Assembly (NCBI GenBank): GCA_017438865.1
Contig: JAFRUN010000006.1
Span: forward strand, 5,552-69,551
Source of the DNA: Clostridia bacterium
Lineage (GTDB): Bacteria > Bacillota > Clostridia > Christensenellales > CAG-138
DNA length: 64,000 nucleotides
Direction of reading: 5' to 3'
This document shows, piece after piece, positions 1-64,000 of the stretch. The notes beneath the pieces are model-generated. The model did not search any database. It saw only the letters and a program-made list of their open reading frames with translations, and was not told the DNA's origin. A program made the translations under genes and the position numbers. The stretch's first letter is position 1; the number at the start of each line of letters is the position of its first letter.

Positions 1-418
1 TGTAGCCGGTTTTATAGAAGCTCGGCAGGAAGATCAGATTGAAGATCGCGAACAGTACGAGCGCGAAGGCGAGAAGCGAGAGCCCGTGATCGGTGCCGCC
101 GGCGTTGTGCTCCGGCATGGAGACGATCGCGAATGCGCACATCCCGGCCATCAGCAGAATGTCGATCGTCTGAACCAGCACGACGAACAGGCACCGCGCC
201 CTGACCGTCTGCGCCTTCGATACCGGCAGCATGGCGGTATACATCGGATCGCCGTTTTCGCGCGAACTCTGGAAGATAAAGAAGATCGCGTTGCAGACGA
301 AGAAGCACGAAACGAGATACGGATAGCTCGGGATCAGAAGCATCAGCACCATCGCGAGATAGATGAAGATCGTCGGGTGCAGACAGAGCTTAAAGTCCTT
401 AAAAAGCAACGCTTTCAT
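1..418 (-). CDS. ABC-2 type transporter permease, partial (C-terminus lies beyond window start)
   Basis: Absent from the ORF track because it is open at the window edge. Manual translation from ATG at 418 gives MKALLFKDFKLCLHPTIFIYLAMVLMLLIPSYPYLVSCFFVCNAIFFIF..., hydrophobic and multi-TM, with the frame open to base 1. Its start overlaps the upstream ATPase gene by 20 nt. Confidence 0.6.
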   Translation of the reverse strand, partial: MKALLFKDFKLCLHPTIFIYLAMVLMLLIPSYPYLVSCFFVCNAIFFIFQSSRENGDPMYTAMLPVSKAQTVRARCLFVVLVQTIDILLMAGMCAFAIVSMPEHNAGGTDHGLSLLAFALVLFAIFNLIFLPSFYKTGY

Positions 419-1262
419 GGCCGTCCTCCTTTTCCGTATAGATCATAATGGATTCCATATCCGCCGGAGCGATCTTGAGGTCCTCCGCAGCTTCCGCGTC
501 CTCGCGGCGCATCAGTCCGGTAAAGCCGAACGCGTGCGCACGGCAGCCCACAAGCCGGTCGCGATATTCTGCGAGCTGTTCCGCTTCGCCGGAAACCAGG
601 CGGTAGGCGTCCTTAAAGGTTTCCACGTCGGTGGAGCAGAGGATCTTTCCGCCCTTGATGTATGTAATGTAGTCCGCGCACTTTTCGAGATCGGAAATAA
701 TGTGCGTCGAGAACAGGATGCTGTGCCTGCCGTCCTCGATGATCGTGCGGAAGATCTCCAGAAGCTCGTCGCGCGAAACGGGGTCCAGGCCGCTGGTCGG
801 CTCGTCGAGGATCAAAAGTTTCGCCCGGTGCGACAGCGCCAGCGCCAGAGCAAACTTCACACGCATGCCCTGACTGAGTTCGCTGACCTTCTTTTCGGGA
901 TCAAGCGAAAAGCGCTTCAGAAGCTCCTGATACAGCGCCTCGTCCCAGTCCGGATAAAAGCGTTTCGTGACGTCCGCGATCACGCGGAGCTTTTTGCGCT
1001 TGTAATAATCGAATTCGCCGAGCACCAGACCGATCTCCTTCTTGCAGACGGTCTCGTTCGCCCAAAGATCGCGCCCCTCAAACAGAACGCTGCCGCCGTC
1101 CGCATGCGCAAGGTTCAGAATGCACTTGATCGTCGTCGTCTTGCCCGCGCCGTTGCGGCCGATGAAACCCATGATGCAGCCCTCTTCGACGTCGAAGCTG
1201 ACGTCGTTCAGAAGAAAGCCCGGATATGCTTTGCGGAGATTTTGAATCGCAAGGATCTTCAT
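399..1262 (-). CDS. ABC transporter ATP-binding protein
   Basis: Walker A GRNGAGKTT, signature LSQGMR, Walker B LLILDEPTSGLD. I chose the start at MKILAIQNL (1262) because AGGAGG lies 5 nt upstream; the track start at 1277 has no SD. Confidence 0.9.
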   Translation of the reverse strand: MKILAIQNLRKAYPGFLLNDVSFDVEEGCIMGFIGRNGAGKTTTIKCILNLAHADGGSVLFEGRDLWANETVCKKEIGLVLGEFDYYKRKKLRVIADVTKRFYPDWDEALYQELLKRFSLDPEKKVSELSQGMRVKFALALALSHRAKLLILDEPTSGLDPVSRDELLEIFRTIIEDGRHSILFSTHIISDLEKCADYITYIKGGKILCSTDVETFKDAYRLVSGEAEQLAEYRDRLVGCRAHAFGFTGLMRREDAEAAEDLKIAPADMESIMIYTEKEDGHESVAF

Positions 1263-1275
1263 AAGTTCCTCCTTC

Positions 1276-1306
1276 ATAATTGTGCTTACTGTGCATACAC
1301 AATTAT
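1276..1306. promoter_or_regulatory. Inverted repeat ATAATTGTG-N13-CACAATTAT in a divergent intergenic region (candidate operator)
   Basis: Perfect 9-bp arms at 1276-1284 and 1298-1306. It lies between the ABC ATPase start (1262, minus) and the thioredoxin-like gene (1416, plus). The inner near-palindrome is TGTGCATACACA. Confidence 0.3.
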
Positions 1307-1415
1307 AACGCTTTCATCACAGTTGTCAAGAGGGGAAACACAGATTTTATAAAAAATGTTTTCAAAACCGTGCGAACGTGGTAAAGTAAACAGAAAGAAA
1401 AGGAGATTACAAATA

Positions 1416-1964
1416 ATGAAACGCATTTTGATATTTGCACTGGGCATGCTGCTTCTGCTGTCCTTCGGCTGCGCGATAAAGCAGCCCGAGACCGAACCGG
1501 CGAAAACGCCCGAACCGGTCGCGACAAACGCGCCCGAGCCGTCCGCGGAGGGCGGACCGGAGCTTGTATTCGATACGGTCACCCTGTACGGCGAGCCGAT
1601 CAGCTCCGATATTCTGCACGAATACGATCTGGTGATCGTCAACTGCTGGGCGGAGTGGTGCGGTCCGTGCGTGGGCGAACTGCCGGAGCTTGAACGGATC
1701 CATCGGGAATATCCGAACGTGCTGATCCTCGGCGTGCTGTCCTTCTCGAATGATCCGGAAGGCGCGAAGGAGACGCTCAGGGACGCGGGCGTCACATATC
1801 CCGCTTTTGAGCCGGCGGGCACGCTCATTGATCTGGTCAGTCAATTCGACGCCATCCCGACCACGATGTTCTTCGACAGCACGGGGAATCAGATCGCGGA
1901 CACGATCGTCGGCAGCATGAATTATAACCAATGGAAAGCGGTCGTGGAGGATCTTTTGCCGTGA
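1416..1964 (+). CDS. TlpA/ResA-like thiol-disulfide oxidoreductase lipoprotein (thioredoxin fold)
   Basis: Signal peptide with lipobox LLSFGC. Redox motif WAEWCGPCVGELPEL. Start at MKRILIF with AAGGAG upstream. Confidence 0.85.
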   Translation: MKRILIFALGMLLLLSFGCAIKQPETEPAKTPEPVATNAPEPSAEGGPELVFDTVTLYGEPISSDILHEYDLVIVNCWAEWCGPCVGELPELERIHREYPNVLILGVLSFSNDPEGAKETLRDAGVTYPAFEPAGTLIDLVSQFDAIPTTMFFDSTGNQIADTIVGSMNYNQWKAVVEDLLP

Positions 1965-2107
1965 AGCGGTCCGTCCGCATCGGAATATGCACCGTGCTCA
2001 TTCTTCTGGGCACGGCTTTTCTGCTGTACGGAATCTTTTCGGGTCAGGTCGCGGGCGTGATCGCAAAGGCGACGCATATTTGTTTGGAGTGTATCGGCAT
2101 TGGCTAA
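1961..2107 (+). CDS. 48-aa membrane peptide with C-terminal CxxC (CD1871A-like)
   Basis: Manual translation: VKRSVRIGICTVLILLGTAFLLYGIFSGQVAGVIAKATHICLECIGIG. The GTG start overlaps the upstream stop (GTGA), and its stop overlaps the next gene. Too short for the ORF track. Confidence 0.55.
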   Translation: MKRSVRIGICTVLILLGTAFLLYGIFSGQVAGVIAKATHICLECIGIG

Positions 2108-2996
2108 GGCGGCGCGTGTAAGGGGAGAATGGAAGCGGCTCGTCGTGCAGGCGGCGGCGTTTCTTCTCCAGAATCCGAAACTGCATCATTTCTTCCTCGG
2201 CACGATCGAAAAGGGCGAAACGAAGTCCGTCTGCGTGCCGGGGCTGAACTGCTATTCCTGTCCGGCGGCGATCGGCGCGTGTCCGATTGGTTCGCTGCAG
2301 AATTCCATGAGCGGCGGCTATAAAAAGCCGGCGTTTCCGTTCTATGTGCTCGGGTTTCTGCTCCTGTTCGGATTGACGCTCGGACGCTGGATCTGCGGCT
2401 GGCTCTGCCCGTTCGGGTGGGTGCAGGACCTCGTTTACCGTATTCCGTTTTTCAAAAAGCTCCGTACGTTCCGCTTCGAGCGGTATTTCCGTTGGCTCAA
2501 ATACGCCGTGCTCGCGGTGCTCGTGATCGGGCTGCCGCTTCTGTCTGCGTTCAAAGGCGTACTCGTGCCGTGGTTCTGCAAGGTGCTTTGCCCGTCCGGC
2601 ACGCTGTTCGGCGGGATCCCGCTGGTCGCGGCGAACGCCGCGCTTAAAAATCAGATCGGCTTCCTCTTCTGGTGGAAGGTCGGCGTACTCTCGGCGCTTC
2701 TTCTGCTGTCGCTGCTTGTTTCGCGTCCGTTCTGCCGGTATCTCTGCCCGCTCGGCGCGATCTACGGACTGTTCAACCGCATTGCGCTGGCGCATCTCAG
2801 CTATGAAAAAGAAACGTGCGTCGACTGCGGAAAGTGCGTTTCGGTCTGTCCGATGGGGATCGATCCGAAAAAACAGTTCGATTCAATAGAGTGCATTCGC
2901 TGCGGACGCTGCGCGCGGGCGTGCCCGACCGACGCGCTCACGGTGCGGTTCGGGCTTCGGAAGAAGGCGGAATCTCACAAAAAATCCACAATATAA
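2100..2996 (+). CDS. Integral-membrane 4Fe-4S polyferredoxin (NapH/MauN/CcoG-like)
   Basis: Three CX3CP motifs (CGWLCPFG, CKVLCPSG, CRYLCPLG), several TM segments, and two ferredoxin motifs (CVDCGKCVSVCP, CIRCGRCARACP). There is an extra N-terminal CVPGLNCYSCPAAIGAC. The TTG start is uncertain; an in-frame GTG at 2145 is possible. Confidence 0.85.
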   Translation: MAKAARVRGEWKRLVVQAAAFLLQNPKLHHFFLGTIEKGETKSVCVPGLNCYSCPAAIGACPIGSLQNSMSGGYKKPAFPFYVLGFLLLFGLTLGRWICGWLCPFGWVQDLVYRIPFFKKLRTFRFERYFRWLKYAVLAVLVIGLPLLSAFKGVLVPWFCKVLCPSGTLFGGIPLVAANAALKNQIGFLFWWKVGVLSALLLLSLLVSRPFCRYLCPLGAIYGLFNRIALAHLSYEKETCVDCGKCVSVCPMGIDPKKQFDSIECIRCGRCARACPTDALTVRFGLRKKAESHKKSTI

Positions 2997-3076
2997 TGCT
3001 TGCAAATTCCGAGAAGTGTGATAGGATATCAAGCGAAGAAAAGACGGGGGATCCCCGCAGGGAAAGAAGGATAACC

Positions 3077-4249
3077 ATGACAAAGATCGATATTTTCAGC
3101 GGTTTCTTGGGCGCCGGCAAAACGACGCTCATCAAAAAACTGATCGCCGAGGCGTACGTCGGCGAAAAGCTCGTTCTGATCGAAAACGAATTCGGCGAGA
3201 TCGGCATCGACGGCGCGTTTCTGCAGGAAGCGGGCATTGAGATCACCGAGATGAACTCCGGCTGCATCTGCTGCTCGCTGGTGGGCGATTTCTCGAAAGC
3301 ATTGAAAAAGGTTCTTGACGAGTTTCATCCGGACCGCATTCTCATCGAGCCGTCCGGCGTCGGAAAACTTTCCGACGTCAAGCGCGCGGTCAGCGGCGTT
3401 CTGACCGACGACGTCGTCATCAACAGCTGCATCGCGGTCGTCGACGCCAAGAAGGCGCGCGTCTACCGCAAGAATTTCGGCGAGTTCTACGTGAACCAGA
3501 TCGAGTCCGCGGACTGCGTCGTTCTGAGCCGTTCGCAGGACGTGAGCGAGGAGCGCCTGAAGGAAGTGCTCGACATGGTGCGCGAGCTGAACGCGGAAGC
3601 GACGGTCGTCGCCGCACCGTGGGACAAGCTGACCGGAAAGGATCTTCTATCCGCGATCGAAAACCGCGACACGCTGAAGGCGTCGATGGAGGCGCTCAAA
3701 AAGGAGCATCATCACCATCACGGCGAGGAGTGCGACGATCTGGAATGCGAGTGCCATCACCACCACCATCACGACGATGATGAGGACGAGCACGAACACC
3801 GTCATCACCACCATCACGACGATGACGATGATGACGACGAGCACGAACACCATCATCATCACGACGATGAGGAATGCGACGATCCCGAATGCGAATGCCA
3901 TCATCATCATCACGACGATGACGAGGATGAGCATGAACACCATCATCATCACCATCACGGACACGACGCGGACGAGGTGTTTTCTAGCTGGGGCATCGAG
4001 ACGATGCACCGCTTCACCGAGGACGAGATCCGCAGCAGGATCGCAAAGCTCGACGATGCCGAAACCTACGGCACCGTGCTTCGCGCCAAGGGCGTGGTCC
4101 CGGCGGCAGACGGCGAAAAGTGGATCCATTTCGACCACGTTCCCGGCGAGGTTGAGGTCAGGAGAGGCGCTGCGGGCGTGATCGGACGGCTGTGCGTGAT
4201 CGGCTCGAAGATGAACGAAGACGCTCTGAAGGCGCTGTTTACGGAGTAA
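3077..4249 (+). CDS. COG0523/CobW-family G3E GTPase metallochaperone with long His/Asp/Cys-rich insert
   Basis: Walker A GFLGAGKTT and the CxCC motif GCICCS, with a CobW C-terminal-like end. True start is MTKIDIF at 3077; the track ORF from 2816 runs through the upstream gene. Confidence 0.9.
   Translation: MTKIDIFSGFLGAGKTTLIKKLIAEAYVGEKLVLIENEFGEIGIDGAFLQEAGIEITEMNSGCICCSLVGDFSKALKKVLDEFHPDRILIEPSGVGKLSDVKRAVSGVLTDDVVINSCIAVVDAKKARVYRKNFGEFYVNQIESADCVVLSRSQDVSEERLKEVLDMVRELNAEATVVAAPWDKLTGKDLLSAIENRDTLKASMEALKKEHHHHHGEECDDLECECHHHHHHDDDEDEHEHRHHHHHDDDDDDDEHEHHHHHDDEECDDPECECHHHHHDDDEDEHEHHHHHHHGHDADEVFSSWGIETMHRFTEDEIRSRIAKLDDAETYGTVLRAKGVVPAADGEKWIHFDHVPGEVEVRRGAAGVIGRLCVIGSKMNEDALKALFTE
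3725..3940 (+). repeat. Internal duplication of a metal-binding module inside the GTPase gene
   Basis: Unit 1 (3725-3799) encodes EECDDLECECHHHHHHDDDEDEHEH. Unit 2 (3869-3940) encodes EECDDPECECHHHHHDDDEDEHEH. They are separated by RHHHHHDDDDDDDEHEHHHHHDD. Confidence 0.8.
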
Positions 4250-4255
4250 GCCGCC

Positions 4256-5197
4256 ATGATGCTTCCGGTCTTCTTATTCACGGGCTTCCTCGATTCGGGC
4301 AAAACGACGTTCATTCAGTCGATGCTCGAGGATCCCGGCTTCAACGAGGGACAGCGCACGCTGGTGCTGCTGTGCGAGGAGGGCGAGGAGGAGCTTGAAC
4401 CCAGGCGCTTTTCGATCAACAACGTCACGATCCGCACGGTCGACAGCGTAGCCGATCTCACGCCCGCCAACATGTCCCTGTGGCAGCGCAAAGCGGCGGC
4501 GACGCGGATCATGATCGAATACAACGGCATGTGGCAGATGAACGACCTCTTCGACCGCCTGCCGGAAAACTGGGGCATCGCGCAGGAGACGATGATGGTC
4601 GACGCCTCGACGATTGCCGCGTTCAACGCGAACATGCGGCAGCTCGTCGTGGACAAGCTGAACACGGCGGAGCTCGTCATCTTCACGCGCGTCGAGCCGG
4701 AGCAGGACAAGATGGAACTGCACAAGCTCGTGCGCGGCATCTCCCGCGGGGCGCAGATCGTCTATGATCTCACCGACGGCACGAGCGTGGAGGACGACAT
4801 TGAGGATCCGCTGCCGTTCGACCTGAACGCGGATATCGTCGAGATCGCGGACCGCGACTATGCGCTGTTCTATCGCGACCTCGTCGACGAGCCCGCAAAA
4901 TACGAGGGCAAGACCGTCCGCTACAAGGGGCTTTGCGCGAACAACATGCGCATGCCGAAGGATACGTTCCTTGCCGGGCGGCACATCATGACCTGCTGCG
5001 AGGCGGACATCGCCTACTGCCCGCTCGTGTGCAAGTGGGACATGGCAAAATCCGTGAAGCACAAGAGCTGGGGCATCGTCGAGGGCACGATCCACGAGAA
5101 GTTCTCAAACATCTACGGCAAGAAGGGGCCGGTTTTAACGATTCATTCTTTTGAACCCGCCTCCGAACCCGAACAGCCGGTTGCGACTTTTTACTGA
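4256..5197 (+). CDS. G3E-like P-loop protein lacking the CxCC motif, with a Cys-rich C-terminal domain (DUF1980/TIGR03943-like)
   Basis: Walker A GFLDSGKTT. No CxCC motif. The C-terminus contains HIMTCCEADIAYCPLVCKWD. It starts 6 nt after the upstream GTPase gene. Confidence 0.75.
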   Translation: MMLPVFLFTGFLDSGKTTFIQSMLEDPGFNEGQRTLVLLCEEGEEELEPRRFSINNVTIRTVDSVADLTPANMSLWQRKAAATRIMIEYNGMWQMNDLFDRLPENWGIAQETMMVDASTIAAFNANMRQLVVDKLNTAELVIFTRVEPEQDKMELHKLVRGISRGAQIVYDLTDGTSVEDDIEDPLPFDLNADIVEIADRDYALFYRDLVDEPAKYEGKTVRYKGLCANNMRMPKDTFLAGRHIMTCCEADIAYCPLVCKWDMAKSVKHKSWGIVEGTIHEKFSNIYGKKGPVLTIHSFEPASEPEQPVATFY

Positions 5198-5205
5198 GAC
5201 GAAAC

Positions 5206-5237
5206 AAAAGCGCTTCCTTTGCGGGAAGCGCTTTTTT
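5206..5237. terminator. Bidirectional rho-independent terminator
   Basis: AAAA-GCGCTTCC-loop-GGAAGCGC-TTTTTT, between convergent genes. Confidence 0.7.
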
Positions 5238-5248
5238 CATTTACGGAT

Positions 5249-6871
5249 TCAGTGTACGTTCAGCGTGACCGCGTACTGCGGAAATTCGGTCGTGGTCGAT
5301 TCGTAATTCCAGGAATTTACGCCGGGCGCGCTCCATTCCGTCACGCCGTATTCGGGATTCATTGTTCCGAGCGGATTCTTTTTCGTGCCGTTGTCGTACT
5401 GGTGGTAAACGTCCATCGTATCGACGGAACGAATGACCGGCACGAACGCGATCGTTTTGATCGAACCCATCATCTCGTACGGAACGTTCTCGATCTCCGA
5501 TAATTCATACACCACGGTGCCGTCGTCTTCCGCTTTGCAGTTATACGGATTGGCAAACCAATCGCCGCTTTCCCCGTTGAGCAGCACCTTGAACGTCAGC
5601 GAATCGGCAAGCGCTTCGCGATCCTCACGCGTCCACGATTCCGGAACGTTGATACGGATCCTGATGTTTTTGATTCCCAGCGTGCTGAATTCCGCACCCT
5701 CCGTATCGGCGGTCATGGTAAGACCTTCCGTCGAAACGCGCTGTTTATACAGCGAAACGCGATCGTCTTCGTAGCGGTCGTCCGGATCTCCGAAATCGAT
5801 GTCAATTTTGCTGACGGCAACCGTTTCCGCGCCCCACACGACGGGAGCATTTGCTTTCACCGCGGTCGATTCGACGTTCTGATACGCTTTCATATTGACG
5901 GTGATCGTGCCGATCTGCGCGTTATAGAGCTCGGTGTCCGGAACGTAGCTGCCGTCGCCGCGGTCCTCCTCGATCACGCTGACGACGTAATAAACCTTCG
6001 CGGTCAGATTGCCGTCGGCGTCGAGGTACTGCTCGTAGTCGTGCGGGAAGATCTGGGCTGCCGCCATCAGACCGTTCTCGGCAAGATACGCGCGGTTTTC
6101 CGCGTCGATCGCCTGCATCTGCTCCTCCGTCTTGTTTTCGACCAGAAGACCGAGGTCGTGCAGTCGGTCCAGATGTCCTTCGATTGACGAAGTCAGGTCG
6201 ATCATGCCGCCGAAACGCTTGCCGTCCGGCATTTCATACATGATCCAGCTTTCCGGCATTTCATACAGCGTCTTTTCGCCGGAAAGATATTCCTCGCCCG
6301 GGCCGCCCTCGTACAGTCCCCAGACCGCGTACGGATCGACGGGAACCCCCGTGGTGCGGCTGCCGGTCCAATGCTCCAGAAGATACAGACCGGAAAGTCC
6401 GTTCAGTCGGATCGTCTGGTAAAGGGTGTTCCCGTCGAACATGGCTTCGCCGAGCTCGACGTCGCAGTTCTCATGCAGAAATGCCGAGACCTTCAGCGCG
6501 CCTTCGCTGTTGACCGCCTCGGAATCGGTGCGGTCGATCGGGATCGTAACGACGTCCTCGTTTGCGGCAGGCGACGCGATCAGCGAATCGAGCTCCGGAA
6601 CGTCTGCCCGCTCGCTCGGGTCTGCGGTCAGATAATCCGCGGGGCGCGAAACGCCGAACCACGAAAGGACCTCGGCTCTCGCCGACGGAATTAAGAAGAC
6701 CGTGCCGAGTGCAAGTACGAGGCACGCCGCGATCGGCAGCAGGATCTTTGTCCACACGATCGGCTGTTTCTGCTTCTGCGCCGCTTCTCTCAATACTGCG
6801 CGGCGGATGGATTCTTTTTTCATCAGCTCGTTTTCCGCAAAGGACAGGAGCTGTTCGGATGTGTTTTTCAT
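5249..6871 (-). CDS. Putative anti-sigma factor: single-pass membrane protein with a roughly 470-aa extracytoplasmic domain
   Basis: ATGA start/stop overlap with the upstream sigma gene. One TM (ILLPIAACLVLALGTVFLI) after a short cytoplasmic N-terminus. Full-length paralog of 46816-48210. Confidence 0.6.
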   Translation of the reverse strand: MKNTSEQLLSFAENELMKKESIRRAVLREAAQKQKQPIVWTKILLPIAACLVLALGTVFLIPSARAEVLSWFGVSRPADYLTADPSERADVPELDSLIASPAANEDVVTIPIDRTDSEAVNSEGALKVSAFLHENCDVELGEAMFDGNTLYQTIRLNGLSGLYLLEHWTGSRTTGVPVDPYAVWGLYEGGPGEEYLSGEKTLYEMPESWIMYEMPDGKRFGGMIDLTSSIEGHLDRLHDLGLLVENKTEEQMQAIDAENRAYLAENGLMAAAQIFPHDYEQYLDADGNLTAKVYYVVSVIEEDRGDGSYVPDTELYNAQIGTITVNMKAYQNVESTAVKANAPVVWGAETVAVSKIDIDFGDPDDRYEDDRVSLYKQRVSTEGLTMTADTEGAEFSTLGIKNIRIRINVPESWTREDREALADSLTFKVLLNGESGDWFANPYNCKAEDDGTVVYELSEIENVPYEMMGSIKTIAFVPVIRSVDTMDVYHQYDNGTKKNPLGTMNPEYGVTEWSAPGVNSWNYESTTTEFPQYAVTLNVH

Positions 6872-7380
6872 AATGCGTTCTCCTCTCCGAAGGTCGTTCT
6901 GAGTTTTTTGCGCACGCGGGCGAGCCGGCTTTTGACGCCTGTCGCCGTCGTGCCCGTTTCTCTTGCAATGTCGCCGAGCTTCATGCCGTATCCGTAATAC
7001 AGAATGAACATGCGCTGCGTGCTTTCCGGTTCCTCCCTGAGGCGTTCGAGAATATCGTCGATCGCCGCGTGATCGAGGGAGAGCTCCTCCACCGAAACGT
7101 CGTCCGGCTCGTCCGAAACGGCTTCGATGGGAAGTTCCTTCCGCTTTGCGCGGAACCGGTAAAAGCTGCTGATCTCATGCTTTAAGGTCATAAAAAGATA
7201 CGCTTTCGGATCGCGGATCGCGCTTGTGCCTTTTCGTGCGAGGGTGCGGTAGAACTTTGCATAGGTATTCTGCAGAAGATCGTGCGCATCCTCGATCGTC
7301 GCTTTCAGAAGGCAGTAGCGCATCAGCTCGCGAAACGTCGCGTCGTATACGGTGTTGAATGTTTCGGTTACATCATTCAT
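6868..7380 (-). CDS. RNA polymerase sigma-70 family (ECF-type) sigma factor
   Basis: Region 2-like LLQNTYAKFYR and a region 4 HTH (KLGDIARETGTTATGVKSRLARVRKKL). Start at MNDVTETF. Confidence 0.85.
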   Translation of the reverse strand: MNDVTETFNTVYDATFRELMRYCLLKATIEDAHDLLQNTYAKFYRTLARKGTSAIRDPKAYLFMTLKHEISSFYRFRAKRKELPIEAVSDEPDDVSVEELSLDHAAIDDILERLREEPESTQRMFILYYGYGMKLGDIARETGTTATGVKSRLARVRKKLRTTFGEENAL

Positions 7381-7454
7381 GGTTTTACTCCTTGCTTTGT
7401 ACGGCCGTTCACCCGTAAAGACGCACGGACAAAGCAAACGGGATCGCGTTCGGA

Positions 7455-7486
7455 GAAAAAAAGGACAGCCGAAGCTGTCCCTTTTT
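7455..7486 (-). terminator. Rho-independent terminator after the zinc-ribbon gene
   Basis: GGACAGC-CGAA-GCTGTCC flanked by A and T runs. Confidence 0.7.
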
Positions 7487-7500
7487 GTGTCGGTTGCGTT

Positions 7501-7779
7501 TTATCTGCCGCGGCGCTGTGCAAAGCACTCGGAGCAATAGATCGGCTTGTCGTTTCTCGGCTGGAACGGTACCTTGGTGGGTTTGCCGCAGGATGCGCAG
7601 ACGGCGTCGAACATTTCGCGGCTCTGCGTGCGCGCCGCGTTCTTGCGTGCTTTCCGGCATTCCGGGCAGCGGACGGGCTCGTTTTTGAAGCCGTTTCTCT
7701 CATAGAATTCCTGTTCGCCCGCGCTGAAAACGAATTCCTTGCCGCAGTCTCTGCAAACCAGTGTCTTGTCTTCGTACAT
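7501..7779 (-). CDS. Zinc-ribbon protein with a CxxC-x17-CxxC domain
   Basis: CRDCGKEF...CPEC followed by CASCGKPTKVPFQPRNDKPIYCSEC, with exactly 17 residues between the second pair of CxxC motifs. Confidence 0.85.
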   Translation of the reverse strand: MYEDKTLVCRDCGKEFVFSAGEQEFYERNGFKNEPVRCPECRKARKNAARTQSREMFDAVCASCGKPTKVPFQPRNDKPIYCSECFAQRRGR

Positions 7780-7813
7780 GATGTTTTGATTCCCTTCGCG
7801 TTTTGGATAATTT

Positions 7814-8033
7814 GATCTCCGTTTTCGGCTGACCTGGTCTTTGACCCCACACTCGCCGGCAGGAGGGTTCGCTCATAAGCATTGCTCCCCACTACTGCCC
7901 CTCTCGACGGAATACCGCCGGCCGGACTTACTCCTAAGCCGCACCGTGCTCACGGACGCTTTGGTCCGCTTACGTGGATCGTTTTGCCTGCGACTGGCTT
8001 CGACTTGCAACCACAGACCCGAATTCGGACATC
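7814..8033 (-). ncRNA. Candidate structured RNA (6S-like architecture, or a structured 5' leader of the zinc-ribbon gene)
   Basis: No credible ORF in the region. The predicted TSS coincides with the 5' arm GAUGUCCG (8033-8026), which pairs 7/8 with CGGAGAUC (7821-7814). Further helices: GGUCU (8019-8015) with AGACC (7840-7836), and GCAGG (7991-7987) with CCUGC (7863-7859). Local hairpin at 7920-7905. G-U pairs form only in the minus-strand reading. Confidence 0.3.
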
Positions 8034-8039
8034 GTTCCA

Positions 8040-8068
8040 AGTATAAACCATCCCGCCGCAAATAGCAA
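8040..8068 (-). promoter_or_regulatory. Sigma-A-type promoter TTGCTA-17-TATACT driving the ORF-free region
   Basis: On the minus strand, -35 lies at 8068-8063 and -10 at 8045-8040, with a 17-nt spacer. Confidence 0.4.
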
Positions 8069-8081
8069 AGGTTTTTTTCGA

Positions 8082-8678
8082 TTATTTCGTAATTATTTTT
8101 TGCGCATGCGCGTCGCTTCCGACGGGGACGTTATCATATTGGGCGCGCGGACCGCCCACATATTTCGGCCGCGAAAACGCCATCACGAGATTCGCTTCGC
8201 CGATGTGACGGAGCGGACTGTGTACCGGCACCGCCACGCAGTGCAGATGCATGCCGATCAGCGTGTCGCCGATATCGATGCCGAGCGTTGCCTGTCCGTT
8301 CACGCTTTCGACCATCACCGCATCTTCGATCCGTTCATAGGCGCCGGTCACGCAGGCGCCGCCCGCGTGCAGCCACGGCTTCACCCAGACCTGCTGCAGC
8401 CCGTATTTCTTCATCGTTGCGCGCGAACAGCACAGCGAGCGGTTGATGTGCTCGCAGCCCTGCACCGCAAGGTCGAGTCCGGCTTCGTTCACCAGCGGCA
8501 GCAGCGCGTCGAGCACGGCTTTCGCCGCTTCTTCGCTGGAGCCCGAACCGATGCGCTTGCCCACGATCTCGCTGGTCGAGCAGCCGAGCACGAGGAGCGA
8601 GCCGGGTTCCGGCTTTGCCGCGTTCATCAGAATCCCGAACGCCTCTTTGACCTGTTCTCTGATTTCCGTTTCGTTCAT
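8082..8678 (-). CDS. TIGR01440/UPF0340 (YwlG-like) family protein
   Basis: LLVLGCSTSEIVGKRIG...AVQGCEHINRSL pattern. Start at MNETEIR with GAGGTG upstream. Confidence 0.85.
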   Translation of the reverse strand: MNETEIREQVKEAFGILMNAAKPEPGSLLVLGCSTSEIVGKRIGSGSSEEAAKAVLDALLPLVNEAGLDLAVQGCEHINRSLCCSRATMKKYGLQQVWVKPWLHAGGACVTGAYERIEDAVMVESVNGQATLGIDIGDTLIGMHLHCVAVPVHSPLRHIGEANLVMAFSRPKYVGGPRAQYDNVPVGSDAHAQKIITK

Positions 8679-8797
8679 GTCGTTCACCTCTCGGGAAGCA
8701 AAATCGCGCCCGCCGCAAGGGCGAGCCGTTACATGCAGTATATCCGTTCCGTCCGGCAAAGTCAAGGGAGGAACCCTTTGCAAACGCCGCGCCGCTG

Positions 8798-8806
8798 TGG
8801 TATACT
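8798..8806 (+). promoter_or_regulatory. Extended -10 element TGGTATACT immediately upstream of mutY
   Basis: The -10 ends at 8806 and the ATG is at 8813. No SD lies between them. Confidence 0.4.
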
Positions 8807-8812
8807 GCGGGT

Positions 8813-9841
<1,029 letters not shown>

Positions 9842-9898
9842 CAGATACGATTATATATGATATTCTGCGATCAATCGAAAAAAGGAGAAATACAGACC

Positions 9899-11068
9899 AT
9901 GAAGCGATTTCTGATCCTTGCGCTCGCGCTCGTGCTTGTGCTTTCCATGTTCGGATGCAGTTTTCTGCGTAAAAAGGCGGAGGAGGTCCTGGAACCCGCT
10001 CTGACCGATGTATTCGGTGAGAAGGAGGAACCCACAGCGGAACCCGAGCCCGACCCCACGGCGGAACCCGAGCCCGAACCTACGGCGGAACCCGAGCCGG
10101 AGCCCGAACTGGATGAAGGATGGAAAACGGCTGAGCTGGAGAAAGAGACAACCGAGACCGGTGTGGAAATGATTAAGATCCATGTCAAAATTCCTGCCGG
10201 AGCGACGCTGCGAATCGTTTTCCCGTATCAGGACGATTATACCTATACCAATGACAGCGACGTGTATTTAGATCACAAGGTAAAAACTTCGATTGAGGCT
10301 TTTCTTCCCGAGGAGCCGCTGACCGAGGGTGAAACGCTGACCGTTACGCCGCAGCTGACGATTACAACGGCAGACGGTACGGAGCATGCAATTGAATGCC
10401 CGTCGTTTACGTATACTGCGCCCGAAGCATTCGGACCGAAAAACCTGATCGGTATGTGGACGCTGACGACGGCATATGTGGAGGGAATGACCGTAAAGGC
10501 GTCCGATCTCGGCGTCGAGGCGTATTTCGATTTCCTTGAGGACGGCAAGAACGTCCATTGCCGGAGTCACTCCGCCGACGGATCCGACGAATATACGATG
10601 GCATACGAGGTTTCCGGTTATACGATCACACTGCATGACCGCGTTTCCGACGAGTATGCGACGTACGATCCCGAAACGGATCGCATCAAGCTCGAATCGG
10701 ACGGCGTGGTGATGTATCTCGAGCGCGTGTCGGACGACGAGCCGGTCGCACCCGCAACCGAAGCGCCCGTCGCCGGAGAGCCGGAGACGCTTGTCGGCAC
10801 CTGGGTATTGACGAAAGGCGTCGTTGCCGGCATTGAAGTGTCGGTAAGTCAACTCGGTTTTGATATGTCGTTTGTTTTCAATGAGGACGGAACCGCGGCA
10901 ATGATCTATCAGGGCGAAACGACCGACGGTCTCAACTGGGTGCAGGACGGCAATGTCGTGAAGCTCAGCGCATACAGCATCGATCTGTATGATTTCCAGC
11001 TGAAGGGCTCGACGCTGACGCTGCACGAGACGACGAACAACGTCGATCTGATCTTTGAAAAGAAGTAA
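9899..11068 (+). CDS. Lipoprotein with a Pro/Glu repeat linker and repeated lipocalin-like modules
   Basis: Lipobox LSMFGC. Two internal modules (GMWTLTTAYVEG... and GTWVLTKGVVAG...). The C-terminal module is homologous to the next gene. Confidence 0.75.
   Translation: MKRFLILALALVLVLSMFGCSFLRKKAEEVLEPALTDVFGEKEEPTAEPEPDPTAEPEPEPTAEPEPEPELDEGWKTAELEKETTETGVEMIKIHVKIPAGATLRIVFPYQDDYTYTNDSDVYLDHKVKTSIEAFLPEEPLTEGETLTVTPQLTITTADGTEHAIECPSFTYTAPEAFGPKNLIGMWTLTTAYVEGMTVKASDLGVEAYFDFLEDGKNVHCRSHSADGSDEYTMAYEVSGYTITLHDRVSDEYATYDPETDRIKLESDGVVMYLERVSDDEPVAPATEAPVAGEPETLVGTWVLTKGVVAGIEVSVSQLGFDMSFVFNEDGTAAMIYQGETTDGLNWVQDGNVVKLSAYSIDLYDFQLKGSTLTLHETTNNVDLIFEKK
10034..10105 (+). repeat. 3 x 24-nt tandem coding repeat (TAEPEPxP)
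   Basis: Units at 10034-10057, 10058-10081 and 10082-10105, near-identical. Confidence 0.85.
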
Positions 11069-11199
11069 CGTATTTCCGGACGGCGGGAGGTCGGGAAACG
11101 GTCTCCTTTCGCCGTTTCAAAAAACGGGTTGAAACGGACGGGAAAATCCTGTATACTGATACCGAGCCCGAACGGGTATTCAATGAGGAGGGGTATGGA

Positions 11200-11574
11200 A
11201 TGAAAAAGGTTTTGACATTGGCATTGGCGGTCATTCTGCTGTGCGGCTGTCTTGCGGCTTGCGCGGGGGGAGACGAAGCGGCTTCCGGCGAAGTGACGAT
11301 TCCCGGCACATGGAATCTTTCCAAGGCGAAGTCGGATGGTATTTCGATCCCGGCGTCAAAGCTCGGTTTTGAAATGTCGTTCATCTTCAACGAGGACGGG
11401 ACCGCGTCGATGATCTATCAGGGCGAAACGACCGACGGTCTCAATTGGGCGCAGGAAGGCGACGTTGTGAAGCTCAGCACATACGGCATCGATCTGTATG
11501 ATTTCCAGCTGAATGGCTCGACGCTGACGCTGCATGAAGATACCCAGAACATCGATCTGATCTTCAGCAAGTAA
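11200..11574 (+). CDS. Small lipoprotein, paralog of the C-terminal module of 9899-11068
   Basis: Lipobox LAACAG. FIFNEDGTASMIYQGETTDGLNWAQEGDVVKL matches FVFNEDGTAAMIYQGETTDGLNWVQDGNVVKL in the upstream gene. Confidence 0.75.
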   Translation: MKKVLTLALAVILLCGCLAACAGGDEAASGEVTIPGTWNLSKAKSDGISIPASKLGFEMSFIFNEDGTASMIYQGETTDGLNWAQEGDVVKLSTYGIDLYDFQLNGSTLTLHEDTQNIDLIFSK

Positions 11575-11584
11575 CCGGCAAACG

Positions 11585-11620
11585 AAAAGGACTGTCCGCG
11601 AACACGGACAGTCCTTTTTT
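11585..11620. terminator. Bidirectional terminator
   Basis: AAAA-GGACTGTCCG-CGAACA-CGGACAGTCC-TTTTTT, between convergent genes. Confidence 0.8.
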
Positions 11621-11784
11621 CAGTTCCGATGCTCGTAGGAGCCGCAGAGCGTTTCGTTTTCACGGCCGGACGTGCAGCCGGGCGCGGGACGGACGCAGAT
11701 GCTTCTCAAAGCGCAGTGCTTTCCCTGCTCGTTGTACCGGCAGCTATTGACCTCGCAGCCGATCTGCTGATCGTTATGTTCCAT
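11620..11784 (-). CDS. DUF1540 domain-containing small Cys-rich protein
   Basis: Begins MEHNDQQIGCEVNSCRYNEQGKHCALRSICV. Start at 11784 with AGGAGG 7 nt upstream. Confidence 0.8.
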   Translation of the reverse strand: MEHNDQQIGCEVNSCRYNEQGKHCALRSICVRPAPGCTSGRENETLCGSYEHRN

Positions 11785-11859
11785 GAAATGACCTCCTTTC
11801 GTTTTGCTTAGTCTGCGCATGAACCGCTCGTTCCATGTGCGTTTTCGTAAAAATGCGGG

Positions 11860-11888
11860 TTGAAAATGGCGAAGATTCGTATTATACT
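11860..11888 (+). promoter_or_regulatory. Sigma-A-type promoter TTGAAA-17-TATACT for the BMP ABC operon
   Basis: Same CGGGTTGAAA-N17-TATACTGATA layout as upstream of 11200 (near 11130-11160). Confidence 0.5.
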
Positions 11889-11929
11889 GATATCAACCCC
11901 TTTAGGGCAATTTTCAGGAGGGAAAAGAA

Positions 11930-12982
11930 ATGAAAAAAGTTTTGGCATTGGTGCTGGTACTCATGCTTACGCTCGGCTGCTTTGCCGCGTGCAAGAAGGA
12001 TAAACCTGCAGACGCGACGCCCGCGCCCGCAAATCCCGGAACGGAAGCGACGCCCGAACCGCCGTCCACCGAGCCGGACAAGACCAGAGTCGCGATCGTC
12101 GTTGCAGGTACGTTCGGCGACCGCTCGTTCTATGATTCTTCGAAAGAGGGCGGCGAACGCCTTGCGAAGGATTTCGACACGCTCGACGTGAAGTTTGTGG
12201 AGTGCAACAACGAAAACCACACCGTCCGCATGCAGAACGCGGCGGCGCAGGCGGACATCGTCGTGTGCGTCGGCTGGGAGTTCTATGACATCGAGACCGT
12301 CGCGCCGGAGTTCCCGGACGTCAAGTTCATCTGGATCGACAATGCGACCGAGACGGCCGTTCCGAATCTGCTGAACATCGTTTATGCGCAGAACGAGGGC
12401 TCGTTCCTTGCGGGTTACATCGCGGCGGCGATGAGCAAGACGGGCACGGTCGGCGCGGTCGGCGGCGAGGACAGCATCACGATCAACGACTTTATCGTGG
12501 GCTATAAGCAGGGCGCGGCGTATTTCAGCGACGCGATCAAGGTCGAGGTCAACTACACCAATGATTACGACGATCCGGCGAAGGGCAAGGACTGCGCAAA
12601 GGTCCTCCACGACCGCGGTGCGGACGTCATCTTCCAGATCGCCTCGAAGGCGGGCGACGGCGTGTTTGAAGCGGCGCAGGAGGGCGGCTTCTATGCGATC
12701 GGCGTCGACTCCGATCAGAAGTACATCAACGACGCCGTCATCATCTGCTCGATGAAGAAGGAGGTCGGCAAATCGATCTACGACGCGATCGCGGAGATCG
12801 TTTCGGGCAACAATTCCAAGCTCGGCACGACCTGGGTTGCGGATATGTCGAACGGCTACGTCGGCATCGGCTACGGCGAAGATGGCGCAACGCAGCAGAT
12901 CCCGGACGATATCAAGGCGAAGGTGGAAGAGCTGAGGGCGAAGATCGTCTCCGGCGAGATCAAGGTCGACACCACCAGATAA
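11930..12982 (+). CDS. BMP-family (Med/PnrA-like) ABC transporter substrate-binding lipoprotein, probable nucleoside binding
   Basis: Lipobox LTLGCFAAC. The sequence has the BMP-family pattern (VGWEF..., GGEDSITINDFIVGYKQGA, YAIGVDSDQ). Confidence 0.9.
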   Translation: MKKVLALVLVLMLTLGCFAACKKDKPADATPAPANPGTEATPEPPSTEPDKTRVAIVVAGTFGDRSFYDSSKEGGERLAKDFDTLDVKFVECNNENHTVRMQNAAAQADIVVCVGWEFYDIETVAPEFPDVKFIWIDNATETAVPNLLNIVYAQNEGSFLAGYIAAAMSKTGTVGAVGGEDSITINDFIVGYKQGAAYFSDAIKVEVNYTNDYDDPAKGKDCAKVLHDRGADVIFQIASKAGDGVFEAAQEGGFYAIGVDSDQKYINDAVIICSMKKEVGKSIYDAIAEIVSGNNSKLGTTWVADMSNGYVGIGYGEDGATQQIPDDIKAKVEELRAKIVSGEIKVDTTR

Positions 12983-12993
12983 GGATCCGTAAC

Positions 12994-13030
12994 GCGGAAG
13001 CTGTCTTTTCGGGCGGCTTCCGCCTTTTTT
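12994..13030 (+). terminator. Intra-operon hairpin/attenuator after the binding-protein gene
   Basis: GCGGAAGC-loop-GCTTCCGC followed by CTTTTTT. Confidence 0.55.
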
Positions 13031-13058
13031 ACATGGCGAAAAGGGAGGGACAAAGGTT

Positions 13059-14588
13059 TTGACGGACGAGATCCGGTTTGAACACATTTCCATGGAATTC
13101 CCGGGGGTGCTCGCAAACGACGACATTTCGCTGTCGATCAAAAACGGCGAGGTGTTCGCGCTGGTCGGCGAAAACGGCGCGGGCAAGTCGACGCTGATGA
13201 ACATCCTGTACGGCATCAATACGCCGACGGCGGGGAGCTTATATGTGCGCGGCGAAAAGATCACGGACTTCAGCCCGAAAGCGGCGATCGACCGCGGTAT
13301 CGGCATGGTGCACCAGCACTTCATGCTGGTCCCGTCGTTCACGGTCGCGCAGAACATCGTTCTGGGCCGCGAGCCGAAGAACGCGGGCGTCCTGTTCGAC
13401 AACCGAAAAGCGGAGAAACTCACGCGCGAGCTTGTGAAGGAGTACGGGCTTGAGGTCGATCCGTCCGCCGAGGTGCGCGATATCTCCGTGGGACTGCAGC
13501 AGCGCGTCGAGATCCTGAAAACACTCTACCGCGGCGCGGACATTCTGATCCTCGACGAGCCGACGGCGGTTTTGACGCCGCAGGAAACGGACGAGCTCTT
13601 CGACGTCATCCGGCGCATCGTGCGTGAAAAAGAGATGACGGTCATCATCATCACGCACAAGCTCTACGAGGTCATGGCGATCTCCGACCGCGTCGGCGTC
13701 ATGCGGCAGGGAAAGCTCATCGGCGTCGAGAATACAAAGGACGTCGACGAAAAGAAGCTCGCGTCCATGATGGTCGGGCGTCCCGTGCTGTTCGATCATC
13801 TTGAGAAGACCGGCGAACCCGGCGAAGTCGCGATCGAGGTCGACGATCTTTTCGTTGCGGACAACCGCGGACTTCCCGCGGTGCGCGGCGTATCGCTGCA
13901 GGTGAAAAAAGGCGAGGTGCTCGGCATTGCGGCGATCGAGGGCAACGGCCAGAGCGAGCTGCTTGAAGCGATCACCGGCATGCGCAAAATCAACCGCGGT
14001 CATGTGACGGTCTGCGGGAAGGACGCGACGGACAAGACGCCCGGCGAGATCCGCGCTTTGGGACTTTCGCATGTGCCGGAGGACCGGCTTTCCACCGGCG
14101 TCGACAAGGTCGCCTCGGTCACGGACAATCTTCTGGTCGGCAGGCAAAAGGAAAAGCGCTTCAACCTGTTCGGCTTCCATCAGCGGCGCAGCACCGTCGA
14201 ACGCTACGCCAAGGAGCTTTATCAAAAATTCGACATCCGCGGCGCGGGCATCCATACCGAGGTCGGCTCGATGTCCGGCGGCAATATGCAGAAGGTCGTC
14301 GTCGCGCGCGAATTCAGCTTCGATACGCCGGTGCTGGTCATTTCGCAGCCGACGCGCGGCGTGGACATCGGCGCGATGGAGTTTTTCCACACGCGCATCA
14401 TCGAGCAGCGCAACGCGGGTGCGGCGATTCTTCTGAGCTCTGCGGACCTCGACGAGGTCTTCCGCCTGTCCGACCGCATCATCACGCTTTACGAGGGTAA
14501 GATCACCGGCGAATTCAAAGCGTCCGAGATCACCAAGGAGGAGATCGGTCTCTACATGACCGGCACCGGAGAGGGGGCGAAGGCATGA
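13059..14588 (+). CDS. ABC transporter ATP-binding protein (duplicated ATPase, sugar/nucleoside type)
   Basis: Two ABC cassettes: GENGAGKST/LILDEPT and MSGGNMQK. TTG start with GGGAGGG upstream. Confidence 0.9.
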   Translation: MTDEIRFEHISMEFPGVLANDDISLSIKNGEVFALVGENGAGKSTLMNILYGINTPTAGSLYVRGEKITDFSPKAAIDRGIGMVHQHFMLVPSFTVAQNIVLGREPKNAGVLFDNRKAEKLTRELVKEYGLEVDPSAEVRDISVGLQQRVEILKTLYRGADILILDEPTAVLTPQETDELFDVIRRIVREKEMTVIIITHKLYEVMAISDRVGVMRQGKLIGVENTKDVDEKKLASMMVGRPVLFDHLEKTGEPGEVAIEVDDLFVADNRGLPAVRGVSLQVKKGEVLGIAAIEGNGQSELLEAITGMRKINRGHVTVCGKDATDKTPGEIRALGLSHVPEDRLSTGVDKVASVTDNLLVGRQKEKRFNLFGFHQRRSTVERYAKELYQKFDIRGAGIHTEVGSMSGGNMQKVVVAREFSFDTPVLVISQPTRGVDIGAMEFFHTRIIEQRNAGAAILLSSADLDEVFRLSDRIITLYEGKITGEFKASEITKEEIGLYMTGTGEGAKA

Positions 14589-15700
14589 AGGCGTTTTTCC
14601 TGCGGCTGAAGCAGAAACTTGACTTCGGCTATCTCGTCGCGCTTCTGATCAGTCTCGGCGTCGCGCTTCTGATCGGCACCGTGATCCTGACGGTCACCGG
14701 CTTCGACACCGGCAAGGCGCTCGGCGCGCTGATCGGCGGCTCGTTCTCGTCCAGACAGTATTTCGGCAACATGCTCGAATACGCAATGGTGCTGTGCCTT
14801 TGCGGTCTCGCCTGCGACGTCGGCAGCCGCGCCGGCATCTTCAACGTCGGCGGCGAAGGGCAGCTCATCCTCGGCGCGCTGTTTGCCGCGCAGATCGGCG
14901 TCTGGCTCAAGGATGCCTCCCCGTGGATCGCAATCCCGTGCGCCGCGCTCGGCGCCGTTCTCGTCGGCGGATTCTACGCGTTCATCCCGGGCGTATTGAA
15001 GGTCAAGCTGAAGGTCAACGAGGTCATCACCACGATCATGCTGAACTCGGTCGCGGTGTTCATCTGCGGCTACTTCTCCAAGGGCCCGTGGAAGAATCCG
15101 AGCCCGCGCGTCGTCAGCGACACGAGTCCGCTCGATCGTTCGTTCATGTTCTCAAAGCTCATTCCGAGCTCGAATCTGTCCACGGCGATCATCGTTTCGG
15201 CGGTGCTGACGTTCCTTGTGTGGTACATCCTGCAGAAGACGACCAAGGGCTATGAAATGCGGCTGACGGGCGACAACCCGCGGTTTGCGCGGTTTGCCGG
15301 GATCAAAGCGGACCGGATCGTGATCGTCGCCATGGTGATCTCCGGCATGATGTGCGGTCTCGTCGGCATGTTCCGCGTATACGGCGCGGCGGGCAAGTAT
15401 CAGTCGTCGATCTCGAACGATTATTATTTCGAAGGGCTGATGGTCGCGATGATCGCGCAGTATCAGCCGATCCCGACGATCATCATTTCCCTGATCTTCG
15501 CGATCCTTCGCTGGGGCGCGATCTTCATGGAGGACACCGTCGGCGTGCCGATCCAGATCTACTGGATCATTCAGACGGCGGTCATCTTCTGCATGGCGGG
15601 CGAAAAGGGCGTCCGCGCCGCAATTCACAAGGCAAGGGAGACGCGCGCCGCCAAGCGCGAGATCGAAAAACGCAGGGAAGGGGGTGCGGTCCGTGAATGA
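14585..15700 (+). CDS. ABC transporter permease
   Basis: Polytopic. 4-nt overlap with the ATPase gene. Confidence 0.9.
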   Translation: MKAFFLRLKQKLDFGYLVALLISLGVALLIGTVILTVTGFDTGKALGALIGGSFSSRQYFGNMLEYAMVLCLCGLACDVGSRAGIFNVGGEGQLILGALFAAQIGVWLKDASPWIAIPCAALGAVLVGGFYAFIPGVLKVKLKVNEVITTIMLNSVAVFICGYFSKGPWKNPSPRVVSDTSPLDRSFMFSKLIPSSNLSTAIIVSAVLTFLVWYILQKTTKGYEMRLTGDNPRFARFAGIKADRIVIVAMVISGMMCGLVGMFRVYGAAGKYQSSISNDYYFEGLMVAMIAQYQPIPTIIISLIFAILRWGAIFMEDTVGVPIQIYWIIQTAVIFCMAGEKGVRAAIHKARETRAAKREIEKRREGGAVRE

Positions 15701-16649
15701 GAATTCCTGGTCGAACATTCTGACGGTCGCTTCGAGCACGCTGAATCAGATGCTGCGAAGCGCAACGCCGGTCGCGCTCGCCGCTCTGGGCGGACTGATG
15801 ACCGAGCACGCGGGCATCATGAATATCGGCATGGACGGCATGATCCTGATGGGCGCGTTCACCGCGGCGGCGGTTTCCACCGCGCTGATGAGTGCCGCGC
15901 TCGGCATCGTTGCGTCGGTGATCTTCGGCATTCTGGTGGGACTGTTCTTTGCCCTGTTTACGGTAAAGCTCCGCAGCGACGAGTTCATCATCGGCTGCGC
16001 GCTGAATACCTTCGCGATGGGCATCACGGTATACCTTTCGCGCTCGCTGTTCGATTCCGCGGGCATCTCGAACGCGCCGCATCTTCACAACATCTCGATC
16101 CCGCTGATCCGCAACATCCCGTTCCTGGGCAGCGTCGTCAGCGGACACAGTCTGTTCGTCTATCTGACCTGGGCGTTCGTGATCCTCATGTGGCTGTTCG
16201 TGTACCGCACGCCGGTCGGCTTCTGGATCCGCGCTTCCGGCGAATCTCCCGAAACGCTGCGCACCGCTGGCAGGAATCCCGAGCGGATGAAGTGGATCGC
16301 GTCGATCCTGTGCGGCGTGTTCTGCGGTCTTGCCGGCGCGCATCTGTCGCTCGGTAATCTGAACGGGCAGTTCGGGCAGCGCATGGTCGCCGGACGCGGC
16401 TACATCGCGTTCGCCTGCGTCATCTTCGGCGGCGCGAACCCGGTCAAGGTCTTTGCCGCCGCGCTGATGTTCGGCTTCTTCGACGCGATCGGTCTGCAGC
16501 TGCAGAGCTCCAAGCTCGTCGATCCCGACCTGACCTCGGCGATCCCGTACGTCATCACGATCATCATGATGGTCTATGTCGTCGTCAGCGGACAGCGCAG
16601 AAGAGAGCGCATCGCAAAGCAGCAGCTCAAAAAACTCGAGCTGAAATAA
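15684..16649 (+). CDS. ABC transporter permease
   Basis: Polytopic. Start is ambiguous between GTG 15684 and in-frame GTG 15693. Confidence 0.85.
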   Translation: MRSVNENSWSNILTVASSTLNQMLRSATPVALAALGGLMTEHAGIMNIGMDGMILMGAFTAAAVSTALMSAALGIVASVIFGILVGLFFALFTVKLRSDEFIIGCALNTFAMGITVYLSRSLFDSAGISNAPHLHNISIPLIRNIPFLGSVVSGHSLFVYLTWAFVILMWLFVYRTPVGFWIRASGESPETLRTAGRNPERMKWIASILCGVFCGLAGAHLSLGNLNGQFGQRMVAGRGYIAFACVIFGGANPVKVFAAALMFGFFDAIGLQLQSSKLVDPDLTSAIPYVITIIMMVYVVVSGQRRRERIAKQQLKKLELK

Positions 16650-16704
16650 AACGTGACCGTGCGGACAAACGCGCGTGAAAAAAAGACGGGGCGGAGGATA
16701 TCGC

Positions 16705-17922
16705 ATGACAGTAATAGGACTTGCCCTGGTGATTGCGGGCGCGATCATATTTTCCGCGGGATGGGTAAGTAAACCGAGAGACGGAAAAATAATCGGCGCC
16801 GGCGCGGCCGTGATAGCCGGCGGAACGCTGATCGGAATCGGCGGAAATCCTTCCAAGGGTATGCCGCACGGAAGCACCGCGATGGTAATACTGGGCTTCA
16901 TCCTTGCAGGGGCAGGCATCGCCCTTTTTGCCGTTCTGGCAGGGAAGGGGATCAAAAACGCGCGGGAGAAAAAACGGCAGAACATCGAAGAGCAAAAGGT
17001 TGCATTTATCAAAGAATACGAACAGAACGGGATTCTGGAATGCAGGACCGAAAAAGAGATCCAGAAAGCAACGCTCCTTGCACAGAAATACCGTCTGGAG
17101 TTTACGGACATTTCCGCGCTGTTTTACGAAGCGAAAAACAGTCGGGCACGAGATACGGAAAACAGGCAGGCGGCTGCAATTCAGTCAAAAAAGGACGAGG
17201 AGCGCAGGCAGTTTGAGACGCTGAACAGGTATTCTTCGTTCAGCGGACGGGATAAACGGATTGCGATCCTTACCGACGAACGGAAAGAGGCGCTGAATGA
17301 AGCGGAAATGATGCGGATAACCGCAAAAACGGTTCACGATGCAACACAGCAAAAGGAGCAGGATTGGGCGACGCAGGGCGGAATCGCCAGCGGGATCGCC
17401 GGTCCGGCGGCGGGAATTGCGACCGCTCTGAACGTGCAGGCAAAGAATGCGGAGATCCGGGCGCAAAATCAGGAAAACCTGAAGACGTTCGCTCCCGCCA
17501 TTCAAGCTGCTTACAGAAAGGCGTTCGAATACGACAGCCGGGCGGATGCGCTGCAAAAGCAGATCGACGAAGCAAAAATCAAGCTGGTTTCAAAAGACGA
17601 CGCATTGACCTGCCTTTCCCGGATCACATTCTCCGATACGACGGTCGATGTGTCCGAGACCGGCGCTTGCACGGTCACAACGACGGCGAAGGCAAAGCAG
17701 CCTCTGTTGATTTTTGACGATGTCAAAGCAACCATAGACGGAACGGTCATTGCAAAGATCTACGACGGCAAATCGCTGGTCGGAGCGGCTTCGCTGGTGC
17801 TTCCCAAATACGGCATTTCTTCGGAGGCGGAATTGAAAGGAATGTGTCTGTCCTGCGGAACGCCGGGCAAACACTATACGGTACAGTTCGCGGCAGTCAA
17901 TCTTTGGGCGATGGAGAGATAA
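16705..17922 (+). CDS. Hypothetical membrane protein (Gly-rich TM helices, coiled-coil region, Gly-zipper segment, beta-rich C-terminus)
   Basis: N-terminal TM helices rich in G/A. A charged helical stretch. GGIASGIAGPAAGIATAL segment. I recognise no family. ATG 16705 is preferred over GTG 16675 because GGAGG lies 7 nt upstream. Confidence 0.6.
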   Translation: MTVIGLALVIAGAIIFSAGWVSKPRDGKIIGAGAAVIAGGTLIGIGGNPSKGMPHGSTAMVILGFILAGAGIALFAVLAGKGIKNAREKKRQNIEEQKVAFIKEYEQNGILECRTEKEIQKATLLAQKYRLEFTDISALFYEAKNSRARDTENRQAAAIQSKKDEERRQFETLNRYSSFSGRDKRIAILTDERKEALNEAEMMRITAKTVHDATQQKEQDWATQGGIASGIAGPAAGIATALNVQAKNAEIRAQNQENLKTFAPAIQAAYRKAFEYDSRADALQKQIDEAKIKLVSKDDALTCLSRITFSDTTVDVSETGACTVTTTAKAKQPLLIFDDVKATIDGTVIAKIYDGKSLVGAASLVLPKYGISSEAELKGMCLSCGTPGKHYTVQFAAVNLWAMER

Positions 17923-17925
17923 ACG

Positions 17926-18492
17926 ATGAAGAAGAACATAAAATGCATTGCGGCGGCCGCGGTTTTCCTCGCGCTGCTTGTCTATGAACTGTTTCTGATC
18001 GGAAGATTTGCGTGGATCTCGTACACCCGGGACGGATATCAGGCATACCTGACTTGGGGATATCCGTCGTTTTCCGTGTCTTACTATTTGATGCATCTCC
18101 TTTGCAAGACTGTGCGGCTGGTCGCGCTTGTCGTACTGGCGGTAAAAGCGCTGAAGCAAAAGACATTCCCGAAACCGGTCATTCTCTTCTCGATCCTGTA
18201 TTCTGCGGGGATGATCCTCCCGTGGCTGTTTCAGAGAGAGAGCAGCTATGTATATCTGCCGTATCTGCTGAGACAGGCGCTGCATCTTCTGCCGCTGATT
18301 CTCGTTCTGGTATTGTGGGCGGTTGTCCTGCCACTGGTTATAAAGACGCCGGGGAAAAAGAAAAAGACGGAAGCGGAAGCGGCACAAAACGAACAATTGA
18401 ATTTCTACGGGGATCTGCTGGAAAAGGGCGTCATTACAAAGAAAGAGTACGACGAAATGGCAGAGAAAATCAAAGAGGGGAAGCTGCAATGA
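17926..18492 (+). CDS. Hypothetical 4-TM membrane protein with a C-terminal SHOCT-like domain
   Basis: Ends in NFYGDLLEKGVITKKEYDEMAEKIKEGK. Starts 3 nt after the upstream stop. Confidence 0.65.
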   Translation: MKKNIKCIAAAAVFLALLVYELFLIGRFAWISYTRDGYQAYLTWGYPSFSVSYYLMHLLCKTVRLVALVVLAVKALKQKTFPKPVILFSILYSAGMILPWLFQRESSYVYLPYLLRQALHLLPLILVLVLWAVVLPLVIKTPGKKKKTEAEAAQNEQLNFYGDLLEKGVITKKEYDEMAEKIKEGKLQ

Positions 18493-18546
18493 TTGCGGAG
18501 AACCGTATAATCGGCGACGACACCCTCTGAAAGGAATCATCTTTCG

Positions 18547-18575
18547 GCCGCGCATCCCGCGCGGCTGTTCTTTTT
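18547..18575 (+). terminator. Rho-independent terminator
   Basis: GCCGCGC-ATCCC-GCGCGGC followed by TGTTCTTTTT. Confidence 0.7.
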
Positions 18576-18597
18576 GCGGCAAAAGCGAAGAAAGCCC

Positions 18598-18626
18598 TTT
18601 ACAACCGTGCAAAATTGCGGTATATT
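18598..18626 (+). promoter_or_regulatory. Promoter TTTACA-17-TATATT ending 7 nt before the ATG of the M15 gene
   Basis: -35 at 18598-18603, -10 at 18621-18626, ATG at 18634, no SD. Confidence 0.45.
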
Positions 18627-18633
18627 CACCTTT

Positions 18634-19518
18634 ATGAAACGATTTCTGCCGCTTGTCTGCGCGCTGCTGATGCTCGGCTGCGCCGCACAACCGAATCCCG
18701 CTGCGGCGGTCACGGAACCGCCGGCGGCCGAAGCGCCTGCGCCGGAGCCCGCGGTCGAGGCGGACGTGATTTTTGCACCGGAAACGGAGGCGCCCGTGTC
18801 GCTTGCGCCGGTGCCGACGCCGGAACCCACGCCGGAACCGACGCCGGAGCCGACGCCCGAGCCCACGCCGGAGCCGAATCCGTACCGGGGCGAGAAGGTC
18901 ACGGAATCGAAGACGAACCCGGAATTCTGGTACTGCGCGCCGACCGAGGCGCTGAAGGCGCGCGTGATCGGCACGAGCTACCCGGAAAATCCGAAGGACG
19001 CGCCGGTGAAGATCACGGACCTTCGTTATGTGCACATTCTGTACGTCGATTTCGACGGCGTCGGGCATGAAGGCGAGCTTCTGGTGCACAAAAAGGTCGC
19101 AAACGATGTGATCGAGATCTTCGAGGCGCTGTACGACGCGCAGTATCCGCTGCGCTCGGTGCGGCTTGTCGACGATTTCGGAGAGCCGTTCGACGACAAC
19201 CTTTCGATGGCGGCGGACAACACCTCGGCGTACTGCTGCCGCCGCGTGACCGGCACGACGCATTTTTCACGGCACAGCTACGGCACGGCGATCGACGTCA
19301 ATCCGCTCGAGAACCCGTACGTCCGCAGGGACGGCAGCGTTGCGCCGCCGGAAAGCAGACCGTACCTCGACCGCAAAAATATGCGTCCCGGCATGATCGA
19401 TGAAAACGACCTCTGCTACAAGCTGTTCATCAAGCACGGCTGGCGGTGGGGCGGACACAATAAAACGGAACGGGACTATCAGCATTTCACGAAGGATGTG
19501 AAGGGAGTCACGCCATGA
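18634..19518 (+). CDS. M15-family (VanY-like) D-Ala-D-Ala carboxypeptidase lipoprotein
   Basis: Lipobox LMLGCAA. (PTPE)5 linker. Metal motifs SRHSYGTAIDVNP and DYQHF. Confidence 0.85.
   Translation: MKRFLPLVCALLMLGCAAQPNPAAAVTEPPAAEAPAPEPAVEADVIFAPETEAPVSLAPVPTPEPTPEPTPEPTPEPTPEPNPYRGEKVTESKTNPEFWYCAPTEALKARVIGTSYPENPKDAPVKITDLRYVHILYVDFDGVGHEGELLVHKKVANDVIEIFEALYDAQYPLRSVRLVDDFGEPFDDNLSMAADNTSAYCCRRVTGTTHFSRHSYGTAIDVNPLENPYVRRDGSVAPPESRPYLDRKNMRPGMIDENDLCYKLFIKHGWRWGGHNKTERDYQHFTKDVKGVTP
18814..18873 (+). repeat. 5 x 12-nt tandem coding repeat (PTPE)
   Basis: CCGACGCCGGAA-type units read directly from the sequence. Confidence 0.85.
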
Positions 19519-20240
19519 ACGAGCGGGAGATCCTCGCCTATCTCGAACGGGATAAGGCGATCCGCATCGACATGATCGAGGCGATCCGGCGAAAAACGGC
19601 GACGGTGACGTACGCTGCGCCCGATGCGGTGCTTTTGAAAACCGTGAGCGGGTTTTATCTGCTCGCGGGCGACACTCCGGAAGCGTGCGAACGCGCGCTC
19701 GACGCGGTCAACGACGGTTTTTACGCGTTTGTGGCGCACAACGAGGTCTCGCGCGAGGCGGTGCAGAAGCGCTATCCGAAGCTCGATCATCTCTCGCCCT
19801 GCCGGCAGGCGTATTACCCGAAAAGAGAGCCGATCCCGGTCCCGCCGGTGTGCGAAATCAGACCGTTTCCGGTCGATCGGGTACCGTTTCTGGTTTCGGT
19901 CTACGATCCGGAGGGCGATCCGGCGGACTACGAGAACGCCGTTCGCGCGGGCGACGTGCTTGCGGCGTACCGCGGCGAAAAGATCGCAGGGTTTATCGGG
20001 TTCCACGGGGACGGCAGCGGCGGCATGCTCGAGGTTCTGCCGGAGTTCCGGCGGCTCGGCATCGGCACGGCGCTGGAGATCGCGCTGCACAATCTGGCGC
20101 TTTCCCGCGGATGGACGCCGTACGGACAGATCCGCGTCGAAAACGAGGCGTCGCTGAAGCTGCAGGAACGGCTCGGCATGGTCGTGTCCGATCCGGACGG
20201 CAGCATCCTGTACTGGATCTGGTCCGAAGACAAAGATTGA
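19515..20240 (+). CDS. GNAT-family N-acetyltransferase
   Basis: The C-terminal half contains LEVLPEFRRLGIGTALEIALHNLA (acetyl-CoA-binding motif A-like). 4-nt overlap with the upstream gene. Confidence 0.75.
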   Translation: MNEREILAYLERDKAIRIDMIEAIRRKTATVTYAAPDAVLLKTVSGFYLLAGDTPEACERALDAVNDGFYAFVAHNEVSREAVQKRYPKLDHLSPCRQAYYPKREPIPVPPVCEIRPFPVDRVPFLVSVYDPEGDPADYENAVRAGDVLAAYRGEKIAGFIGFHGDGSGGMLEVLPEFRRLGIGTALEIALHNLALSRGWTPYGQIRVENEASLKLQERLGMVVSDPDGSILYWIWSEDKD

Positions 20241-20264
20241 TCATTCATTGATTTGGAGGATAGT

Positions 20265-22004
20265 ATGAAAGTAAAGAACATTTTGGGCGAACGGTTCAAG
20301 GAGCGCGCGTTCGACATCGAGAGTCAGAATCTGATGACGCGCGGCGGCTATATGAAGCAGGTCGGCAACGGCATCTATTCGCTGTTCATGCCGGCAAAGC
20401 GCATCCAGAACAAGATCGAGCGGATCCTGCGCGAGGAAATGGACGCGATCGACGGGCAGGAGGTCCTGTTCCCGGTCGTCATGCCCGCGACGCTGTGGCA
20501 GAGCTCGGGCAGATTCGAGTCCATCGGCAAGGAGCTTCTTCGGTTCAAGGACCGCGGCGGCGCCGACATGGTCCTCGGCATGACGCACGAGGAGGCGGCG
20601 GTGCAGATGGCGATGAATGTGGCGGGCACATATCAGAAATACCCGTTCATGATCTATCAGATCCAGACGAAGTTCCGCGACGAGCCGCGCGCGAGAGGCG
20701 GATTGATCCGTGTGCGCGAGTTCACGATGAAGGACGCGTACTCGTTCCACACCTCGCAGGAGGATCTCGAGGCGTACTACGATCGCGCCTACCGCGCGTA
20801 CGAGCGCATTTACGCCCGCGCGGGCGTGCCCGAAGTGATCGCGGTCAAGTCGGATTCCGGCATGATGGGCGGCAAGGTCAGCCATGAGTTCATGCTGCTT
20901 TGCGACATCGGCGAGGATTCCATCGTGATCTGCCCCGAATGCGGCTTCCGCGCGAACATGGAGGCGTGCGACGCGATCACCGAAAACGTCGCTGACGAAA
21001 CGCTCGAGCCGCTCACCGAGGTGTTTACCGGCGATGCGAAGACGATCGAGGAGGTCGGAAAATACCTCAAGGTCACCGACGAAAAGACCTGCAAGGCGGT
21101 CGTCTATCAGCGCAACGCGGACGATTCCTATGTGCTGATCTTCGTGCGCGGCGATAAAGAGGTCAACGAGACCAAGCTGACGAATTACCTGAAGGCCGAG
21201 ATCCATCCGGCGGTCGACGTCGAAAATGCGAATCTCGCCGCAGGCAACATCGGTCCGGTCGGTCTCAAAACGAAGGCGACCGTGCTGTTCGACCGCTCGA
21301 TTTACGGCGCGACGAACCTCGTTTGCGGCGCGAACAAGGCGGAATACCACTATACCGGTTTTACGCCGACGCGTGATCTGCCCGAGGATACCGAATACCT
21401 CGATCTCTCCAAAGCCGTCGAAGGCGGCGTCTGCCCGAACTGCGGAAAGCATACGCTTCAGGTCCGCCGCGGCATCGAAGTCGGCAACATCTTCCAGCTC
21501 GGCAAGCGCTATACCGAGGCGATGGGAATGACCTACGACGCGGAAAACGGCGAGCGCAAAAACCCGATCATGGGCTGCTACGGCATCGGCGTCGGACGCC
21601 TGATCGCGTCGGTCTGCGAAGCGCATCACGACGATTACGGCCCGATCTGGCCCATCACGATCGCGCCGTGGCAGGTCGAGATCTGCGCGCTGCGCATCGA
21701 CGATGCGAACGTCCGCGCGGCGGCGGACAAGCTCTGTTCGGAGCTCGAAGCGGCGGGCGTCGAGGTGCTTTACGACGACCGTCCCGTCTCCGCGGGCGTC
21801 ATGTTCTCCGACGCGGATCTTCTCGGCGCGCCGGTGCGCGTGGTCATCTCGCCGAAGACGCTTTCGAGAAACGCGTTCGAGCTTGCCGCGCGCGACAAGT
21901 CTTTCCGCGAGGACATCGCGATCGACACGGCTGCCGCGACCGTCGAAGCAAAGGTCAGGGAACTGATCGACGAGGTCAACGCCAAGGTCCCCGAACGTCT
22001 TTGA
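20265..22004 (+). CDS. proS: Proline--tRNA ligase (bacterial type with editing insertion)
   Basis: Class II motifs (FRDEPRARGGLIRVREFTMKDAYSF, GCYGIGVGRLI), about 579 aa. Start at MKVKN. Confidence 0.95.
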   Translation: MKVKNILGERFKERAFDIESQNLMTRGGYMKQVGNGIYSLFMPAKRIQNKIERILREEMDAIDGQEVLFPVVMPATLWQSSGRFESIGKELLRFKDRGGADMVLGMTHEEAAVQMAMNVAGTYQKYPFMIYQIQTKFRDEPRARGGLIRVREFTMKDAYSFHTSQEDLEAYYDRAYRAYERIYARAGVPEVIAVKSDSGMMGGKVSHEFMLLCDIGEDSIVICPECGFRANMEACDAITENVADETLEPLTEVFTGDAKTIEEVGKYLKVTDEKTCKAVVYQRNADDSYVLIFVRGDKEVNETKLTNYLKAEIHPAVDVENANLAAGNIGPVGLKTKATVLFDRSIYGATNLVCGANKAEYHYTGFTPTRDLPEDTEYLDLSKAVEGGVCPNCGKHTLQVRRGIEVGNIFQLGKRYTEAMGMTYDAENGERKNPIMGCYGIGVGRLIASVCEAHHDDYGPIWPITIAPWQVEICALRIDDANVRAAADKLCSELEAAGVEVLYDDRPVSAGVMFSDADLLGAPVRVVISPKTLSRNAFELAARDKSFREDIAIDTAAATVEAKVRELIDEVNAKVPERL

Positions 22005-22013
22005 TTCAGAACG

Positions 22014-22046
22014 AAAAAAGCTCTCCGATCTCCGGAGAGCTTTTTT
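22014..22046. terminator. Bidirectional terminator
   Basis: AAAAAA-GCTCTCCG-ATCTC-CGGAGAGC-TTTTTT. Confidence 0.8.
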
Positions 22047-22055
22047 GTTTGTGAT

Positions 22056-23585
22056 TCAACCGAGGTTCGGCAGATCGACGGAGGAGGTCAGACTTTCGCC
22101 GTACCGGAACTGCTTGCGCAGCAGCTCATACCGCACCGAATAGGTGCTTTTGCGGGAGTAGTCGAAGCGCCACTCGTTCAGCGTCGGATCCTTTGCGGTC
22201 GTGTTGACGACGCAGTCCGGCACGCGCTTTTTGAATTCCTCGATCTGCTCGTCCGGGATGCGGTTCCGTGCGATCCACAGCCGTTCCAGCTTTGTGAGCC
22301 CGTAAAGCGGCGAGATATCGGTGATCTTGTTCATGCACAGGTTCAGATGCCTGAGCTCCGTGCAGTTCGCGAGCGCCGAAATATCCGTGATGTGCCCGTT
22401 GAACAGCTCGGCGTATTCGAGGTGCGGACAGTTTGCAAACGCCGAAATGTCCGTCGGCTGCTGGATCGCAAGGATGCAGACCTCGAGGTCCGGCATGTAT
22501 CCGACAAAATATGCGTCCTGGATGAGGTTGTGTCCGAGATCGAGGTATCGGACCTCGTTGCAGTAGATCAGCCCGCGCGTGTTGATGTCCCGCAGCATCG
22601 GGTATTGATAGAACATCGTAAACCGGATCATCTTTACGTCCGTGCGGCATGAATATGCGCCGACGTGCACGCGCCATACGATCTTCGGCGAGGGGAACGC
22701 CTCGCGCAGCGCCGCCATTTCTTCGTCGGGAATGCCGCAGTTTTCCATATCGAGCCGTCCGACGCAGCGCAGGTACGGCAGAAGCGCCGTAAGCTCTTCC
22801 GTGCGGTCCGACAGGAGGACGCCGTTGAAATTCACGACGTCGTCGGTCAGTGAAAAACGCCTGCCGAACGCCGTAACGTTGAGGTCGACGCGAATCTCCG
22901 GGCGAATCGCCTGCAGACGTCCCGCGTCCTCAAGCGTCCAGTCCGACGTGCCGTCCGCGCGGTTCAGTTCGATATCGACGAGGTTCGGGAGAACCGCGAC
23001 CGCGTCGCATACCTCGTCCAGAAACGCGGGGGAGACGTCCGAAAGATCCGCAGCCGCCGCATCGCTTGAAAGCGTCACGCCGGCAGCCGATACGGCATAC
23101 GAAAGCGCGGCGTCGGGCAGCGCCGCCGTCAGCGCGGCGGCATCTTCGGCGGTCATCGGTTCGGTCACGGTCAGCTCCGAAAGCGCGGGGAGATATCTGA
23201 GAACACCGGCGTCCGGCACGCTTTTGACGCTTGCCGCCTGTACGTCGGGCGAAAGCGCCGTTTCGCCGACCGAAACGGTATAGATCACATCCACCTCGGG
23301 ATGCGCGTCGCGGTAGGCAAGGATCGCATCGTAGCAGACGCTGCCGGAAACGTCCAGCGTGTGAAGACCGGGGATCCGTTCGATCAGGGCGAAATCGTCC
23401 GCGTCGACCGCGGCGCGCAGCACGCCGTTTTCCGCAACCGCGCCGTTCACGGCGACCGGCGTCGGCAGCGGCGCCGGCGCTTCGCTTGCGGCGGGTTCTT
23501 CGACGGGAAATTCCGCGCCGGAACAGCCCGCGGCGAAAAGCAGCAGACACAGGCAGAAAACAAGACCGATTCCAATCCGTTTCAT
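22056..23585 (-). CDS. Leucine-rich-repeat lipoprotein (internalin-like LRR)
   Basis: Lipobox LFAAGCSG. About 22-aa LRR units (LxLxxNxIxDISxL), e.g. HLNLCMNKITDISPLYGLTKLERLWIARNRI. Confidence 0.8.
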   Translation of the reverse strand: MKRIGIGLVFCLCLLLFAAGCSGAEFPVEEPAASEAPAPLPTPVAVNGAVAENGVLRAAVDADDFALIERIPGLHTLDVSGSVCYDAILAYRDAHPEVDVIYTVSVGETALSPDVQAASVKSVPDAGVLRYLPALSELTVTEPMTAEDAAALTAALPDAALSYAVSAAGVTLSSDAAAADLSDVSPAFLDEVCDAVAVLPNLVDIELNRADGTSDWTLEDAGRLQAIRPEIRVDLNVTAFGRRFSLTDDVVNFNGVLLSDRTEELTALLPYLRCVGRLDMENCGIPDEEMAALREAFPSPKIVWRVHVGAYSCRTDVKMIRFTMFYQYPMLRDINTRGLIYCNEVRYLDLGHNLIQDAYFVGYMPDLEVCILAIQQPTDISAFANCPHLEYAELFNGHITDISALANCTELRHLNLCMNKITDISPLYGLTKLERLWIARNRIPDEQIEEFKKRVPDCVVNTTAKDPTLNEWRFDYSRKSTYSVRYELLRKQFRYGESLTSSVDLPNLG

Positions 23586-23710
23586 TACGGACGCCCTCCG
23601 GAACACAGCTTTTTATTCAGTATAGCACGGTTCGGCAAAAAAGACCATCCGAATTTTGCGAATCATGCAACGTTTTGCCCGAAAATTGCGTCTTGATCTA
23701 TGAGGACGTT

Positions 23711-23743
23711 TTACAACTCGGTTACAACTCTGTGACATTTCGG
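23711..23743 (+). promoter_or_regulatory. Three 11-bp phased direct repeats (site A): TTACAACTCGG TTACAACTCTG TGACATTTCGG
   Basis: Read directly from the sequence. Lies 110 nt upstream of the response-regulator gene. Confidence 0.5.
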
Positions 23744-23803
23744 ATGCGTTTCGGACGAATTTTGCTGATATGCTGAAAACGGAGTCAAAAGGGATCGATA
23801 TTT

Positions 23804-23835
23804 TTACAACTCGGTTACATCTCGTATGATATAAT
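23804..23835 (+). promoter_or_regulatory. Two 11-bp direct repeats (site B: TTACAACTCGG TTACATCTCGT) replacing the -35, then a TATAAT -10
   Basis: The repeats end at 23825. TATAAT lies at 23830-23835, AGGAGG at 23842 and the ATG at 23853. This is a pho-box-like layout. Confidence 0.55.
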
Positions 23836-23852
23836 TACGTCAGGAGGGGCAT

Positions 23853-24506
23853 ATGGCACGGATTTTGATTTTGGAGGACGAGAAGGCGATCAACGACCTC
23901 GTTGCGCTGAATCTCGGCATGATCGGGCATACGGCGGTGCAGACGTTTACCGGCAGGGAAGCGCTGAAAGCGGCGGCGGAAACGCCGTTCGACCTGCTGA
24001 TCCTCGACGTGATGCTGCCGGACACGAACGGGTTTGCGGTCTACGAAAAGCTCAGGGACATCCCGGCGATCTTTCTGACGGCGCTCGGCGAAACGGCGGA
24101 CAAGGTCAAGGGCTTCGAGCGCGGCGCGGACGATTACATCGTCAAACCGTTTGAGATGACGGAGCTTCTTTTACGCGTGGAGGCGGTTCTGCGCCGCACG
24201 CACAGGAGCGAAAGCCGCTATCGCATCGACGGTCTGGAGGTCGATTTTGAGGCAAAGACCGTCCTGAAGGACGGCATACCGGTCGATCTGACGCTGCAGG
24301 AATACGCACTTTTGGAGGTCCTGATCAAAAACCGCAACATTGCCCTTTCGCGGCAGCGCCTGATGCGCGAGGCATGGGACGTATCGTTTTTGGGCGAGTC
24401 CCGTACGATCGACGTGCACATCCAGCGGCTGCGCAAAAAACTCGGTCTGGACGACCGGATCAAAACCATCTACCGGCTCGGATACCGGTTCGAGGAGACG
24501 CCGTGA
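23853..24506 (+). CDS. OmpR/PhoB-family response regulator
   Basis: Receiver domain (DLLILDVMLPD) plus a winged-helix C-terminus (TIDVHIQRLRKKL...YRLGYRF). Confidence 0.9.
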   Translation: MARILILEDEKAINDLVALNLGMIGHTAVQTFTGREALKAAAETPFDLLILDVMLPDTNGFAVYEKLRDIPAIFLTALGETADKVKGFERGADDYIVKPFEMTELLLRVEAVLRRTHRSESRYRIDGLEVDFEAKTVLKDGIPVDLTLQEYALLEVLIKNRNIALSRQRLMREAWDVSFLGESRTIDVHIQRLRKKLGLDDRIKTIYRLGYRFEETP

Positions 24507-25621
24507 AACTCAGACAGAAAAGTTATTTTTTGACGGTGCTGCTGATCGGAGCGGTGCTCTTTTTGAGCACGCTCTTTTTGCTGCTGCCGAACGTCCGGTC
24601 CGCTGTTTCCTCGATCGAAGCGCGTGCGCTCGGCGAGGAAAAGGCGCTTGCGCTGGCGGTCGAAGGGCTGTCCGAGAACATCCCGAAGGAGGATCGCCGA
24701 AAATACGTGCGCGGGTTTGCGGTGTATGACAGCGGCGGATCGACGTTCGCCGTCGGGCTGGACGAAGAAACATGGATCGCGACCGAACCGCTCCCGCCCG
24801 AAACGGAGCCGGGCAGGGTGCGCTGGCTCAATCGGAACGGGCGCACCGTGATCGCGATTGCGGACGCGCTTTCGGACGGCGTATGGGTGCGCTACGGGCT
24901 GGATGTGACGGACGAGCTGAAGCGCGCGGAGCGGCAGGCGACCGGCACGCTTCTTTTGTGTACCTGTCTTACCGGCGGCATCGCCGTCGCGCTGTATTTT
25001 ATGCTGGAACGGCTGAACCGTCCGGTCGAGCGGCTTGCGCATGAGCTTCGCACGCCGCTGACCGTGATCCGCGGCTACGGCGAGCTTCTGGAACGCGCCA
25101 AGCTCACGCCGGAGCAGCAGCACATGGCGGCAAGCTATATCGTTTCCGAGAGCGAGCGGCTCGGCGAGATCTCGCAAAAGCTGCTGACGCTTGCCGACGC
25201 GCGAAAGAGTGCGTTCAAGCCGGAGCGTATCCGCCTTTCCGAGCTTGCGGAGCACTTAAAGCAGACGTATCCGACGCTTGAAACCGAGATCGGATGGGAC
25301 GAACTGACTGCGGATCGCGCGCTGATGCTGAGCTTGCTCGGAAACCTGATCGGCAACGCCGTGAAGGCGTCGGCGCCCGGCCGTCCCGTTCTGATGAAAG
25401 CGGCGCCCGGCACGATCGAGATCGTTGACGAAGGCGCGGGCATGACCGAAGAGCAGCTTCACTATGTCAACGACCCCGCGCGCGCAAAGAATCCGTCGAT
25501 CCGCAGCGGTCTCGGCGTGCCGCTGTGTCACGAGATCGCCGCTTTGCACGGCGCGACGCTCACATACGCTTCAAAAGCAGGCGAGGGAACGACGGCGACG
25601 GTACATTTTACAAGTCTGTGA
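24503..25621 (+). CDS. Sensor histidine kinase
   Basis: The GTG start overlaps the RR stop. Two TMs flank a roughly 150-aa extracytoplasmic loop. H-box HELRTPL. N/G boxes (GNAVKAS, DEGAGM, GLGVPL). Confidence 0.85.
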   Translation: MKLRQKSYFLTVLLIGAVLFLSTLFLLLPNVRSAVSSIEARALGEEKALALAVEGLSENIPKEDRRKYVRGFAVYDSGGSTFAVGLDEETWIATEPLPPETEPGRVRWLNRNGRTVIAIADALSDGVWVRYGLDVTDELKRAERQATGTLLLCTCLTGGIAVALYFMLERLNRPVERLAHELRTPLTVIRGYGELLERAKLTPEQQHMAASYIVSESERLGEISQKLLTLADARKSAFKPERIRLSELAEHLKQTYPTLETEIGWDELTADRALMLSLLGNLIGNAVKASAPGRPVLMKAAPGTIEIVDEGAGMTEEQLHYVNDPARAKNPSIRSGLGVPLCHEIAALHGATLTYASKAGEGTTATVHFTSL

Positions 25622-25661
25622 CAACTCTGTGAGGACTCCGTTACAAGTCCCGTGTTACGAT
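25608..25661 (+). promoter_or_regulatory. Four 11-bp phased repeats (site C: TTACAAGTCTG TGACAACTCTG TGAGGACTCCG TTACAAGTCCC), then a TACGAT -10-like hexamer
   Basis: Overlaps the kinase stop codon. The last repeat ends 4 nt before the hexamer, the same spacing as site B. Confidence 0.5.
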
Positions 25662-25687
25662 GGGGCCGCAGAAAGGAGGAAAAAGCT

Positions 25688-27214
25688 ATGAAATCATTTT
25701 TCCGCAAACACAAGATCCTTATGATCGCGCTCTGCTCCGTGCTCTGCCTGGGCGTCCTGTCCGGACTGGTCATCGGCGGCGTGATCCGATTCTCCACCCG
25801 CGGCACTTCGTTTGAAACCGTTGCAGACGCCGTGGAAAAGCAGAACGCCGAACACCTTTCGGCAGCGAATGAGGACGGCAAATCGGTCCCCGGCATGATG
25901 CCGACGCCGACGCCGATACCGCAGGACGCGAAGCTCAGCGCCGAAGAGGTCAAACGGCTCTCCGAGGAAGTCCAGCGCCGCAGACGCCCGGTGATCCCCG
26001 TCCGTTCCGACGTGTGGGTCGCAGACAACAGCATGCTCTGGAAGGAAACCGATCCCGACGCAGTTGAGAAGGAAGCTGCGCAGATGGCCGCGGAAAAGCT
26101 CACGCAGATCCTGTTCGGAAAGACCTATGTCGAACTGACCGGCAGCGAAGCAGCGACCGCAAACGTGCGGCTCTTTACCGATCCGGCGGGCGACCGCGAC
26201 GCGTTCCTGCGCATCACGGATCCGCAGGGCGTCTACATTCTTTCGATCCGCGCGGGCGATCAATCGCTCATCTGCGCCGACCTGCTGACCTATCCGGAAG
26301 CGCCGTCGACGGACCGTGAAAAGGAATGCATCGCGATCGCGGAGGAACTCGGCTATCATGCCGTGCATTACCGCCATGACACCAACGGTCAGCACGAGAT
26401 CGTCTATGAGTTCAAGACCGATACGGACGTCTGTCTGACGTTCTCATATGTGTACGATAAGCTGTGGCAGGTTGCGGTCCATCCGAGCCAGCAGACAATG
26501 GAGGAATGCGAGTACTTCCTTGCGGACATCCAGCTGGACTATTCGAAGCCCGCATATCCGAAAGACTTTGTCGAAGCGGAACCGCCGAAGCTGGGATACG
26601 ATAAGATGGTCAGCGAAGAGAAGATCTTTGCGTCGCTTACCCGGCTTTATAAGAACCTGTCCGGCAGGGATCTCGACACGTCCAAACTGAAGGCGACGTT
26701 CCTTCGCGACAACAGCGGCGGACGCGAGGACTGCTGGCAGATCACCGGCGAAGGATTCGATATCGTCATCTCGGCATATTCGCGCGACGTGATCTCGTTT
26801 ACCGGTGCAATCCCCTGCGAGAACCTGCTCTCAATTCCATATGAAAAGATGGGCGAAGAGGAATATGAAGCCGAGACGAAGAAGATCGCGGATTATCTGA
26901 TCACTTCGCTCGGCGCGTACGGCGACGGTTTTCACGGAAAGAACGCGACGAGGATCGACGTCAACGCGGTCTATGACGGTCACTACTGCACCATGGATAT
27001 CGTGACCGAAGAAGGCACATGGTACGAGTGCTATTTCGAGGACGGCGTGCTGAAAGAGATCTGGCATTTTGCGGATGAAAAGCTGTTCATGGACGCACCG
27101 CACGGCTGGGTCGCGGATGCGGTCTACATTCACAGCTTTACGGGAAAGCCGTATATTCCGGAGTATCGCGACTGGGACGGCAACCTGCATGTGACGCAGC
27201 GCCCCGAAGCGTAA
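25688..27214 (+). CDS. Hypothetical N-terminally membrane-anchored extracytoplasmic protein
   Basis: Starts MKSFFRKHK with AAAGGAGG upstream. One TM (ILMIALCSVLCLGVLSGLVIGGV). I recognise no family. Confidence 0.65.
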   Translation: MKSFFRKHKILMIALCSVLCLGVLSGLVIGGVIRFSTRGTSFETVADAVEKQNAEHLSAANEDGKSVPGMMPTPTPIPQDAKLSAEEVKRLSEEVQRRRRPVIPVRSDVWVADNSMLWKETDPDAVEKEAAQMAAEKLTQILFGKTYVELTGSEAATANVRLFTDPAGDRDAFLRITDPQGVYILSIRAGDQSLICADLLTYPEAPSTDREKECIAIAEELGYHAVHYRHDTNGQHEIVYEFKTDTDVCLTFSYVYDKLWQVAVHPSQQTMEECEYFLADIQLDYSKPAYPKDFVEAEPPKLGYDKMVSEEKIFASLTRLYKNLSGRDLDTSKLKATFLRDNSGGREDCWQITGEGFDIVISAYSRDVISFTGAIPCENLLSIPYEKMGEEEYEAETKKIADYLITSLGAYGDGFHGKNATRIDVNAVYDGHYCTMDIVTEEGTWYECYFEDGVLKEIWHFADEKLFMDAPHGWVADAVYIHSFTGKPYIPEYRDWDGNLHVTQRPEA

Positions 27215-27229
27215 CCTTTCAAAGAACAA

Positions 27230-27263
27230 GCGACCGGCGGGATATCGCCGGTCGCTCCTTTTT
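27230..27263 (+). terminator. Rho-independent terminator
   Basis: GCGACCGGCG-GGATAT-CGCCGGTCGC followed by TCCTTTTT. Confidence 0.8.
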
Positions 27264-27316
27264 ACAACTAAATTACAACTATCTTGCAATTATATGACAT
27301 CTCTGTGACGTTTTGT
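27262..27316 (+). promoter_or_regulatory. Five 11-bp phased repeats (site D: TTACAACTAAA TTACAACTATC TTGCAATTATA TGACATCTCTG TGACGTTTTGT)
   Basis: Read directly from the sequence. Lies upstream of the phosphodiester glycosidase lipoprotein gene. Confidence 0.5.
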
Positions 27317-27368
27317 ACGAATTTGCGTCGTATCATGAAAGCAGATCCACGAAAGGACGGCGGCTTTT

Positions 27369-28322
27369 ATGAAACGAACGATGCTACTCCTTCTTGTTCT
27401 CCTATTTTCGGGCTGCACCGTGCCTGCGCGCGACGGAGTGCGTCCGCCGGACATGCCTGTTCCGGAAACGGCGGATTACGTTGCACCGCCCGCGGCGGAG
27501 GAAGCGGACGCGCCCGAAGAACCGTCCGAACCGTCGCTCCCGACCGCCTCCGCGGAAGACCGGTTTCCGGACCGGTTCTCCGAAACGCCGGAATACGGCG
27601 AAAAGAGTTATAAAAGCGGTTCGATCTCCGTTACGATCACGACGCATACGGTTTCCGACGTCTACGGAAAGATCGTGAGCTACCACGTCGCGGATATTTA
27701 CGTGAAGGACGTCGCCTCGATCCGGACCGCGGCGGCGGGCAGCGATTTCCGTTCGCACCGCGAACGCACCGTGAAGGACATCGCGGACGGCGTCGGCGCG
27801 CTTCTGGCGATCGACGGCGACACGTTCACCCATATGCAGAGCGGTCTTGTGGTCCGAAACGGTGAGATATACCGCGACACGCTGTGCGAAGGGACCGACG
27901 TCTGCATCCTGTATCGCGACGGACGCATGGAAACGAAGCGATGGGGCTCGTTCACGGCGCAGGAGATCCTTGACGCCGATCCGTGGCAGGTGTGGAGTTT
28001 CGGTCCCGCCCTGCTCGACGAAAACGGGCGGTCCGCGGAGGTCGAAAGCAATCTGAACGGACACAATCCGCGTGCGGCGATCGGCTATTTCGAGCCGGGG
28101 CACTACTGCTTTGTGATCGTCGACGGACGGCAGGACGGCTGGTCCGACGGTGTGCGGCTTTCCGCATTGAGCCGGCTCATGGAGGATCTCGGCTGCAAAG
28201 CGGCGTATAACCTCGACGGCGGCAATTCCGCGCAGATGTACTGGAACGGCGAAATCGTCAGCAAGGCATGCGGCAGCGGGCGCGTCGTCAGCGATATCGT
28301 TTATCTCCTGCCCGAAGAATAA
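27369..28322 (+). CDS. Phosphodiester glycosidase (NAGPA/DUF2233-like) lipoprotein
   Basis: Lipobox LLFSGC. C-terminal pattern AIDGDTF..., NPRAAIGYFEPGHYCFVIVDGRQ..., AYNLDGGNSAQM. Confidence 0.8.
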   Translation: MKRTMLLLLVLLFSGCTVPARDGVRPPDMPVPETADYVAPPAAEEADAPEEPSEPSLPTASAEDRFPDRFSETPEYGEKSYKSGSISVTITTHTVSDVYGKIVSYHVADIYVKDVASIRTAAAGSDFRSHRERTVKDIADGVGALLAIDGDTFTHMQSGLVVRNGEIYRDTLCEGTDVCILYRDGRMETKRWGSFTAQEILDADPWQVWSFGPALLDENGRSAEVESNLNGHNPRAAIGYFEPGHYCFVIVDGRQDGWSDGVRLSALSRLMEDLGCKAAYNLDGGNSAQMYWNGEIVSKACGSGRVVSDIVYLLPEE

Positions 28323-28451
28323 GGGCGTGTTGTTCCTCCTCATCGGGAAGCGTCGTCCGCCCGTATCCTTCGGACGGATGACGCGCATTCCCGGAAAACG
28401 AATCGGCGTTTCGCACGGTTCTTCCTCTCCCCAAACGAACCGTACGGAAAT

Positions 28452-28488
28452 CACGAACCGTCTCAAATTGAGGCGGTTCGTGTCTTTT
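28452..28488 (+). terminator. Rho-independent terminator
   Basis: CACGAACCG...CGGTTCGTG followed by TCTTTT. Confidence 0.75.
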
Positions 28489-28565
28489 GGATGCATTTTC
28501 CGTCTGATTTGATACAGAAAATTGAGGGATCAGCCATGATTTTGCAAAAAAATATATGAAAAGTA

Positions 28566-28594
28566 TTGATAATCAAATCGCCTTGTGCTAAAAT
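28566..28594 (+). promoter_or_regulatory. Promoter TTGATA-17-TAAAAT in an AT-rich region upstream of the glycan locus
   Basis: Hexamers and the 17-nt spacer were read directly from the sequence. Confidence 0.5.
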
Positions 28595-28687
28595 ATAAAC
28601 AAATCTTTCAGAAGCTCTTTTTTTGTATGCAAAGATAGTATATGGAAGATTTTGAGTTTCTTGCAAAAGAAAAGGAGGAAAACAATC

Positions 28688-29758
28688 ATGAAGAAAGTAT
28701 TTGCTATTCTGTTGGTTGCGCTGATGGTCATTTCTCTGGTCGCATGCGCAAAGACGGAGCCGAAGCCCGAGCCCGTAGCCGAGCCGACCGCTGCGCCCGC
28801 TCCCGAACCCGAGCCCGAACCCGAACCCGAGCCCGAGCCCGAACCCGAACCCGTTGCGGAGCCCCTTGTGGATCCGAACCATGAACTGTGGTGCGCACAC
28901 GGTCAGTTCCTTCTGGCCGACGGCACGCAGAACGGCTGGAACGGCAAGGACAGCGAGCTGTATGAGGCGTCCGCTCTGACGGCGATCACCCTTGAGGACG
29001 TCAAGGCGATCAGTGAAGACGTTTACAACGCACTTGCCGCAAAGGAAGTCAAGTACCTGTATGCGATCGATCTGCTCTTCGGCACCAACGATGCCGGCTG
29101 GACCACCAACTGCCTGATCAACGGCAAGATGCACAAGGCGAACGGCTCCTATGCGTTCAAGATTGCGCAGTGCACCGTGGATATCGACGGCGACAACAAG
29201 GTCTATGCGGAAGATCAGTGGATCCACGATCCGAAGACTGCTCACTCCGAGTCCCTGACGCCGGACACGCTGTTTGTCCCGGTCTGGCAGGAAGAGGCGG
29301 ATGAGAACGGCTTCTCCTGGGCGAGCAACCCCGCAGTCATCGGCGGCGCAGGTCTCTACACGCTGATCATTGCGCAGTACAAGAACGGCTCCACCCCGGA
29401 TCAGGCGGGCTACGGCATCGCACTTGTTCTGAAGGAAGCAAAGGAAGGCATCGCATATGAAGAGATCCTCGAGTGGATCGCGGCAGATCACACCTACGGC
29501 ATCGTCGGCGGCTTCGAAGCTTCCGGCTGGGCTGACGGCAAGGACATTGCGATGGAAGCGGACGGCGAGAACACCTGGAAGGGTGAAGTCGAACTGAAAG
29601 CTGGGGACGAATTCAAAGTCCGTGCAGACGGCAAGTGGGACTTCAGCTGGGGCGCCGAGGACGGCAGCAACTTCAAGGCGGAAGCTGACGGCACCTACAT
29701 CGTCACCATCACGTTTGCGGACGGCAAGGGCGTCGTTACGTTTGAGCCGAAAGCGTAA
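28688..29758 (+). CDS. Putative starch/glycan-binding lipoprotein (C-terminal CBM-like module reminiscent of SusE/F-type)
   Basis: Lipobox SLVACA. (EP)8 linker. The C-terminus GGFEASGWADGKDIAMEADGENTWKGEVELKAGDEFKVRADGKWDFSWG follows the usual aromatic pattern of starch-binding modules. It is the first gene of the amylase/pullulanase cluster. Confidence 0.65.
   Translation: MKKVFAILLVALMVISLVACAKTEPKPEPVAEPTAAPAPEPEPEPEPEPEPEPEPVAEPLVDPNHELWCAHGQFLLADGTQNGWNGKDSELYEASALTAITLEDVKAISEDVYNALAAKEVKYLYAIDLLFGTNDAGWTTNCLINGKMHKANGSYAFKIAQCTVDIDGDNKVYAEDQWIHDPKTAHSESLTPDTLFVPVWQEEADENGFSWASNPAVIGGAGLYTLIIAQYKNGSTPDQAGYGIALVLKEAKEGIAYEEILEWIAADHTYGIVGGFEASGWADGKDIAMEADGENTWKGEVELKAGDEFKVRADGKWDFSWGAEDGSNFKAEADGTYIVTITFADGKGVVTFEPKA
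28805..28852 (+). repeat. 8 x 6-nt GA(A/G)CCC coding microsatellite (Glu-Pro)
   Basis: Read directly from the sequence. Confidence 0.9.
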
Positions 29759-29858
29759 TTACTGAATCATTTGGGCTGACGCTTTGGCAGAAATGCGCAG
29801 GGCGTCAGCCCAATCCTTATTTTGACGGCATGATCCGAACATTTTTGAGAGGTCCGGT

Positions 29859-31925
29859 ATGAAAAAGAATCTTCTCTGCGGATGCCTTGCGCTGCTTCTG
29901 CTTCTGACCGCGTTCGGCTGCAAAAAAGACAAACCGGCGGAACCGGCGGTCACATCGAAGCCCGCTGCTGCGGAAACGGCTGCGCCGACGGAAGAACCGA
30001 AGGCGGACGTCCCGGAATTGAAAGAATTTGCGGATACCTACGAGGACCGTCTTCCCGAAAACGCGGAGGACGGATTGACGCTGCACGCGTTCAACTGGAC
30101 GTATCACGAGATCATGATCAATCTCGAAAACATCCGCAACGCGGGCTTTAAAAATGTTCTGACCATGCCGGTCCAGCAGCCGAAGGGTGGCGGCTCCGCC
30201 TGGTGGGCGTTCTATCAGCCTCTGAGCTTCTCCGTCGGCGACAATTCCGCGCTCGGCAGCAGGGAAGAGCTCGAGACGCTGTGCCGCGAGGCGGACAAGT
30301 ACGGCATCTGCATCCTCGCCGACATCGTCGTGAACCATATGGCGAACATCGATGACGATGCAAGGGAAGCCGACGGAACGCCGACGGTTCTGCCGCAGGT
30401 GGCGGAATACGAGCCGAAGATCTACAACAACCGGAACGAGGACGTCGACGGCATCGGCGTGACGTTCCATCACAACAAGAACGCCAAGGGCTCCGGCGCG
30501 GACACGCAGGTTTACGCCTACGGCAATCTGCCCGACCTTGACACCTCCAATCCGTACGTGCAGGAGCGCGTGCTTGCACTTCTCACGGAGTGCATCGACG
30601 CGGGCGTCGACGGGTTCCGATTCGACGCCGCCAAGCACGTCGAAACGGAGCAGGATCCCGACTATCCGAGCGATTTCTGGAACAACACGCTGGAAAAAGC
30701 GAAGGACTATTACCGCGAGAAGACCGGAAAAGAGCTTTACGCATACGGCGAGATCCTCGGCGAACCGTCGGGACGCACGCTGTCCAGCTATACGGACCAT
30801 ATGCGCATCACCGACGACGGATTTACGTCGCAGTTCAAGAGCGCGTTTGCTCAGAAGGATCCGAACCGCGTGCTGAACGCGCTGCTGAAGGGCGGCGACG
30901 CGACCAAGCTGATCGCGTGGGTGGAAAGCCACGATGAATACGTTTCTTCCAACACGCATTACAGCGACGTCCGCGTGGCAAAGTTCTGGTCGGTCATCGC
31001 CGCGAAGAAGGGACTGGGCGGTCTGTATCTGGCGCGCCCGAACGATGAACTGGTCGTCGGTCAGATCGGTTCCTATGCGTTTGAAAGCGAATACGTTGCG
31101 GTGAGCAACCGCTTCCATAACCGGTTCTACGCCGCGGATTCCTTTGAATCGGTCGACGGAACCTGTTACATCAACGAAAAGATCGCGCCCGACGATCAGG
31201 GTGTGCTGATCCTGAACGTGGGCGCGGTGGATCCGGAGGCGGTCGTCGAGGTAGCGGTCCCGCATCTCGAGGACGGCATCTATTACGATTCTCTGACGGG
31301 CAAACCGGTCGAGGTCCGCGATCACGTCGCGCGCGTGCAGTTCGAGGCGAACGGGCTTGCGGTGGTCACCCGTTCGAAGGACCTGCATCCGCAGCTCGCC
31401 GTTTCCGAGCGCGACTGCTCGTTCGCAGGAGAAAAGATCATCACGCTGAAAACCCGCAACTGCGAGGAAGCGTATTACTATTTCAACGGCGACGCTTCGG
31501 ACACGCATCCGTTCACGAACGAAGCCGAGGTGCCGGTGCACGAATATGTAAAGGACGGGAAGGCGGATCTTTCGGTCGTCGTCCGCACCGGAAAGAACAC
31601 GTTTGAACAGATGTTCACCTATACGCAGATTCAGCTGCTGGAAGGCGGCTTCAACCTGATCAACATCGATGAGAAATATCTGAACGGCGAATACGAGCTC
31701 TATATCTGGAGCTGGAGTCCGGGCAGATGGAGCAAGGATTACGAGATCCGCGACGGCATCATGGTCGTGGATACGACGGGCATGACCGGCTTCCTTGTCG
31801 CCGCGTTCGAGAAGGGCTATGAGATCGCCGACGTGAACAACTGGGATTCCAACGTGATCATGCAGAGCACCGACATCAAAGGCGATCTCCTCACACTGGG
31901 ATTCTTCGATATGTCCGGATTTTAA
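29859..31925 (+). CDS. GH13 alpha-amylase lipoprotein with C-terminal accessory domains
   Basis: Lipobox LTAFGC. GH13 regions DIVVNH, GFRFDAAKH, YGEILGE and WVESHD. Confidence 0.9.
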   Translation: MKKNLLCGCLALLLLLTAFGCKKDKPAEPAVTSKPAAAETAAPTEEPKADVPELKEFADTYEDRLPENAEDGLTLHAFNWTYHEIMINLENIRNAGFKNVLTMPVQQPKGGGSAWWAFYQPLSFSVGDNSALGSREELETLCREADKYGICILADIVVNHMANIDDDAREADGTPTVLPQVAEYEPKIYNNRNEDVDGIGVTFHHNKNAKGSGADTQVYAYGNLPDLDTSNPYVQERVLALLTECIDAGVDGFRFDAAKHVETEQDPDYPSDFWNNTLEKAKDYYREKTGKELYAYGEILGEPSGRTLSSYTDHMRITDDGFTSQFKSAFAQKDPNRVLNALLKGGDATKLIAWVESHDEYVSSNTHYSDVRVAKFWSVIAAKKGLGGLYLARPNDELVVGQIGSYAFESEYVAVSNRFHNRFYAADSFESVDGTCYINEKIAPDDQGVLILNVGAVDPEAVVEVAVPHLEDGIYYDSLTGKPVEVRDHVARVQFEANGLAVVTRSKDLHPQLAVSERDCSFAGEKIITLKTRNCEEAYYYFNGDASDTHPFTNEAEVPVHEYVKDGKADLSVVVRTGKNTFEQMFTYTQIQLLEGGFNLINIDEKYLNGEYELYIWSWSPGRWSKDYEIRDGIMVVDTTGMTGFLVAAFEKGYEIADVNNWDSNVIMQSTDIKGDLLTLGFFDMSGF

Positions 31926-31937
31926 GGGGGACTTGCA

Positions 31938-34784
31938 ATGAAAACGAGGAAATGGCTTGCGTTCCTGCTGACGGTCCTGCTCGCCGCGACGCTGCTTCTT
32001 CCGGGCTGCGGAAAACAGCCGAAGGACAGTGCGCCGGTCGTGACGGAAGCGCCGGCCGTGACGGAAGCGCCGAAGGAAACGGAAGCGCCGGTCGTCGTCG
32101 ACGAGGGACCGGACGACGTTCCGATCGCACTGGTTCCGGCGGGCGACGTCATCGACAAGTATACAAAGGATGAAACGGATCACGCGTCGCAGCCGAACGC
32201 CGAAACGAAGTTCGTCCGCCTGCATTACAGACGCAACGACGACAGCTTCAACGACAGAAGTCCGTACACACCGTGGAACGTCTGGGCGTGGGATATGACC
32301 AACGGCGGCAACGGCGCGGCGTACGAGTTCACGGGGTATGACGATTACGGCGTGTACGTCGATCTGGACCTCGATCTGATCTCCGGCGGCAAGCCGGTCG
32401 ACAAGCTCGGCTTCATCATCCGCACGGACAACTGGGCGAAGGACCCGGACGGCGACCGCGTGATCGACGTGCAGCCGGAAACGCCGGACGGCATCCAGGA
32501 CGTTTATGTGCGCACGACCGAATCGACGGTGTTCTATACGCAGGACAATGCGCTGAAATCCATTATCAGCTATGCGCTGCTGCAAGGCGAAAAGACGATC
32601 TCGGTGTATTTCAAGCCGCTTTCCGGCGAGTTCAGACCGTATCAGACACGCTTTGATCTGACGGTCAACGACGAACCCTACGAGAACTTCACGATGGGCG
32701 AGTACGACGCTTCGCTGAAGAGAGTCGACCTTAACCTCAACGGAGACGGGATCGACCTCTGCGACGTGGTGAAGGTCAGCTACCGCTTCGACCCCACTTG
32801 GATCAATCAGGTCGGACTGATGTTTACGAATTATTACGATACCGAAGAATTCAACGAAAAGTACGACTACGACGGGACCGACCTCGGCGCCACGTTCGAC
32901 AACGAGGAACACCCGACGGTCACGACCTTCAAGGTGTGGGCGCCGACGAGCGCAAAGATCGAGCTTCGCATCTACAATACCGGCGATTACACGAAGGAAA
33001 CGGAACCCGCCGAAACGTATGAAATGACGCGCGGCGAAAAAGGCGTATTCGAGTATTCCGTGCCGAAGGACCTCGACGGCAAGTATTATACCTACCTCGT
33101 CACCAACTCGCTGGGGACGAACGAGGTCGTCGATCCCTATGCAAAGAGTGCGGGCATCAACGGACGCCGCGGCATGGTGGTCAACTTCACGAAGCTGAAC
33201 AGCGGCATCGAGGGCTGGGACGCCGATGTGCGCCCGTTCACGGGCCGTCCGGTCGACGCGGTGATCTATGAAGCGCACGTCCGCGACATGACGATCAGCG
33301 AAACGAGCGGCGTGGAGGAGCAGTTCCGCGGCAAGTTCCTCGGACTTGCACAGGAAAGCTCGTATACGGCGAACGGCGTCACGGTCTCCACGGGACTCAG
33401 ACACATGCAGGAGCTCGGCATCACGCATGTGCAGCTGCAGCCGTTCTATGATTATTCGTCCGTCAACGAAATGACGTCCGGCAATACGATGTCGGCGGAA
33501 AACTACAACTGGGGCTACGATCCTCTGAACTACAACGTCCTCGAGGGCAGCTACTCCACCGATCCGTACGACGGATACAACCGCATCGTCGAATTCAAGA
33601 AGATGGTGATGGCGCTGCACGCCGCCGGCATCTCGATCAACATGGACGTGGTCTACAACCACACGAGCAGCTCCGAAAACTCGAACCTGAACCTGCTGGT
33701 TCCGTATTACTATTACCGCACGAAGGCGAACGGCTCGTTCTACAACGGCTCCGGCTGCGGCAACGAGGTCGCTTCCGAACGGTACATGGTCAACAAGTTC
33801 ATCCGCGAATCGTGTAAGTTCTGGATCGGCGAATACCATCTGTCCGGCTTCCGCTTCGACCTGATGGGACTGCTTGATAATCAGACCATGATCGACGTCT
33901 ATAAGGACTGCAGCGCGATCGATCCCGCGATCATGGTGTACGGCGAGCCGTGGGCGGGCGGCACCTCGAAGCTGAAGAGCGGCACGAGCGAAACGAAGCT
34001 CACCGGTCAGATGACCGTTCAGGAATCGCTTGCGCAGGACTACTTCTCCGGCAGCGGCGTGATGGTCGGCGCGTTCAATGACGTGATCCGCAACGCGATC
34101 CGCGGCGACAACGGACCCGGCAAGGGCTATGTGCAGGGCGTTTCGTCCGACGCGTCGATGATCGCGATGTGCGCGGAGGGCGTGTTCTCCAAGGGCACGG
34201 TCAAGACGCAGAACATCGATCCGAATCTCGTTCTGAATTATGCGTCGTGCCACGACAACTACACGCTGTACGATCAGCTGGTGCAGACCGTGAACGAGGA
34301 TCGTCTGAAGGCGGCGTATACGCAGGCGGACGCCATCGTCTTCCTGGTACAGGGCGTGCCGTTCATTCAGGAGGGCGAGGAGTTCATGCGCAGCAAGCTG
34401 GATCCCGAAACCGGGAAGTATTCCGGCAACTCGTACAATGTCGGCGACTTCATCAATGTGATGGATTATTCGCTGAAGATCACGCATGCGGACGTCTTCG
34501 AGAAGACGAAGGAGCTGATCGCGTTCCGCAAAACCGCGGCGGAATTCCGTCTCGGTACGCGGCAGGAGATCAGGGACGTCATGTCGGACGTTTCCTTCGG
34601 CAAGGGCAACGTCAGCTACCGCTTCGGCGATTACCTCGTGATCCATTCCGTTTCGGGAACGTCGGTGGAGCTTGACGGCAGCTACGAGATTGTCTATTCC
34701 AACGTGCGGACGAATTACGGACCGGTCTCCGGCACGCTGACCGTTTCCGTCAACGAATCCGTCGTATTGAGGAGGGTGAGTTAA
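31938..34784 (+). CDS. pulA: Type I pullulanase (GH13) lipoprotein
   Basis: Lipobox LLPGCG. Signature YNWGYDP. Regions DVVYNHT, GFRFDLMG, YGEPW and ASCHDN. Confidence 0.9.
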   Translation: MKTRKWLAFLLTVLLAATLLLPGCGKQPKDSAPVVTEAPAVTEAPKETEAPVVVDEGPDDVPIALVPAGDVIDKYTKDETDHASQPNAETKFVRLHYRRNDDSFNDRSPYTPWNVWAWDMTNGGNGAAYEFTGYDDYGVYVDLDLDLISGGKPVDKLGFIIRTDNWAKDPDGDRVIDVQPETPDGIQDVYVRTTESTVFYTQDNALKSIISYALLQGEKTISVYFKPLSGEFRPYQTRFDLTVNDEPYENFTMGEYDASLKRVDLNLNGDGIDLCDVVKVSYRFDPTWINQVGLMFTNYYDTEEFNEKYDYDGTDLGATFDNEEHPTVTTFKVWAPTSAKIELRIYNTGDYTKETEPAETYEMTRGEKGVFEYSVPKDLDGKYYTYLVTNSLGTNEVVDPYAKSAGINGRRGMVVNFTKLNSGIEGWDADVRPFTGRPVDAVIYEAHVRDMTISETSGVEEQFRGKFLGLAQESSYTANGVTVSTGLRHMQELGITHVQLQPFYDYSSVNEMTSGNTMSAENYNWGYDPLNYNVLEGSYSTDPYDGYNRIVEFKKMVMALHAAGISINMDVVYNHTSSSENSNLNLLVPYYYYRTKANGSFYNGSGCGNEVASERYMVNKFIRESCKFWIGEYHLSGFRFDLMGLLDNQTMIDVYKDCSAIDPAIMVYGEPWAGGTSKLKSGTSETKLTGQMTVQESLAQDYFSGSGVMVGAFNDVIRNAIRGDNGPGKGYVQGVSSDASMIAMCAEGVFSKGTVKTQNIDPNLVLNYASCHDNYTLYDQLVQTVNEDRLKAAYTQADAIVFLVQGVPFIQEGEEFMRSKLDPETGKYSGNSYNVGDFINVMDYSLKITHADVFEKTKELIAFRKTAAEFRLGTRQEIRDVMSDVSFGKGNVSYRFGDYLVIHSVSGTSVELDGSYEIVYSNVRTNYGPVSGTLTVSVNESVVLRRVS

Positions 34785-34785
34785 G

Positions 34786-35199
34786 TTGTTCAGACACGGT
34801 GACGTCAGCACCGAGGTCGACAAAAAGCCGTTCTGGTTTACGCTGATCGCATTCTTAGGAAGCACGGCGGCGGCGGTTCTGCTCTTTGTACTCGGCTGGG
34901 GACAGGCGCTTGCGATCTTTGCGGGGATCCTTCTTGCGATCGTCGCGGTCGGCTCGCTGGTGATTCTGTTCGCCATGCTGACGGATTATGCATTTATCGA
35001 TCAGGGCATTCTCAGGACGCGGTATCTGTTCAAAAAGACCGCCGTTCCGCTTGCCGAGATCGGGAAGGTCACCTGCCGTGAAAAGGTGTATTACATCTAT
35101 AACCGGCGGGGCGATCTTCTGGGGACCGTCAACGGGCTTTTGTCGGGGATCGATTCGATCCTGGGCGAGCTTGAAAACAACGGGGTGCACTTCGAGTAA
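34786..35199 (+). CDS. Small 2-TM membrane protein, possibly with a bacterial PH-like domain
   Basis: TTG start 2 nt after the pullulanase stop. Two TMs, then IDQGILRTRYLFKKTAVPLAEIGKV. The family assignment is tentative. Confidence 0.5.
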   Translation: MFRHGDVSTEVDKKPFWFTLIAFLGSTAAAVLLFVLGWGQALAIFAGILLAIVAVGSLVILFAMLTDYAFIDQGILRTRYLFKKTAVPLAEIGKVTCREKVYYIYNRRGDLLGTVNGLLSGIDSILGELENNGVHFE

Positions 35200-35250
35200 T
35201 CGAACGCGCCGTATACATAAAAAACAATTCATTCAAAATGGAGGGTAAAC

Positions 35251-37137
35251 ATGGCAAATCTAAAGCTTTCCCATATCTACAAGGTCTATGATAATGGGCA
35301 CAAAGCGGTAAATGATTTTTCCATCGACATTGCAGACCGCGAGTTTATCGTTTTTGTCGGACCGTCGGGCTGTGGTAAATCCACCACGCTGCGCATGATC
35401 GCCGGTCTCGAAACGATCACCGCGGGCGACCTGCTGATCGGGGACACTCGGGTGAATGATATGGAGCCGAAGGACCGCGATATCGCGATGGTGTTCCAGA
35501 GCTATGCTTTGTATCCGCACATGACCGTGTACGAGAACATGGCGTTCGGTCTGAGAAACCGGAAGATGCCTGAGAAGGAAATCAAGGAACGTGTTTTGAA
35601 GGCAGCAAAGATCCTGGACATCGAGGATTATCTCGATCGCAAGCCGAAGGCAATGTCCGGCGGTCAGAGACAGCGTGTCGCGCTCGGCCGCGCACTGGTC
35701 CGCGACCCGAAGGTCTTCCTTCTGGACGAGCCGCTTTCGAACCTGGACGCAAAGCTCCGCGCAGCCATGCGTACAGAGATCACCGCTCTGCACAAAAGCT
35801 TAAACACGACGTTCATCTACGTTACGCACGACCAGGTCGAGGCAATGACCATGGGCACGCGCATCGTCGTCATGAAGCTCGGCTATGTGCAGCAGATCGA
35901 CACGCCGATGAACCTTTACAACGAGCCGTACAACAAGTTCGTTGCGGGCTTCATCGGAACGCCGCAGATGAACTTCTTCGACGTGGCGCTGAAGAGAGAG
36001 GGCGACGTTGTGAACGTGCTTTTCCCGAACGGCGACAACGTCGCGGTTCCGTACGAGAACGTGTCGAAGATCCATAACCATTATCTGAACGGCGACATCA
36101 CCGTTACGTTCGGTATCCGTCCGGAGCACATCAAGCTCAATAAAGAGGGACGCGGTCTGAAGTTCGTCGTTACCAACGTCGAGCGTCTGGGCAGCGATTC
36201 CATCATCTACGGCAAGCTCGGCGATCACCTCGGCGAGTTCACCATGAAGGACGAGGGCAACATGATCGTCGTTAAGGTGACCGACAGCAAGGGCATCGAG
36301 GTCGGCGACGTCGTGTATGCGGAGCCGGATCCGGAGAAGGTCCACTTCTTCGATGCGGAAACCGAAGTTACCCTGATGAACAAGATCCCGCCGTTCAATA
36401 CGCTGGAGGCCGAGATCGACGGCGACGGCATGACGGTTCTCAACACCAAGGTCGCGCTTCCGGATGCGTTCAAGAAGGCGCTCGGCGCAGCGGAACGCTT
36501 CGAGCTGATCGTTCCGCCGCATGCCATCGTGGAGGGCAACGATTTCGAGCTCAAGGTGACGCGCATCGAGAAGGTCGACAACGACCGGCTTGCGTACCTC
36601 GAGAACGGCGACAGCTATCTGTTTGCATTGGTCGGCGAGAACGTCCGCGAGGGCGATACCTACCGGTTCTCGTTTGAGAATGAAAAGCTGAACCTGAACG
36701 TGGAGGGCACGGAAGTTCTGAAGGCGGTCGACGACGAGGTTAACCTCATGGGTACGTTCTTCCGCAGGGAGCTCAAGGAAGGCCACGACCGTGTGCTGCA
36801 TTTCTTCTACAAGATCGGCGATTATACGCTGGAGACGGCGCCCGATCAGGGCTACAAGATCAACTCGATCGACGGCGACAACTGCTACAAGTACACATAC
36901 CGGTATGCGGTCAATCGCGACGCGGTCCGCATTGCGGAAGAGGGCGAAGCGGGACTCGAAGGCCGCGTCGTTGAATACTGCGATTACGGCAACGTCCGGT
37001 TCGCAAAGGTCAGCGCCGACGGTCAGGAATTCCTGATCAAGGTGGATCCTTCGTTCGACGCCGAAACGGTTCGTGTCGCAATGGACAGCGAGGACGTTTC
37101 CGTCTATTCGACCAGAATCGACATGAAGATCTGCTGA
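35251..37137 (+). CDS. MsmK/MalK-like sugar ABC ATPase with a roughly 250-aa C-terminal extension
   Basis: [28 protein letters not shown] and a TOBE-like regulatory domain up to about aa 378. After that come two further TOBE-like segments. Total length is 628 aa. Confidence 0.9.
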
Positions 37138-37138
37138 C

Positions 37139-37786
37139 ATGAAGGCGGAGGTACAGGGAAAGACGATCGAGATCGAACCGAACTCCAAGCCGTATCTTCT
37201 GAAACGGATCATCGCGGACGGGTTCGATACGGTGCTGATCTTCGGACTGTTCATGCTGTTCACCGCGCTGATCATGCGGAGTCCCGCCGCGAATGTCTAC
37301 AACGGACATTACGAACGGTACGCCGCGATCGAGGAAGAAACGAAAGCCGCATACGGCAGCGACGCCGCGGCGATCACGGAAGCGCTGAACGGCAACCGCG
37401 AGTATCTCGACGAACGGTTTTCGGCAGAGCTGCACGGATATCTTCTGAAGGTGTCCGCAGGGCTTCTGGCAACATTCCCCGTTTTGCTGGCGACGCCGTT
37501 TCTGAACAGAAACCGCGCGACGCCGGGCAAGCTGATGACCGGGATCATGCCGTTCCACGAGCGCAGACAGAGACGGGCGGTCTGGTACCAGATCTTCTTT
37601 CGCTTCCTGTTCGTCTTTCTGATCGACTGTATGGGACTCTATCTGCTGACCGGCATATGGACGTTCGTTCTGGTACCGGTCCTGCGGCTCATCGAGATCC
37701 TGTGCAGCAGAAAGGACAAAACGATCCTTGACATGATGACAGGCGTTCTGATCATTGAAAAACTGTCTTACAACGGAATAAATTAG
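37139..37786 (+). CDS. RDD-family membrane protein
   Basis: KRIIADGFDTVLIF...NRATPGKLMTGI pattern. Starts 1 nt after the ATPase stop. Confidence 0.7.
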   Translation: MKAEVQGKTIEIEPNSKPYLLKRIIADGFDTVLIFGLFMLFTALIMRSPAANVYNGHYERYAAIEEETKAAYGSDAAAITEALNGNREYLDERFSAELHGYLLKVSAGLLATFPVLLATPFLNRNRATPGKLMTGIMPFHERRQRRAVWYQIFFRFLFVFLIDCMGLYLLTGIWTFVLVPVLRLIEILCSRKDKTILDMMTGVLIIEKLSYNGIN

Positions 37787-37808
37787 TTCTGATATGGAGG
37801 AAATCAAA

Positions 37809-39302
37809 ATGAAGAAACTGATCGTTTGTATACTGGTTCTGGCTTTGGCAGCTTCGCTGTTCGTCGGCTGCGGCGGCAATGAGACCGCGCCCGTCGAAGG
37901 CGGTCAGCAGCAACAGCAGGGACAGCAGCAACAGCAGCCGTCGAAGGCGAACGACGACGGAATGATCCGCGTCTGGGTAGGCGAGGAATCCGCCGAGTTT
38001 TATCAGAAGGCATGCGACGAATACGTTGCCGCGCATCCGGATTTCGGATACAAAATCGAAGTAAAGGGCATGGACACCGGCTCTATCGCGGGTACGATCA
38101 CCAACGATCCGACCGCCGCGGCGGACATCTATACGGTCGCACACGATAACATCGGCAAGCTCGCCGCAACGCAGTGCGCAAAGCCCATCACGAACGAGGC
38201 GCTGCATGCGCAGGTCCTGGCGGACAATCCGGAATCGTTCCAGAAGGTCATCTATTCCAATCTGAACGGCACGAAGTACCTCTACGGCGTCCCGTACATT
38301 TCTCAGGCACTGTTCCTCTACTACAACAAGGCGCTCGTGACCGAAACGCAGGCGCAGACCTTTGAAGGCCTGCAGGAGGCCGCAAAGGCGGCGGGCTGCA
38401 AGGCGATCACGGTCACCGGCGACGACGGCTTCAATATGTCGTTCGCGCTGCTCGCAACGAGAGCAAGCGATCATGCGACCACGGTCAAGATCTATGAAGG
38501 CGCTGAACCGCAGTCGGGCGGCAGCAAGGGCGAAAGCAACTGCCAGGGCGACGACACCGTGGCGATCTATCGCTGGCTGCAGGCGTTTGCGGCGGATCCG
38601 AACGGCTTCAAGTGGGCTTCTCCGGACGGCTGGGACGCGGACCTCGATAAGAACAATCAGGGCGTTCTCGCTGTCATCGGCGGTGCATGGCATTACAACA
38701 CCGCAAAGGCGGCGCTCGGCGAGTCGAACCTGGGCATCGCGCTCATTCCGACGTTCACGCTGACGGCGGAAGCGTGCGAAGGCCTCAGCGGCGTCAAGGC
38801 GGGCGACATCTATCGCGGCGGCACGTTTGCGGACTGCAAGTGCTTCATGATCAACGCAAACTCCGCGGCGAGCAAGTATGCGAAGGAGCAGGAGCTGATC
38901 GCGTACATGGCGAGCAAGGACGTCCAGAACGCTTCGTACCTCGAGTGCATGAACGTTCCGGCATACGTCGGCGCGGCGACCTTCATCAAGCAGTGCTTTG
39001 ACGAGGGCAAGGTCACCGAGAGCCAGTACAACCTGGCGGCAATGCAGGTCAGCATGGCGGAATGGGGCATCCCGCAGCCGTTCGTGACCGGTACGCTCAA
39101 CACGTACTACTACTCCAAGAACGCGCCGGCAGTCTTCCGCGCGATCATCGACAAGACCGCTTACCCGACCACCGGCGACAAGATCCTTGACGAAACGGAA
39201 TCCCTCGCGGGCATTCGCAAGGCGCTGTATCTGGCCGAATATCTGTGGATGCACGGCGTGAATCCGAAGGAGTTCCCGGCAAATCTTCCGGATAAAGCTT
39301 AA
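37809..39302 (+). CDS. Sugar (maltodextrin-type) ABC transporter substrate-binding lipoprotein
   Basis: Lipobox LFVGCGG. Gln-rich linker. Extracellular solute-binding family 1-like sequence. Confidence 0.85.
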   Translation: MKKLIVCILVLALAASLFVGCGGNETAPVEGGQQQQQGQQQQQPSKANDDGMIRVWVGEESAEFYQKACDEYVAAHPDFGYKIEVKGMDTGSIAGTITNDPTAAADIYTVAHDNIGKLAATQCAKPITNEALHAQVLADNPESFQKVIYSNLNGTKYLYGVPYISQALFLYYNKALVTETQAQTFEGLQEAAKAAGCKAITVTGDDGFNMSFALLATRASDHATTVKIYEGAEPQSGGSKGESNCQGDDTVAIYRWLQAFAADPNGFKWASPDGWDADLDKNNQGVLAVIGGAWHYNTAKAALGESNLGIALIPTFTLTAEACEGLSGVKAGDIYRGGTFADCKCFMINANSAASKYAKEQELIAYMASKDVQNASYLECMNVPAYVGAATFIKQCFDEGKVTESQYNLAAMQVSMAEWGIPQPFVTGTLNTYYYSKNAPAVFRAIIDKTAYPTTGDKILDETESLAGIRKALYLAEYLWMHGVNPKEFPANLPDKA

Positions 39303-39362
39303 TGAGAAGAGGATTATTGTTCGATTTCCAAACGCTATTAAACTCGATATGGGGGAAAAATC

Positions 39363-40814
39363 ATGGATTCTAAATCAAAAAAAGATCCAAAGATGAAATC
39401 GAATATCTTCAGTCCCATAGGCAAGTTTTTCAAGAACATCAAGAGAATGTTTTTAAGCGGCTCCGTCGGGACAAAGCTTTCGTATCTCATCTTCGGTGCG
39501 GGCAATCTCTATCATAAGCAGTATATCAAGGGCGCGATCTTCCTGCTGCTGCAGGTCGCGATCATCCTGTTTATGGTACTCTGTCCGTCCATCAACGGCA
39601 CGCCCTACGGCTACAAGGCACTGGCGAATCTGAGTCTCAAGAATGTGTCCGAGGGCGGCGACTTCGATCCCTTGACCGGTCACTTTACGACCGGCTCCGA
39701 CTGCAAGCTGATGATCCTGTTCGGCTTCGTTACCATCGCGGTGATCGTGATCTACTTCATCCTTTGGTACAAGAACATCCAGTCCTCCTTCAAGGCGGAC
39801 ATGGATAAGAAGATCGGCAAAAAGCCGACCACCTTCCGTGAGGATCTTGCGTCGCTGTTCGATCAGAAGTTCCACATCACGATGCTGACGCCGACCTGCA
39901 TTGCGGCGCTGATATTCACGGTTCTGCCGACGATCTTCATGATCGCGCTGGCGTTCACGACCTACAACGACCAGGATATGAACAACCTGGGCACCAAGCT
40001 GTTCCATTGGAACGGGGTACAGAACTTCGCGGCGGTCTTCACCGGAGAGGGCTCGCTCGGCGTCGAGATCAAGAACCGCTTCCTTCCGGTCCTCGGATGG
40101 ACGTTCATCTGGGCGATCTTCGCAACGCTGAGCTGCTACTTCGGCGGCATCATTCTGGCGCTTCTCATCAACAAGAAGGGCCTGAAGGGCAAGAAGATCT
40201 TCCGTACCGTCTTCATCATGACGATCGCGGTCCCGCAGTTCATCTCCCTGCTGGCTGTGCGCAACCTTCTCGGTGAGTACGGTCCATTCAATACGATGCT
40301 CCAGAACCTCGGCTGGACCACACAGCCGATCGGCTTCCTCGGACAGAAACCGGGGGACAGCGAATTGCTCGCCAAGGTAATGGTCATCATCGTGAACATG
40401 TGGGTGGGCATACCCTATACGATGCTGATGACATCGGGCATCCTGATGAACATCCCGGCGGATCTCTACGAGGCGGCGCGCGTCGACGGCGCGTCCACGA
40501 CGAAGATGTTCTTCAAGATCACGCTGCCGTACGTCATCTTCATTACGACACCGTACCTGATCTCCAGCTTCGTAGGGAACATCAACTCCTTCAACACCAT
40601 CTACCTGCTGACCGGCGGCGGACCGACCTACACCGGCTATCAGGCGGGCGGTACCGACCTGTTGGTGACCTGGCTGTATAAGGTAACGATCGATCAGGGC
40701 TCCTATAACACGGGCGCCGTCATCGGTATCTTTACCTTCCTGATCACGGCAACGATCACGCTGATCACCTACCGCCGGAGCAAAGCATATAACGAGGAGG
40801 ACACGTTCCAATGA
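39363..40814 (+). CDS. Sugar ABC transporter permease (MalF-like)
   Basis: Polytopic, with the EAA loop region EAARVDGAS. MKSNIF at 39393 is an alternative start. Confidence 0.9.
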   Translation: MDSKSKKDPKMKSNIFSPIGKFFKNIKRMFLSGSVGTKLSYLIFGAGNLYHKQYIKGAIFLLLQVAIILFMVLCPSINGTPYGYKALANLSLKNVSEGGDFDPLTGHFTTGSDCKLMILFGFVTIAVIVIYFILWYKNIQSSFKADMDKKIGKKPTTFREDLASLFDQKFHITMLTPTCIAALIFTVLPTIFMIALAFTTYNDQDMNNLGTKLFHWNGVQNFAAVFTGEGSLGVEIKNRFLPVLGWTFIWAIFATLSCYFGGIILALLINKKGLKGKKIFRTVFIMTIAVPQFISLLAVRNLLGEYGPFNTMLQNLGWTTQPIGFLGQKPGDSELLAKVMVIIVNMWVGIPYTMLMTSGILMNIPADLYEAARVDGASTTKMFFKITLPYVIFITTPYLISSFVGNINSFNTIYLLTGGGPTYTGYQAGGTDLLVTWLYKVTIDQGSYNTGAVIGIFTFLITATITLITYRRSKAYNEEDTFQ

Positions 40815-41746
40815 GTACTATTGTTCGTCCGAAAAGAGTTCAGAGTCAGTCCAGAAACCGCAGAGTCAGTTTGGGCGTGACCTACACGATCCTGGTGCTG
40901 ATGAGCATCATCTGGCTCGTTCCGCTGATCTGGATCATCCTTTCCGCATTCCGGTGCGAGTATCAGCTGGACGGCACGTTTATCGGCCGTGTTACCAGTA
41001 ACTTCTTCCCGAAGCAGTTCGGATTCAAAAACTTCTCCGATCTGTTTACGGCGACCTATTACGGCGTGCCCAAGGCGTTCCCGAGATGGATGCTGAACAC
41101 GTTGATCATCGCTGTGATCGACTGTCTCATTTCCACCTTCCTCGTTCTGTCGGTGGCATACTGTATGTCCAAGCTGAAGTTCAAGCTCCGCAAGCCGTTC
41201 ATGAACATCACGATGATCATCGGTCTGTTCCCCGGCTTCATGAGCATGATCGCGATCTACTTCCTGTTGAAGTCCATCGGTCTCACGGGCAATCCGCAGC
41301 ATCCCGAATACTCGGTGATCGGTCTGATTCTTGCCTACAGCGCCGGCGCGGGACTCGGATTCCAGATCGCGAAGGGCTTCTTCGACGTCATTCCGAACGC
41401 GCTCGTCGAGTCCGCAAAGCTGGACGGCTGCACGAACTTCAAGATCTTCCGGCGGATCATCCTTCCGCTTGCAAAGCCGATCATCATCTATCAGGCGCTG
41501 ATGAGCTTCACCGGTCCGTGGATGGACTTCATCTTTGCAAAGGTCATCATCGGTGCAGACAACCCGAAGTTCTGGACCGTCTCGGTCGGTCTGTACTCGC
41601 TGCTGTTCGGTACGCATCCGGACACCAACCTGTTCACACAGTTCGCTGCGGGCTGCGTCATCGTTGCGATCCCGATCGTCACGCTGTTCATGTTCCTGCA
41701 GAAGTACTATGTAGAGGGCGTCACCGCAGGCGCGGTCAAGGGTTAA
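40811..41746 (+). CDS. Sugar ABC transporter permease (MalG-like)
   Basis: EAA loop ESAKLDGCT. 4-nt overlap with the upstream permease. Confidence 0.9.
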   Translation: MSTIVRPKRVQSQSRNRRVSLGVTYTILVLMSIIWLVPLIWIILSAFRCEYQLDGTFIGRVTSNFFPKQFGFKNFSDLFTATYYGVPKAFPRWMLNTLIIAVIDCLISTFLVLSVAYCMSKLKFKLRKPFMNITMIIGLFPGFMSMIAIYFLLKSIGLTGNPQHPEYSVIGLILAYSAGAGLGFQIAKGFFDVIPNALVESAKLDGCTNFKIFRRIILPLAKPIIIYQALMSFTGPWMDFIFAKVIIGADNPKFWTVSVGLYSLLFGTHPDTNLFTQFAAGCVIVAIPIVTLFMFLQKYYVEGVTAGAVKG

Positions 41747-41765
41747 TTCCCGAAAACAATCAAAC

Positions 41766-41795
41766 AAAAAACGGACGGATTTCCGTCCGTTTTTT
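41766..41795 (+). terminator. Rho-independent terminator
   Basis: ACGGACGG-ATTT-CCGTCCGT-TTTTT. Confidence 0.8.
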
Positions 41796-41874
41796 GCGTT
41801 TCCGGGTTTTCCGCCTTGTTTCGGGGCACGAAACATGGTATAATCATACAACAAACCATCGGAGGTCCGTGTTG

Positions 41875-44262
41875 ATGAAAAAACTCTCAGACGGATGGGA
41901 ATTTACGCCGGTCTGGACGAACGCTTTCCGGCTCGGCGAAGGCGAGGGCGAGCCGGTCCGTCTGCCGCATAATCCCAGATCGATCCCGCAGCACTATGCG
42001 GGGCCGGAGGATTACGAGGGCGTGTACGGCTACCGCAGAACGCTCCCGCTCGACGAATCGATGCGCGAAAAGCGGCTCTTTCTGCAGTTCGACGGCGCGG
42101 CGCATATCGCGACGGTCTATGTGAACGGCAAAGAGCTTACCACGCACCGCACCGGCTACACGGCGTTTCGCGTCGAGATCACGAACGACGTGCGGCTTGA
42201 CGGCACGGACCTTGTCGCCGTGCGGCTGGATTCCGCGGAGAATCCCGAGATTCCGCCGTTCGGCTATGTCATCGACTACCTGACCTACGGCGGCCTGTAC
42301 CGCGACGTCTGGCTCGACGTGCGAAACGATACCTGCCTCGCAAACGTGTTTGTCGAGACGCCGAATCTGCATACCGCAAAGGTGCAGAGCACCGTTTCGG
42401 GCGAAGCGTCCGTGATCCGCCAGCGCGTGCTGGACGGCGCGGGGGCGTGCATCGCGCAGAACGCCGACGCATATTCCGACGCGGTGATCGCCGCGCCGGA
42501 GGGACTGTTCGTGTGGACGACGACCGTGCATGTGCCGGACGCGCAGCCGTGGACCTGCGAAACGCCGAACCTCTATACGCTGGAAACGACGCTGTATGAC
42601 GCAGAGATGCAGGAACAGGACGTCGTTTTGACGCGCTTCGGCTTCCGCACCGCAGAGTTTAAGAAGGACGGCTTTTATCTGAACGGCCTCCGCACGTTTC
42701 TGCGCGGACTCGACCGCCATCAGGCATACCCGTACATGGGTTACGCCGCGCCGAAGCGGCTTCAGCGCGAGGACGCGCGTATCCTGAAAGAGGAGCTTTG
42801 CTGCAACGCGGTGCGCACGTCGCATTATCCGCAGAGTCAGTATTTCATCGACGCCTGTGACGAGCTCGGACTTCTGGTGTTCACGGAGATCCCCGGCTGG
42901 CAGCACATCGGCGACGAGGCATGGCAGCGGCAGGCGATCGACAACGTGCGCGAAATGGTCCTCCAGTACCGCAACCATCCGTCGATCGTGCTGTGGGGCG
43001 TCCGCATCAACGAGAGCCGCGACGACGACGCGTTCTATGAGAAGACCAACGCGCTCGCACACTTTCTCGATCCGTCGCGCGCGACCTCCGGCGTGCGGTA
43101 TCTCGTGAAGAGTCATCTTCTGGAGGACGTCTATGCCTACAACGACTTCAAGCCGTTCGCGTTCGACGATCCGATCCGCAAAAAGGACAAGATCACGCCC
43201 GATCCTGAAAAGGCGTTCCTGATCTCCGAGCATTCGGGGCATATGTTCCCGACCAAGTCCTTCGATCCGTGGAGCAAACGGCAGACGCATGCCCTGCGCC
43301 ATGCAAGAACGCTCGATGCGGCGATGGCGTCGGGGGAGCACGCGGGCTGTTTCGGCTGGTGCATGTTCGATTATCCCACGCACAAGGACTTTGGCTCCGG
43401 CGACCGCGTGTGCTATCACGGTGTGCTGGACGCATTCCGCAATCCGAAGCTCGCCGCATACGCCTACGCAAGCCAGGGCGACGAAAAACCGGTGCTTGCG
43501 CTCGGTACGCCGATGTGCATCGGCGACTATCCGGCGGGCGAGCTCGGCGAGATCTGGGCGTTCACGAACGCCGAACGCGTCGCGCTGTATAAGAACGACA
43601 AGCTCGTCAGAATCTTCAGGCCGGAGCCGTGGAAAGGGCTCGGGCACCCGCCGGTGAAGGTCGACGATCTCATCGGCCAGCTTCTGATCAGCGAGGAAGG
43701 CATCACCGGAAAGAAGGAGGAGCTGCTGCACCGCGAGCTTCTGGCGGCGGCGAAATACGGGATCGACAGGATGCCGCTTGCCGACAAACTGCGCATGCTG
43801 TACTGCATGAAGCGGTATCGTCTCAGCTGGGCGGACGGCGAGGAGCTGTACGGCAAATATGTCGGCAACTGGGGCGGCACGGCGACCGAATGGCGGTTCG
43901 ACGCGCTGGACGGCGACCGCGTCACGGCGTCGGTGCTTTGCAGCCCGAGCAAAAAACTGCGTCTCGAGGTCAAGGTCAGTTCGACCGATCTAAAAGAGGG
44001 CGACGGCTACGACGCGGCGGCGGTTCGCGTGCGGCTGCTCGACGGCAACGGCAATCCCGCCCCGTACGCGCAGATTCCGGTCCGCTTTACGGTTTCCGGC
44101 GGTCTCGCGCTCATCGGACCGGACGTCGCGACCGCGGAGGGCGGCATGACCGGAACGTACGTGAAGACCGTCGGACACGGCGGCGAAGGCGTTTTAACGG
44201 TATCGACGGAGCAGACGGCTCCGGTGACCGTTCACTTTACCATTCAGATGCAAGGAGAATAA
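41875..44262 (+). CDS. Glycoside hydrolase family 2 (beta-galactosidase/beta-glucuronidase-like)
   Basis: True start is MKKLSDGWEF, with GGAGG upstream and a TGGTATAAT extended -10 at 41835-41843. Motifs FLQFDGAAHIATVYVNG and NAVRTSHYPQSQYFIDACDELGLLVFTEIPGW. The track ORF from 41086 is an out-of-context extension. Confidence 0.85.
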   Translation: MKKLSDGWEFTPVWTNAFRLGEGEGEPVRLPHNPRSIPQHYAGPEDYEGVYGYRRTLPLDESMREKRLFLQFDGAAHIATVYVNGKELTTHRTGYTAFRVEITNDVRLDGTDLVAVRLDSAENPEIPPFGYVIDYLTYGGLYRDVWLDVRNDTCLANVFVETPNLHTAKVQSTVSGEASVIRQRVLDGAGACIAQNADAYSDAVIAAPEGLFVWTTTVHVPDAQPWTCETPNLYTLETTLYDAEMQEQDVVLTRFGFRTAEFKKDGFYLNGLRTFLRGLDRHQAYPYMGYAAPKRLQREDARILKEELCCNAVRTSHYPQSQYFIDACDELGLLVFTEIPGWQHIGDEAWQRQAIDNVREMVLQYRNHPSIVLWGVRINESRDDDAFYEKTNALAHFLDPSRATSGVRYLVKSHLLEDVYAYNDFKPFAFDDPIRKKDKITPDPEKAFLISEHSGHMFPTKSFDPWSKRQTHALRHARTLDAAMASGEHAGCFGWCMFDYPTHKDFGSGDRVCYHGVLDAFRNPKLAAYAYASQGDEKPVLALGTPMCIGDYPAGELGEIWAFTNAERVALYKNDKLVRIFRPEPWKGLGHPPVKVDDLIGQLLISEEGITGKKEELLHRELLAAAKYGIDRMPLADKLRMLYCMKRYRLSWADGEELYGKYVGNWGGTATEWRFDALDGDRVTASVLCSPSKKLRLEVKVSSTDLKEGDGYDAAAVRVRLLDGNGNPAPYAQIPVRFTVSGGLALIGPDVATAEGGMTGTYVKTVGHGGEGVLTVSTEQTAPVTVHFTIQMQGE

Positions 44263-44278
44263 GGGAGGAGAAAACCGC

Positions 44279-45892
44279 ATGATCATCAAAGCATTCGAGC
44301 ATAACTTCGCCGTTCCCGAACTGAAATGGCGCGTGGAAACCGAAGACGGAGAGGTCTTCACGGGCAGCGAAAAACTGACCGGCTGCGTCCGCGTGAACGT
44401 TCCGCTGAAAAACGCGAAGCTGAAATCCGTCACGGCGACGGCGGCGCTGCCGTGCCTCGAAACGACGCACATCTTTCACAACGGCTATCAGAACTGGACG
44501 TACAGCCCCGAGTACGACAGTACCGGACGCACGCGTGGTTTGAAGCATCTGCCGTGTTTTCTGCGCGGCGCGTTTCAGATCAACCGCTACGGCGACTATC
44601 ATTTCGTGAAATACCCGTACAAAAAGGGCGTCACGCACGGCGAATCGTGGTTCTACCTCCGCGACGGCGCCGCATTCCGGCTGCTCGGCTCGCTCGACGA
44701 GATCCCCGGCTATACGCTGTTCACCTACAACGCGAACACGAACGAGCTGAAGCTCGAGCGCGACTGCAAGGGCGTGCGCGTTGACGGCGAATTCCACGCG
44801 TTCGATCTCTATTACGCGCTCGGTTCGGAAAAGGAGGTCTTCGACGGATGGTTCTCCGCGATGGACGTGCATCCGCTGACCGACAAAAAACAGTTCGGCT
44901 ATTCGAGCTGGTACAACCGCTATCAGGACATCAACGACGCGACGATCGCGGACGATCTCGCGGGCGCAAAGACGCTGCTCCGGCCCGGAGATCTCTTCCA
45001 GATCGACGACGGCTGGGAGACTGCGGTCGGCGACTGGCTTGTGCCGGACGAAAAGAAATTCCCGAACGGACTCAAAAACGCCGCGGATGCGATCCATGAG
45101 GCGGGCTTCCGCGCGGGGCTCTGGCTTGCGCCGTTTGTTTGTCAGAAGGGCTCCAAGCTCGCGGAGCAGCATCCGGACTGGCTGTTAAAGCACAAGGGCA
45201 GGCCGTGGTCGAACGGCTCGAACTGGGGCGGCTTCTATTCGCTCGACATCGACAATCCGGAGGTCGTCGCCTATGTGCAGGCGTTCCTCGACCGCGTGCT
45301 GAACGAATGGGGCTTCGACCTCGTCAAGCTCGACTTCCTCTACGGCGCGGCGCCGTTCGGCACCGAGACCGAATCGAGGGCGGCGCGGATGTGCCGCGCG
45401 ATGAACATCCTGCGCAAAGCGTGCCGCGGAAAGCAGATATTGGGCTGCGGCGTGCCGCTCTGGCCGGCGTTCGGCATCGTGGAATACTGTCGCGTGGGCT
45501 GCGACGTCGGTCTCGACTGGAACGACACGAAGATCATGCAGGCAACGCATCGCGAACGCGTTTCGACCAAGCAGTCCATCGAGGACACGACCTTCCGCCG
45601 CGAGCTCACCGGACGCGCGTTCATGGGCGATCCCGACGTGTTCTTCCTGCGCGAAGGCAACTGCAAACTCCTGCCGGAGGAAAAGGAAAAGCTCTTTACC
45701 GTCAATGCACTTTTGGGCGGCATGCTGCTGACCTCCGACGCGCTGAACACCTATACCGACGCGCAGAAGGAACAGTTCGGATACGTCCGCGATCTTTTGG
45801 AGCGTGCGACCGACGTCACGGTCGATGCGGACGACGGCATCGTTCTGCATTGGACGTTCGACGGCGAGCGGAAGGAACTGCGGATCATGTAA
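44279..45892 (+). CDS. Alpha-galactosidase-like glycoside hydrolase (GH36/melibiase fold)
   Basis: FQIDDGWETAVGDW, KKFPNGL, GLWLAPF and VKLDFLY. Confidence 0.7.
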   Translation: MIIKAFEHNFAVPELKWRVETEDGEVFTGSEKLTGCVRVNVPLKNAKLKSVTATAALPCLETTHIFHNGYQNWTYSPEYDSTGRTRGLKHLPCFLRGAFQINRYGDYHFVKYPYKKGVTHGESWFYLRDGAAFRLLGSLDEIPGYTLFTYNANTNELKLERDCKGVRVDGEFHAFDLYYALGSEKEVFDGWFSAMDVHPLTDKKQFGYSSWYNRYQDINDATIADDLAGAKTLLRPGDLFQIDDGWETAVGDWLVPDEKKFPNGLKNAADAIHEAGFRAGLWLAPFVCQKGSKLAEQHPDWLLKHKGRPWSNGSNWGGFYSLDIDNPEVVAYVQAFLDRVLNEWGFDLVKLDFLYGAAPFGTETESRAARMCRAMNILRKACRGKQILGCGVPLWPAFGIVEYCRVGCDVGLDWNDTKIMQATHRERVSTKQSIEDTTFRRELTGRAFMGDPDVFFLREGNCKLLPEEKEKLFTVNALLGGMLLTSDALNTYTDAQKEQFGYVRDLLERATDVTVDADDGIVLHWTFDGERKELRIM

Positions 45893-45907
45893 GCACGGAA
45901 CAAAGAA

Positions 45908-45939
45908 GCGCCCCGCAAAAAGCGGGGCGCTGTATTTTT
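45908..45939. terminator. Bidirectional terminator
   Basis: GCGCCCCGC-AAAAA-GCGGGGCGC followed by TGTATTTTT. Confidence 0.75.
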
Positions 45940-45946
45940 GACGGGG

Positions 45947-46687
45947 TTATGCATCGGCGTAGGTGGTCAAACGGCGGATCAGGTCGAAGCAAAGCGTGAA
46001 GATATCCTCGCGGTTTTCGTCCATCACATGTTCGATCACCACGTCGTTGACGACGCCGGTCATGCCGGTGCTGTAGTTGGTGATCATGCCGAGCGCGGCA
46101 TATTCGATGCCGAGATCGCGGCACAGCGGCGCTTCGGGGACGATGCTCTGACCGACGACCTGCGCGCCGAGCATGCGGAGCGCACGCGCTTCCGCGGCGG
46201 TCTCAAAGCGCGGACCTTCGAGGCAGGCATAGACGGCGCGTCCGGAATACGGGAAGCCGTGCTGCCGGATCAGCTCCTCAAGCGTGGTGTTCAGCGATTC
46301 GGAAAAGACGTTCTCCATGCCGGTGTGCAGCGCGGAGCGATGTTCGCGCTCGAACGAAGAGGCGCGTCCCTTCGTGAAGTCCATGAAATCGTTGATCAGG
46401 CAGTATTCGCCGAGCCGCATGGAATAGTCGCAGGCGCCGACCGAGGTCACGCCGATCGCATGGGTGACGCCGATCTGATGCAGCGCATAGACGTTCGCAC
46501 GGTAGTTGATGTCGCCCGGATCGTGCGCATACAGGATGCCGTGGCGGCTTAGAAAGATGACTTCGTTGCCCTCTTTGAGCTTGCCCTTGAAGACGACGAC
46601 GTCGCCGTAAGGCGTGGAAACTGCCTGCTCCTTGTAACGGATCGGGAGCGTTTCGATGTTGGTACCGCCGATGATCGCGATTTTCAT
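45947..46687 (-). CDS. MTAP/PNP-family nucleoside phosphorylase (S-methyl-5'-thioadenosine phosphorylase-like)
   Basis: MKIAIIGGT..., FLSRHG, NYRANVYAL, ACLEGPRFETAAE and GMITNYSTG. Confidence 0.8.
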   Translation of the reverse strand: MKIAIIGGTNIETLPIRYKEQAVSTPYGDVVVFKGKLKEGNEVIFLSRHGILYAHDPGDINYRANVYALHQIGVTHAIGVTSVGACDYSMRLGEYCLINDFMDFTKGRASSFEREHRSALHTGMENVFSESLNTTLEELIRQHGFPYSGRAVYACLEGPRFETAAEARALRMLGAQVVGQSIVPEAPLCRDLGIEYAALGMITNYSTGMTGVVNDVVIEHVMDENREDIFTLCFDLIRRLTTYADA

Positions 46688-46774
46688 TTCGATCTGATTC
46701 CTCCGTATCAAAATTCCTATATTATCATATCACAGCGAGACGCAAAACACAAGGGAACACGACAAGAATTTCGA

Positions 46775-46804
46775 CAAAAAACGGGAGCGGTTTTGCCGCT
46801 CCCG
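46775..46804 (-). terminator. Rho-independent terminator (minus strand)
   Basis: CGGGAGCGG-loop-CCGCTCCCG with a T-run on the minus strand. Confidence 0.75.
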
Positions 46805-46815
46805 CTATACCCGGT

Positions 46816-48210
46816 TCAGTTCACCTTCAGCACGATCGCAGATTCGGGGAAGGAGGTCAAATGAAGGACCGGCGTCAGCGTCACCGTCTCTATGGTCGCG
46901 ATCCGGTTGAGCGGAATGCCGTCGCCGAGATCGATGCACATCGTATAGCTTCCGTCGCCGTTATCCGTGAGTCCGCCGCCGTAGGTGATCGTAAGATCGT
47001 CGTCAATTTTGACGTCGAACAGGAGATTTCTCGCGAACACGCGCTTCTGTTCTTCGCTCCAGCCGTCCGGCGTCGTCACAAGGATCTGAAGGTCATGCAC
47101 GCCGAGGATATCGACCGTGCCGGGCGTGGCGACTTGCAGCTTAACGCCGTTCAGATCCACGGAACAGCTCCGGACGCCGCGCGAGGGATCCAGGTCAAAC
47201 AGCCAATCGCTGATTTCTGCATCGCCAAAAAGCTCGATCGTGCCGTTTTCGACCGCAACGCTGCGCGTCTTCATATCCCTGTATCCCGTCATGTTGACCT
47301 TGACCGTGCCGAGATCGACGTCGAGCTTGGTCTCGGGTTCCGCACGATCCACCGATACCCAATAGCGCACATACAGTGTGAGGTACCCGTTTTCGTCGAT
47401 ATAATCGCCGAGTGTCCTGCCGTTATCCGGGTAAAAACGGTATTCGTCGGGACGGTCGATGTGCACGTCCGCGACGGCGCGCGCGCCGTTCGCCCTGCAA
47501 TGCGCCAAACTCTCTTCCCGCCATGCAGCTGCGGTTTCCTCGTCGTACGATCTGTGAGGATCAAACCGTTCGCGGAATGACCGGATAAAGGCACCGTCGA
47601 CCGGACGTTCAGCCGCCGCCATCCATGCCGGGAGCTCCTTTCCGTCCGGAAGCGTCAGGACCAGATGGCTTTCCGGCTCCGTTCCGTCCTCTGCCGCCAA
47701 AAGCGCGGGAAGCAGTGCGTCGGCGGGAAGCGAAGGACACCATGCATTTTCAAACACGGGATAGCCGGACAGCCCCTCAAAGTCGATCCGAAGATAGATA
47801 TCCCTTCCGTCGAAGAACGTTTCGCCGAGCGTTGCGGAAAAGTTCTCGCCGATCTCACGCCAATACGGCTCGTCGGCGACATAGTTCAACTTGATTTCGG
47901 TCTGATTCTGCGACGCATCGACGACCATACCGTCGATTTCCGGCACGGGTTCGCGGTCCTTTGGATCGGTCCCGATGTAATCCCTTGCGCTGCTCGGTGC
48001 AAACCAGCCGAGCACCTCGGCTCTTGCGGCGGGGATCGTCATCGCTGCGCCGAAGACAAGCAGAAGCGCGGCAAGCGCGATCGTGACCGGCTTCAGCACG
48101 CGCAATGCGGGTTTCCGTTCCGGCACCGCGGCTTTTGCGTACCGCTTCACGTCGTCGTCGTTTATGATTTGGTTTTTAACCACGGTTTGATATGCTTCCT
48201 GTTCGTTCAT
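46816..48210 (-). CDS. Putative anti-sigma factor, paralog of 5249-6871
   Basis: Start at MNEQEAYQ. One TM (VTIALAALLLVFGAAMTI). ARAEVLGWFAPSSARDYIGTDP matches ARAEVLSWFGVSRPADYLTADP, and the similarity continues through the extracytoplasmic domain. Confidence 0.6.
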   Translation of the reverse strand: MNEQEAYQTVVKNQIINDDDVKRYAKAAVPERKPALRVLKPVTIALAALLLVFGAAMTIPAARAEVLGWFAPSSARDYIGTDPKDREPVPEIDGMVVDASQNQTEIKLNYVADEPYWREIGENFSATLGETFFDGRDIYLRIDFEGLSGYPVFENAWCPSLPADALLPALLAAEDGTEPESHLVLTLPDGKELPAWMAAAERPVDGAFIRSFRERFDPHRSYDEETAAAWREESLAHCRANGARAVADVHIDRPDEYRFYPDNGRTLGDYIDENGYLTLYVRYWVSVDRAEPETKLDVDLGTVKVNMTGYRDMKTRSVAVENGTIELFGDAEISDWLFDLDPSRGVRSCSVDLNGVKLQVATPGTVDILGVHDLQILVTTPDGWSEEQKRVFARNLLFDVKIDDDLTITYGGGLTDNGDGSYTMCIDLGDGIPLNRIATIETVTLTPVLHLTSFPESAIVLKVN

Positions 48211-48733
48211 GAAATGCTCCTTTCTGTTCCTCTGCCTGCCGCTCTTCAAGATACCGGCGAAGCCGCGCTCGTGTCCGCGACAGACGCTTGCGAACCGCGT
48301 CCTCCGAAATGCCGAGCGCCTGTGCGATCTCGTTTGTCGGAACCGACAGCCCGTAATACAGCGCAAACGCCTGGTACGACGGAAGCGGTTCCGATCGGAT
48401 CAGGTCCCAGATCTCCCGCTCGCTTTCGCGGTCGAGCACGATGTCCTCGGGCTCACACCCCTCGTCGGGAAGTTGCTCCGAAAGCGGCGCTTCGCATATC
48501 TGCACAACGGCGCGGCGCCGATAGAACCTTGCAAGCTCCTTTTTCGCAATGCCGAACACATATTTTTCCGGCTCGCGAACGCCGCTTTTTCGCATCTTCC
48601 GGTACAGCTTCCGGTAGATTTCCTGCATCAGGTCCTCTATATCGGCGCTCGACCGGATGCGCGGCAGAAGCCAGCGCAGAAGCGCGTCGCGCGTAGCGTC
48701 ATAGATGCGGTTGAATGTTTCGTACTGTTCCAT
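48176..48733 (-). CDS. ECF-type sigma-70 family sigma factor, paralog of 6868-7380
   Basis: MEQYETFNRIYDAT... matches MNDVTETFNTVYDAT.... Region 4 HTH is NEIAQALGISEDAVRKRLSRTRARL. Overlaps the anti-sigma gene by 35 nt. Confidence 0.85.
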   Translation of the reverse strand: MEQYETFNRIYDATRDALLRWLLPRIRSSADIEDLMQEIYRKLYRKMRKSGVREPEKYVFGIAKKELARFYRRRAVVQICEAPLSEQLPDEGCEPEDIVLDRESEREIWDLIRSEPLPSYQAFALYYGLSVPTNEIAQALGISEDAVRKRLSRTRARLRRYLEERQAEEQKGAFHERTGSISNRG

Positions 48734-48835
48734 CGTTTCCTCTTAAAACCGGTTTCACCCTATAAGAGCCCCGCAGATCGCAAAATCGGACACAGTTTCG
48801 GAAAAAAACTGCCTTCTCACGGAAGGCAGCGGAAA

Positions 48836-49498
48836 TCATATGTTTTTATGCCCGCATATCAGCGGGATCGCCTCGTCGAGCGAGCGGAAGACTGCGTCCG
48901 GCGTAAAGTCGAGAAGGGGCAGGGGATCGATGAGATCCGGTACGCAGACCGAGAAGAACCCGCCTGCGTGCGCCGCCCTGAGCCCGTTGACCGAGTCCTC
49001 AAAAACCGCGGCGGTTTCGGGCTTGCCGCCGAGGGCGGTTGCGGCGAGCAGAAAGATCTCCGGGTCCGGCTTGCCGTGCGTCACCTGATCGCCGAAGGCG
49101 AACGCGTCGAAGTATCTGAGCGTATCCGTGCGCCGGAGGTATTCCAGCGCGATCGGGCGGCTGGTGCCGGTTGCGAGCGCGATGCCGATCCCGCTTGCCT
49201 TCAGCGCGTCCAAAAGCGCATAGAGCCCGGGTTTTACGGGAACGCCGTTCGTTTCCATCTCGTTTTTCATCCACGATTCGATCATTGCGTAGCAGGCGTC
49301 GAACGAAATCGCCGTGCCGAACAGCGCGGGGAACATCCGCCTGAAATCGGCGTGATTGCAGCCGAGCGTTTTGAGGATGTTTTCGCGCGGGAACACGACG
49401 CCGGTTTTCGGTCCGACATATTCTTCAAGGGACCGCACATAGAGACGTTCGGTGTCGAACATCAGTCCGTCCATATCAAGGATCACGTTTTCGATCAT
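48836..49498 (-). CDS. HAD-superfamily hydrolase (beta-phosphoglucomutase-like subfamily IA)
   Basis: Motif I is DMDGLMFDTE. Also LATGTSR and GDQVTHGKPDPEIF. Confidence 0.85.
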   Translation of the reverse strand: MIENVILDMDGLMFDTERLYVRSLEEYVGPKTGVVFPRENILKTLGCNHADFRRMFPALFGTAISFDACYAMIESWMKNEMETNGVPVKPGLYALLDALKASGIGIALATGTSRPIALEYLRRTDTLRYFDAFAFGDQVTHGKPDPEIFLLAATALGGKPETAAVFEDSVNGLRAAHAGGFFSVCVPDLIDPLPLLDFTPDAVFRSLDEAIPLICGHKNI

Positions 49499-49557
49499 AA
49501 CTGCCTCCGGTTTTCTTCATTATATCGAAATCCGACGCATTTGGCAACGACTGTCGT

Positions 49558-49587
49558 TTGACAAGGTGCGCGGCGGCATACTATAAT
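49558..49587 (+). promoter_or_regulatory. Near-consensus promoter TTGACA-18-TATAAT
   Basis: Read directly from the sequence. Lies 30 nt upstream of the nitroreductase ATG, with GGGGAGG as SD. Confidence 0.6.
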
Positions 49588-49616
49588 AGATACAGAACAC
49601 AGGGGAGGACGGTTCC

Positions 49617-50276
49617 ATGACGATCCGGGAAGCAATCGACGCGCGGCATTCAGTGCGCGCGTATACGAAACAGCCGATTGAAGGCGAGGTTTTGAAGGCG
49701 CTGGAGGACGAGATCGCGGCGTGCTGCAAAAAGAGCGGTCTTTCGATCCGCCTCTTTCGGAACGATCCGGGCGCGATCAGGGGGCTTTGGGCGTACGGCG
49801 CGTTCGAGAACGCGGACAACTACATCATGCTTGCGGGATCGGACACGGACGAACTGTTCCGGCTGTGCGGGTACTGGGGCGAGCACCTTGTGCTGTTTGC
49901 CGAAACGCTGGGGCTTTCCACCTGCTGGATCGCGGGCTCGTATAAAAAGAACCGCGTGAAAAAGAACCTGAACGAGGGGGAAGCGCTTGCCGCGATCATT
50001 TCGGTTGGCTATGCCGCAAAGCCCGGGAAGCCGCATAAGAGCAAGACGTTCGCACAGGTCACGGATGCGGCGGGCGACGTGCCGGAATGGTTCAAAAACG
50101 GCGTAGAAGCCGCGCTGCTTGCGCCGACCGCGATCAATCAGCAGCGGTTCCGCTTCACGCTGCGCGACGGAAAGCCGTTTGTGAAGGCGCTTCCGGGACC
50201 GTATACCATGATCGATCTCGGCATCGTACAAGTTCATTTTGAGATTGGCGCGGGACGGCCGGTCGAGGCGGAGTAA
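49617..50276 (+). CDS. Nitroreductase-family protein
   Basis: N-terminal IREAIDARHSVRAYTKQPI signature. Confidence 0.85.
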   Translation: MTIREAIDARHSVRAYTKQPIEGEVLKALEDEIAACCKKSGLSIRLFRNDPGAIRGLWAYGAFENADNYIMLAGSDTDELFRLCGYWGEHLVLFAETLGLSTCWIAGSYKKNRVKKNLNEGEALAAIISVGYAAKPGKPHKSKTFAQVTDAAGDVPEWFKNGVEAALLAPTAINQQRFRFTLRDGKPFVKALPGPYTMIDLGIVQVHFEIGAGRPVEAE

Positions 50277-50291
50277 GAACACGGGGGAGTT

Positions 50292-51653
50292 ATGCATGTA
50301 AACAGCGAAGCGCAGCGGCAGCAGATGCTGACCGAGCCGATCGGAAAGCTGCTCTTCAAAAAAGCGGCGCCGACGGTACTGATCCAGCTCATCACCGTCA
50401 TCTACAACACCGCAGATACGTATTTCGTGGCGAAGATCGACACGGGCGCGTCTGCGGCCGTCGGCGTGGTCTTTTCGCTGATGGCGATCATTCAGGCAAC
50501 CGGCGGCAGCATCGGCATGGGCGCGACGAGCCTGATCAGCCCCATGCTCGGACAGAAGCGCGTGGACGACGCAAGCACTGTCGGCACGTCCGCCGCGCTG
50601 ATGAGCGTGATCGCGGGCGCCCTGATCGGCGCGCTCGGTCTTCTCTTCCTTCGCCCGCTGGTGTCGCTGATCGGCGCGCGCGGCGAGGTGATCCCGTATG
50701 CGGAGGATTATGCGCGCTTCATCCTGATCGGCGCGCCGTTTATGACGACGGCGTTCGTTCTGAACAGCGTCCTGCGCTCTGAGGGGCAGGCGGTCTATTC
50801 GATGATCGCCATGATCTCCGGCGGCATCCTGAACCTGTTTATCGATCCGCTGCTGATCTTCGGCTTCGGCATGGGCATTGCCGGCGCGGCGCTTGCGACC
50901 ATGATCAGCCAGATGGCGAGCTTCTTTATCATGACGATCATCTTCCTGCGCGACCGGAGCATCGTGCGTCTCCGCCCGAAATACATCGCGAAAAAGCCGT
51001 CCGTGTATCTGCATATCGTCCGCATGGGCGTACCCACGCTGTTCCGGCAGGGCATGGCGAGCTTGTCCTCGGCGCTTCTGAACGTGCAGGCGTCGGTATA
51101 CGGCGCGGCGGCGGTCGCGGCGATCTCGATCGCAAACAAGCTGTATATGCTCGTAAGGCACATTGTGATCGGTATCGGGCAGGGTTTTCAGCCGATCGCG
51201 GGGTACTGCTTCGGCGCGAAGCGTTATTCGCGCGTGAAGAAGGTCTTCTGGGTTGCGACCGGCGCGGGCACCGCGATCTGCGTGAGCATTGCGCTGGCGG
51301 TCTTTTTCTTCCGCGAGCCGGTCATGGTCTGGTTCCGCGACGATCCGGCGGTCGTGGAAGCGGGCAGCGCCATGCTGCGGTTTCTGTGCGTCACGATCCC
51401 GCTGATGGCATTTTCGACCTATGTGAATCAGCTCTATCAGTCGCTCGGCTTTGCCGTAGGGGCGACGTTCCTCGCCTCCTGTCGGCAGGGCATCTTCTTC
51501 GTGCCGCTTGTGTTCCTGCTGCCCGCGGCTTTCGGACTTACAGGCATCGAAGCGGTGCAGGCGGGCGCGGACCTGCTGACGTTTGTGATCTCGATCCCGT
51601 TCCTCATATTCTTCTTCCGAAAATACCTTTCCGCACCGGATGGGGAGGAATGA
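50292..51653 (+). CDS. MATE-family efflux transporter
   Basis: Polytopic (I expect about 12 TM segments for this family; not counted), with LFKKAAPTVLIQLITVIYNTADTYFV. The start may instead be the in-frame M at 50325, because SD spacing at 50292 is short. Confidence 0.9.
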   Translation: MHVNSEAQRQQMLTEPIGKLLFKKAAPTVLIQLITVIYNTADTYFVAKIDTGASAAVGVVFSLMAIIQATGGSIGMGATSLISPMLGQKRVDDASTVGTSAALMSVIAGALIGALGLLFLRPLVSLIGARGEVIPYAEDYARFILIGAPFMTTAFVLNSVLRSEGQAVYSMIAMISGGILNLFIDPLLIFGFGMGIAGAALATMISQMASFFIMTIIFLRDRSIVRLRPKYIAKKPSVYLHIVRMGVPTLFRQGMASLSSALLNVQASVYGAAAVAAISIANKLYMLVRHIVIGIGQGFQPIAGYCFGAKRYSRVKKVFWVATGAGTAICVSIALAVFFFREPVMVWFRDDPAVVEAGSAMLRFLCVTIPLMAFSTYVNQLYQSLGFAVGATFLASCRQGIFFVPLVFLLPAAFGLTGIEAVQAGADLLTFVISIPFLIFFFRKYLSAPDGEE

Positions 51654-51687
51654 TTATCAGATTGAGAGCCAAGAAAGGTTGAACACT

Positions 51688-52329
51688 ATGAAACTGAAAC
51701 GGATCATCCTTTTGCTGGCGGCAATGTTCTTGCTTGCCGCATGCGCGAAAGGCGCTGATGCGCCGGAAGCGCAGAGCGTACAGACGCCCGCGTCGACTGC
51801 CGAAGCGACGGAAACGCCCGCGGGCAATCCGTTTTTCACCTGTACGGGCACGGAATACGGTGATTTTCCGATTCTGCGGCCGGAGAAGCGGGAAGCGGAG
51901 GCAAAGGCGTTTTTGACGGAACACCGGGAGCTCTTGGAACGCGCGGCGACGGATTGGCCTGATCAGGCGCATTTCAGTATTTTCGACGGGGAAGCAAGGT
52001 TTTGGGACGAGCAGGAACGCGGTTATGTGACGGTCGACGCAGCGACGCTTTCAGAGAGTTTACAGGCGCTTGTGCGGCTTTCGGAAGAGTATCACGTCGA
52101 TTTTCACGTCTGTGATCCGGATCCGGTCTTTTCCGAGGATGATGAACCGTACTTTAAAGTGGAATTCCCGCGGGCGATCGACACGACCTATCGGGATCCC
52201 GGCATTCTCTATTACGTCGCCCTGATCTATACGACGAACACGGAGGAGCAGATCACCGACTCCTATCGGCACGACGTGAAGCTGCTCGACGGGAACTGGT
52301 TCATCGAAACGTATTTCTATGCGTATTGA
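51688..52329 (+). CDS. Hypothetical lipoprotein
   Basis: Lipobox LLAACAKG. I recognise no family. Confidence 0.6.
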   Translation: MKLKRIILLLAAMFLLAACAKGADAPEAQSVQTPASTAEATETPAGNPFFTCTGTEYGDFPILRPEKREAEAKAFLTEHRELLERAATDWPDQAHFSIFDGEARFWDEQERGYVTVDAATLSESLQALVRLSEEYHVDFHVCDPDPVFSEDDEPYFKVEFPRAIDTTYRDPGILYYVALIYTTNTEEQITDSYRHDVKLLDGNWFIETYFYAY

Positions 52330-52476
52330 GCGCGGTGGTGCTCTCTGCGGGTACGTTTGCGCGAATCAAAAACCTTCCCCTAATTAAGGGGAAGGTGCCG
52401 ATGGTACGCGCGGGAAGCGCGCGATCTGCCACCGAAGCGAAGCGGAGCCGTCAGGCGGATGAGGTCCCATTGTGAA

Positions 52477-52507
52477 AAGAAAAAGGCGGTCGCTTGACCG
52501 CCTTTTT
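52477..52507. terminator. Bidirectional terminator
   Basis: AAAAA-GGCGGTC-GCTT-GACCGCC-TTTTT. Confidence 0.8.
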
Positions 52508-52518
52508 CGATGCCTGTT

Positions 52519-53313
52519 TCAATAGATTTCCATGATCCCGCCGTCGTTCCACAGCCCTTCCATGATCTCCGTGATGTGCGTATAGATCGGATACCGCTTG
52601 AAAAACGCAAACAGTTCGCGTGCCTGGCGGTCGATCGCGTCGATCTCGTCCGCGGTTTTCGCCTCCTCGCGGCGCATCCACAGCATGCAGACGAGCTTGT
52701 CGATGCACAGGTCCTCGGCACATTCGATGTTTTTGATGCGTTCCGCGCCGGTCTTGATCGCCGCGGCGATCTCGTAGTACATAAAGTGCACGCCGGGGAT
52801 CTTTTCAAGATACAGCTCCGCCATCGCCTGTTCGCCCATCTGATGGTACGTTTCCGCCATGGCGCGGTATACGTCGATGCGGTTCGAATCGTCCTTCGTG
52901 CAGCCGAGGATCCGTTCGCCGATCTCGATGATCTCCGTGCTGCGGCTGCCGTCCGCGTTCTGCTGCTCCATGTCCTCCAGAATGCAGGTTAATAGCAGGT
53001 CGTTGTTCGGGTATTTTTCGAGCGCCTTTCTGAGGATCGCTTCCGATCTTGCGGGATCCTTTCCGCCGCGCCCGCTCTCGATCAGGATCGCTTCGATCGC
53101 CGCGTCGAGCTTGCTCTGGTCAAAATCCAGCAGGTTGTCGAGCGACGTGCCGAAGTAGATCGCGAGCTTCGGCAGCATGTCGATGTCGGGACTCGAAGCC
53201 CCCGTTTCCCATTTGCTGACCGCCTGCGAAGAGATGTGCAGGTAATCCGCCAGCTCCTCCTGCGTGACCTTCTTTTCTTTCCGCAATTCTCTGATTTTTG
53301 CTCCGATGTTCAT
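52519..53313 (-). CDS. XRE-family HTH transcriptional regulator with a helical-repeat C-terminal domain
   Basis: IRELRKEKKVTQEELADYLHISSQAVSKWETG. Start at MNIGAK with AAGGAGA upstream. Confidence 0.8.
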   Translation of the reverse strand: MNIGAKIRELRKEKKVTQEELADYLHISSQAVSKWETGASSPDIDMLPKLAIYFGTSLDNLLDFDQSKLDAAIEAILIESGRGGKDPARSEAILRKALEKYPNNDLLLTCILEDMEQQNADGSRSTEIIEIGERILGCTKDDSNRIDVYRAMAETYHQMGEQAMAELYLEKIPGVHFMYYEIAAAIKTGAERIKNIECAEDLCIDKLVCMLWMRREEAKTADEIDAIDRQARELFAFFKRYPIYTHITEIMEGLWNDGGIMEIY

Positions 53314-53431
53314 GTTTGTTCTCCTTTTGTGTTCTTGTAACCGGTTCGATATGAGCATACCGGAAAACGCCGGAAAAGTCCATATGAACTTATTCGGAGA
53401 TTATACAACCGTTGGTTGGATCACGGGGCAG

Positions 53432-53455
53432 AAAAAAGGCGGTCAGACGACCGCC
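53432..53455 (-). terminator. Rho-independent terminator (minus strand)
   Basis: GGCGGTC-AGAC-GACCGCC with a T-run on the minus strand. The stem sequence is the same as in the terminator at 52485-52502. Confidence 0.75.
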
Positions 53456-53461
53456 GTGGTT

Positions 53462-54658
53462 TTACTTGTGAGTCTCGTTGTATTTCTTGATGCCGAGCGC
53501 TAAAAGATCCATCGCGCGCTCCAGCTTATCCTGCTTCAGCACATACGCAATGCGGATCTCGTTCCTGCCCTTGCCGGGGGTTGCGTAGAAGCCCTCGCCG
53601 GGTGCGAACATGACCGTGTCGCCGTTGTCGTCGAAGTCGGTCAGAAGCCACTTCTGGAACGTGTCGGCGTTGTCCACGGGCAGCGCCGCCATCATGTAGA
53701 ACGCGCCCTCCGGATCCTTGACCACAACGCCGGGGATTTCGAGCAGCTTCTTGAAGCAGGTGTCGCGGCGGAGCTTGTACTCCCTGCGGACCGCCTCGAA
53801 GTATTCGGGACCGACGTCATAGAGCGCGGCGGACGCGACCTGATCGAGCGTCGCGACGGACAGACGCGCCTGACAGAACTTCAAAAGGTTCTGCTGCAGC
53901 TCCTTGTTGCGGGTGATGATCGCGCCGATGCGCGCGCCGCAGGCGGAGAAGCGCTTGGAAACGGAGTCGATGATGACCGCGTTGTCACGGAGCTCCGGGA
54001 ACTGCCCGATCGTGGCGAGCTTTTCGCCGCCGTAAACGAACTCGCGGTAGACCTCGTCGCCGATGACGAACAGATCGTGCGCCTTCGCAAAGTCCGCGAT
54101 CGTTTGAAGCTCGTCGGGCGTCAGCACCACGCCGGTGGGGTTGCCGGGGTTGGTGAACATGATCGCGCGGGTGTTCTCGTTGTACGCCGCTTCGAGCTTG
54201 TCGCGGAACGCATAGCGATAGCCGCCCTCGGGGGAGGTGGTGATCGGACGGATGCGGCCGCCCGCCGATTTCACGAACGTGTTGTAGTTCGGGTAGAACG
54301 GCTCGGGGATGATGACCTCGCTGCCGGGATCGAGGATACTGAGCATCAGCATCTGCAGCGCTTCGCTGCCGCCGGTGGTGATCAGGATCTCGTTTTCCTC
54401 AAAGCGGATGCCGAGCTTTTCATAATACTTCTGCACCGCCTTGATGAGCACGGGCATGCCGGGGGACGCTGCATATTCCAGAACGGGATTCTGAAAGTTT
54501 CTGATCGCCTCATAGTACGCGGGCGGCGTTTCGATATCAGGCTGCCCGATGTTGAGATGATAGATCGTCTTGCCCTTGTTCACGGCTTCCACCGCAAAGG
54601 GATGGAACTTGCGCATCGGGGAAAGGTTGCATTCCAGCGCTTTCTGCGAGATTTTCAT
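53462..54658 (-). CDS. Class I/II pyridoxal-phosphate aminotransferase (aspartate aminotransferase-like)
   Basis: IYHLNIGQPD, TNPGNPTG, and the PLP-lysine region DSVSKRFSACGARIG. Start at MKISQ, chosen on SD spacing. Confidence 0.9.
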   Translation of the reverse strand: MKISQKALECNLSPMRKFHPFAVEAVNKGKTIYHLNIGQPDIETPPAYYEAIRNFQNPVLEYAASPGMPVLIKAVQKYYEKLGIRFEENEILITTGGSEALQMLMLSILDPGSEVIIPEPFYPNYNTFVKSAGGRIRPITTSPEGGYRYAFRDKLEAAYNENTRAIMFTNPGNPTGVVLTPDELQTIADFAKAHDLFVIGDEVYREFVYGGEKLATIGQFPELRDNAVIIDSVSKRFSACGARIGAIITRNKELQQNLLKFCQARLSVATLDQVASAALYDVGPEYFEAVRREYKLRRDTCFKKLLEIPGVVVKDPEGAFYMMAALPVDNADTFQKWLLTDFDDNGDTVMFAPGEGFYATPGKGRNEIRIAYVLKQDKLERAMDLLALGIKKYNETHK

Positions 54659-54775
54659 GCTCATGCCTCCATGGATTTCGATCGGATTGCGCGTACATCG
54701 CACACATCGAAATAGTATCACGCCCGCTGCGTTTTTTCAAGATGCCGCGGGCGTTTGCGAATATTATATTCTTTG

Positions 54776-55900
54776 TTATTCGAGATTCTTGAGGTACGCT
54801 CTGCGGCGCTTGTGCTGGACCGCGTTGAAGCGCTTCCAGAGGTTGCGGATCTGCATGTTGTCCTCAAGGTTCAGGTTTGTTTCCGCGTACTCGGTGACGC
54901 CGTCGGAAAGCATATCGGCGAGCGCGGCGGCGATCACGGCGGGGATGCCGGTGTTCACATATTCCGGCGCGACCGCGATAAGCCCGAGGTCGATGACCTT
55001 CGGCTTTTTGATCGCCTTCAGAAGACGCAGGAGCGCGGCGGGGGTCAGATGCCCGCGGCTTTTCTGCACCGCCTTTGCGATCGACGGGAAACTCACGCCG
55101 AAGCAGACGACCTTGTCGTTCTCGTTCAGGATGCACACAACGTGCTCGAGGTCGATGATGAGCCGGAAATTGTCGATCATCATCTTCTTCATGCCGGGCG
55201 TGAACGGCACCGTGCCGTACAATCCCTCGTACGCGACGTCCAGAAGATCGAACAGCCCGTCCTGATAGCGATGGATGAATTCATTGACGTTCTTCGCTTC
55301 GCCGATGCGCAGATTGTATTTTTTAAGGATCTGCTCGGACAGCTTTTTGAGCTTCGCCGCAGTCTCCGGCGCGGGCGCGTAGAGCCTGGATTCTACCCAG
55401 TCGACCTCCTTTGCATACCCGCAGCCCTCGATCAGTTTTCCGTAATATTCGGCGTTGTACTGTTCCTCAAAGGTCGAAAGCTGATCGAAGCCCTCGATCA
55501 GGAGCCCTTCGCGTTCGAGATCGGAAAAGCCCAGCGGACCGCATACGGCGTTCATCCCGTGCTCCCTCGCAAAGCCCTCGACCGCGCCGAACAGCGCCTC
55601 GGCGACCTTGGGATCGTCGATCGCGTCGAACCGGTCGAAGCGCACGCGCTTTTCGTTGTTCTTTTCGTTCGATGCCTTCTGGATGATCGCCATGATGCGC
55701 CCGACGATCTTTCCGTCGCGGTATGCAAGCCAGTAGCCGCACTCGCAGGTGTCGTTGTAGATGAAGTCCTTCGAGAAGATCTTTTTTTCGTCGCCGTACA
55801 GCGGCGGCACGAAGTACGGATTGCCGTGATACATGTCAAGCGGAAAATCCAGAAACGCCTTCTGCTCCGCTTTGGTCCTGACTTCCCTGACGGTTACCAT
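54776..55900 (-). CDS. 375-aa GNAT-like (apparently double GNAT-fold) acyltransferase of unknown substrate
   Basis: N-terminal KAFLDFPLDMYHGNPYFVPPL. C-terminal LGLIAVAPEYVNTGIPAVI. Start at MVTVREV with GGAGGA upstream. Confidence 0.7.
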   Translation of the reverse strand: MVTVREVRTKAEQKAFLDFPLDMYHGNPYFVPPLYGDEKKIFSKDFIYNDTCECGYWLAYRDGKIVGRIMAIIQKASNEKNNEKRVRFDRFDAIDDPKVAEALFGAVEGFAREHGMNAVCGPLGFSDLEREGLLIEGFDQLSTFEEQYNAEYYGKLIEGCGYAKEVDWVESRLYAPAPETAAKLKKLSEQILKKYNLRIGEAKNVNEFIHRYQDGLFDLLDVAYEGLYGTVPFTPGMKKMMIDNFRLIIDLEHVVCILNENDKVVCFGVSFPSIAKAVQKSRGHLTPAALLRLLKAIKKPKVIDLGLIAVAPEYVNTGIPAVIAAALADMLSDGVTEYAETNLNLEDNMQIRNLWKRFNAVQHKRRRAYLKNLE

Positions 55901-55913
55901 GCGTTCCTCCGTT

Positions 55914-56786
55914 TCAGCAGCGGCGGGAGGCATGGAAGCTGACGCCGACGCCGTTCGGACCGCAATGGCTGCCCGCGGTGGGATTGGTCACGATGATCTC
56001 GATGTTCAGATCGTCGCCGAACCGCGCGCGCAGCATGTTTGCAAGCTCTTCGGCAAGCTCCGGCACGTCGGTGTGACCGATGATCACGCGGTGGCTTTTG
56101 ATGTCGTCGCCGAGCTCTTCCGCGAATTTCACAAGGCGGTCCATCGCGTTCGCTCTGCCGCGTTCCTTGCCGATGCTGACCATTTCGCCCGCGTCGTTCA
56201 TCGTGATGATCGGACGGATGCCCAAAAGCGTTCCCATCGTCGCCGCAATGCCCTTGACGCGGCCGCTGCGCTTGAAGAATTTCAGATCGTCCGCGAAGAA
56301 GTACTGCGCAAAGTGCAGAACCTCCCGATCCGCCCACGCAAGCACCTCGTCCGCGGTTTTGCCCGCTTTCACGAGATCGCCGATTTCGCGCACGATGTTG
56401 TAACTGACGATCGTGATGCCCTTGGTGTCGACGTGGTAGAACTTACGCTCCGGAAACTCGTTGAGAAGCTCCGCGACCGCTTCGTCCATCGCGCGGAACG
56501 TGACCGTCATTGCGGCGGAGAAATGCACATAGAGGATGTCGTTGCCCTGTTCGAATTCCGGACGGAAGTAATTGAGATAGCGCTCCTTCGAGATGCCGCC
56601 GGTCGTGGGCAGAATGCCGTTGCGCAGTCCGTCGTAGAACGCGTGCGAATCGAAGACCTCGAAGTCCTCATACGGCCAGATCGTCTTTCCGTCGATGCTG
56701 TACGGCATGGAAATCAGGTGATAGCCGTATTCCTTCGCCACTTCCGGGGTGAAATCGGTGTCGGTGTCGGTAAACAGTGTCAGCAT
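55914..56786 (-). CDS. DegV-family fatty-acid-binding protein (FakB-like)
   Basis: DTDTDFTPEVAKEYGYHLISMPY... and TNPTAGSHCGPNGVGV. Confidence 0.9.
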   Translation of the reverse strand: MLTLFTDTDTDFTPEVAKEYGYHLISMPYSIDGKTIWPYEDFEVFDSHAFYDGLRNGILPTTGGISKERYLNYFRPEFEQGNDILYVHFSAAMTVTFRAMDEAVAELLNEFPERKFYHVDTKGITIVSYNIVREIGDLVKAGKTADEVLAWADREVLHFAQYFFADDLKFFKRSGRVKGIAATMGTLLGIRPIITMNDAGEMVSIGKERGRANAMDRLVKFAEELGDDIKSHRVIIGHTDVPELAEELANMLRARFGDDLNIEIIVTNPTAGSHCGPNGVGVSFHASRRC

Positions 56787-56790
56787 GGTT

Positions 56791-58437
56791 TTATTCTCCT
56801 ACTAAAATATATTGGTGAACGGGCTGTCCGCCGTTGATGCGGATGACCTCCGTTCTGGGATACGTTTTCGTAAGCGCCGCAAAAAGACTGTCCGCTTCGG
56901 CGGCAGGCGCGTCAAGCCCGACCAGAAGCAGCAGAACGCCGCAGTTTTCGATGTGCATGGATTTTGAAAGCGCGATCGCGGTGTCGACCGCGTCGCGGTC
57001 GTTGACGTAGATCGTGTCGCCGATAAAGCCGATGAAATCGCCGGAGCGCACATGCACGCCATCCTTTTCGGCGTTGCGGCTCGCGCGGGAAACGAAGCCG
57101 GTCGTCACGGAATGAATGATCTCGTCGAGCTCCGCCGTGATCTCGTCCGGTTCGCCCGCGTTCGTGTCCATCATGGAGATCGCGGCGTAGCCCTCGCCGA
57201 CCGAATGCGTGTTCAGGACGCGGATATCGGAGGCGGGGTAGAGGTCCTTCGCCTGTTTTGCGGTCATCAGGACGTTGCCGTTGTTCGGGAAGACGTAGAT
57301 CACGTCCGCATTGGTTTTGTCGAACGCGTCAAGAAAATCCGCCGTGCTCGGGTTCATGCTCTGTCCGCCGTCGATCACGACGTCCGTGCCGAGCGACAGG
57401 AACGTTTCTTTGAGTCCCGCGCCCGCGGCGACGGCGACGATGCCGGCTTTCTTGCGCGCTTTCGGTACGGTGACGTTTACCTCTGGCAGTTCGGTTTCGT
57501 TGTGCTGCAGGGACATGTTTTCCACTTTCAGCGTCAGAAACTCGCCGAAGCGCTGGCAGCGGTTCAGGACGTCGCCGGGGCGCATCGTGTGCACGTGCAC
57601 CTTGAGGATCGTCCCCTCGCGGAACGCCACGACGGAATTGCCGACGCTGTTGAGGTATTCGACGAACGCGGGAAGGTCGAACGCTTCGGGATCGCCCTTC
57701 GCGTTCTGCAGACGCAGAAGGAACTCGGTGCAGTAGCCGTAGGTCAGCACGCTGTCCGCGCCGAAGGCGTCGAGGTCGGCTTTCTTGGTTTCGGCATGGG
57801 CTTCTATCCGCTCCACCGCTTCGCCGTTCAGCGTGCGGCGCATGCCTTCAAAGATGTAGATGAGTCCCGCGCCGCCGGAATCGACCACGCCCGCCTCGCG
57901 CAAAACCGGCAAAAGGTCCGGCGTGCGCTCCAGAGAGCGCTGCATTTCGCCGAGCAGGTCGTTGAAATACGTTTTCAGCGTGGATTCGCCTGTGATCCGT
58001 TCGTTTGCGTAGTGCACGCCGTCGGAAAACACGGTCAGGATCGTGCCTTCGACCGGAACGGGGACCGCGCGGTACGCTTCCTCCACGCCGCATTCCATCG
58101 CGCGGGAGATCACGGACAGGTCTGCCTCCCGGACGCCCGCAAAGCCCTTATTGATGCCGGAAAAGATGCGCGAAAGGATGACGCCCGAGTTTCCGCGCGC
58201 GCCCAGAAGCATGCCGTGCGCGCTGCGGTTTGCAACGTCGGACAGGTCCGCGTCCTCGCCGCGGTCGACCGCGTCCGCGCCGGAATAGACCGTTGCGAGC
58301 ATATTGTCGCCGGTGTCGCCGTCGGGAATGGGAAAGACGTTCAGATCGTTGACCGCTTTGCGGTAGCAGCCGAGATGGTCCGCGCCGCTCGATAACATAC
58401 CGGCGTACAGCGCGCCGTTCAATGTAACAGTCTGCAT
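56791..58437 (-). CDS. fakA: DAK2-domain protein, fatty acid kinase catalytic subunit-like (YloV/FakA)
   Basis: 548 aa. VFPIPDGDTGDNM and GARGNSGVILSRIF. Lies adjacent to a DegV gene. Confidence 0.8.
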   Translation of the reverse strand: MQTVTLNGALYAGMLSSGADHLGCYRKAVNDLNVFPIPDGDTGDNMLATVYSGADAVDRGEDADLSDVANRSAHGMLLGARGNSGVILSRIFSGINKGFAGVREADLSVISRAMECGVEEAYRAVPVPVEGTILTVFSDGVHYANERITGESTLKTYFNDLLGEMQRSLERTPDLLPVLREAGVVDSGGAGLIYIFEGMRRTLNGEAVERIEAHAETKKADLDAFGADSVLTYGYCTEFLLRLQNAKGDPEAFDLPAFVEYLNSVGNSVVAFREGTILKVHVHTMRPGDVLNRCQRFGEFLTLKVENMSLQHNETELPEVNVTVPKARKKAGIVAVAAGAGLKETFLSLGTDVVIDGGQSMNPSTADFLDAFDKTNADVIYVFPNNGNVLMTAKQAKDLYPASDIRVLNTHSVGEGYAAISMMDTNAGEPDEITAELDEIIHSVTTGFVSRASRNAEKDGVHVRSGDFIGFIGDTIYVNDRDAVDTAIALSKSMHIENCGVLLLLVGLDAPAAEADSLFAALTKTYPRTEVIRINGGQPVHQYILVGE

Positions 58438-58448
58438 GGCGCGCCTCC

Positions 58449-58682
58449 TCAGATGTGATCCGGAAGCGTCGCTTTGACGTCCACGATGTCATCCAGCGTG
58501 CAATGGAGCACGCTGCAGATCTTCAAAAGCGTATTGAGATGGACGGGCAGTCCCTTGCCGAGCTTGGCGATGACCGCGGAGCTGAGCTTCGTTTTCGACT
58601 GCAGATCCTTTTTCTTCATCTTCCGGCTGGACAGAAGCCGCCAGAGCTTGTCGTAGCAAACCCGAAAGGATTCCGGTATCAT
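58449..58682 (-). CDS. Small XRE-family HTH protein
   Basis: MKKKDLQSKTKLSSAVIAKLGKG..VHLNTLLKICSVLHCTLDDIV. The start at 58682 is tentative. Confidence 0.7.
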   Translation of the reverse strand: MIPESFRVCYDKLWRLLSSRKMKKKDLQSKTKLSSAVIAKLGKGLPVHLNTLLKICSVLHCTLDDIVDVKATLPDHI

Positions 58683-58779
58683 TTGTTCCCCCTGTGAAAA
58701 GATGCAAAGCATTCCCCGTTGCGCTTTGCCGAAACTACAGAATGATTTTATCATCTTTTTCGACAAGTTTCAACAGATT

Positions 58780-58795
58780 CTTTACTTTTGTAAAG
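58780..58795. promoter_or_regulatory. Inverted repeat CTTTAC-TTTT-GTAAAG (candidate operator)
   Basis: Lies in the divergent region between the XRE gene and the zinc-ribbon membrane gene. Confidence 0.25.
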
Positions 58796-58813
58796 AAAAA
58801 CACGGTTCGCCGA

Positions 58814-58843
58814 TTGACAGGACAGAACAAAATCATATATGAT
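58814..58843 (+). promoter_or_regulatory. Promoter TTGACA-18-TATGAT
   Basis: Read directly from the sequence. GAAGGAGG SD at 58871-58878. Confidence 0.5.
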
Positions 58844-58886
58844 AACAGCGGAAACACAATGATCCGTATAGAAGGAGGAAACGGTT

Positions 58887-59321
58887 ATGTTTTGCAGCAA
58901 ATGCGGAAAAGAAGTGAAGCCCGGAATGAAGTTCTGCGAGGAATGCGGAACACCGGTGAAGATCGCAACGCCCGAACCGAAGCCCGAGCCCGTCGACGGG
59001 CCGCTTTTTGCGCCGCCGCCCGCGCCGGTCGTGCCGGAGGAGAACCGCCCGCTCGGACCGTGGGCGTACTTCGGCTACGGTATCCTGTTCTCGCTCCCGG
59101 TCGTCGGATTCATTCTGCTGATCGTCTTCTCCTTTGCGGGAAGAAACGTCAACCGCAAGAATTTCGCGCGCTCGTACTGGTGCTGGCTGATCCTGCTGCT
59201 GGCGATCGTGCTGATTTTCGTCGTGCTGATCCTCACCGGCGTTCTGCGCGGGGCGACGCAGGGGTTCGCATACTGGCTGCATTCGATCGGGCTCGGCCGG
59301 CTGGCAAGATTATTCCGCTGA
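58887..59321 (+). CDS. Zinc-ribbon domain membrane protein
   Basis: MFCSKCGKEVKPGMKFCEECG, a Pro-rich linker, then three hydrophobic segments. Confidence 0.7.
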   Translation: MFCSKCGKEVKPGMKFCEECGTPVKIATPEPKPEPVDGPLFAPPPAPVVPEENRPLGPWAYFGYGILFSLPVVGFILLIVFSFAGRNVNRKNFARSYWCWLILLLAIVLIFVVLILTGVLRGATQGFAYWLHSIGLGRLARLFR

Positions 59322-59428
59322 CACGGTCGTCAATAAGGACATCGGACGGCAATACGCCGTCTTTTTTTACTTTACAGAGAACCTGTTTGCGTGGTATATT
59401 GAACAGGACCGAACAAAACGGAGGATGT

Positions 59429-61732
59429 ATGAAGAGAAAGGCGCTGCTTGCACTCGCCCTGATCCTGGCGCTGCTCCCGTGGGCGACCTTCCGAACCGTC
59501 GGAGAAACGGCGGAGGCGGAGCGTCTCGCGGTTTCCGTGACGATGCCCGAAAAACGCGAATCCGAGTCGTTTCTGCTGACGGACGGCTTTGCGTCCACCT
59601 ATGTTGCGTTCAGGGGCGGCAGCACGGTCCGGTTCGATTTATCCGGCGAAGCGGCACAGCTCGTCACCGTGTGGGAAAGCGAGCCCGCGCATGTGATTCT
59701 GACCTGCTTTTCCGGTGAATCGGTCCTTTCCGAATCCGACCTTCCGGTATCGTTTCTGACGACCGTCACAACGCTCCCCGCGGGAACGACGGCGGTCGGG
59801 CTGACCTTCGATCAAAAGAATACGGCGAAGCTCTCCGAGATTCTTGCGTTCGGTGCGGGTGCGCTTCCGAAGACCGTGCACCGGTGGGAAGCCGCCGCGC
59901 AGCCGGACGTATTGCTCGTCGTTGCCTACCCGGGCGACGAGTACCGCTTCTTCGGAGGGCTGCTGCCGACGCTTCTGAACGACGGCGCTTCCGTCGCCGT
60001 GTGTTATGTTTCCGATTACAGCCGCGCGCGCCTCGAGGAGGGCTTTGACGCGCTGCAGACGCTCGCATGCGGGACCTATCCCGTCCGGCTGAAGATCGAC
60101 GGGAAACTGAGTCTGGATTATAAGGAGCTCCGCTGCGGCTGGCAGAGCGAGAAGCCGGACGAGCGTTTCGAGGAACAGCTTGCCGCACTCCGTCCGACGG
60201 TGATCGTGGCGCCGTCGGATACGGACGCCGCGCCGGAAGCACGGCTCGTTTCGGAGATCGTGCAGGCGGTCTGCGAACGGAATCCCGATTCGTTTCAAAA
60301 GCTGTATCTTGCGGAATCCGGCGAGGGCGCGATTTCGATCGGCGACCGGGCGCTTCTGCTGTACGGCGGACAAAGCGCAAACGCGGTCGCGAAGAACGCG
60401 CTGGACGGCTTTCATTCCGTCGATTTCTTCGAGTACGCGATCTCCGCGGAAGGCGCATACCGCCTTGCGATGACGCAGGTCGGACCGGACGCAAAAACCG
60501 ATACGCTGTTTGAGCACGTTTCGGTCGAGCTGCACCCGCCGGTCACGCCGACGCCGGTCCCGACCGAGGAACCGGTCGGAACGCCGACGGAAAACCCGAC
60601 GGTATCGCCCGATCCGACGGCAAAGGAGACCGAACCGCCCGAACCGACGCCGACGCCGAAGCAGCAGAGACGCGGCTGGTTTTCCTGCGCGGGCAGGGAG
60701 ATCACGCCTTCTCCGACGGCCGCGCCGACCGCAGGACCGACGCCTGCGCCGACGCAGGTCCAGACCGCGGTCCCGACCGAACAGCCGACGCCGGAGCCGA
60801 GCGAGGAACCGACGCCCGGGCCGACGGAAACGCCCGCGCCCGAGCGCTTCGCGGGGCATTTCCTGGAGGAGGGCGAGCCGGAGCAGTTCACGATGGATCG
60901 CGAAAACGGACATTGGACCTTCCGCGATCAATCCACGGATATCGATATCCGGCGCGTCGAGGCGCGCGATCCGCAGGGCGATCCGCAGATCTATTTCGTC
61001 GCGCACGTCCGGATGCGGAAGAATATGCACCGGTCGGGCTTCGGAACGGAGGTGCGCAGCGGGAAGACGAGAGAAAAAGCGTACGGCATCGCGCGCCGCT
61101 ACGGCGCGGTGCTTCTGATCACCGGCGACAATATGATCAACTTTGAGGAGGCGTACACGCTGCGCAGCACGCTGATCCGCGACGGGCGCGTGTACCTTCA
61201 CAAGACCGGTGAATCCGTCATGGCATGGAACGAGCGGACGCTGTCGTTCGACCTCTTCGAGGACCGTTCGTTCACGACGGAGGAGCTTCTGGAACGCGGC
61301 TACCGCGACGTCTACTGCTTCGGACCGATCCTTGTGCAGAACGGCGAGGTGCGGGAACGGCTGCGTCTGCACCGGCTTTCCGGCAACAACCCGCGCACCG
61401 GCGTCGGGCAGATCGAGCCGGGGCACTTCGTGGTGATCGTCGTGGACGGCAAGCGTCCGGGCGTGGCGACCGGTATGCAGCTGCAGGATTTTGCCGCGCT
61501 GTTCAAGGCGGAGGGATGCGTTTCGGCGTACAACCTCGACGGCGGGCTGTCCGCAGACATCGTCTTTATGGGCGAGCATCTGCGCGAGCGGAAAGAAAAG
61601 CGCAACCTGCCGGACGCGCTGCTGTTCGGACATACCGACCTTCTTCCCGCCGAGCACGATCCGTCGCCGGAAAACTATGAGGTCGGCGTCGACGAAAACG
61701 GACGCACGGTCATCGTGCCGAAAAAACGGTAA
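59429..61732 (+). CDS. Secreted multidomain protein: N-terminal domain, degenerate LmbE/PIG-L-like domain, Pro/Thr linker, phosphodiester glycosidase (NAGPA-like) domain
   Basis: Signal peptide MKRKALLALALILALLPWA. VLLVVAYPGDEYRFFGG stands where PIG-L enzymes have AHPDDE. C-terminal pattern NPRTGVGQIEPGHFVVIVVDGKR...AYNLDGGLSA. The track ORF from 58694 is an upstream extension. Confidence 0.75.
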   Translation: MKRKALLALALILALLPWATFRTVGETAEAERLAVSVTMPEKRESESFLLTDGFASTYVAFRGGSTVRFDLSGEAAQLVTVWESEPAHVILTCFSGESVLSESDLPVSFLTTVTTLPAGTTAVGLTFDQKNTAKLSEILAFGAGALPKTVHRWEAAAQPDVLLVVAYPGDEYRFFGGLLPTLLNDGASVAVCYVSDYSRARLEEGFDALQTLACGTYPVRLKIDGKLSLDYKELRCGWQSEKPDERFEEQLAALRPTVIVAPSDTDAAPEARLVSEIVQAVCERNPDSFQKLYLAESGEGAISIGDRALLLYGGQSANAVAKNALDGFHSVDFFEYAISAEGAYRLAMTQVGPDAKTDTLFEHVSVELHPPVTPTPVPTEEPVGTPTENPTVSPDPTAKETEPPEPTPTPKQQRRGWFSCAGREITPSPTAAPTAGPTPAPTQVQTAVPTEQPTPEPSEEPTPGPTETPAPERFAGHFLEEGEPEQFTMDRENGHWTFRDQSTDIDIRRVEARDPQGDPQIYFVAHVRMRKNMHRSGFGTEVRSGKTREKAYGIARRYGAVLLITGDNMINFEEAYTLRSTLIRDGRVYLHKTGESVMAWNERTLSFDLFEDRSFTTEELLERGYRDVYCFGPILVQNGEVRERLRLHRLSGNNPRTGVGQIEPGHFVVIVVDGKRPGVATGMQLQDFAALFKAEGCVSAYNLDGGLSADIVFMGEHLRERKEKRNLPDALLFGHTDLLPAEHDPSPENYEVGVDENGRTVIVPKKR

Positions 61733-61834
61733 ACGACCTTTTATCACGCGGGGGAGCGGCTCTCCCGCGTTTTTTCATGCTTGCGAAACGGGCGCGGAAA
61801 TGGTACAATAAACCAAAGGGAAGGGAGGCATTCT

Positions 61835-62236
61835 ATGCTGTACGAATACCGTTTGGAAACCCCGAAGGAGGGCTTTATCGACATCACCGAGGAGGTCCGC
61901 GACGCCTGCAGGCAGAGCGGCGTGTTCGACGGAATGCTGACCGTTTACTGTCCGCATACCACCGCGGGCGTGACGATCAACGAGAACACCGATCCGGACG
62001 TGAAGAACGATCTGCTGTTCGCGCTGAACAAGACCTATCCCGATCGCGCGGAGTTCCGTCACGCGGAGGGCAACAGCGCGGCGCATCTGAAGGCGAGCGT
62101 CATCGGCAGCAGCGTTACGATCATGATCGACGACGGCGAGCCGGTGCTGGGAACCTGGCAGGCGGTGTATTTTGCGGAGTTTGACGGTCCGCGCTCACGC
62201 AGGTTCACCGTCAAGGTCATGGGCAACAGAGGATAA
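61835..62236 (+). CDS. YjbQ/UPF0047-family protein (secondary thiamine-phosphate synthase)
   Basis: GFIDITEEV...TVYCPHTTAGVTINENTDPDV..., HLKASVIG. Confidence 0.85.
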   Translation: MLYEYRLETPKEGFIDITEEVRDACRQSGVFDGMLTVYCPHTTAGVTINENTDPDVKNDLLFALNKTYPDRAEFRHAEGNSAAHLKASVIGSSVTIMIDDGEPVLGTWQAVYFAEFDGPRSRRFTVKVMGNRG

Positions 62237-62253
62237 ACCGGAAGGAGATTTTT

Positions 62254-63474
62254 ATGAAAGCATACGAACGGCTGTTGAAGTATGTCGTCGTGCACACGAC
62301 GAGCGATGAGGAGAGCGTCACGGTTCCGACCACCGTGCGCCAGTTCGATCTCGCGAAGATGCTGGTCGAAGAGCTGCACGGGATCGGCGTAACCGACGCC
62401 GCGGTCGACGGCATGTGCTACGTCTATGCGACGCTGCCCGCCTCGCCGGGGTACGAAAACGCGCCGAAGCTCGGCTTTATCGCGCACATGGACACCGCGC
62501 CGGACTTTTCGGGCGAGAATGTGCGCCCGCGCATCATCGAACACTATGACGGCGGCGACGTCGTACTCGGTGAAAGCGGCAGAACGCTCGAAAACGCGCA
62601 GTTTCCGCATCTGGCGTCTCTGAAAGGGCGCACGCTGATCGTGACCGACGGCACGACGCTCCTCGGCGCGGACGATAAGGCGGGCGTTGCGGAGATCGTC
62701 ACCATGCTCGAACGCGTGATCGCCGAAAACATCCCGCACGGAAAGATCTCCGTCTGCTTCACACCGGACGAGGAAGTCGGCAGCGGCGCGGATCACTTCG
62801 ACGTCGAGCGGTTCGGCGCGGACTTCGGCTATACCTGCGACGGCGGCGCCGAAAGCGAGCTCGAGTATGAAAACTTCAACGCGGCGGAGGCGAATTTCAG
62901 GATCAACGGCTTCAACGTGCATCCGGGCGAGGCAAAGGATAAGATGGTGAACGCGCTGCTGGTCGCCTGCGAGATCAACGCCATGCTGCCGAAGGGGCAG
63001 ACGCCGCGCGACACCGAGGGCTATCAGGGCTTCTGGCATCTCACCAAGCTCGAGGGCACCACGGAAACGGCACGGCTGCAGTACATCATCCGCGATCACG
63101 ATTTTACAAACTTTGCGCGGCGCAAGGAAATGCTCGAAAAGATCGCGGCAGTCGTCAACGACACCTACGGCGAGGGTACGGTTTCGCTTTCGATCCGCGA
63201 TCAGTACCGCAACATGAAGGAAAAGATCGAGCCGTGTATGCACCTCATTGACAACGCGAAAAAGGCGATGGAACTTGCGGGCGTCACGCCGAAGGTCCAG
63301 CCGATCCGCGGCGGCACAGACGGCGCCCGGCTCAGCTTCATGGGGCTTCCGTGTCCGAACCTCGGCACCGGCGGCTATGCGTTCCACGGTCCCTACGAGC
63401 ATATCACCGTCGAGGGCATGGACGCCGCGGTCGAAATTCTCAGGAATCTCGTCGTACTCTACCGCGATATGTAA
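62254..63474 (+). CDS. pepT: Peptidase T (M20B tripeptide aminopeptidase)
   Basis: RLLKYVVVHTTSDEES, GFIAHMDT, LGADDKAG, FTPDEEVG and GGTDGA. Confidence 0.9.
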   Translation: MKAYERLLKYVVVHTTSDEESVTVPTTVRQFDLAKMLVEELHGIGVTDAAVDGMCYVYATLPASPGYENAPKLGFIAHMDTAPDFSGENVRPRIIEHYDGGDVVLGESGRTLENAQFPHLASLKGRTLIVTDGTTLLGADDKAGVAEIVTMLERVIAENIPHGKISVCFTPDEEVGSGADHFDVERFGADFGYTCDGGAESELEYENFNAAEANFRINGFNVHPGEAKDKMVNALLVACEINAMLPKGQTPRDTEGYQGFWHLTKLEGTTETARLQYIIRDHDFTNFARRKEMLEKIAAVVNDTYGEGTVSLSIRDQYRNMKEKIEPCMHLIDNAKKAMELAGVTPKVQPIRGGTDGARLSFMGLPCPNLGTGGYAFHGPYEHITVEGMDAAVEILRNLVVLYRDM

Positions 63475-63484
63475 AACGCAAATA

Positions 63485-63519
63485 AAAAGGACTTCCCGTA
63501 TGCGGGGAAGTCCTTTTTT
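63485..63519. terminator. Bidirectional terminator
   Basis: AAAAA-GGACTTCCC-loop-GGGAAGTCC-TTTTTT. Confidence 0.8.
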
Positions 63520-63528
63520 GTTTCGGTT

Positions 63529-64000
63529 TTACTGTTCGCCCGGGATCGTCACCGTGCCGATGAACAGCACCGTGCCGTCGTACGATTCGATCGCGTAGAG
63601 GAACGGGCGGGTGAGGTGGAACTCGATCATGGGCAGCTCCACGGGCTCGATAAAGCCGGTCGCCCGCATCGCGATCATCGTGTACGCCGCGGCTTCCACG
63701 CCGTTTTCATCGACGCCGATGTACGATTCCTGCAGGACGCTGTCGATGCAGCAGGGCGTATCGGACATGCCGGAGAAGTCGGCGGCGGGCGTGAAACTCA
63801 GGTTCAGACCGAGCGCGGAAAGCACGGCGGTCAGATCCATCCGGTCCTGGAACTTGAACTTCGGGATCTTCAAGCTCACGTCGCAGCGCTTGTCTTCGCC
63901 GGAACGCAGAAGCGCGCCGATCGCTTCGGGCGAGCCGAGAAGCCCGGAAAGGTCCGTACCCTCGTCCGGAAGCACGAACGTGACGCGTCCGACACAGTTC
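63529..64000 (-). CDS. Serpin-family protein, partial (N-terminus lies beyond window end)
   Basis: Hinge QESYIGVDENGVEAAAYT and C-terminal RPFLYAIE...VLFIGTV..P. The frame stays open upstream of the track start through base 64000 (..NCVGRVTFVLPDEG). Confidence 0.8.
   Translation of the reverse strand, partial: NCVGRVTFVLPDEGTDLSGLLGSPEAIGALLRSGEDKRCDVSLKIPKFKFQDRMDLTAVLSALGLNLSFTPAADFSGMSDTPCCIDSVLQESYIGVDENGVEAAAYTMIAMRATGFIEPVELPMIEFHLTRPFLYAIESYDGTVLFIGTVTIPGEQ

Follow-up and report, generated by a model that had tools for sequence, protein, structure and literature searches.

Three overlapping genes in a 64,000-nucleotide stretch of clostridial DNA (the window) form a widespread, uncharacterised conserved module that comprises an exported thioredoxin-like lipoprotein (g1), a CxxC micro-protein (g2) and a membrane polyferredoxin (g3). 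On balance we favour the view that g1–g3 are a three-part transmembrane reducing system, and that the two genes which follow, g4 and g5, are a separate paired metallochaperone unit of the COG0523 type. Reducing power probably leaves the cell through the trio, with no part played by the usual CcdA/DsbD protein, and the trio is most likely an Fe-S-driven, NapH-derived functional analogue of these proteins. A literature search found no published work on this family, and no solved structure covering the system was found.

Gene layout and conservation of the trio

An ORF check of the window bore out the original prediction of five co-directional genes with their overlaps and gaps, all on the plus strand between 1416 and 5197, and Pfam and NCBIfam searches agree with the domain calls on each of the five proteins. 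g1 (1416–1964, 182 aa), with the ribosome-binding site AAAGGAGA, had rightly been read as an exported thioredoxin-fold lipoprotein of TlpA/ResA-like type. It carries the lipobox LLSFGC and the active site WCGPC, exceeds the cut-offs of Pfam Thioredoxin (32.1 bits) and AhpC-TSA (28 bits), and has TlpA-like proteins, StoA and thioredoxins as its nearest solved structures. g2 (1961–2107, 48 aa) starts at a GTG within the GTGA junction and encodes a single-TM micro-protein of the CD1871A family (NCBIfam NF040920, 49 bits, cut-off 32), which comprises 1465 clusters at 50% identity. The CLEC expected near its end lies in the tail KA-x2-ICLECIGIG, a motif that forms the exact C-terminal end. g3 (2100–2996, 298 aa), a NapH-like membrane polyferredoxin, starts at a TTG and overlaps g2 by 8 nt. 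Gaps of 80 nt and 6 nt separate g3 from g4 and g4 from g5; a scan of the window found no terminator between g3 and g4, and the single intrinsic terminator anticipated downstream of g5 lies at 5206–5235 on the plus strand (13-bp stem with 6 GC pairs, then a T run).

The g1–g3 arrangement turns up in 83 non-redundant loci spread over many clostridial families, far more than chance would produce. The survey covers 87 loci with a polyferredoxin of this subfamily, 76 of which have adequate flanks. In every one of the 87 a CD1871A peptide gene lies directly upstream of the polyferredoxin gene, and the two are translationally coupled: the peptide stop and polyferredoxin start overlap in 68 of 83 loci, with the identical 8-nt overlap in 49. 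Cys-8, Glu-6, Cys-5, Gly-3 and Gly-25, numbered from the C-terminus, show no or almost no variation among 83 unique peptide sequences. A co-directional CxxC protein of the Redoxin/TlpA type adjoins in 70 of the 76 loci with adequate flanks (upstream in 49, downstream in 21). Every partner homologue is exported, 62 of 73 with a lipobox and the remaining 11 with a hydrophobic N-terminus; one bears a cell-surface repeat domain, and their active sites (CGPC, CPPC, CSPC) match the thioredoxin/TlpA type and not the CPHC form. Six loci with full flanks have no adjacent co-directional thioredoxin (four none within 8 kb, one a convergent gene, one only a thioredoxin in a CcdA operon), and the peptide–polyferredoxin pair may therefore serve other acceptors. 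The expectation that all five genes travel together thus holds for the trio, with the peptide in 87/87 and the thioredoxin in 70/76 loci, and fails for g4–g5. In L032 and L041 the gene directly 3' of the thioredoxin encodes an exported MsrAB lipoprotein, and L003 has a convergent MsrA; such linkage is confined to about four loci. Nor is a canonical CcdA consistently found beside these thioredoxins: it occurs in one of the 87 loci, inside its own ccdA-trx-msrAB operon. Since this locus (L046) carries the peptide–polyferredoxin pair together with a CcdA system, one does not strictly exclude the other.

Polyferredoxin topology and a candidate electron route

The cysteine motifs predicted for g3 are all present, except that the N-terminal cluster, C45-x5-C51-x2-C54-x6-C61, closes with a spacing of six residues and not five. 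Three CX3CP motifs (C99/103, C160/164 and C212/216) and two CxxCxxCxxxCP [4Fe-4S] motifs (C240–250 and C265–275) follow, and all 18 cysteines are 100% conserved in 83 sequences. Pfam assigns two Fer4_5 domains and one Fer4 domain; the scores against the NCBIfam NapH/MauN subfamily (79 bits, cut-off 213) and the CcoG equivalog (33 bits, cut-off 316.7) are both below threshold. The protein is collinear with E. coli NapH at 26% identity. A structure search returned solved homologues solely for the ferredoxin domain, and the AF2 model reaches a pLDDT of 76 and a pTM of 0.74.

The Cys4 motif aligns to the TM1–TM2 loop of NapH, with GN-YSS and P..LQ kept, and the second CX3CP is an insertion in the TM3–TM4 loop. 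Both NapH loops are periplasmic, as Brondijk and colleagues reportedly found in 2004, and the Cys4 cluster and second CX3CP are for this reason read as facing outwards. In an alternative topology the first CX3CP alone would face out. Charge bias by itself fails to separate the two, as the first membrane helix is weakly hydrophobic (mean KD +0.48) and loop 1 has a net charge of +3.5. A natural fusion (L094, 5784–7307) joins a polyferredoxin through KTKNRRTVTR, a TM helix and a linker to a WCTPC thioredoxin; this order of domains places the thioredoxin on the outer and the ferredoxin domain on the inner side of the membrane. This fusion adjoins a 5-TM protein that ends in a CD1871A module. The CxxC tail of g2 is likewise predicted to lie outside, and the K/R-rich loops of 5-TM variants put the CxxC tail there too. 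An outward relay is compatible with the position of the peptide tail, the mapping of cysteines to NapH loops and the fusion. Linkage, the rarity of CcdA and topology together support the core of the original prediction, namely that polyferredoxin and CxxC peptide replace CcdA/DsbD for an exported thioredoxin.

For the course of the reaction, we infer the direction of electron flow, the donor, the state of the outer cysteines (dithiols, or ligands of metal or Fe-S) and the substrates. In the first step a general donor of low potential, most probably ferredoxin, would reduce the 2x[4Fe-4S] domain that forms the cytoplasmic C-terminal part of g3; no conserved dedicated donor gene was found near the trio loci. 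From there, electrons would cross the membrane by way of the four-helix module of NapH type, with its CX3CP cysteine pairs, to a Cys-rich site on the outer face, which the subfamily-specific Cys4 loop and the extra CX3CP of g3 would form together with the C-terminal CxxC tail of g2. This site would reduce the CxxC of g1, the proposed terminal reductant on the outer face, which in turn would repair or reduce exported proteins, exported MsrAB being one likely client. Ferredoxin, with a potential of about -400 mV, can reduce a disulfide in a thermodynamically favourable step.

It is conceivable, if unlikely, that the trio is a transmembrane Fe-S wire and not a thiol–disulfide cascade, with the peptide as a cluster-completing subunit. 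The ten g3 cysteines outside the ferredoxin motifs and the two of the peptide would ligate three further [4Fe-4S] clusters, and electrons would exit to the thioredoxin or another outer acceptor. These 12 cysteines, exactly the number for three clusters, are all invariant; several precede a proline, like ferredoxin ligands, and CxEC-x-G-x-G, the tail of the peptide, looks like one half of a ferredoxin motif. However, a NapH-like topology splits them across both membrane faces, and we know of no route for Fe-S assembly in the outer loops of a Sec-inserted protein. Moreover, the CX3CP motifs of NosR and NapH are thought likelier to be redox-active dithiols than Fe-S ligands, a view that rests on only 8 Fe measured per NosR, a protein with two such motifs (PMC5928378).

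The metallochaperone pair and metal-based alternatives

g4 (3077–4249, plus strand, 390 aa) is a COG0523 GTPase with cobW (136 bits) and CobW_C (36.6 bits) domains, which in the NCBIfam search fell below the cut-offs for the CobW, ZigA and YjiA-type equivalogs. The predicted CxCC is present as GCICCS, and the His/Asp/Cys insert, put at roughly 90 aa, measures roughly 92 aa; it corresponds to a DNA tandem repeat (3754–3976) and holds two ECxxxECECHHHH units. g5 (4256–5197, plus strand, 313 aa) consists of a degenerate CobW-like P-loop domain (cobW, 32 bits) fused to a soluble DUF1980_C domain (75 bits). Its earlier description as a P-loop protein without CxCC proved accurate, with Walker A present and the C-terminus MTCCEAD...CPLVC. 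Against TIGR03943 it scores 80.9 bits (cut-off 88.8), in a match that spans profile positions 90–220 only. A g4 homologue always precedes g5 (in the window, L001, L053, L082 and L091), and no COG0701-type permease was seen beside the pair in the window or the annotated relative loci.

The five genes had been taken for one operon, with the suggestion that the P-loop proteins might reduce or insert metal in a process coupled to outward thiol reduction. Such a five-gene system draws support from the shared direction of the genes and the missing g3–g4 terminator in the window, from the identical layout in L001/L002 and L087, from two unrelated genomes in which the pair lies 4–7 kb from the trio (L053 and L082, somewhat above chance), and from the cupric reductase CcoG, a relative of g3 (PMC7558416). 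Yet the layout recurs only in those near relatives, the pair is missing within 8 kb in 78 of the 80 trio loci from the genome scan, and in L053 and L082 it is on the opposite strand, in L082 within an operon with a His-rich membrane protein. In L091, where g5 is 81% identical, g4–g5 occupy the syntenic site and the trio is missing. Conserved sequence upstream of g4 (3000–3076, plus strand) further suggests a promoter-like site, with TTGCAA (3000–3005), 16 nt and TGn-TAGGAT (3019–3027), and a leader hairpin (3045–3057) ahead of the RBS. Both elements are conserved before g4 homologues whether the trio is present (L001) or absent (L091), and changes in these loci fall in the hairpin loop; an Rfam search of 3000–3076 gave no match. 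We therefore consider the five-gene system improbable, and neither a single operon nor the coupling to metal is supported. The g4–g5 pair is unrelated to the trio and lies beside it in this lineage only; it is probably transcribed from a promoter of its own, and a rearrangement probably brought it there.

Metal handling by the trio itself is no more probable. g3 would then be a CcoG/YccM-like reductase of copper or another metal, and the peptide and TlpA-like lipoprotein would, on the outer side of the membrane, handle or reduce a metal or a metal chaperone. In rhizobia, the thiols of a copper chaperone are reduced by TlpA; L073 and L051 have regulators of the BlaI/CopY family upstream of the peptide–polyferredoxin pair, and COG0523 genes adjoin the trio in the window. 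The broad family that includes g3 also contains CcoG, a cupric reductase with two [4Fe-4S] clusters and Cu sites (PMC7558416). Against this stand the low CcoG score of g3 and the trio neighbourhoods, in which copper ATPase, CopZ and oxidase are not recurrent, the BlaI-like genes are accompanied by a BlaR1 M56 sensor and not by copper genes, and the partner that does recur is a thioredoxin fold with CxxC, joined at some loci by exported MsrAB.

Electron source, direction and known systems

We doubt strongly that the electrons come from membrane quinol, cf. NapGH, and not from the cytoplasmic ferredoxin domain. g3 is collinear with NapH, and quinol oxidation has been suggested for the NapH membrane module (PMC5928378). 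However, the ferredoxin domain is fully conserved, and menaquinol potential is a poor driver for reduction of a thioredoxin-type CxxC. Most host lineages, moreover, are gut Clostridia that live by fermentation and would in general be expected to lack quinones. The reverse direction, a DsbA/DsbB-like disulfide-forming trio that drains electrons from exported proteins inward, is very improbable: a membrane-proximal CxxC is the working motif of DsbB and VKOR as well, but the CGPC, CPPC and CSPC active sites are not CPHC, low-potential [4Fe-4S] domains are ill suited to take up the electrons that disulfide formation releases, and the association with MsrAB implies a reductant.

Among known proteins, g4 resembles COG0523 members (ZigA, YciC/ZagA, YeiR, CobW) in its cobW and CobW_C domains, CxCC and His-rich stretch, though it lies below every equivalog cut-off. 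g5 shares the DUF1980_C domain and its CCxxD motif with TIGR03943/DUF1980 (the YcgQ-type permease subunit), from which it differs in that a P-loop domain, without CxCC, replaces two N-terminal TM helices.

For the reducing system proposed for g1–g3, ferredoxin:thioredoxin reductase and HdrB/DsrK-type enzymes offer a general analogy, in that one-electron Fe-S chemistry drives two-electron disulfide reduction; unlike the trio they are soluble or on the cytoplasmic face, and no sequence relationship to them was detected. DsbB and VKOR are similar in that a small membrane element presents an outer-surface CxxC to a thioredoxin-fold partner, but they are oxidising, quinone-dependent and non-homologous. 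Closer to g3 are the NapH, NosR, RdhC (PceC), MauN and CcoG modules, which have four TM helices, two CX3CP motifs and, in some cases, a C-terminal 2x[4Fe-4S] domain. Like NapH, g3 has TM-CX3CP units, a K/R-rich TM2–TM3 loop and two ferredoxin motifs, and like the whole group it is proposed to hand electrons to an outer-face partner. It differs from them in that outer loop 1 has acquired four cysteines and outer loop 2 a third CX3CP, in its obligate partnership with the 48-aa CxxC peptide (87/87 loci), in a thioredoxin fold as outer partner in place of NapG, NosZ or a dehalogenase, and in scores far below all curated equivalog cut-offs. Close functional parallels are CcdA–ResA/StoA of Bacillus and the CcdA1/2–Etrx1/2–MsrAB2 system of Streptococcus pneumoniae, a CcdA-fed extracytoplasmic thioredoxin system (PMC3914529): in each an exported TlpA-like CxxC lipoprotein needs a transmembrane reductant, and the exported MsrAB lipoprotein encoded beside the thioredoxin in some trio loci mirrors the latter. 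Unlike CcdA/DsbD systems, however, the trio, with no CcdA/DsbD nearby in 86 of 87 loci, relies on a non-homologous membrane component, a NapH-type Fe-S protein with a CxxC micro-protein, and its presumed electron source is ferredoxin or Fe-S and not cytoplasmic thioredoxin.

Gene order and conservation of the trio

The first three of the five forward-strand genes are tightly packed: a thioredoxin-like lipoprotein gene (g1, 1416-1964; Pfam Thioredoxin and AhpC-TSA) runs into the gene for a 48-residue CxxC peptide (g2, 1961-2107; NCBIfam NF040920), whose GTG start lies within a GTGA junction, and g2 in turn overlaps by 8 nt the TTG-initiated gene of a polyferredoxin (g3, 2100-2996; two Fer4_5 domains and two 4Fe-4S motifs). 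A gap of 80 nt separates this trio from a COG0523 GTPase gene (g4, 3077-4249; cobW and CobW_C), which is followed after 6 nt by a CobW-like gene (g5, 4256-5197; weak cobW and DUF1980_C) and by a terminator with a 13-bp stem (5206-5235). The original prediction had treated all five as one thiol-redox, Fe-S and metallochaperone operon. Inspection of ORFs, junctions and terminator in the window bore out its reading frames, junctions and motifs, with the correction that the N-terminal cysteine cluster of g3 is spaced C-x5-C-x2-C-x6-C, and profile searches of all five proteins against Pfam and NCBIfam upheld its domain calls. Its notion that the genes travel together holds for g1-g3, which are linked across loci; g4 and g5, among the loci listed, adjoin the trio in the window and in its close relatives L001 and L002 but nowhere else.

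A scan with the g3 alignment as query, over one genome per GTDB species, listed at least 600 matching stretches, and 80 loci were kept for local analysis. With its polyferredoxin family confirmed in at least 585 of the matched genome stretches, the trio is also widespread, and the system is common in gut Clostridia. The locus of a g3 homologue of 75% identity comprises all five genes and the same divergent GntR/ABC genes; the loci of more distant homologues (61% and 58%) comprise the thioredoxin, a 48-aa ORF and the polyferredoxin only, at another chromosomal site. Among the matches listed and the others analysed, an ORF of the CD1871A type, the family of g2, lies directly upstream of the polyferredoxin gene on the same strand in every one of 87 loci. 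Peptide and polyferredoxin reading frames overlap, stop on start, in 68 of 83 non-redundant loci, and in 49 of these the overlap is the 8 nt of the window. Where enough flanking sequence is available, a co-directional Redoxin/TlpA-type CxxC protein adjoins the peptide-polyferredoxin pair in 70 of 76 loci (49 upstream, 21 downstream). An exported MsrAB lipoprotein gene directly follows the thioredoxin gene in loci L032 and L041, and an MsrA gene is convergent in L003.

The thioredoxin g1 carries a lipobox and WCGPC, scores above cut-off for both Thioredoxin and AhpC-TSA, and has the features of the TlpA-like extracytoplasmic reductant class. Its scores against the equivalog profiles are low (ResA 34.2 bits, cut-off 170; StoA 38.6, cut-off 210; TlpA 31.2, cut-off 230; DsbE 33.3, cut-off 123), and these profiles place g1 no more closely than in the general thioredoxin/AhpC-TSA superfamily. 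Among 73 thioredoxin partners 62 possess a lipobox and the remaining 11 a hydrophobic N-terminus; one bears a cell-surface repeat domain, and the active sites include CGPC, CPPC, CSPC, CTPC, CKPC and similar motifs. A sub-threshold match links g1 to the 'ResA-like WAxxUGC selenoprotein' profile NF041054.

The peptide, the polyferredoxin and their membrane topology

The peptide g2 belongs to NF040920 (49 bits, cut-off 32, E 4e-13, profile positions 2-38 of 38), the 'CD1871A family CXXC motif-containing protein', an entry that is already in the NCBI catalogue with no function attached. Its form fits the family, for it is small, crosses the membrane once and carries its CxxC at the C-terminus, and its tail ...ICLECIGIG agrees with the consensus of 83 sequences. 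All 83 unique peptides combine a basic N-terminus and a single TM helix with a tail, of consensus G-x2-RGE-x3-VL-x-KA-x2-IC[LM]EC[IV]GIG, that invariably forms the end of the protein. A word-indexed search retrieved 31 close relatives only and an exhaustive profile search was needed for the wider family, which comprises 1465 clusters at 50% identity, nearly all of 44-90 aa. A few proteins of 230-270 aa bear the CD1871A module as a fifth TM helix plus tail, and the K/R-rich loops of these five-TM variants place the CxxC tail, by prediction, outside the cell. In a database protein of 165 aa (P0396) the N-terminus of an exported MsrAB lipoprotein is fused to a CD1871A tail; this is probably a chimera that arose by assembly or recombination from a locus like L032.

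All 18 cysteines of g3 are invariant in 83 sequences. The protein has the architecture of the NapH/NosR-type module, with four TM helices, CX3CP after TM2 and TM4 and a C-terminal 2x[4Fe-4S] domain, and its Pfam matches are two Fer4_5 (57 bits, cut-off 22) and two Fer4 domains. It falls outside the NapH families proper (TIGR02163, NapH/MauN, 79.1 bits, cut-off 213; NF007013, quinol dehydrogenase NapH, 71.8 bits, cut-off 234), and no nap genes lie near it. It also falls outside the CcoG/RdxA/FixG cupric reductases: the TIGR02745 match of 33 bits, where 316.7 are needed, covers the ferredoxin motif only, and no cco genes (the ccoGHIS context) occur in any surveyed locus. The alignment of g3 with E. 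coli NapH is collinear at 26% identity. CX3CP#1 (C99/103), CX3CP#3 (C212/216) and both ferredoxin motifs match those of NapH, whereas g3 differs in having a four-cysteine cluster (C45/51/54/61) in what is the TM1-TM2 loop of NapH and a further motif, CX3CP#2 (C160/164), inserted in the TM3-TM4 loop.

Positive-inside counts come to about +6 both for a NapH-like topology of g3 and for one in which only CX3CP#1 faces outward; because the charge counts are equal, homology to NapH was used instead. Reporter fusions by Brondijk et al. in 2004 reportedly located the TM1-TM2 and TM3-TM4 loops of NapH in the periplasm and both termini in the cytoplasm. Given this topology and the alignment, the six subfamily-specific cysteines of g3 and the two of the peptide are predicted to lie at the outer face. 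Either topology of g3 is predicted to leave one conserved g3 cysteine pair and the peptide CxxC outside and the ferredoxin domain inside, an arrangement in which the originally proposed outward relay would be possible. AlphaFold2 models of g3 reached a pLDDT of 48.6 with a 12-sequence alignment, which is unusable, and of 76 with a 79-sequence alignment; a search for structural homologues returned no solved structure covering the membrane part of the system.

None of the longer g3 homologues is a peptide-polyferredoxin fusion. The extra length of the candidate proteins P0109 and P0114 comes from internal duplication or chimeric assembly, that of P0040 from read-through at the C-terminus. A fusion of another kind is found in L094 (5001-7307; also in L095 and L096), where a 258-aa five-TM protein with the CD1871A end ...ICTECVGLG is followed by a 507-aa protein composed of polyferredoxin, the stretch KTKNRRTVTR, a TM helix, a linker and a WCTPC thioredoxin. 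The predicted 507-aa product physically ties polyferredoxin to thioredoxin and, with a single helix between them, would hold the ferredoxin and thioredoxin domains on opposite sides of the membrane.

The metal-chaperone unit and other neighbours

The GTPase g4 is a COG0523 protein (PF02492 136 bits, PF07683 36.6 bits, GCICCS) that scores well below the cut-offs of ZigA (82 bits, cut-off 600), CobW (86.5, cut-off 332) and the YjiA type (85.7, cut-off 361). Its His/Asp/Cys insert, with two ECxxxECECHHHH units, corresponds to a DNA tandem repeat at 3754-3976 with units of 45-51 nt; several public metagenome contigs (among L088-L090, L092 and L093) break exactly inside this repeat and retain a CobW_C fragment of g4 only. 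Weak Rfam miRNA matches at 3754-3956 were rejected as artefacts of the His-codon repeat. For its part, g5 matches cobW at 32 bits and has neither CxCC nor CobW_C; by sequence it is a degenerate paralogue in which CxCC is lost and a soluble DUF1980_C domain with CCxxD acquired. The C-terminal domain alone belongs to PF21537 (75 bits, cut-off 25.9). Against TIGR03943, the DUF1980 permease subunit, g5 stays below threshold (80.9 bits, cut-off 88.8, profile positions 90-220 of 221), and its N-terminus is a P-loop domain, unlike the N-terminal membrane part of that family. No COG0701 permease gene lies beside g4-g5 in the window or in the annotated relative loci, and a structure search found no solved relatives of g5. 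Both g4 and g5 have sub-threshold matches to the 'CobW-related selenoprotein' NF041053, whose accession is adjacent to that of the selenoprotein profile matched by g1.

In the loci compared g4 and g5 always occur together, g4 first. In L091 a g5 homologue of 81% identity and g4 precede the same anti-sigma/ECF-sigma genes as in the window, and the trio is absent; in L053 and L082 the pair lies 4-7 kb from the trio on the other strand. Within the 80 nt that precede g4 are TTGCAA-16 nt-TGn-TAGGAT, a hairpin and an RBS; L001 shares this layout ahead of g4, and so does L091, though with changes in sequence. Visual inspection between g3 and g4 showed no Zur-box-like palindrome, and Rfam returned nothing there. 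Read-through from g3 into g4 would be possible, as no terminator separates them. Among the loci listed, three independent lineages of about 80 have g4-g5 no more than 8 kb from the trio, which is slightly above chance, yet coupling is unsupported. Judged by gene order, g4-g5 are an independent unit, apparently placed beside the trio by rearrangement, an outcome that warns against equating adjacency with coupling. Directly upstream of g4-g5 in L082, and in the same orientation, is a gene for a 126-aa membrane protein with HHHHHDHHH (14667-15047, minus strand).

Upstream of g1 the divergent ABC-transporter/GntR operon has a perfect TTGACA-16-TATAAT promoter, which is overlapped by the palindrome ATAATTGTG-N13-CACAATTAT at about 1279-1309, in the same intergenic region as the g1 promoter. 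The palindrome recurs identically in L001 (6180-6208) and is probably a GntR operator. Further downstream a full-length raiA RNA motif (Rfam RF03072; 7820-8027, minus strand; 192 bits, gathering score 101) lies just upstream of a 92-aa zinc-ribbon gene (7501-7779, minus strand).

Elsewhere, an OmpR-type regulator and a histidine kinase are divergent beside the trio in about 18 of the loci listed, namely L038 (1849-7861) and about 17 others (e.g. L021, L029, L032, L036, L045, L062, L081); the L038 region, from Blautia, has ParA/ParB-like genes too. In L073 and L051 the genes ahead of the pair are BlaI/BlaR1-like, and CD1871 of C. difficile 630, the namesake of the peptide family, lies within a conjugative transposon region (PMC12772354). 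Such surroundings suggest that the function has to do with envelope stress and is inducible and sometimes mobile.

A candidate electron path to the thioredoxin lipoprotein

To our knowledge, DsbD/CcdA constitute the sole established means by which bacteria supply exported thioredoxin-like proteins with reducing power. The original prediction rested on the lack of a canonical CcdA in the operon, and this was confirmed on a wider scale: no operon protein is a DsbD_TM member, a regex search for polytopic proteins with two PCxxP motifs and a jackhmmer search seeded with the CcdA of L046 detected no CcdA/DsbD across the 64-kb window and a single one in 87 loci. This one, in L046, sits in a ccdA-trx-msrAB operon of its own, 4.4 kb from a pair without a thioredoxin of its own. 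The L046 region, from Christensenellaceae (8893-9735 and 12393-14838), assembles within 7 kb the lone peptide-polyferredoxin pair, a different second NapH-like gene directly downstream and the canonical ccdA-trx(CSIC)-msrAB lipoprotein operon.

The exported thioredoxin requires a source of reductant, the usual one is not encoded close by, and the trio itself offers a candidate electron path. Electrons would start at the cytoplasmic Fe-S clusters of the g3 ferredoxin domain, pass through the CX3CP pairs of g3 to an outer cysteine site with the peptide CxxC, and from there reduce the thioredoxin lipoprotein g1 and then exported clients. The outward direction is inferred from thermodynamics and the thioredoxin-type active sites, and ferredoxin is the presumed donor in view of the lack of any conserved donor gene. 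For the CX3CP motifs of NapH, NosR and RdhC, dithiol chemistry is thought likelier than Fe-S ligation, as NosR holds only about 8 Fe (PMC5928378). We lean modestly towards the view that the trio is an Fe-S electron path to the thioredoxin lipoprotein, one that would serve the function of CcdA/DsbD by means of a NapH-type module. A ferredoxin-driven route to the exported thioredoxin is accordingly the part of the original model that survives as the best-supported reading; the coupling to g4-g5 it envisaged finds no support in linkage.

More tentatively, the peptide-polyferredoxin pair could represent an unrecognised class of transmembrane disulfide reductase, unrelated to DsbD/CcdA and derived from the NapH/NosR module, which would be driven by low-potential Fe-S electrons from the cytoplasm (ferredoxin) and would keep extracytoplasmic thioredoxin folds reduced in many strictly anaerobic Clostridia, including copies on conjugative elements with a two-component regulator; it might also sink electrons onto environmental disulfides. 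The literature search found no paper on the CD1871A peptide family or on the trio system. If correct, this proposal would add a second, unrelated Fe-S route with an obligate 48-residue subunit, explain how gut Clostridia mend surface proteins that have been oxidised, MsrAB clients for example, offer a concrete biochemical role for CX3CP motifs that have long gone unassigned in the NapH/NosR/RdhC family and provide a function for a micro-protein family that has so far merely been named. Methionine sulfoxide reductases beside the trio thioredoxin (MsrAB in L032 and L041, MsrA in L003) echo the pneumococcal CcdA-Etrx-MsrAB2 system (PMC3914529). Overall, the trio is a variation on two known themes, the NapH/NosR-type membrane redox module and the extracytoplasmic thioredoxin-reducing pathway.

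Follow-up and report, generated by a model that had tools for sequence, protein, structure and literature searches.

Phased 11-bp direct repeats as candidate operator-promoters of an adjacent OmpR/PhoB-family two-component system

Four sites in a 64,000-nucleotide stretch of DNA (the window) carry rows of short direct repeats beside the genes of a two-component system, and they raise the question of what binds there and with what effect on the genes that follow. Judging from sequence and comparative evidence, we think it probable that all four are operator-promoters of this adjacent OmpR/PhoB-family system, and that they serve activation. The regulator (217 aa; 23853–24506, + strand) joins a receiver (Response_reg, PF00072) to a winged-helix Trans_reg_C domain (PF00486), as members of the OmpR/PhoB family do, and its D52 and recognition helix are nearly invariant in nine orthologues of 65–88% identity. 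A HisKA kinase is encoded alongside (372 aa; 24503–25621, + strand; HisKA, PF00512, and HATPase_c, PF02518), its GTG start overlapping the regulator stop codon. By eye, two hydrophobic segments in the N-terminal part of the kinase appear to enclose a putatively extracytoplasmic loop some 120 aa long; neither a HAMP nor a PAS domain is detected in the kinase by Pfam. The regulator falls below every NCBIfam equivalog cut-off, and two familiar identities were rejected. Phosphate-type PhoB/PhoP-PhoR fails by score (TIGR02154 PhoB, 183 bits against a cut-off of 296; phoR_proteo, 74 against 334) and by targets, which include no pst, phoA or phoD-type genes and consist of the two-component operon, a PepSY-like protein, and NAGPA and DUF6034 lipoproteins. 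WalRK (YycFG) fails likewise (resp_reg_YycF, 143 bits against 340; HK_WalK, 55 against 725), the kinase showing only HisKA and HATPase_c in Pfam.

The repeat unit is an 8-bp core, T(T/G)ACAA(C/G)T, plus three variable bases. The original prediction listed 14 units in 11-bp phase, and sequence reading and unit extraction reproduced every one, at 23711, 23722, 23733, 23804, 23815, 25608, 25619, 25630, 25641, 27262, 27273, 27284, 27295 and 27306, in exact 11-bp register and all on the + strand; the 16-mer said to be identical in sites A and B is indeed present in both (TTACAACTCGGTTACA, at 23711 and 23804). Sites A and D are also alike over about 50 bp. Like the operators of OmpR/PhoB-family regulators, the sites have a spacing of about one helical turn and at least two units each, and the units are never inverted. 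Their distribution is not random. T[TG]ACA[AT][CG]T matches 13 times on both strands of the 64 kb, ten of these within the four sites. With up to one mismatch, TKACAWSTNNNTKACA occurs seven times in the window, always in the sites and on the + strand, against an expectation of 0.22 ± 0.46 from 100 dinucleotide shuffles, and a position weight matrix (PWM) two-unit score of at least 14 is reached 11 times, again only in the sites (0.36 in shuffles), with no match on the − strand of the window. When periods from 7 to 16 were compared, pairs of T[TG]ACA were found five times at 11 bp, once at 8 bp and at no other period. Rather than occurring at similar density elsewhere, the two-unit pattern is, within the window, confined to the four sites.

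At every site the row stops 3–4 nt short of a −10 box. Site B (23804–23825, + strand), of the short class, consists of two units, TTACAACTCGG TTACATCTCGT; as predicted, TATAAT (23830–23835) lies 4 nt past its end, and read from the sequence it belongs to an extended −10, TGATATAAT (23827–23835). In most related loci (given here by L numbers) this two-unit form stands before the regulator gene, with TGnTATAAT at equal distance in L002–L005, L010 and L012. Site C (25608–25651, + strand; TTACAAGTCTG TGACAACTCTG TGAGGACTCCG TTACAAGTCCC) likewise ends at the predicted 4 nt from TACGAT (25656–25661), here within TGTTACGAT (25653–25661); GTGnTACGAT is nearly invariant in relatives, and 17 distinct site C sequences align without gaps, including that of L013, whose kinase shares just 42% identity. 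The prediction had site C overlapping the kinase stop codon, and so it does (the TGA at 25619–25621 is the start of unit 2), but this is incidental: in L002, L003, L009, L010 and L012, where the kinase ends 60–400 bp earlier, the array has remained next to the gene that follows.

The long-class sites required some revision of the prediction. Site A (23711–23765, + strand) has the three canonical units expected (TTACAACTCGG, TTACAACTCTG, TGACATTTCGG), followed by a two-unit proximal block, ATGCGTTTCGG ACGAATTTTGC. Since this block reaches the −10 box TATGCT (23769–23774, within the extended −10 TGATATGCT, 23766–23774), site A is not just an upstream site; it is a second promoter, 5′ of site B. 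Its −10 matches the C and D boxes column for column, and similar arrays precede the regulator gene in L006–L008, L030 and L041. At site D (27262–27327, + strand) all five predicted units are in place, the fifth now being assigned to the proximal block, TGACGTTTTGT ACGAATTTGCG, that follows the canonical TTACAACTAAA TTACAACTATC TTGCAATTATA TGACATCTCTG. Alignment with other long-class promoters places its −10 box, TATCAT, at 27331–27336; it lacks the TGn extension that the other three promoters (A, B and C) have. Site D-like arrays precede NAGPA genes in L002, L012, L016, L018–L020, L028, L030, L031, L033, L036 and L041–L043. The blocks at A and D are non-canonical but conserved, and they add further 11-bp unit lengths up to the −10 box; counting them, a site has two to six units. 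Aligning sites A, C and D brings their −10 boxes into coincidence, and the TAnnnT positions are kept in 28 distinct long-class sequences. No TTGACA-like hexamer lies 16–18 bp from the −10 boxes of these three sites, so that the rows, as expected for this operator family, adjoin conserved TAnnnT boxes without a −35, upstream of presumed transcription starts. The long-class −10 boxes are poor (TATCAT, TATTCT, TAGGAT). In units 1 and 2 of the 28 distinct long-class promoters, which lay outside the search pattern used to collect loci, the core carries 1.75–1.9 bits and the spacer 0.7–0.8 bits; the core positions are probably under selection there. Two stretches are off-core yet nearly invariant, namely the third unit of site C, TGAnGACTCCG, and the proximal 22 bp of the long class (TGACGTTTTGG ACGAATTT); this is not as expected for merely weak cooperative sites, and they could be contacted by a second factor or by polymerase.

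We compared the window with 44 related rumen loci (455 kb in all), which come from metagenomes or metagenome-assembled genomes with no isolate genome among them. A scan with a PWM built from the window's units alone found 80 arrays, every one co-oriented with the next gene, 18–148 bp 5′ of its start, and at a fixed distance and in the same orientation relative to the −10 box. Automatic assignment placed 73 of them before genes for the response regulator (21), a 508-aa protein (21), DUF6034 lipoproteins (18) or the NAGPA lipoprotein (13); inspection traced the other seven to start-calling errors or to insertions, again ahead of members of these four families. No other family lies downstream of an array in this set, which was gathered via the 508-aa protein or the long-class promoter pattern, such that targets with other promoter forms would escape it. 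In more than 40 related loci, from many rumen Clostridia, the arrays are kept in position, register and strand, even where the proteins are only 25–60% identical, the spacers having diverged and the cores having been kept. The proposed targets, namely the two-component operon, the membrane protein at 25688–27214 and the NAGPA lipoprotein, are confirmed; an array precedes each, and homologous arrays stand in relatives. The regulon in relatives is wider than that list, since it takes in DUF6034 lipoproteins, of which the 64-kb window encodes none. Within these 455 kb it still appears compact, with four gene families in the window and the 44 loci.

Two comparisons bear on what the arrays follow. 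In L017, L021, L027, L035 and L037, DUF6034 genes have arrays but no nearby two-component system: the 7.6–12.7 kb fetched, covering at least 5–8 kb upstream of the array, contain no homologue of either the regulator or the kinase. On these unlinked targets the binding factor would act in trans. Conversely, a Christensenellaceae metagenome-assembled genome (L014) and a metagenomic contig (L045) carry DUF6034 genes and true homologues of the 508-aa protein (99.9 hhalign probability) that follow genes for a BlaI-like repressor and an M56 protease; neither locus has a two-component system, nor an array even at a PWM score of 12. The arrays are present with the two-component system and absent from these two loci, so that the motif tracks the signalling system rather than the target genes. 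An array also precedes all 20 regulator genes with fetched upstream DNA (the window, L001–L010, L012, L013, L020, L029–L031, L039, L041 and L044), and that of L046.

The central claim of the original prediction, a regulon of the adjacent OmpR-family system with a −35-replacing activation layout, is supported by the domains, the conserved arrays, the four target families, the unlinked targets and the absence of arrays from the BlaI/BlaR1 loci. We infer that this regulator is the binder, that its control is positive, and the order in which units are occupied. In the mechanism that we propose, the phosphorylated regulator would line up head-to-tail, each 11-bp unit taking one winged-helix domain, with all bound units on one face of the DNA; binding would begin at the well-matched upstream units and spread cooperatively to the poorer promoter-proximal ones. 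Because the row covers the would-be −35 position and ends 3–4 nt before the −10 box, the regulator would substitute for the −35 contact and recruit RNA polymerase (class II activation). Two promoters would serve the regulator-kinase operon, P_A with five units and TGATATGCT, and P_B with two units and the perfect TGATATAAT, together providing basal expression and positive autoregulation. P_C, with four units, would drive the gene for the PepSY-like membrane protein, and P_D, with six units and the weak TATCAT, would drive the NAGPA lipoprotein gene from beyond a terminator. The outcome would be a small regulon of cell-surface proteins under an operator type that is conventional and already known in kind.

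It is also conceivable, if unlikely, that the adjacent regulator represses through these arrays, or that its effect is mixed, positive at the long weak promoters and negative at the strong short one; either way it would bind between about −17 and −70 and occlude RNA polymerase. The rows do come within 3–4 nt of the −10 box, and the extended −10 of three of the four promoters is able to work without a −35. P_B in particular, with its perfect extended −10, could fire alone, and protein at about −17 to −38 would then be repressing. ArcA, moreover, puts similar repeat rows mostly to repression (PMC3798270). However, the uniform orientation and fixed −10 distance of 80 of 80 arrays fit a stereospecific contact with polymerase better than simple occlusion, and the long class, with a poor −10 and no −35, would be nearly silent unaided. 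Coding-strand repeats at −20 to −60 also reportedly mark the promoters that PhoP activates in Bacillus subtilis (Hulett laboratory).

That the arrays are operators of another trans-acting protein, encoded elsewhere and either another member of the OmpR family or some unrelated factor that recognizes repeats, with the neighbouring two-component system merely one of its targets, seems to us very unlikely. The identity of the binding protein is indeed inferred here rather than directly computed, the TTACA half-site is common to several OmpR-family regulators, and the unlinked targets call for a factor that acts in trans; but an array stands before every regulator gene whose upstream DNA was fetched, arrays are missing where the same target families have a BlaI/BlaR1-type pair, and head-to-tail repeats every 11 bp are the hallmark of this very family, OmpR/PhoB. 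We give next to no credence to repeats that have no regulatory role and arose by chance or local duplication of a promoter cassette, as the 16-mer shared by sites A and B and the similarity of A and D might suggest, given 7–11 matches where shuffles yield 0.2–0.4, the retention of cores between such divergent relatives and the arrays at unlinked genes, and the comparative data contradict it.

What, then, would the adjacent regulator control? The 508-aa protein (25688–27214, + strand) appears to be membrane-anchored and extracytoplasmic, with an N-terminal helix, a Pro/Thr linker and four predicted PepSY-like modules of a helix and four strands. It has no Pfam or NCBIfam match, none of its 74 homologues is named, a sequence search of the PDB with it found no match, and the PepSY profile gave no Pfam match at E ≤ 1 in any of 22 family members tested. 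Its AF2 model (pLDDT 78.8), however, has a sole Foldseek match in the PDB at E < 1e-3, the C-terminal domain of YpeB (5boi), and the fold is accordingly modelled as PepSY-like. YpeB, anchored in the membrane and built of PepSY repeats, is the partner of SleB, which hydrolyses the spore cortex. The 508-aa protein would share its N-terminal membrane helix and repeated modules, but is predicted to have four modules rather than three, and has no PepSY match at the sequence level and no sporulation context; that it too works with a hydrolase, for instance the NAGPA protein, is only a guess. An intrinsic terminator (27229–27256, + strand; 12-bp stem with 9 GC pairs and a T run) follows its gene. Next comes the 317-aa NAGPA-domain lipoprotein (27369–28322, + strand), a predicted phosphodiester glycosidase that clears the Pfam gathering score (PF09992, 96.7 bits against a cut-off of 25, residues 144–313) and is weakly similar to the human uncovering enzyme (6pki). 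By inspection its N-terminus, ending in LLFSGC, resembles a lipoprotein signal peptide with a putative lipobox cysteine, and a sequence scan places a terminator-like hairpin after the gene (28452–28482, + strand). The targets are extracytoplasmic in all cases; a glycopolymer is hinted at by the NAGPA domain only, and a role for the regulon in cell-envelope glycopolymer remodelling is a guess.

In each of the 13 two-component loci collected via the 508-aa protein's own homology (L001–L010, L012, L013 and L046), the 508-aa gene lies directly 3′ of that for the kinase, and it also follows the kinase in pattern-found loci with both genes in view; its place is always directly after a kinase or M56 protease gene. 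One could speculate that the 508-aa protein and DUF6034 lipoproteins, with NAGPA in some lineages, form a previously unrecognised extracytoplasmic module placed on interchangeable transmembrane signalling devices, with the 508-aa protein as an external co-sensor or feedback partner, a logic comparable to that of YycH/YycI with WalK. In the rumen clade the device would be the OmpR-type system acting via TTACAACT arrays; in L014 and L045 it would be a BlaI-like repressor paired with an M56 protease of BlaR1 type, short and devoid of a sensor domain. We regard such a module as rather doubtful, but if it exists, the 508-aa protein would be more than an output, and the system would signal that a glycopolymer of the envelope or the environment is damaged or present.

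Activation by the adjacent regulator would have several precedents. In B. subtilis the PhoP boxes are TT(A/T/C)ACA repeats with a period of about 11 bp, lying on the coding strand at −20 to −60, activated promoters reportedly having four or more repeats and no −35 box (Hulett laboratory). Our arrays resemble those boxes in a near-identical half-site (TTACA), period, strand, position relative to the −10 and lack of a −35. Our system is not PhoPR, however; it has no pst, pho or tua context, its targets are envelope proteins, and its kinase is much smaller, at 372 aa, and differs in the sensor part. At ompF and ompC, E. coli OmpR occupies contiguous sites, F1–F3 and C1–C3. With OmpR and with ArcA, whose sites have 2–5 repeats at 11-bp spacing (PMC3798270), the arrays share head-to-tail rows of half-sites spaced by about one helical turn and a number and quality of sites graded per promoter, which would make occupancy concentration-dependent. 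Those, however, are proteobacterial global regulators with large regulons, ArcA being mostly a repressor, whereas the set here is small and uniform, with four gene families described as all extracytoplasmic. The half-site of the OmpR-family regulator BfmR of Acinetobacter, TTACA in direct repeats resembling OmpR and RstA sites, matches our 5-bp consensus, and BfmR also has a site in its own promoter; it differs in a 5-bp spacer (10-bp period), in usually having two repeats, and in being a proteobacterial global regulator (PMC11806355). Streptomyces coelicolor PhoP differs in its core, G(G/T)TCAYYYR(G/C)G against T(T/G)ACAA(C/G)T here, and in its setting, as our regulon has no phosphate genes, our regulator lies under the PhoB cut-offs and our kinase has no PAS domain. 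Its PHO boxes nevertheless share with our arrays a unit of exactly 11 nt, repeated directly at least twice, as PhoP needs, and up to six times per operator, and core units beside poor matches in one register, which in Streptomyces are still protected via cooperative binding (PMC2275107); shared too, if our reading is right, is positive control by an OmpR/PhoB-family regulator that acts on its own operon as well.

Four rows of head-to-tail 11-bp units accompany a cluster encoding an OmpR/PhoB-type regulator (23853-24506, +) and a HisKA/HATPase kinase of 372 aa (24503-25621, +), both recognised by domain search, a 508-aa protein (25688-27214, +) and a NAGPA-domain lipoprotein (27369-28322, +; 96.7 bits). 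Each unit is an 8-bp core, T(T/G)ACAA(C/G)T, followed by three variable spacer bases, and we call a row of units an array. The original prediction listed three units at site A (23711-23743), two at site B (23804-23825), four at site C (25608-25651) and five at site D (27262-27316); all are reproduced here, and all 14 stand in the proposed 11-bp register, unbroken and on the + strand. The pattern T[TG]ACA[AT][CG]T has 13 matches on the two strands of the 64-kb window, 10 of them within the four sites, and the two-unit pattern TKACAWSTNNNTKACA with at most one mismatch has seven, every one inside the sites, against a mean of 0.22 in 100 dinucleotide-preserving shuffles. Enrichment by a matrix had been suggested as a check, and on the window the two-unit matches of a weight matrix built from the 14 units are confined to the four sites (11 matches at ≥14 bits, 0.36 in shuffles, none on the - strand). 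Pairs of T[TG]ACA occur five times at period 11, once at period 8 and at no other period between 7 and 16. Isolated single units at 35091, 55838 and 1328 have no in-register second unit; the first two, with no gene directly downstream, were rejected as operators, as was the third, which is the -35 box of an ordinary TTGACA-17-TATAAT promoter.

The regulator misses all curated equivalog cut-offs (PhoB, 183 bits vs 296; YycF, 143 vs 340) and so cannot be called PhoB, WalR, VanR or another named system. Read by eye, the kinase translation appears to have two hydrophobic segments flanking a loop of ~120 aa. The 508-aa protein has no match in Pfam, NCBIfam or PDB sequence searches, and none of its 74 homologues is named. 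Its AlphaFold model (pLDDT 78.8) begins with an N-terminal helix, which a disordered Pro/Thr linker joins to four modules of helix + four strands, and the only significant PDB match of the model, the YpeB PepSY-repeat C-terminal domain (E 3.2e-4), tentatively suggests a PepSY/YpeB-like fold. Downstream of the NAGPA gene lies a gene for a 368-aa Pro-rich protein with a weak pullulanase X25-like domain (28652-29758, +), which has its own sigma-70-like promoter (28566-28594), lacks a repeat array and is conserved in the related loci L002, L016, L019, L030 and L036; the next ORF encodes 1719 aa (29817-34976, -).

An alignment of the four regions shows that all are promoters, with units running to 3-4 nt before a -10 box: TGATATGCT at site A (23766-23774, +), a perfect extended TGATATAAT at site B (23827-23835, +), TGTTACGAT at site C (25653-25661, +) and TATCAT at site D (27331-27336, +). 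Three of the four boxes carry a TGn extension, and a -35-like hexamer 16-18 bp from the -10 is absent at all four. Sites A and D extend further than predicted, through a 22-bp proximal block (ATGCGTTTCGG ACGAATTTTGC in A, TGACGTTTTGT ACGAATTTGCG in D, written as TGACGTTTTGGACGAATTT for this long class) that keeps the register and not the core. Because its row continues in register to a -10 box, site A is a second, upstream promoter of the regulator-kinase operon, more than an extra binding site, and because a strong terminator (27229-27256) stands between the 508-aa gene and site D, the NAGPA gene forms a separate unit. The promoters thus form three classes, with two, four and five to six units. 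The repeats fail as -35 boxes in general, since TTACAA lies 9 or 20 bp from the -10 and 16-18 bp is needed; the sole promoter-scan match, TTTACA-16-TATGAT, is rivalled by the perfect TGATATAAT 5 bp downstream. Two stretches depart from the canonical unit and yet hardly vary, namely the 22-bp proximal block of the long class and the third unit of site C (TGAnGACTCCG); loci retrieved through protein homology show the same. Sites of simply low affinity would be expected to drift. These blocks may specifically contact RNA polymerase or involve a second factor. Between 23 and 28 kb, Rfam gives no known RNA element in the leaders; its only match is a full-length raiA RNA motif (RF03072) at 7820-8027 (-), at 192 bits vs a gathering score of 101.

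An element about 45 bp upstream of site A, ATGCAACGTTTTGCC (23665-23679), recurs at the same place as ATGCAACGTATTGCC in L006-L008 and could be an operator in its own right or belong to the promoter of the divergently transcribed LRR lipoprotein gene (22056-23585, -; domain search). This internalin-like gene is a conserved divergent neighbour of the cluster's first gene, seen also in L012, L030, L041 and L044, and no array points toward it in the window or in those four loci. A role of site A in its control finds no support, as the units face away and the L012 counterpart adjoins a short site only.

A profile from 22 homologues of the 508-aa protein yielded 14 loci in rumen Clostridia/Christensenellales MAGs, and the comparison of motif and gene order proposed with the original prediction finds both conserved. 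Regulator, kinase and 508-aa gene follow one another in 12 of the 14 loci, with the NAGPA gene next in four. Upstream of the regulator gene most loci have the short site TTACAAcTnnGTTACAA and then TGnTATAAT, and L006-L008 have the long site-A form; site C is present in 12/12, including L013, whose kinase is just 42% identical, and site D lies upstream of the NAGPA gene in related loci. In five loci the kinase ends 60-400 bp upstream of site C, with unrelated DNA between, and the distance from array to 508-aa gene is kept; the array thus stays with the 508-aa gene, and that it overlaps the kinase stop codon in the window is incidental. On these loci (139 kb) the arrays detected with the window-derived matrix are limited to those promoters and to DNA preceding a fourth gene family, the DUF6034 lipoproteins, to which the 508-aa protein is not akin (hhalign probability 0.6%). 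L005 and L009 have such array-preceded genes upstream of their two-component system, and L003 and L010 have a homologous gene there, with the DNA 5' of that gene falling outside the stretch examined. The L009 copy (1295-1390) follows a perfect long-class promoter and is interrupted ~28 codons in by an in-frame stop; it is a pseudogene or an assembly error.

A metagenome scan with the long-class pattern gave 32 matches in 30 loci. Those in L022 and L024, without upstream units or a matrix-detected array, were discarded as chance matches, and in all others the downstream gene encodes the regulator or else a lipoprotein of the NAGPA or DUF6034 family. Units 1-2 lay outside the search pattern; in 28 distinct long-class promoters their information content is 1.75-1.9 bits at core positions and 0.7-0.8 bits at the three spacer positions, which reads as an 11-bp periodic pattern of selection. 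The window and related loci together (455 kb) contain 80 arrays, each of which reads in the direction of the gene that follows and lies 18-148 bp ahead of that gene's start. Automatic assignment placed 73 of them before genes for the regulator (21), the 508-aa protein (21), DUF6034 (18) and NAGPA (13), and inspection traced the other seven to start-calling glitches or small insertions before the same families. Across this DNA, then, arrays precede each family originally named as a target, namely the two-component operon, the 508-aa protein and the NAGPA lipoprotein. Target classes with other promoters could have been missed, because loci were found via the 508-aa protein or the long-class pattern.

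Several further features of the related loci deserve mention. Tandem DUF6034 paralogues, two to four, occur in L026, L032, L037 and L038/L044, and the second paralogue of L037 has its own pair of arrays (3668-3711 and 3748-3780). Short palindromic REP/MITE-like repeats (catgaattgNNctgcgg..., gcatgatgcg...) lie in intergenic DNA (L009 ~2960-3050; L003 2925-3260; L010 3760-3825; L012 4775-4915; L015/L034 after the long-class promoter), some of them between a promoter and its gene, and none in the window. A repeated element of ~70 bp (...GCGTTTACAAnnGAnnAG...AGCGTGAnnTTTTGCGGAGAGGAGG) at differing intergenic positions (L003 ~960-1010; L005 ~3030-3100; L012 ~6720-6790) may be a small mobile element or an RNA element.

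We propose that these promoters work by class II activation, in which the phosphorylated regulator would occupy the upstream canonical units first, then spread toward the -10 box, and there stand in for the missing -35 contact. Control would be graded: two units with a perfect extended -10 would let the system be expressed basally and under its own control, four units with TGnTACGAT would serve the 508-aa gene, and five or six units with a weak -10 would make the NAGPA, DUF6034 and site A promoters strictly regulator-dependent. The three promoter classes fit this design. We infer here that the regulator binds, in which direction it acts and in what order the units fill, and repression or mixed control in place of activation seems an unlikely use of the same arrays.

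Which protein binds the arrays can be approached through their distribution. Five contigs of 7.6-12.7 kb (L017, L021, L027, L035, L037) carry arrays before DUF6034 genes and no regulator or kinase homologue at E 1e-3, so the binding factor acts in trans. On a Christensenellaceae chromosome (L014, 3074-10923) and in L045 (1112-8962), true 508-aa homologues (hhalign probability 99.9) alternate with DUF6034 genes behind an operon that pairs a BlaI-like repressor with a short, BlaR1-type M56 protease lacking a sensor domain; neither locus has a two-component system, and neither has arrays, even at a lax 12 bits. L046, a 37%-identical relative, has the two-component system and keeps the short site upstream of the regulator, and its 508-aa gene follows the kinase by 15 bp without its own site. 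The motif therefore tracks the two-component system and not the target genes. Among orthologues 65-88% identical, the phospho-acceptor D52 and the recognition helix GESRT(I/V)DVHIQ(R/K)LR(K/R)KL are nearly invariant, in keeping with the constancy of the repeat core. The reading of the repeats as a regulon of the adjacent two-component system is thus supported, and we consider it very improbable that a protein other than the adjacent regulator binds them.

All targets are extracytoplasmic: one protein is membrane-anchored and PepSY-like, and the others are lipoproteins of two kinds. Since the 508-aa-type and DUF6034 genes recur side by side behind a two-component system or a BlaI/BlaR1-type pair, an inducible envelope module is suggested. 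L014 and L045 have the same output families wired to a different signalling system. Only the NAGPA domain hints at a glycopolymer, putatively one with GlcNAc-1-phosphodiester links, and the envelope glycopolymer remodelling originally envisaged is a reasonable guess. That the 508-aa protein is a co-sensor is conceivable and rather doubtful. Literature searches found no match for DUF6034 in 8 million papers, nothing relevant for 'phosphodiester glycosidase' with two-component or for TTACAAC with response regulator, and no work on the present two-component system and motif. What emerges is a precise, testable cis-regulatory code (8-bp core, 11-bp period) for an uncharacterised two-component system of uncultured rumen Clostridia. 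It links three families that had no assigned role, the 508-aa family (no Pfam entry), DUF6034, for which this is the first functional context, and the bacterial NAGPA lipoproteins, and the motif offers a cultivation-free way to identify regulon members in MAGs.

Winged-helix regulators of the OmpR/PhoB type are recognised by their head-to-tail 11-bp repeats. The arrays described here are laid out almost like the PhoP boxes of B. subtilis, coding-strand TT(A/T/C)ACA words ~11 bp apart that lie between -20 and -60. Of the documented architectures, the nearest is that of the Streptomyces PhoP PHO box, built of 11-nt units of which at least two are needed and up to six occur per operator, where poorly conserved units are protected too, through cooperative binding from the core units (PMC2275107). 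ArcA sites, with two to five repeats, share the 11-bp spacing (PMC3798270), and BfmR, whose sites resemble those of OmpR and RstA, likewise has a TTACA half-site in direct repeats (PMC11806355). These parallels are the reason for proposing class II activation. Since that mechanism is textbook OmpR/PhoB biology, the value of the system lies in annotation and as an entry point, not in a new principle: it is a new, well-delimited case of a well-known kind.
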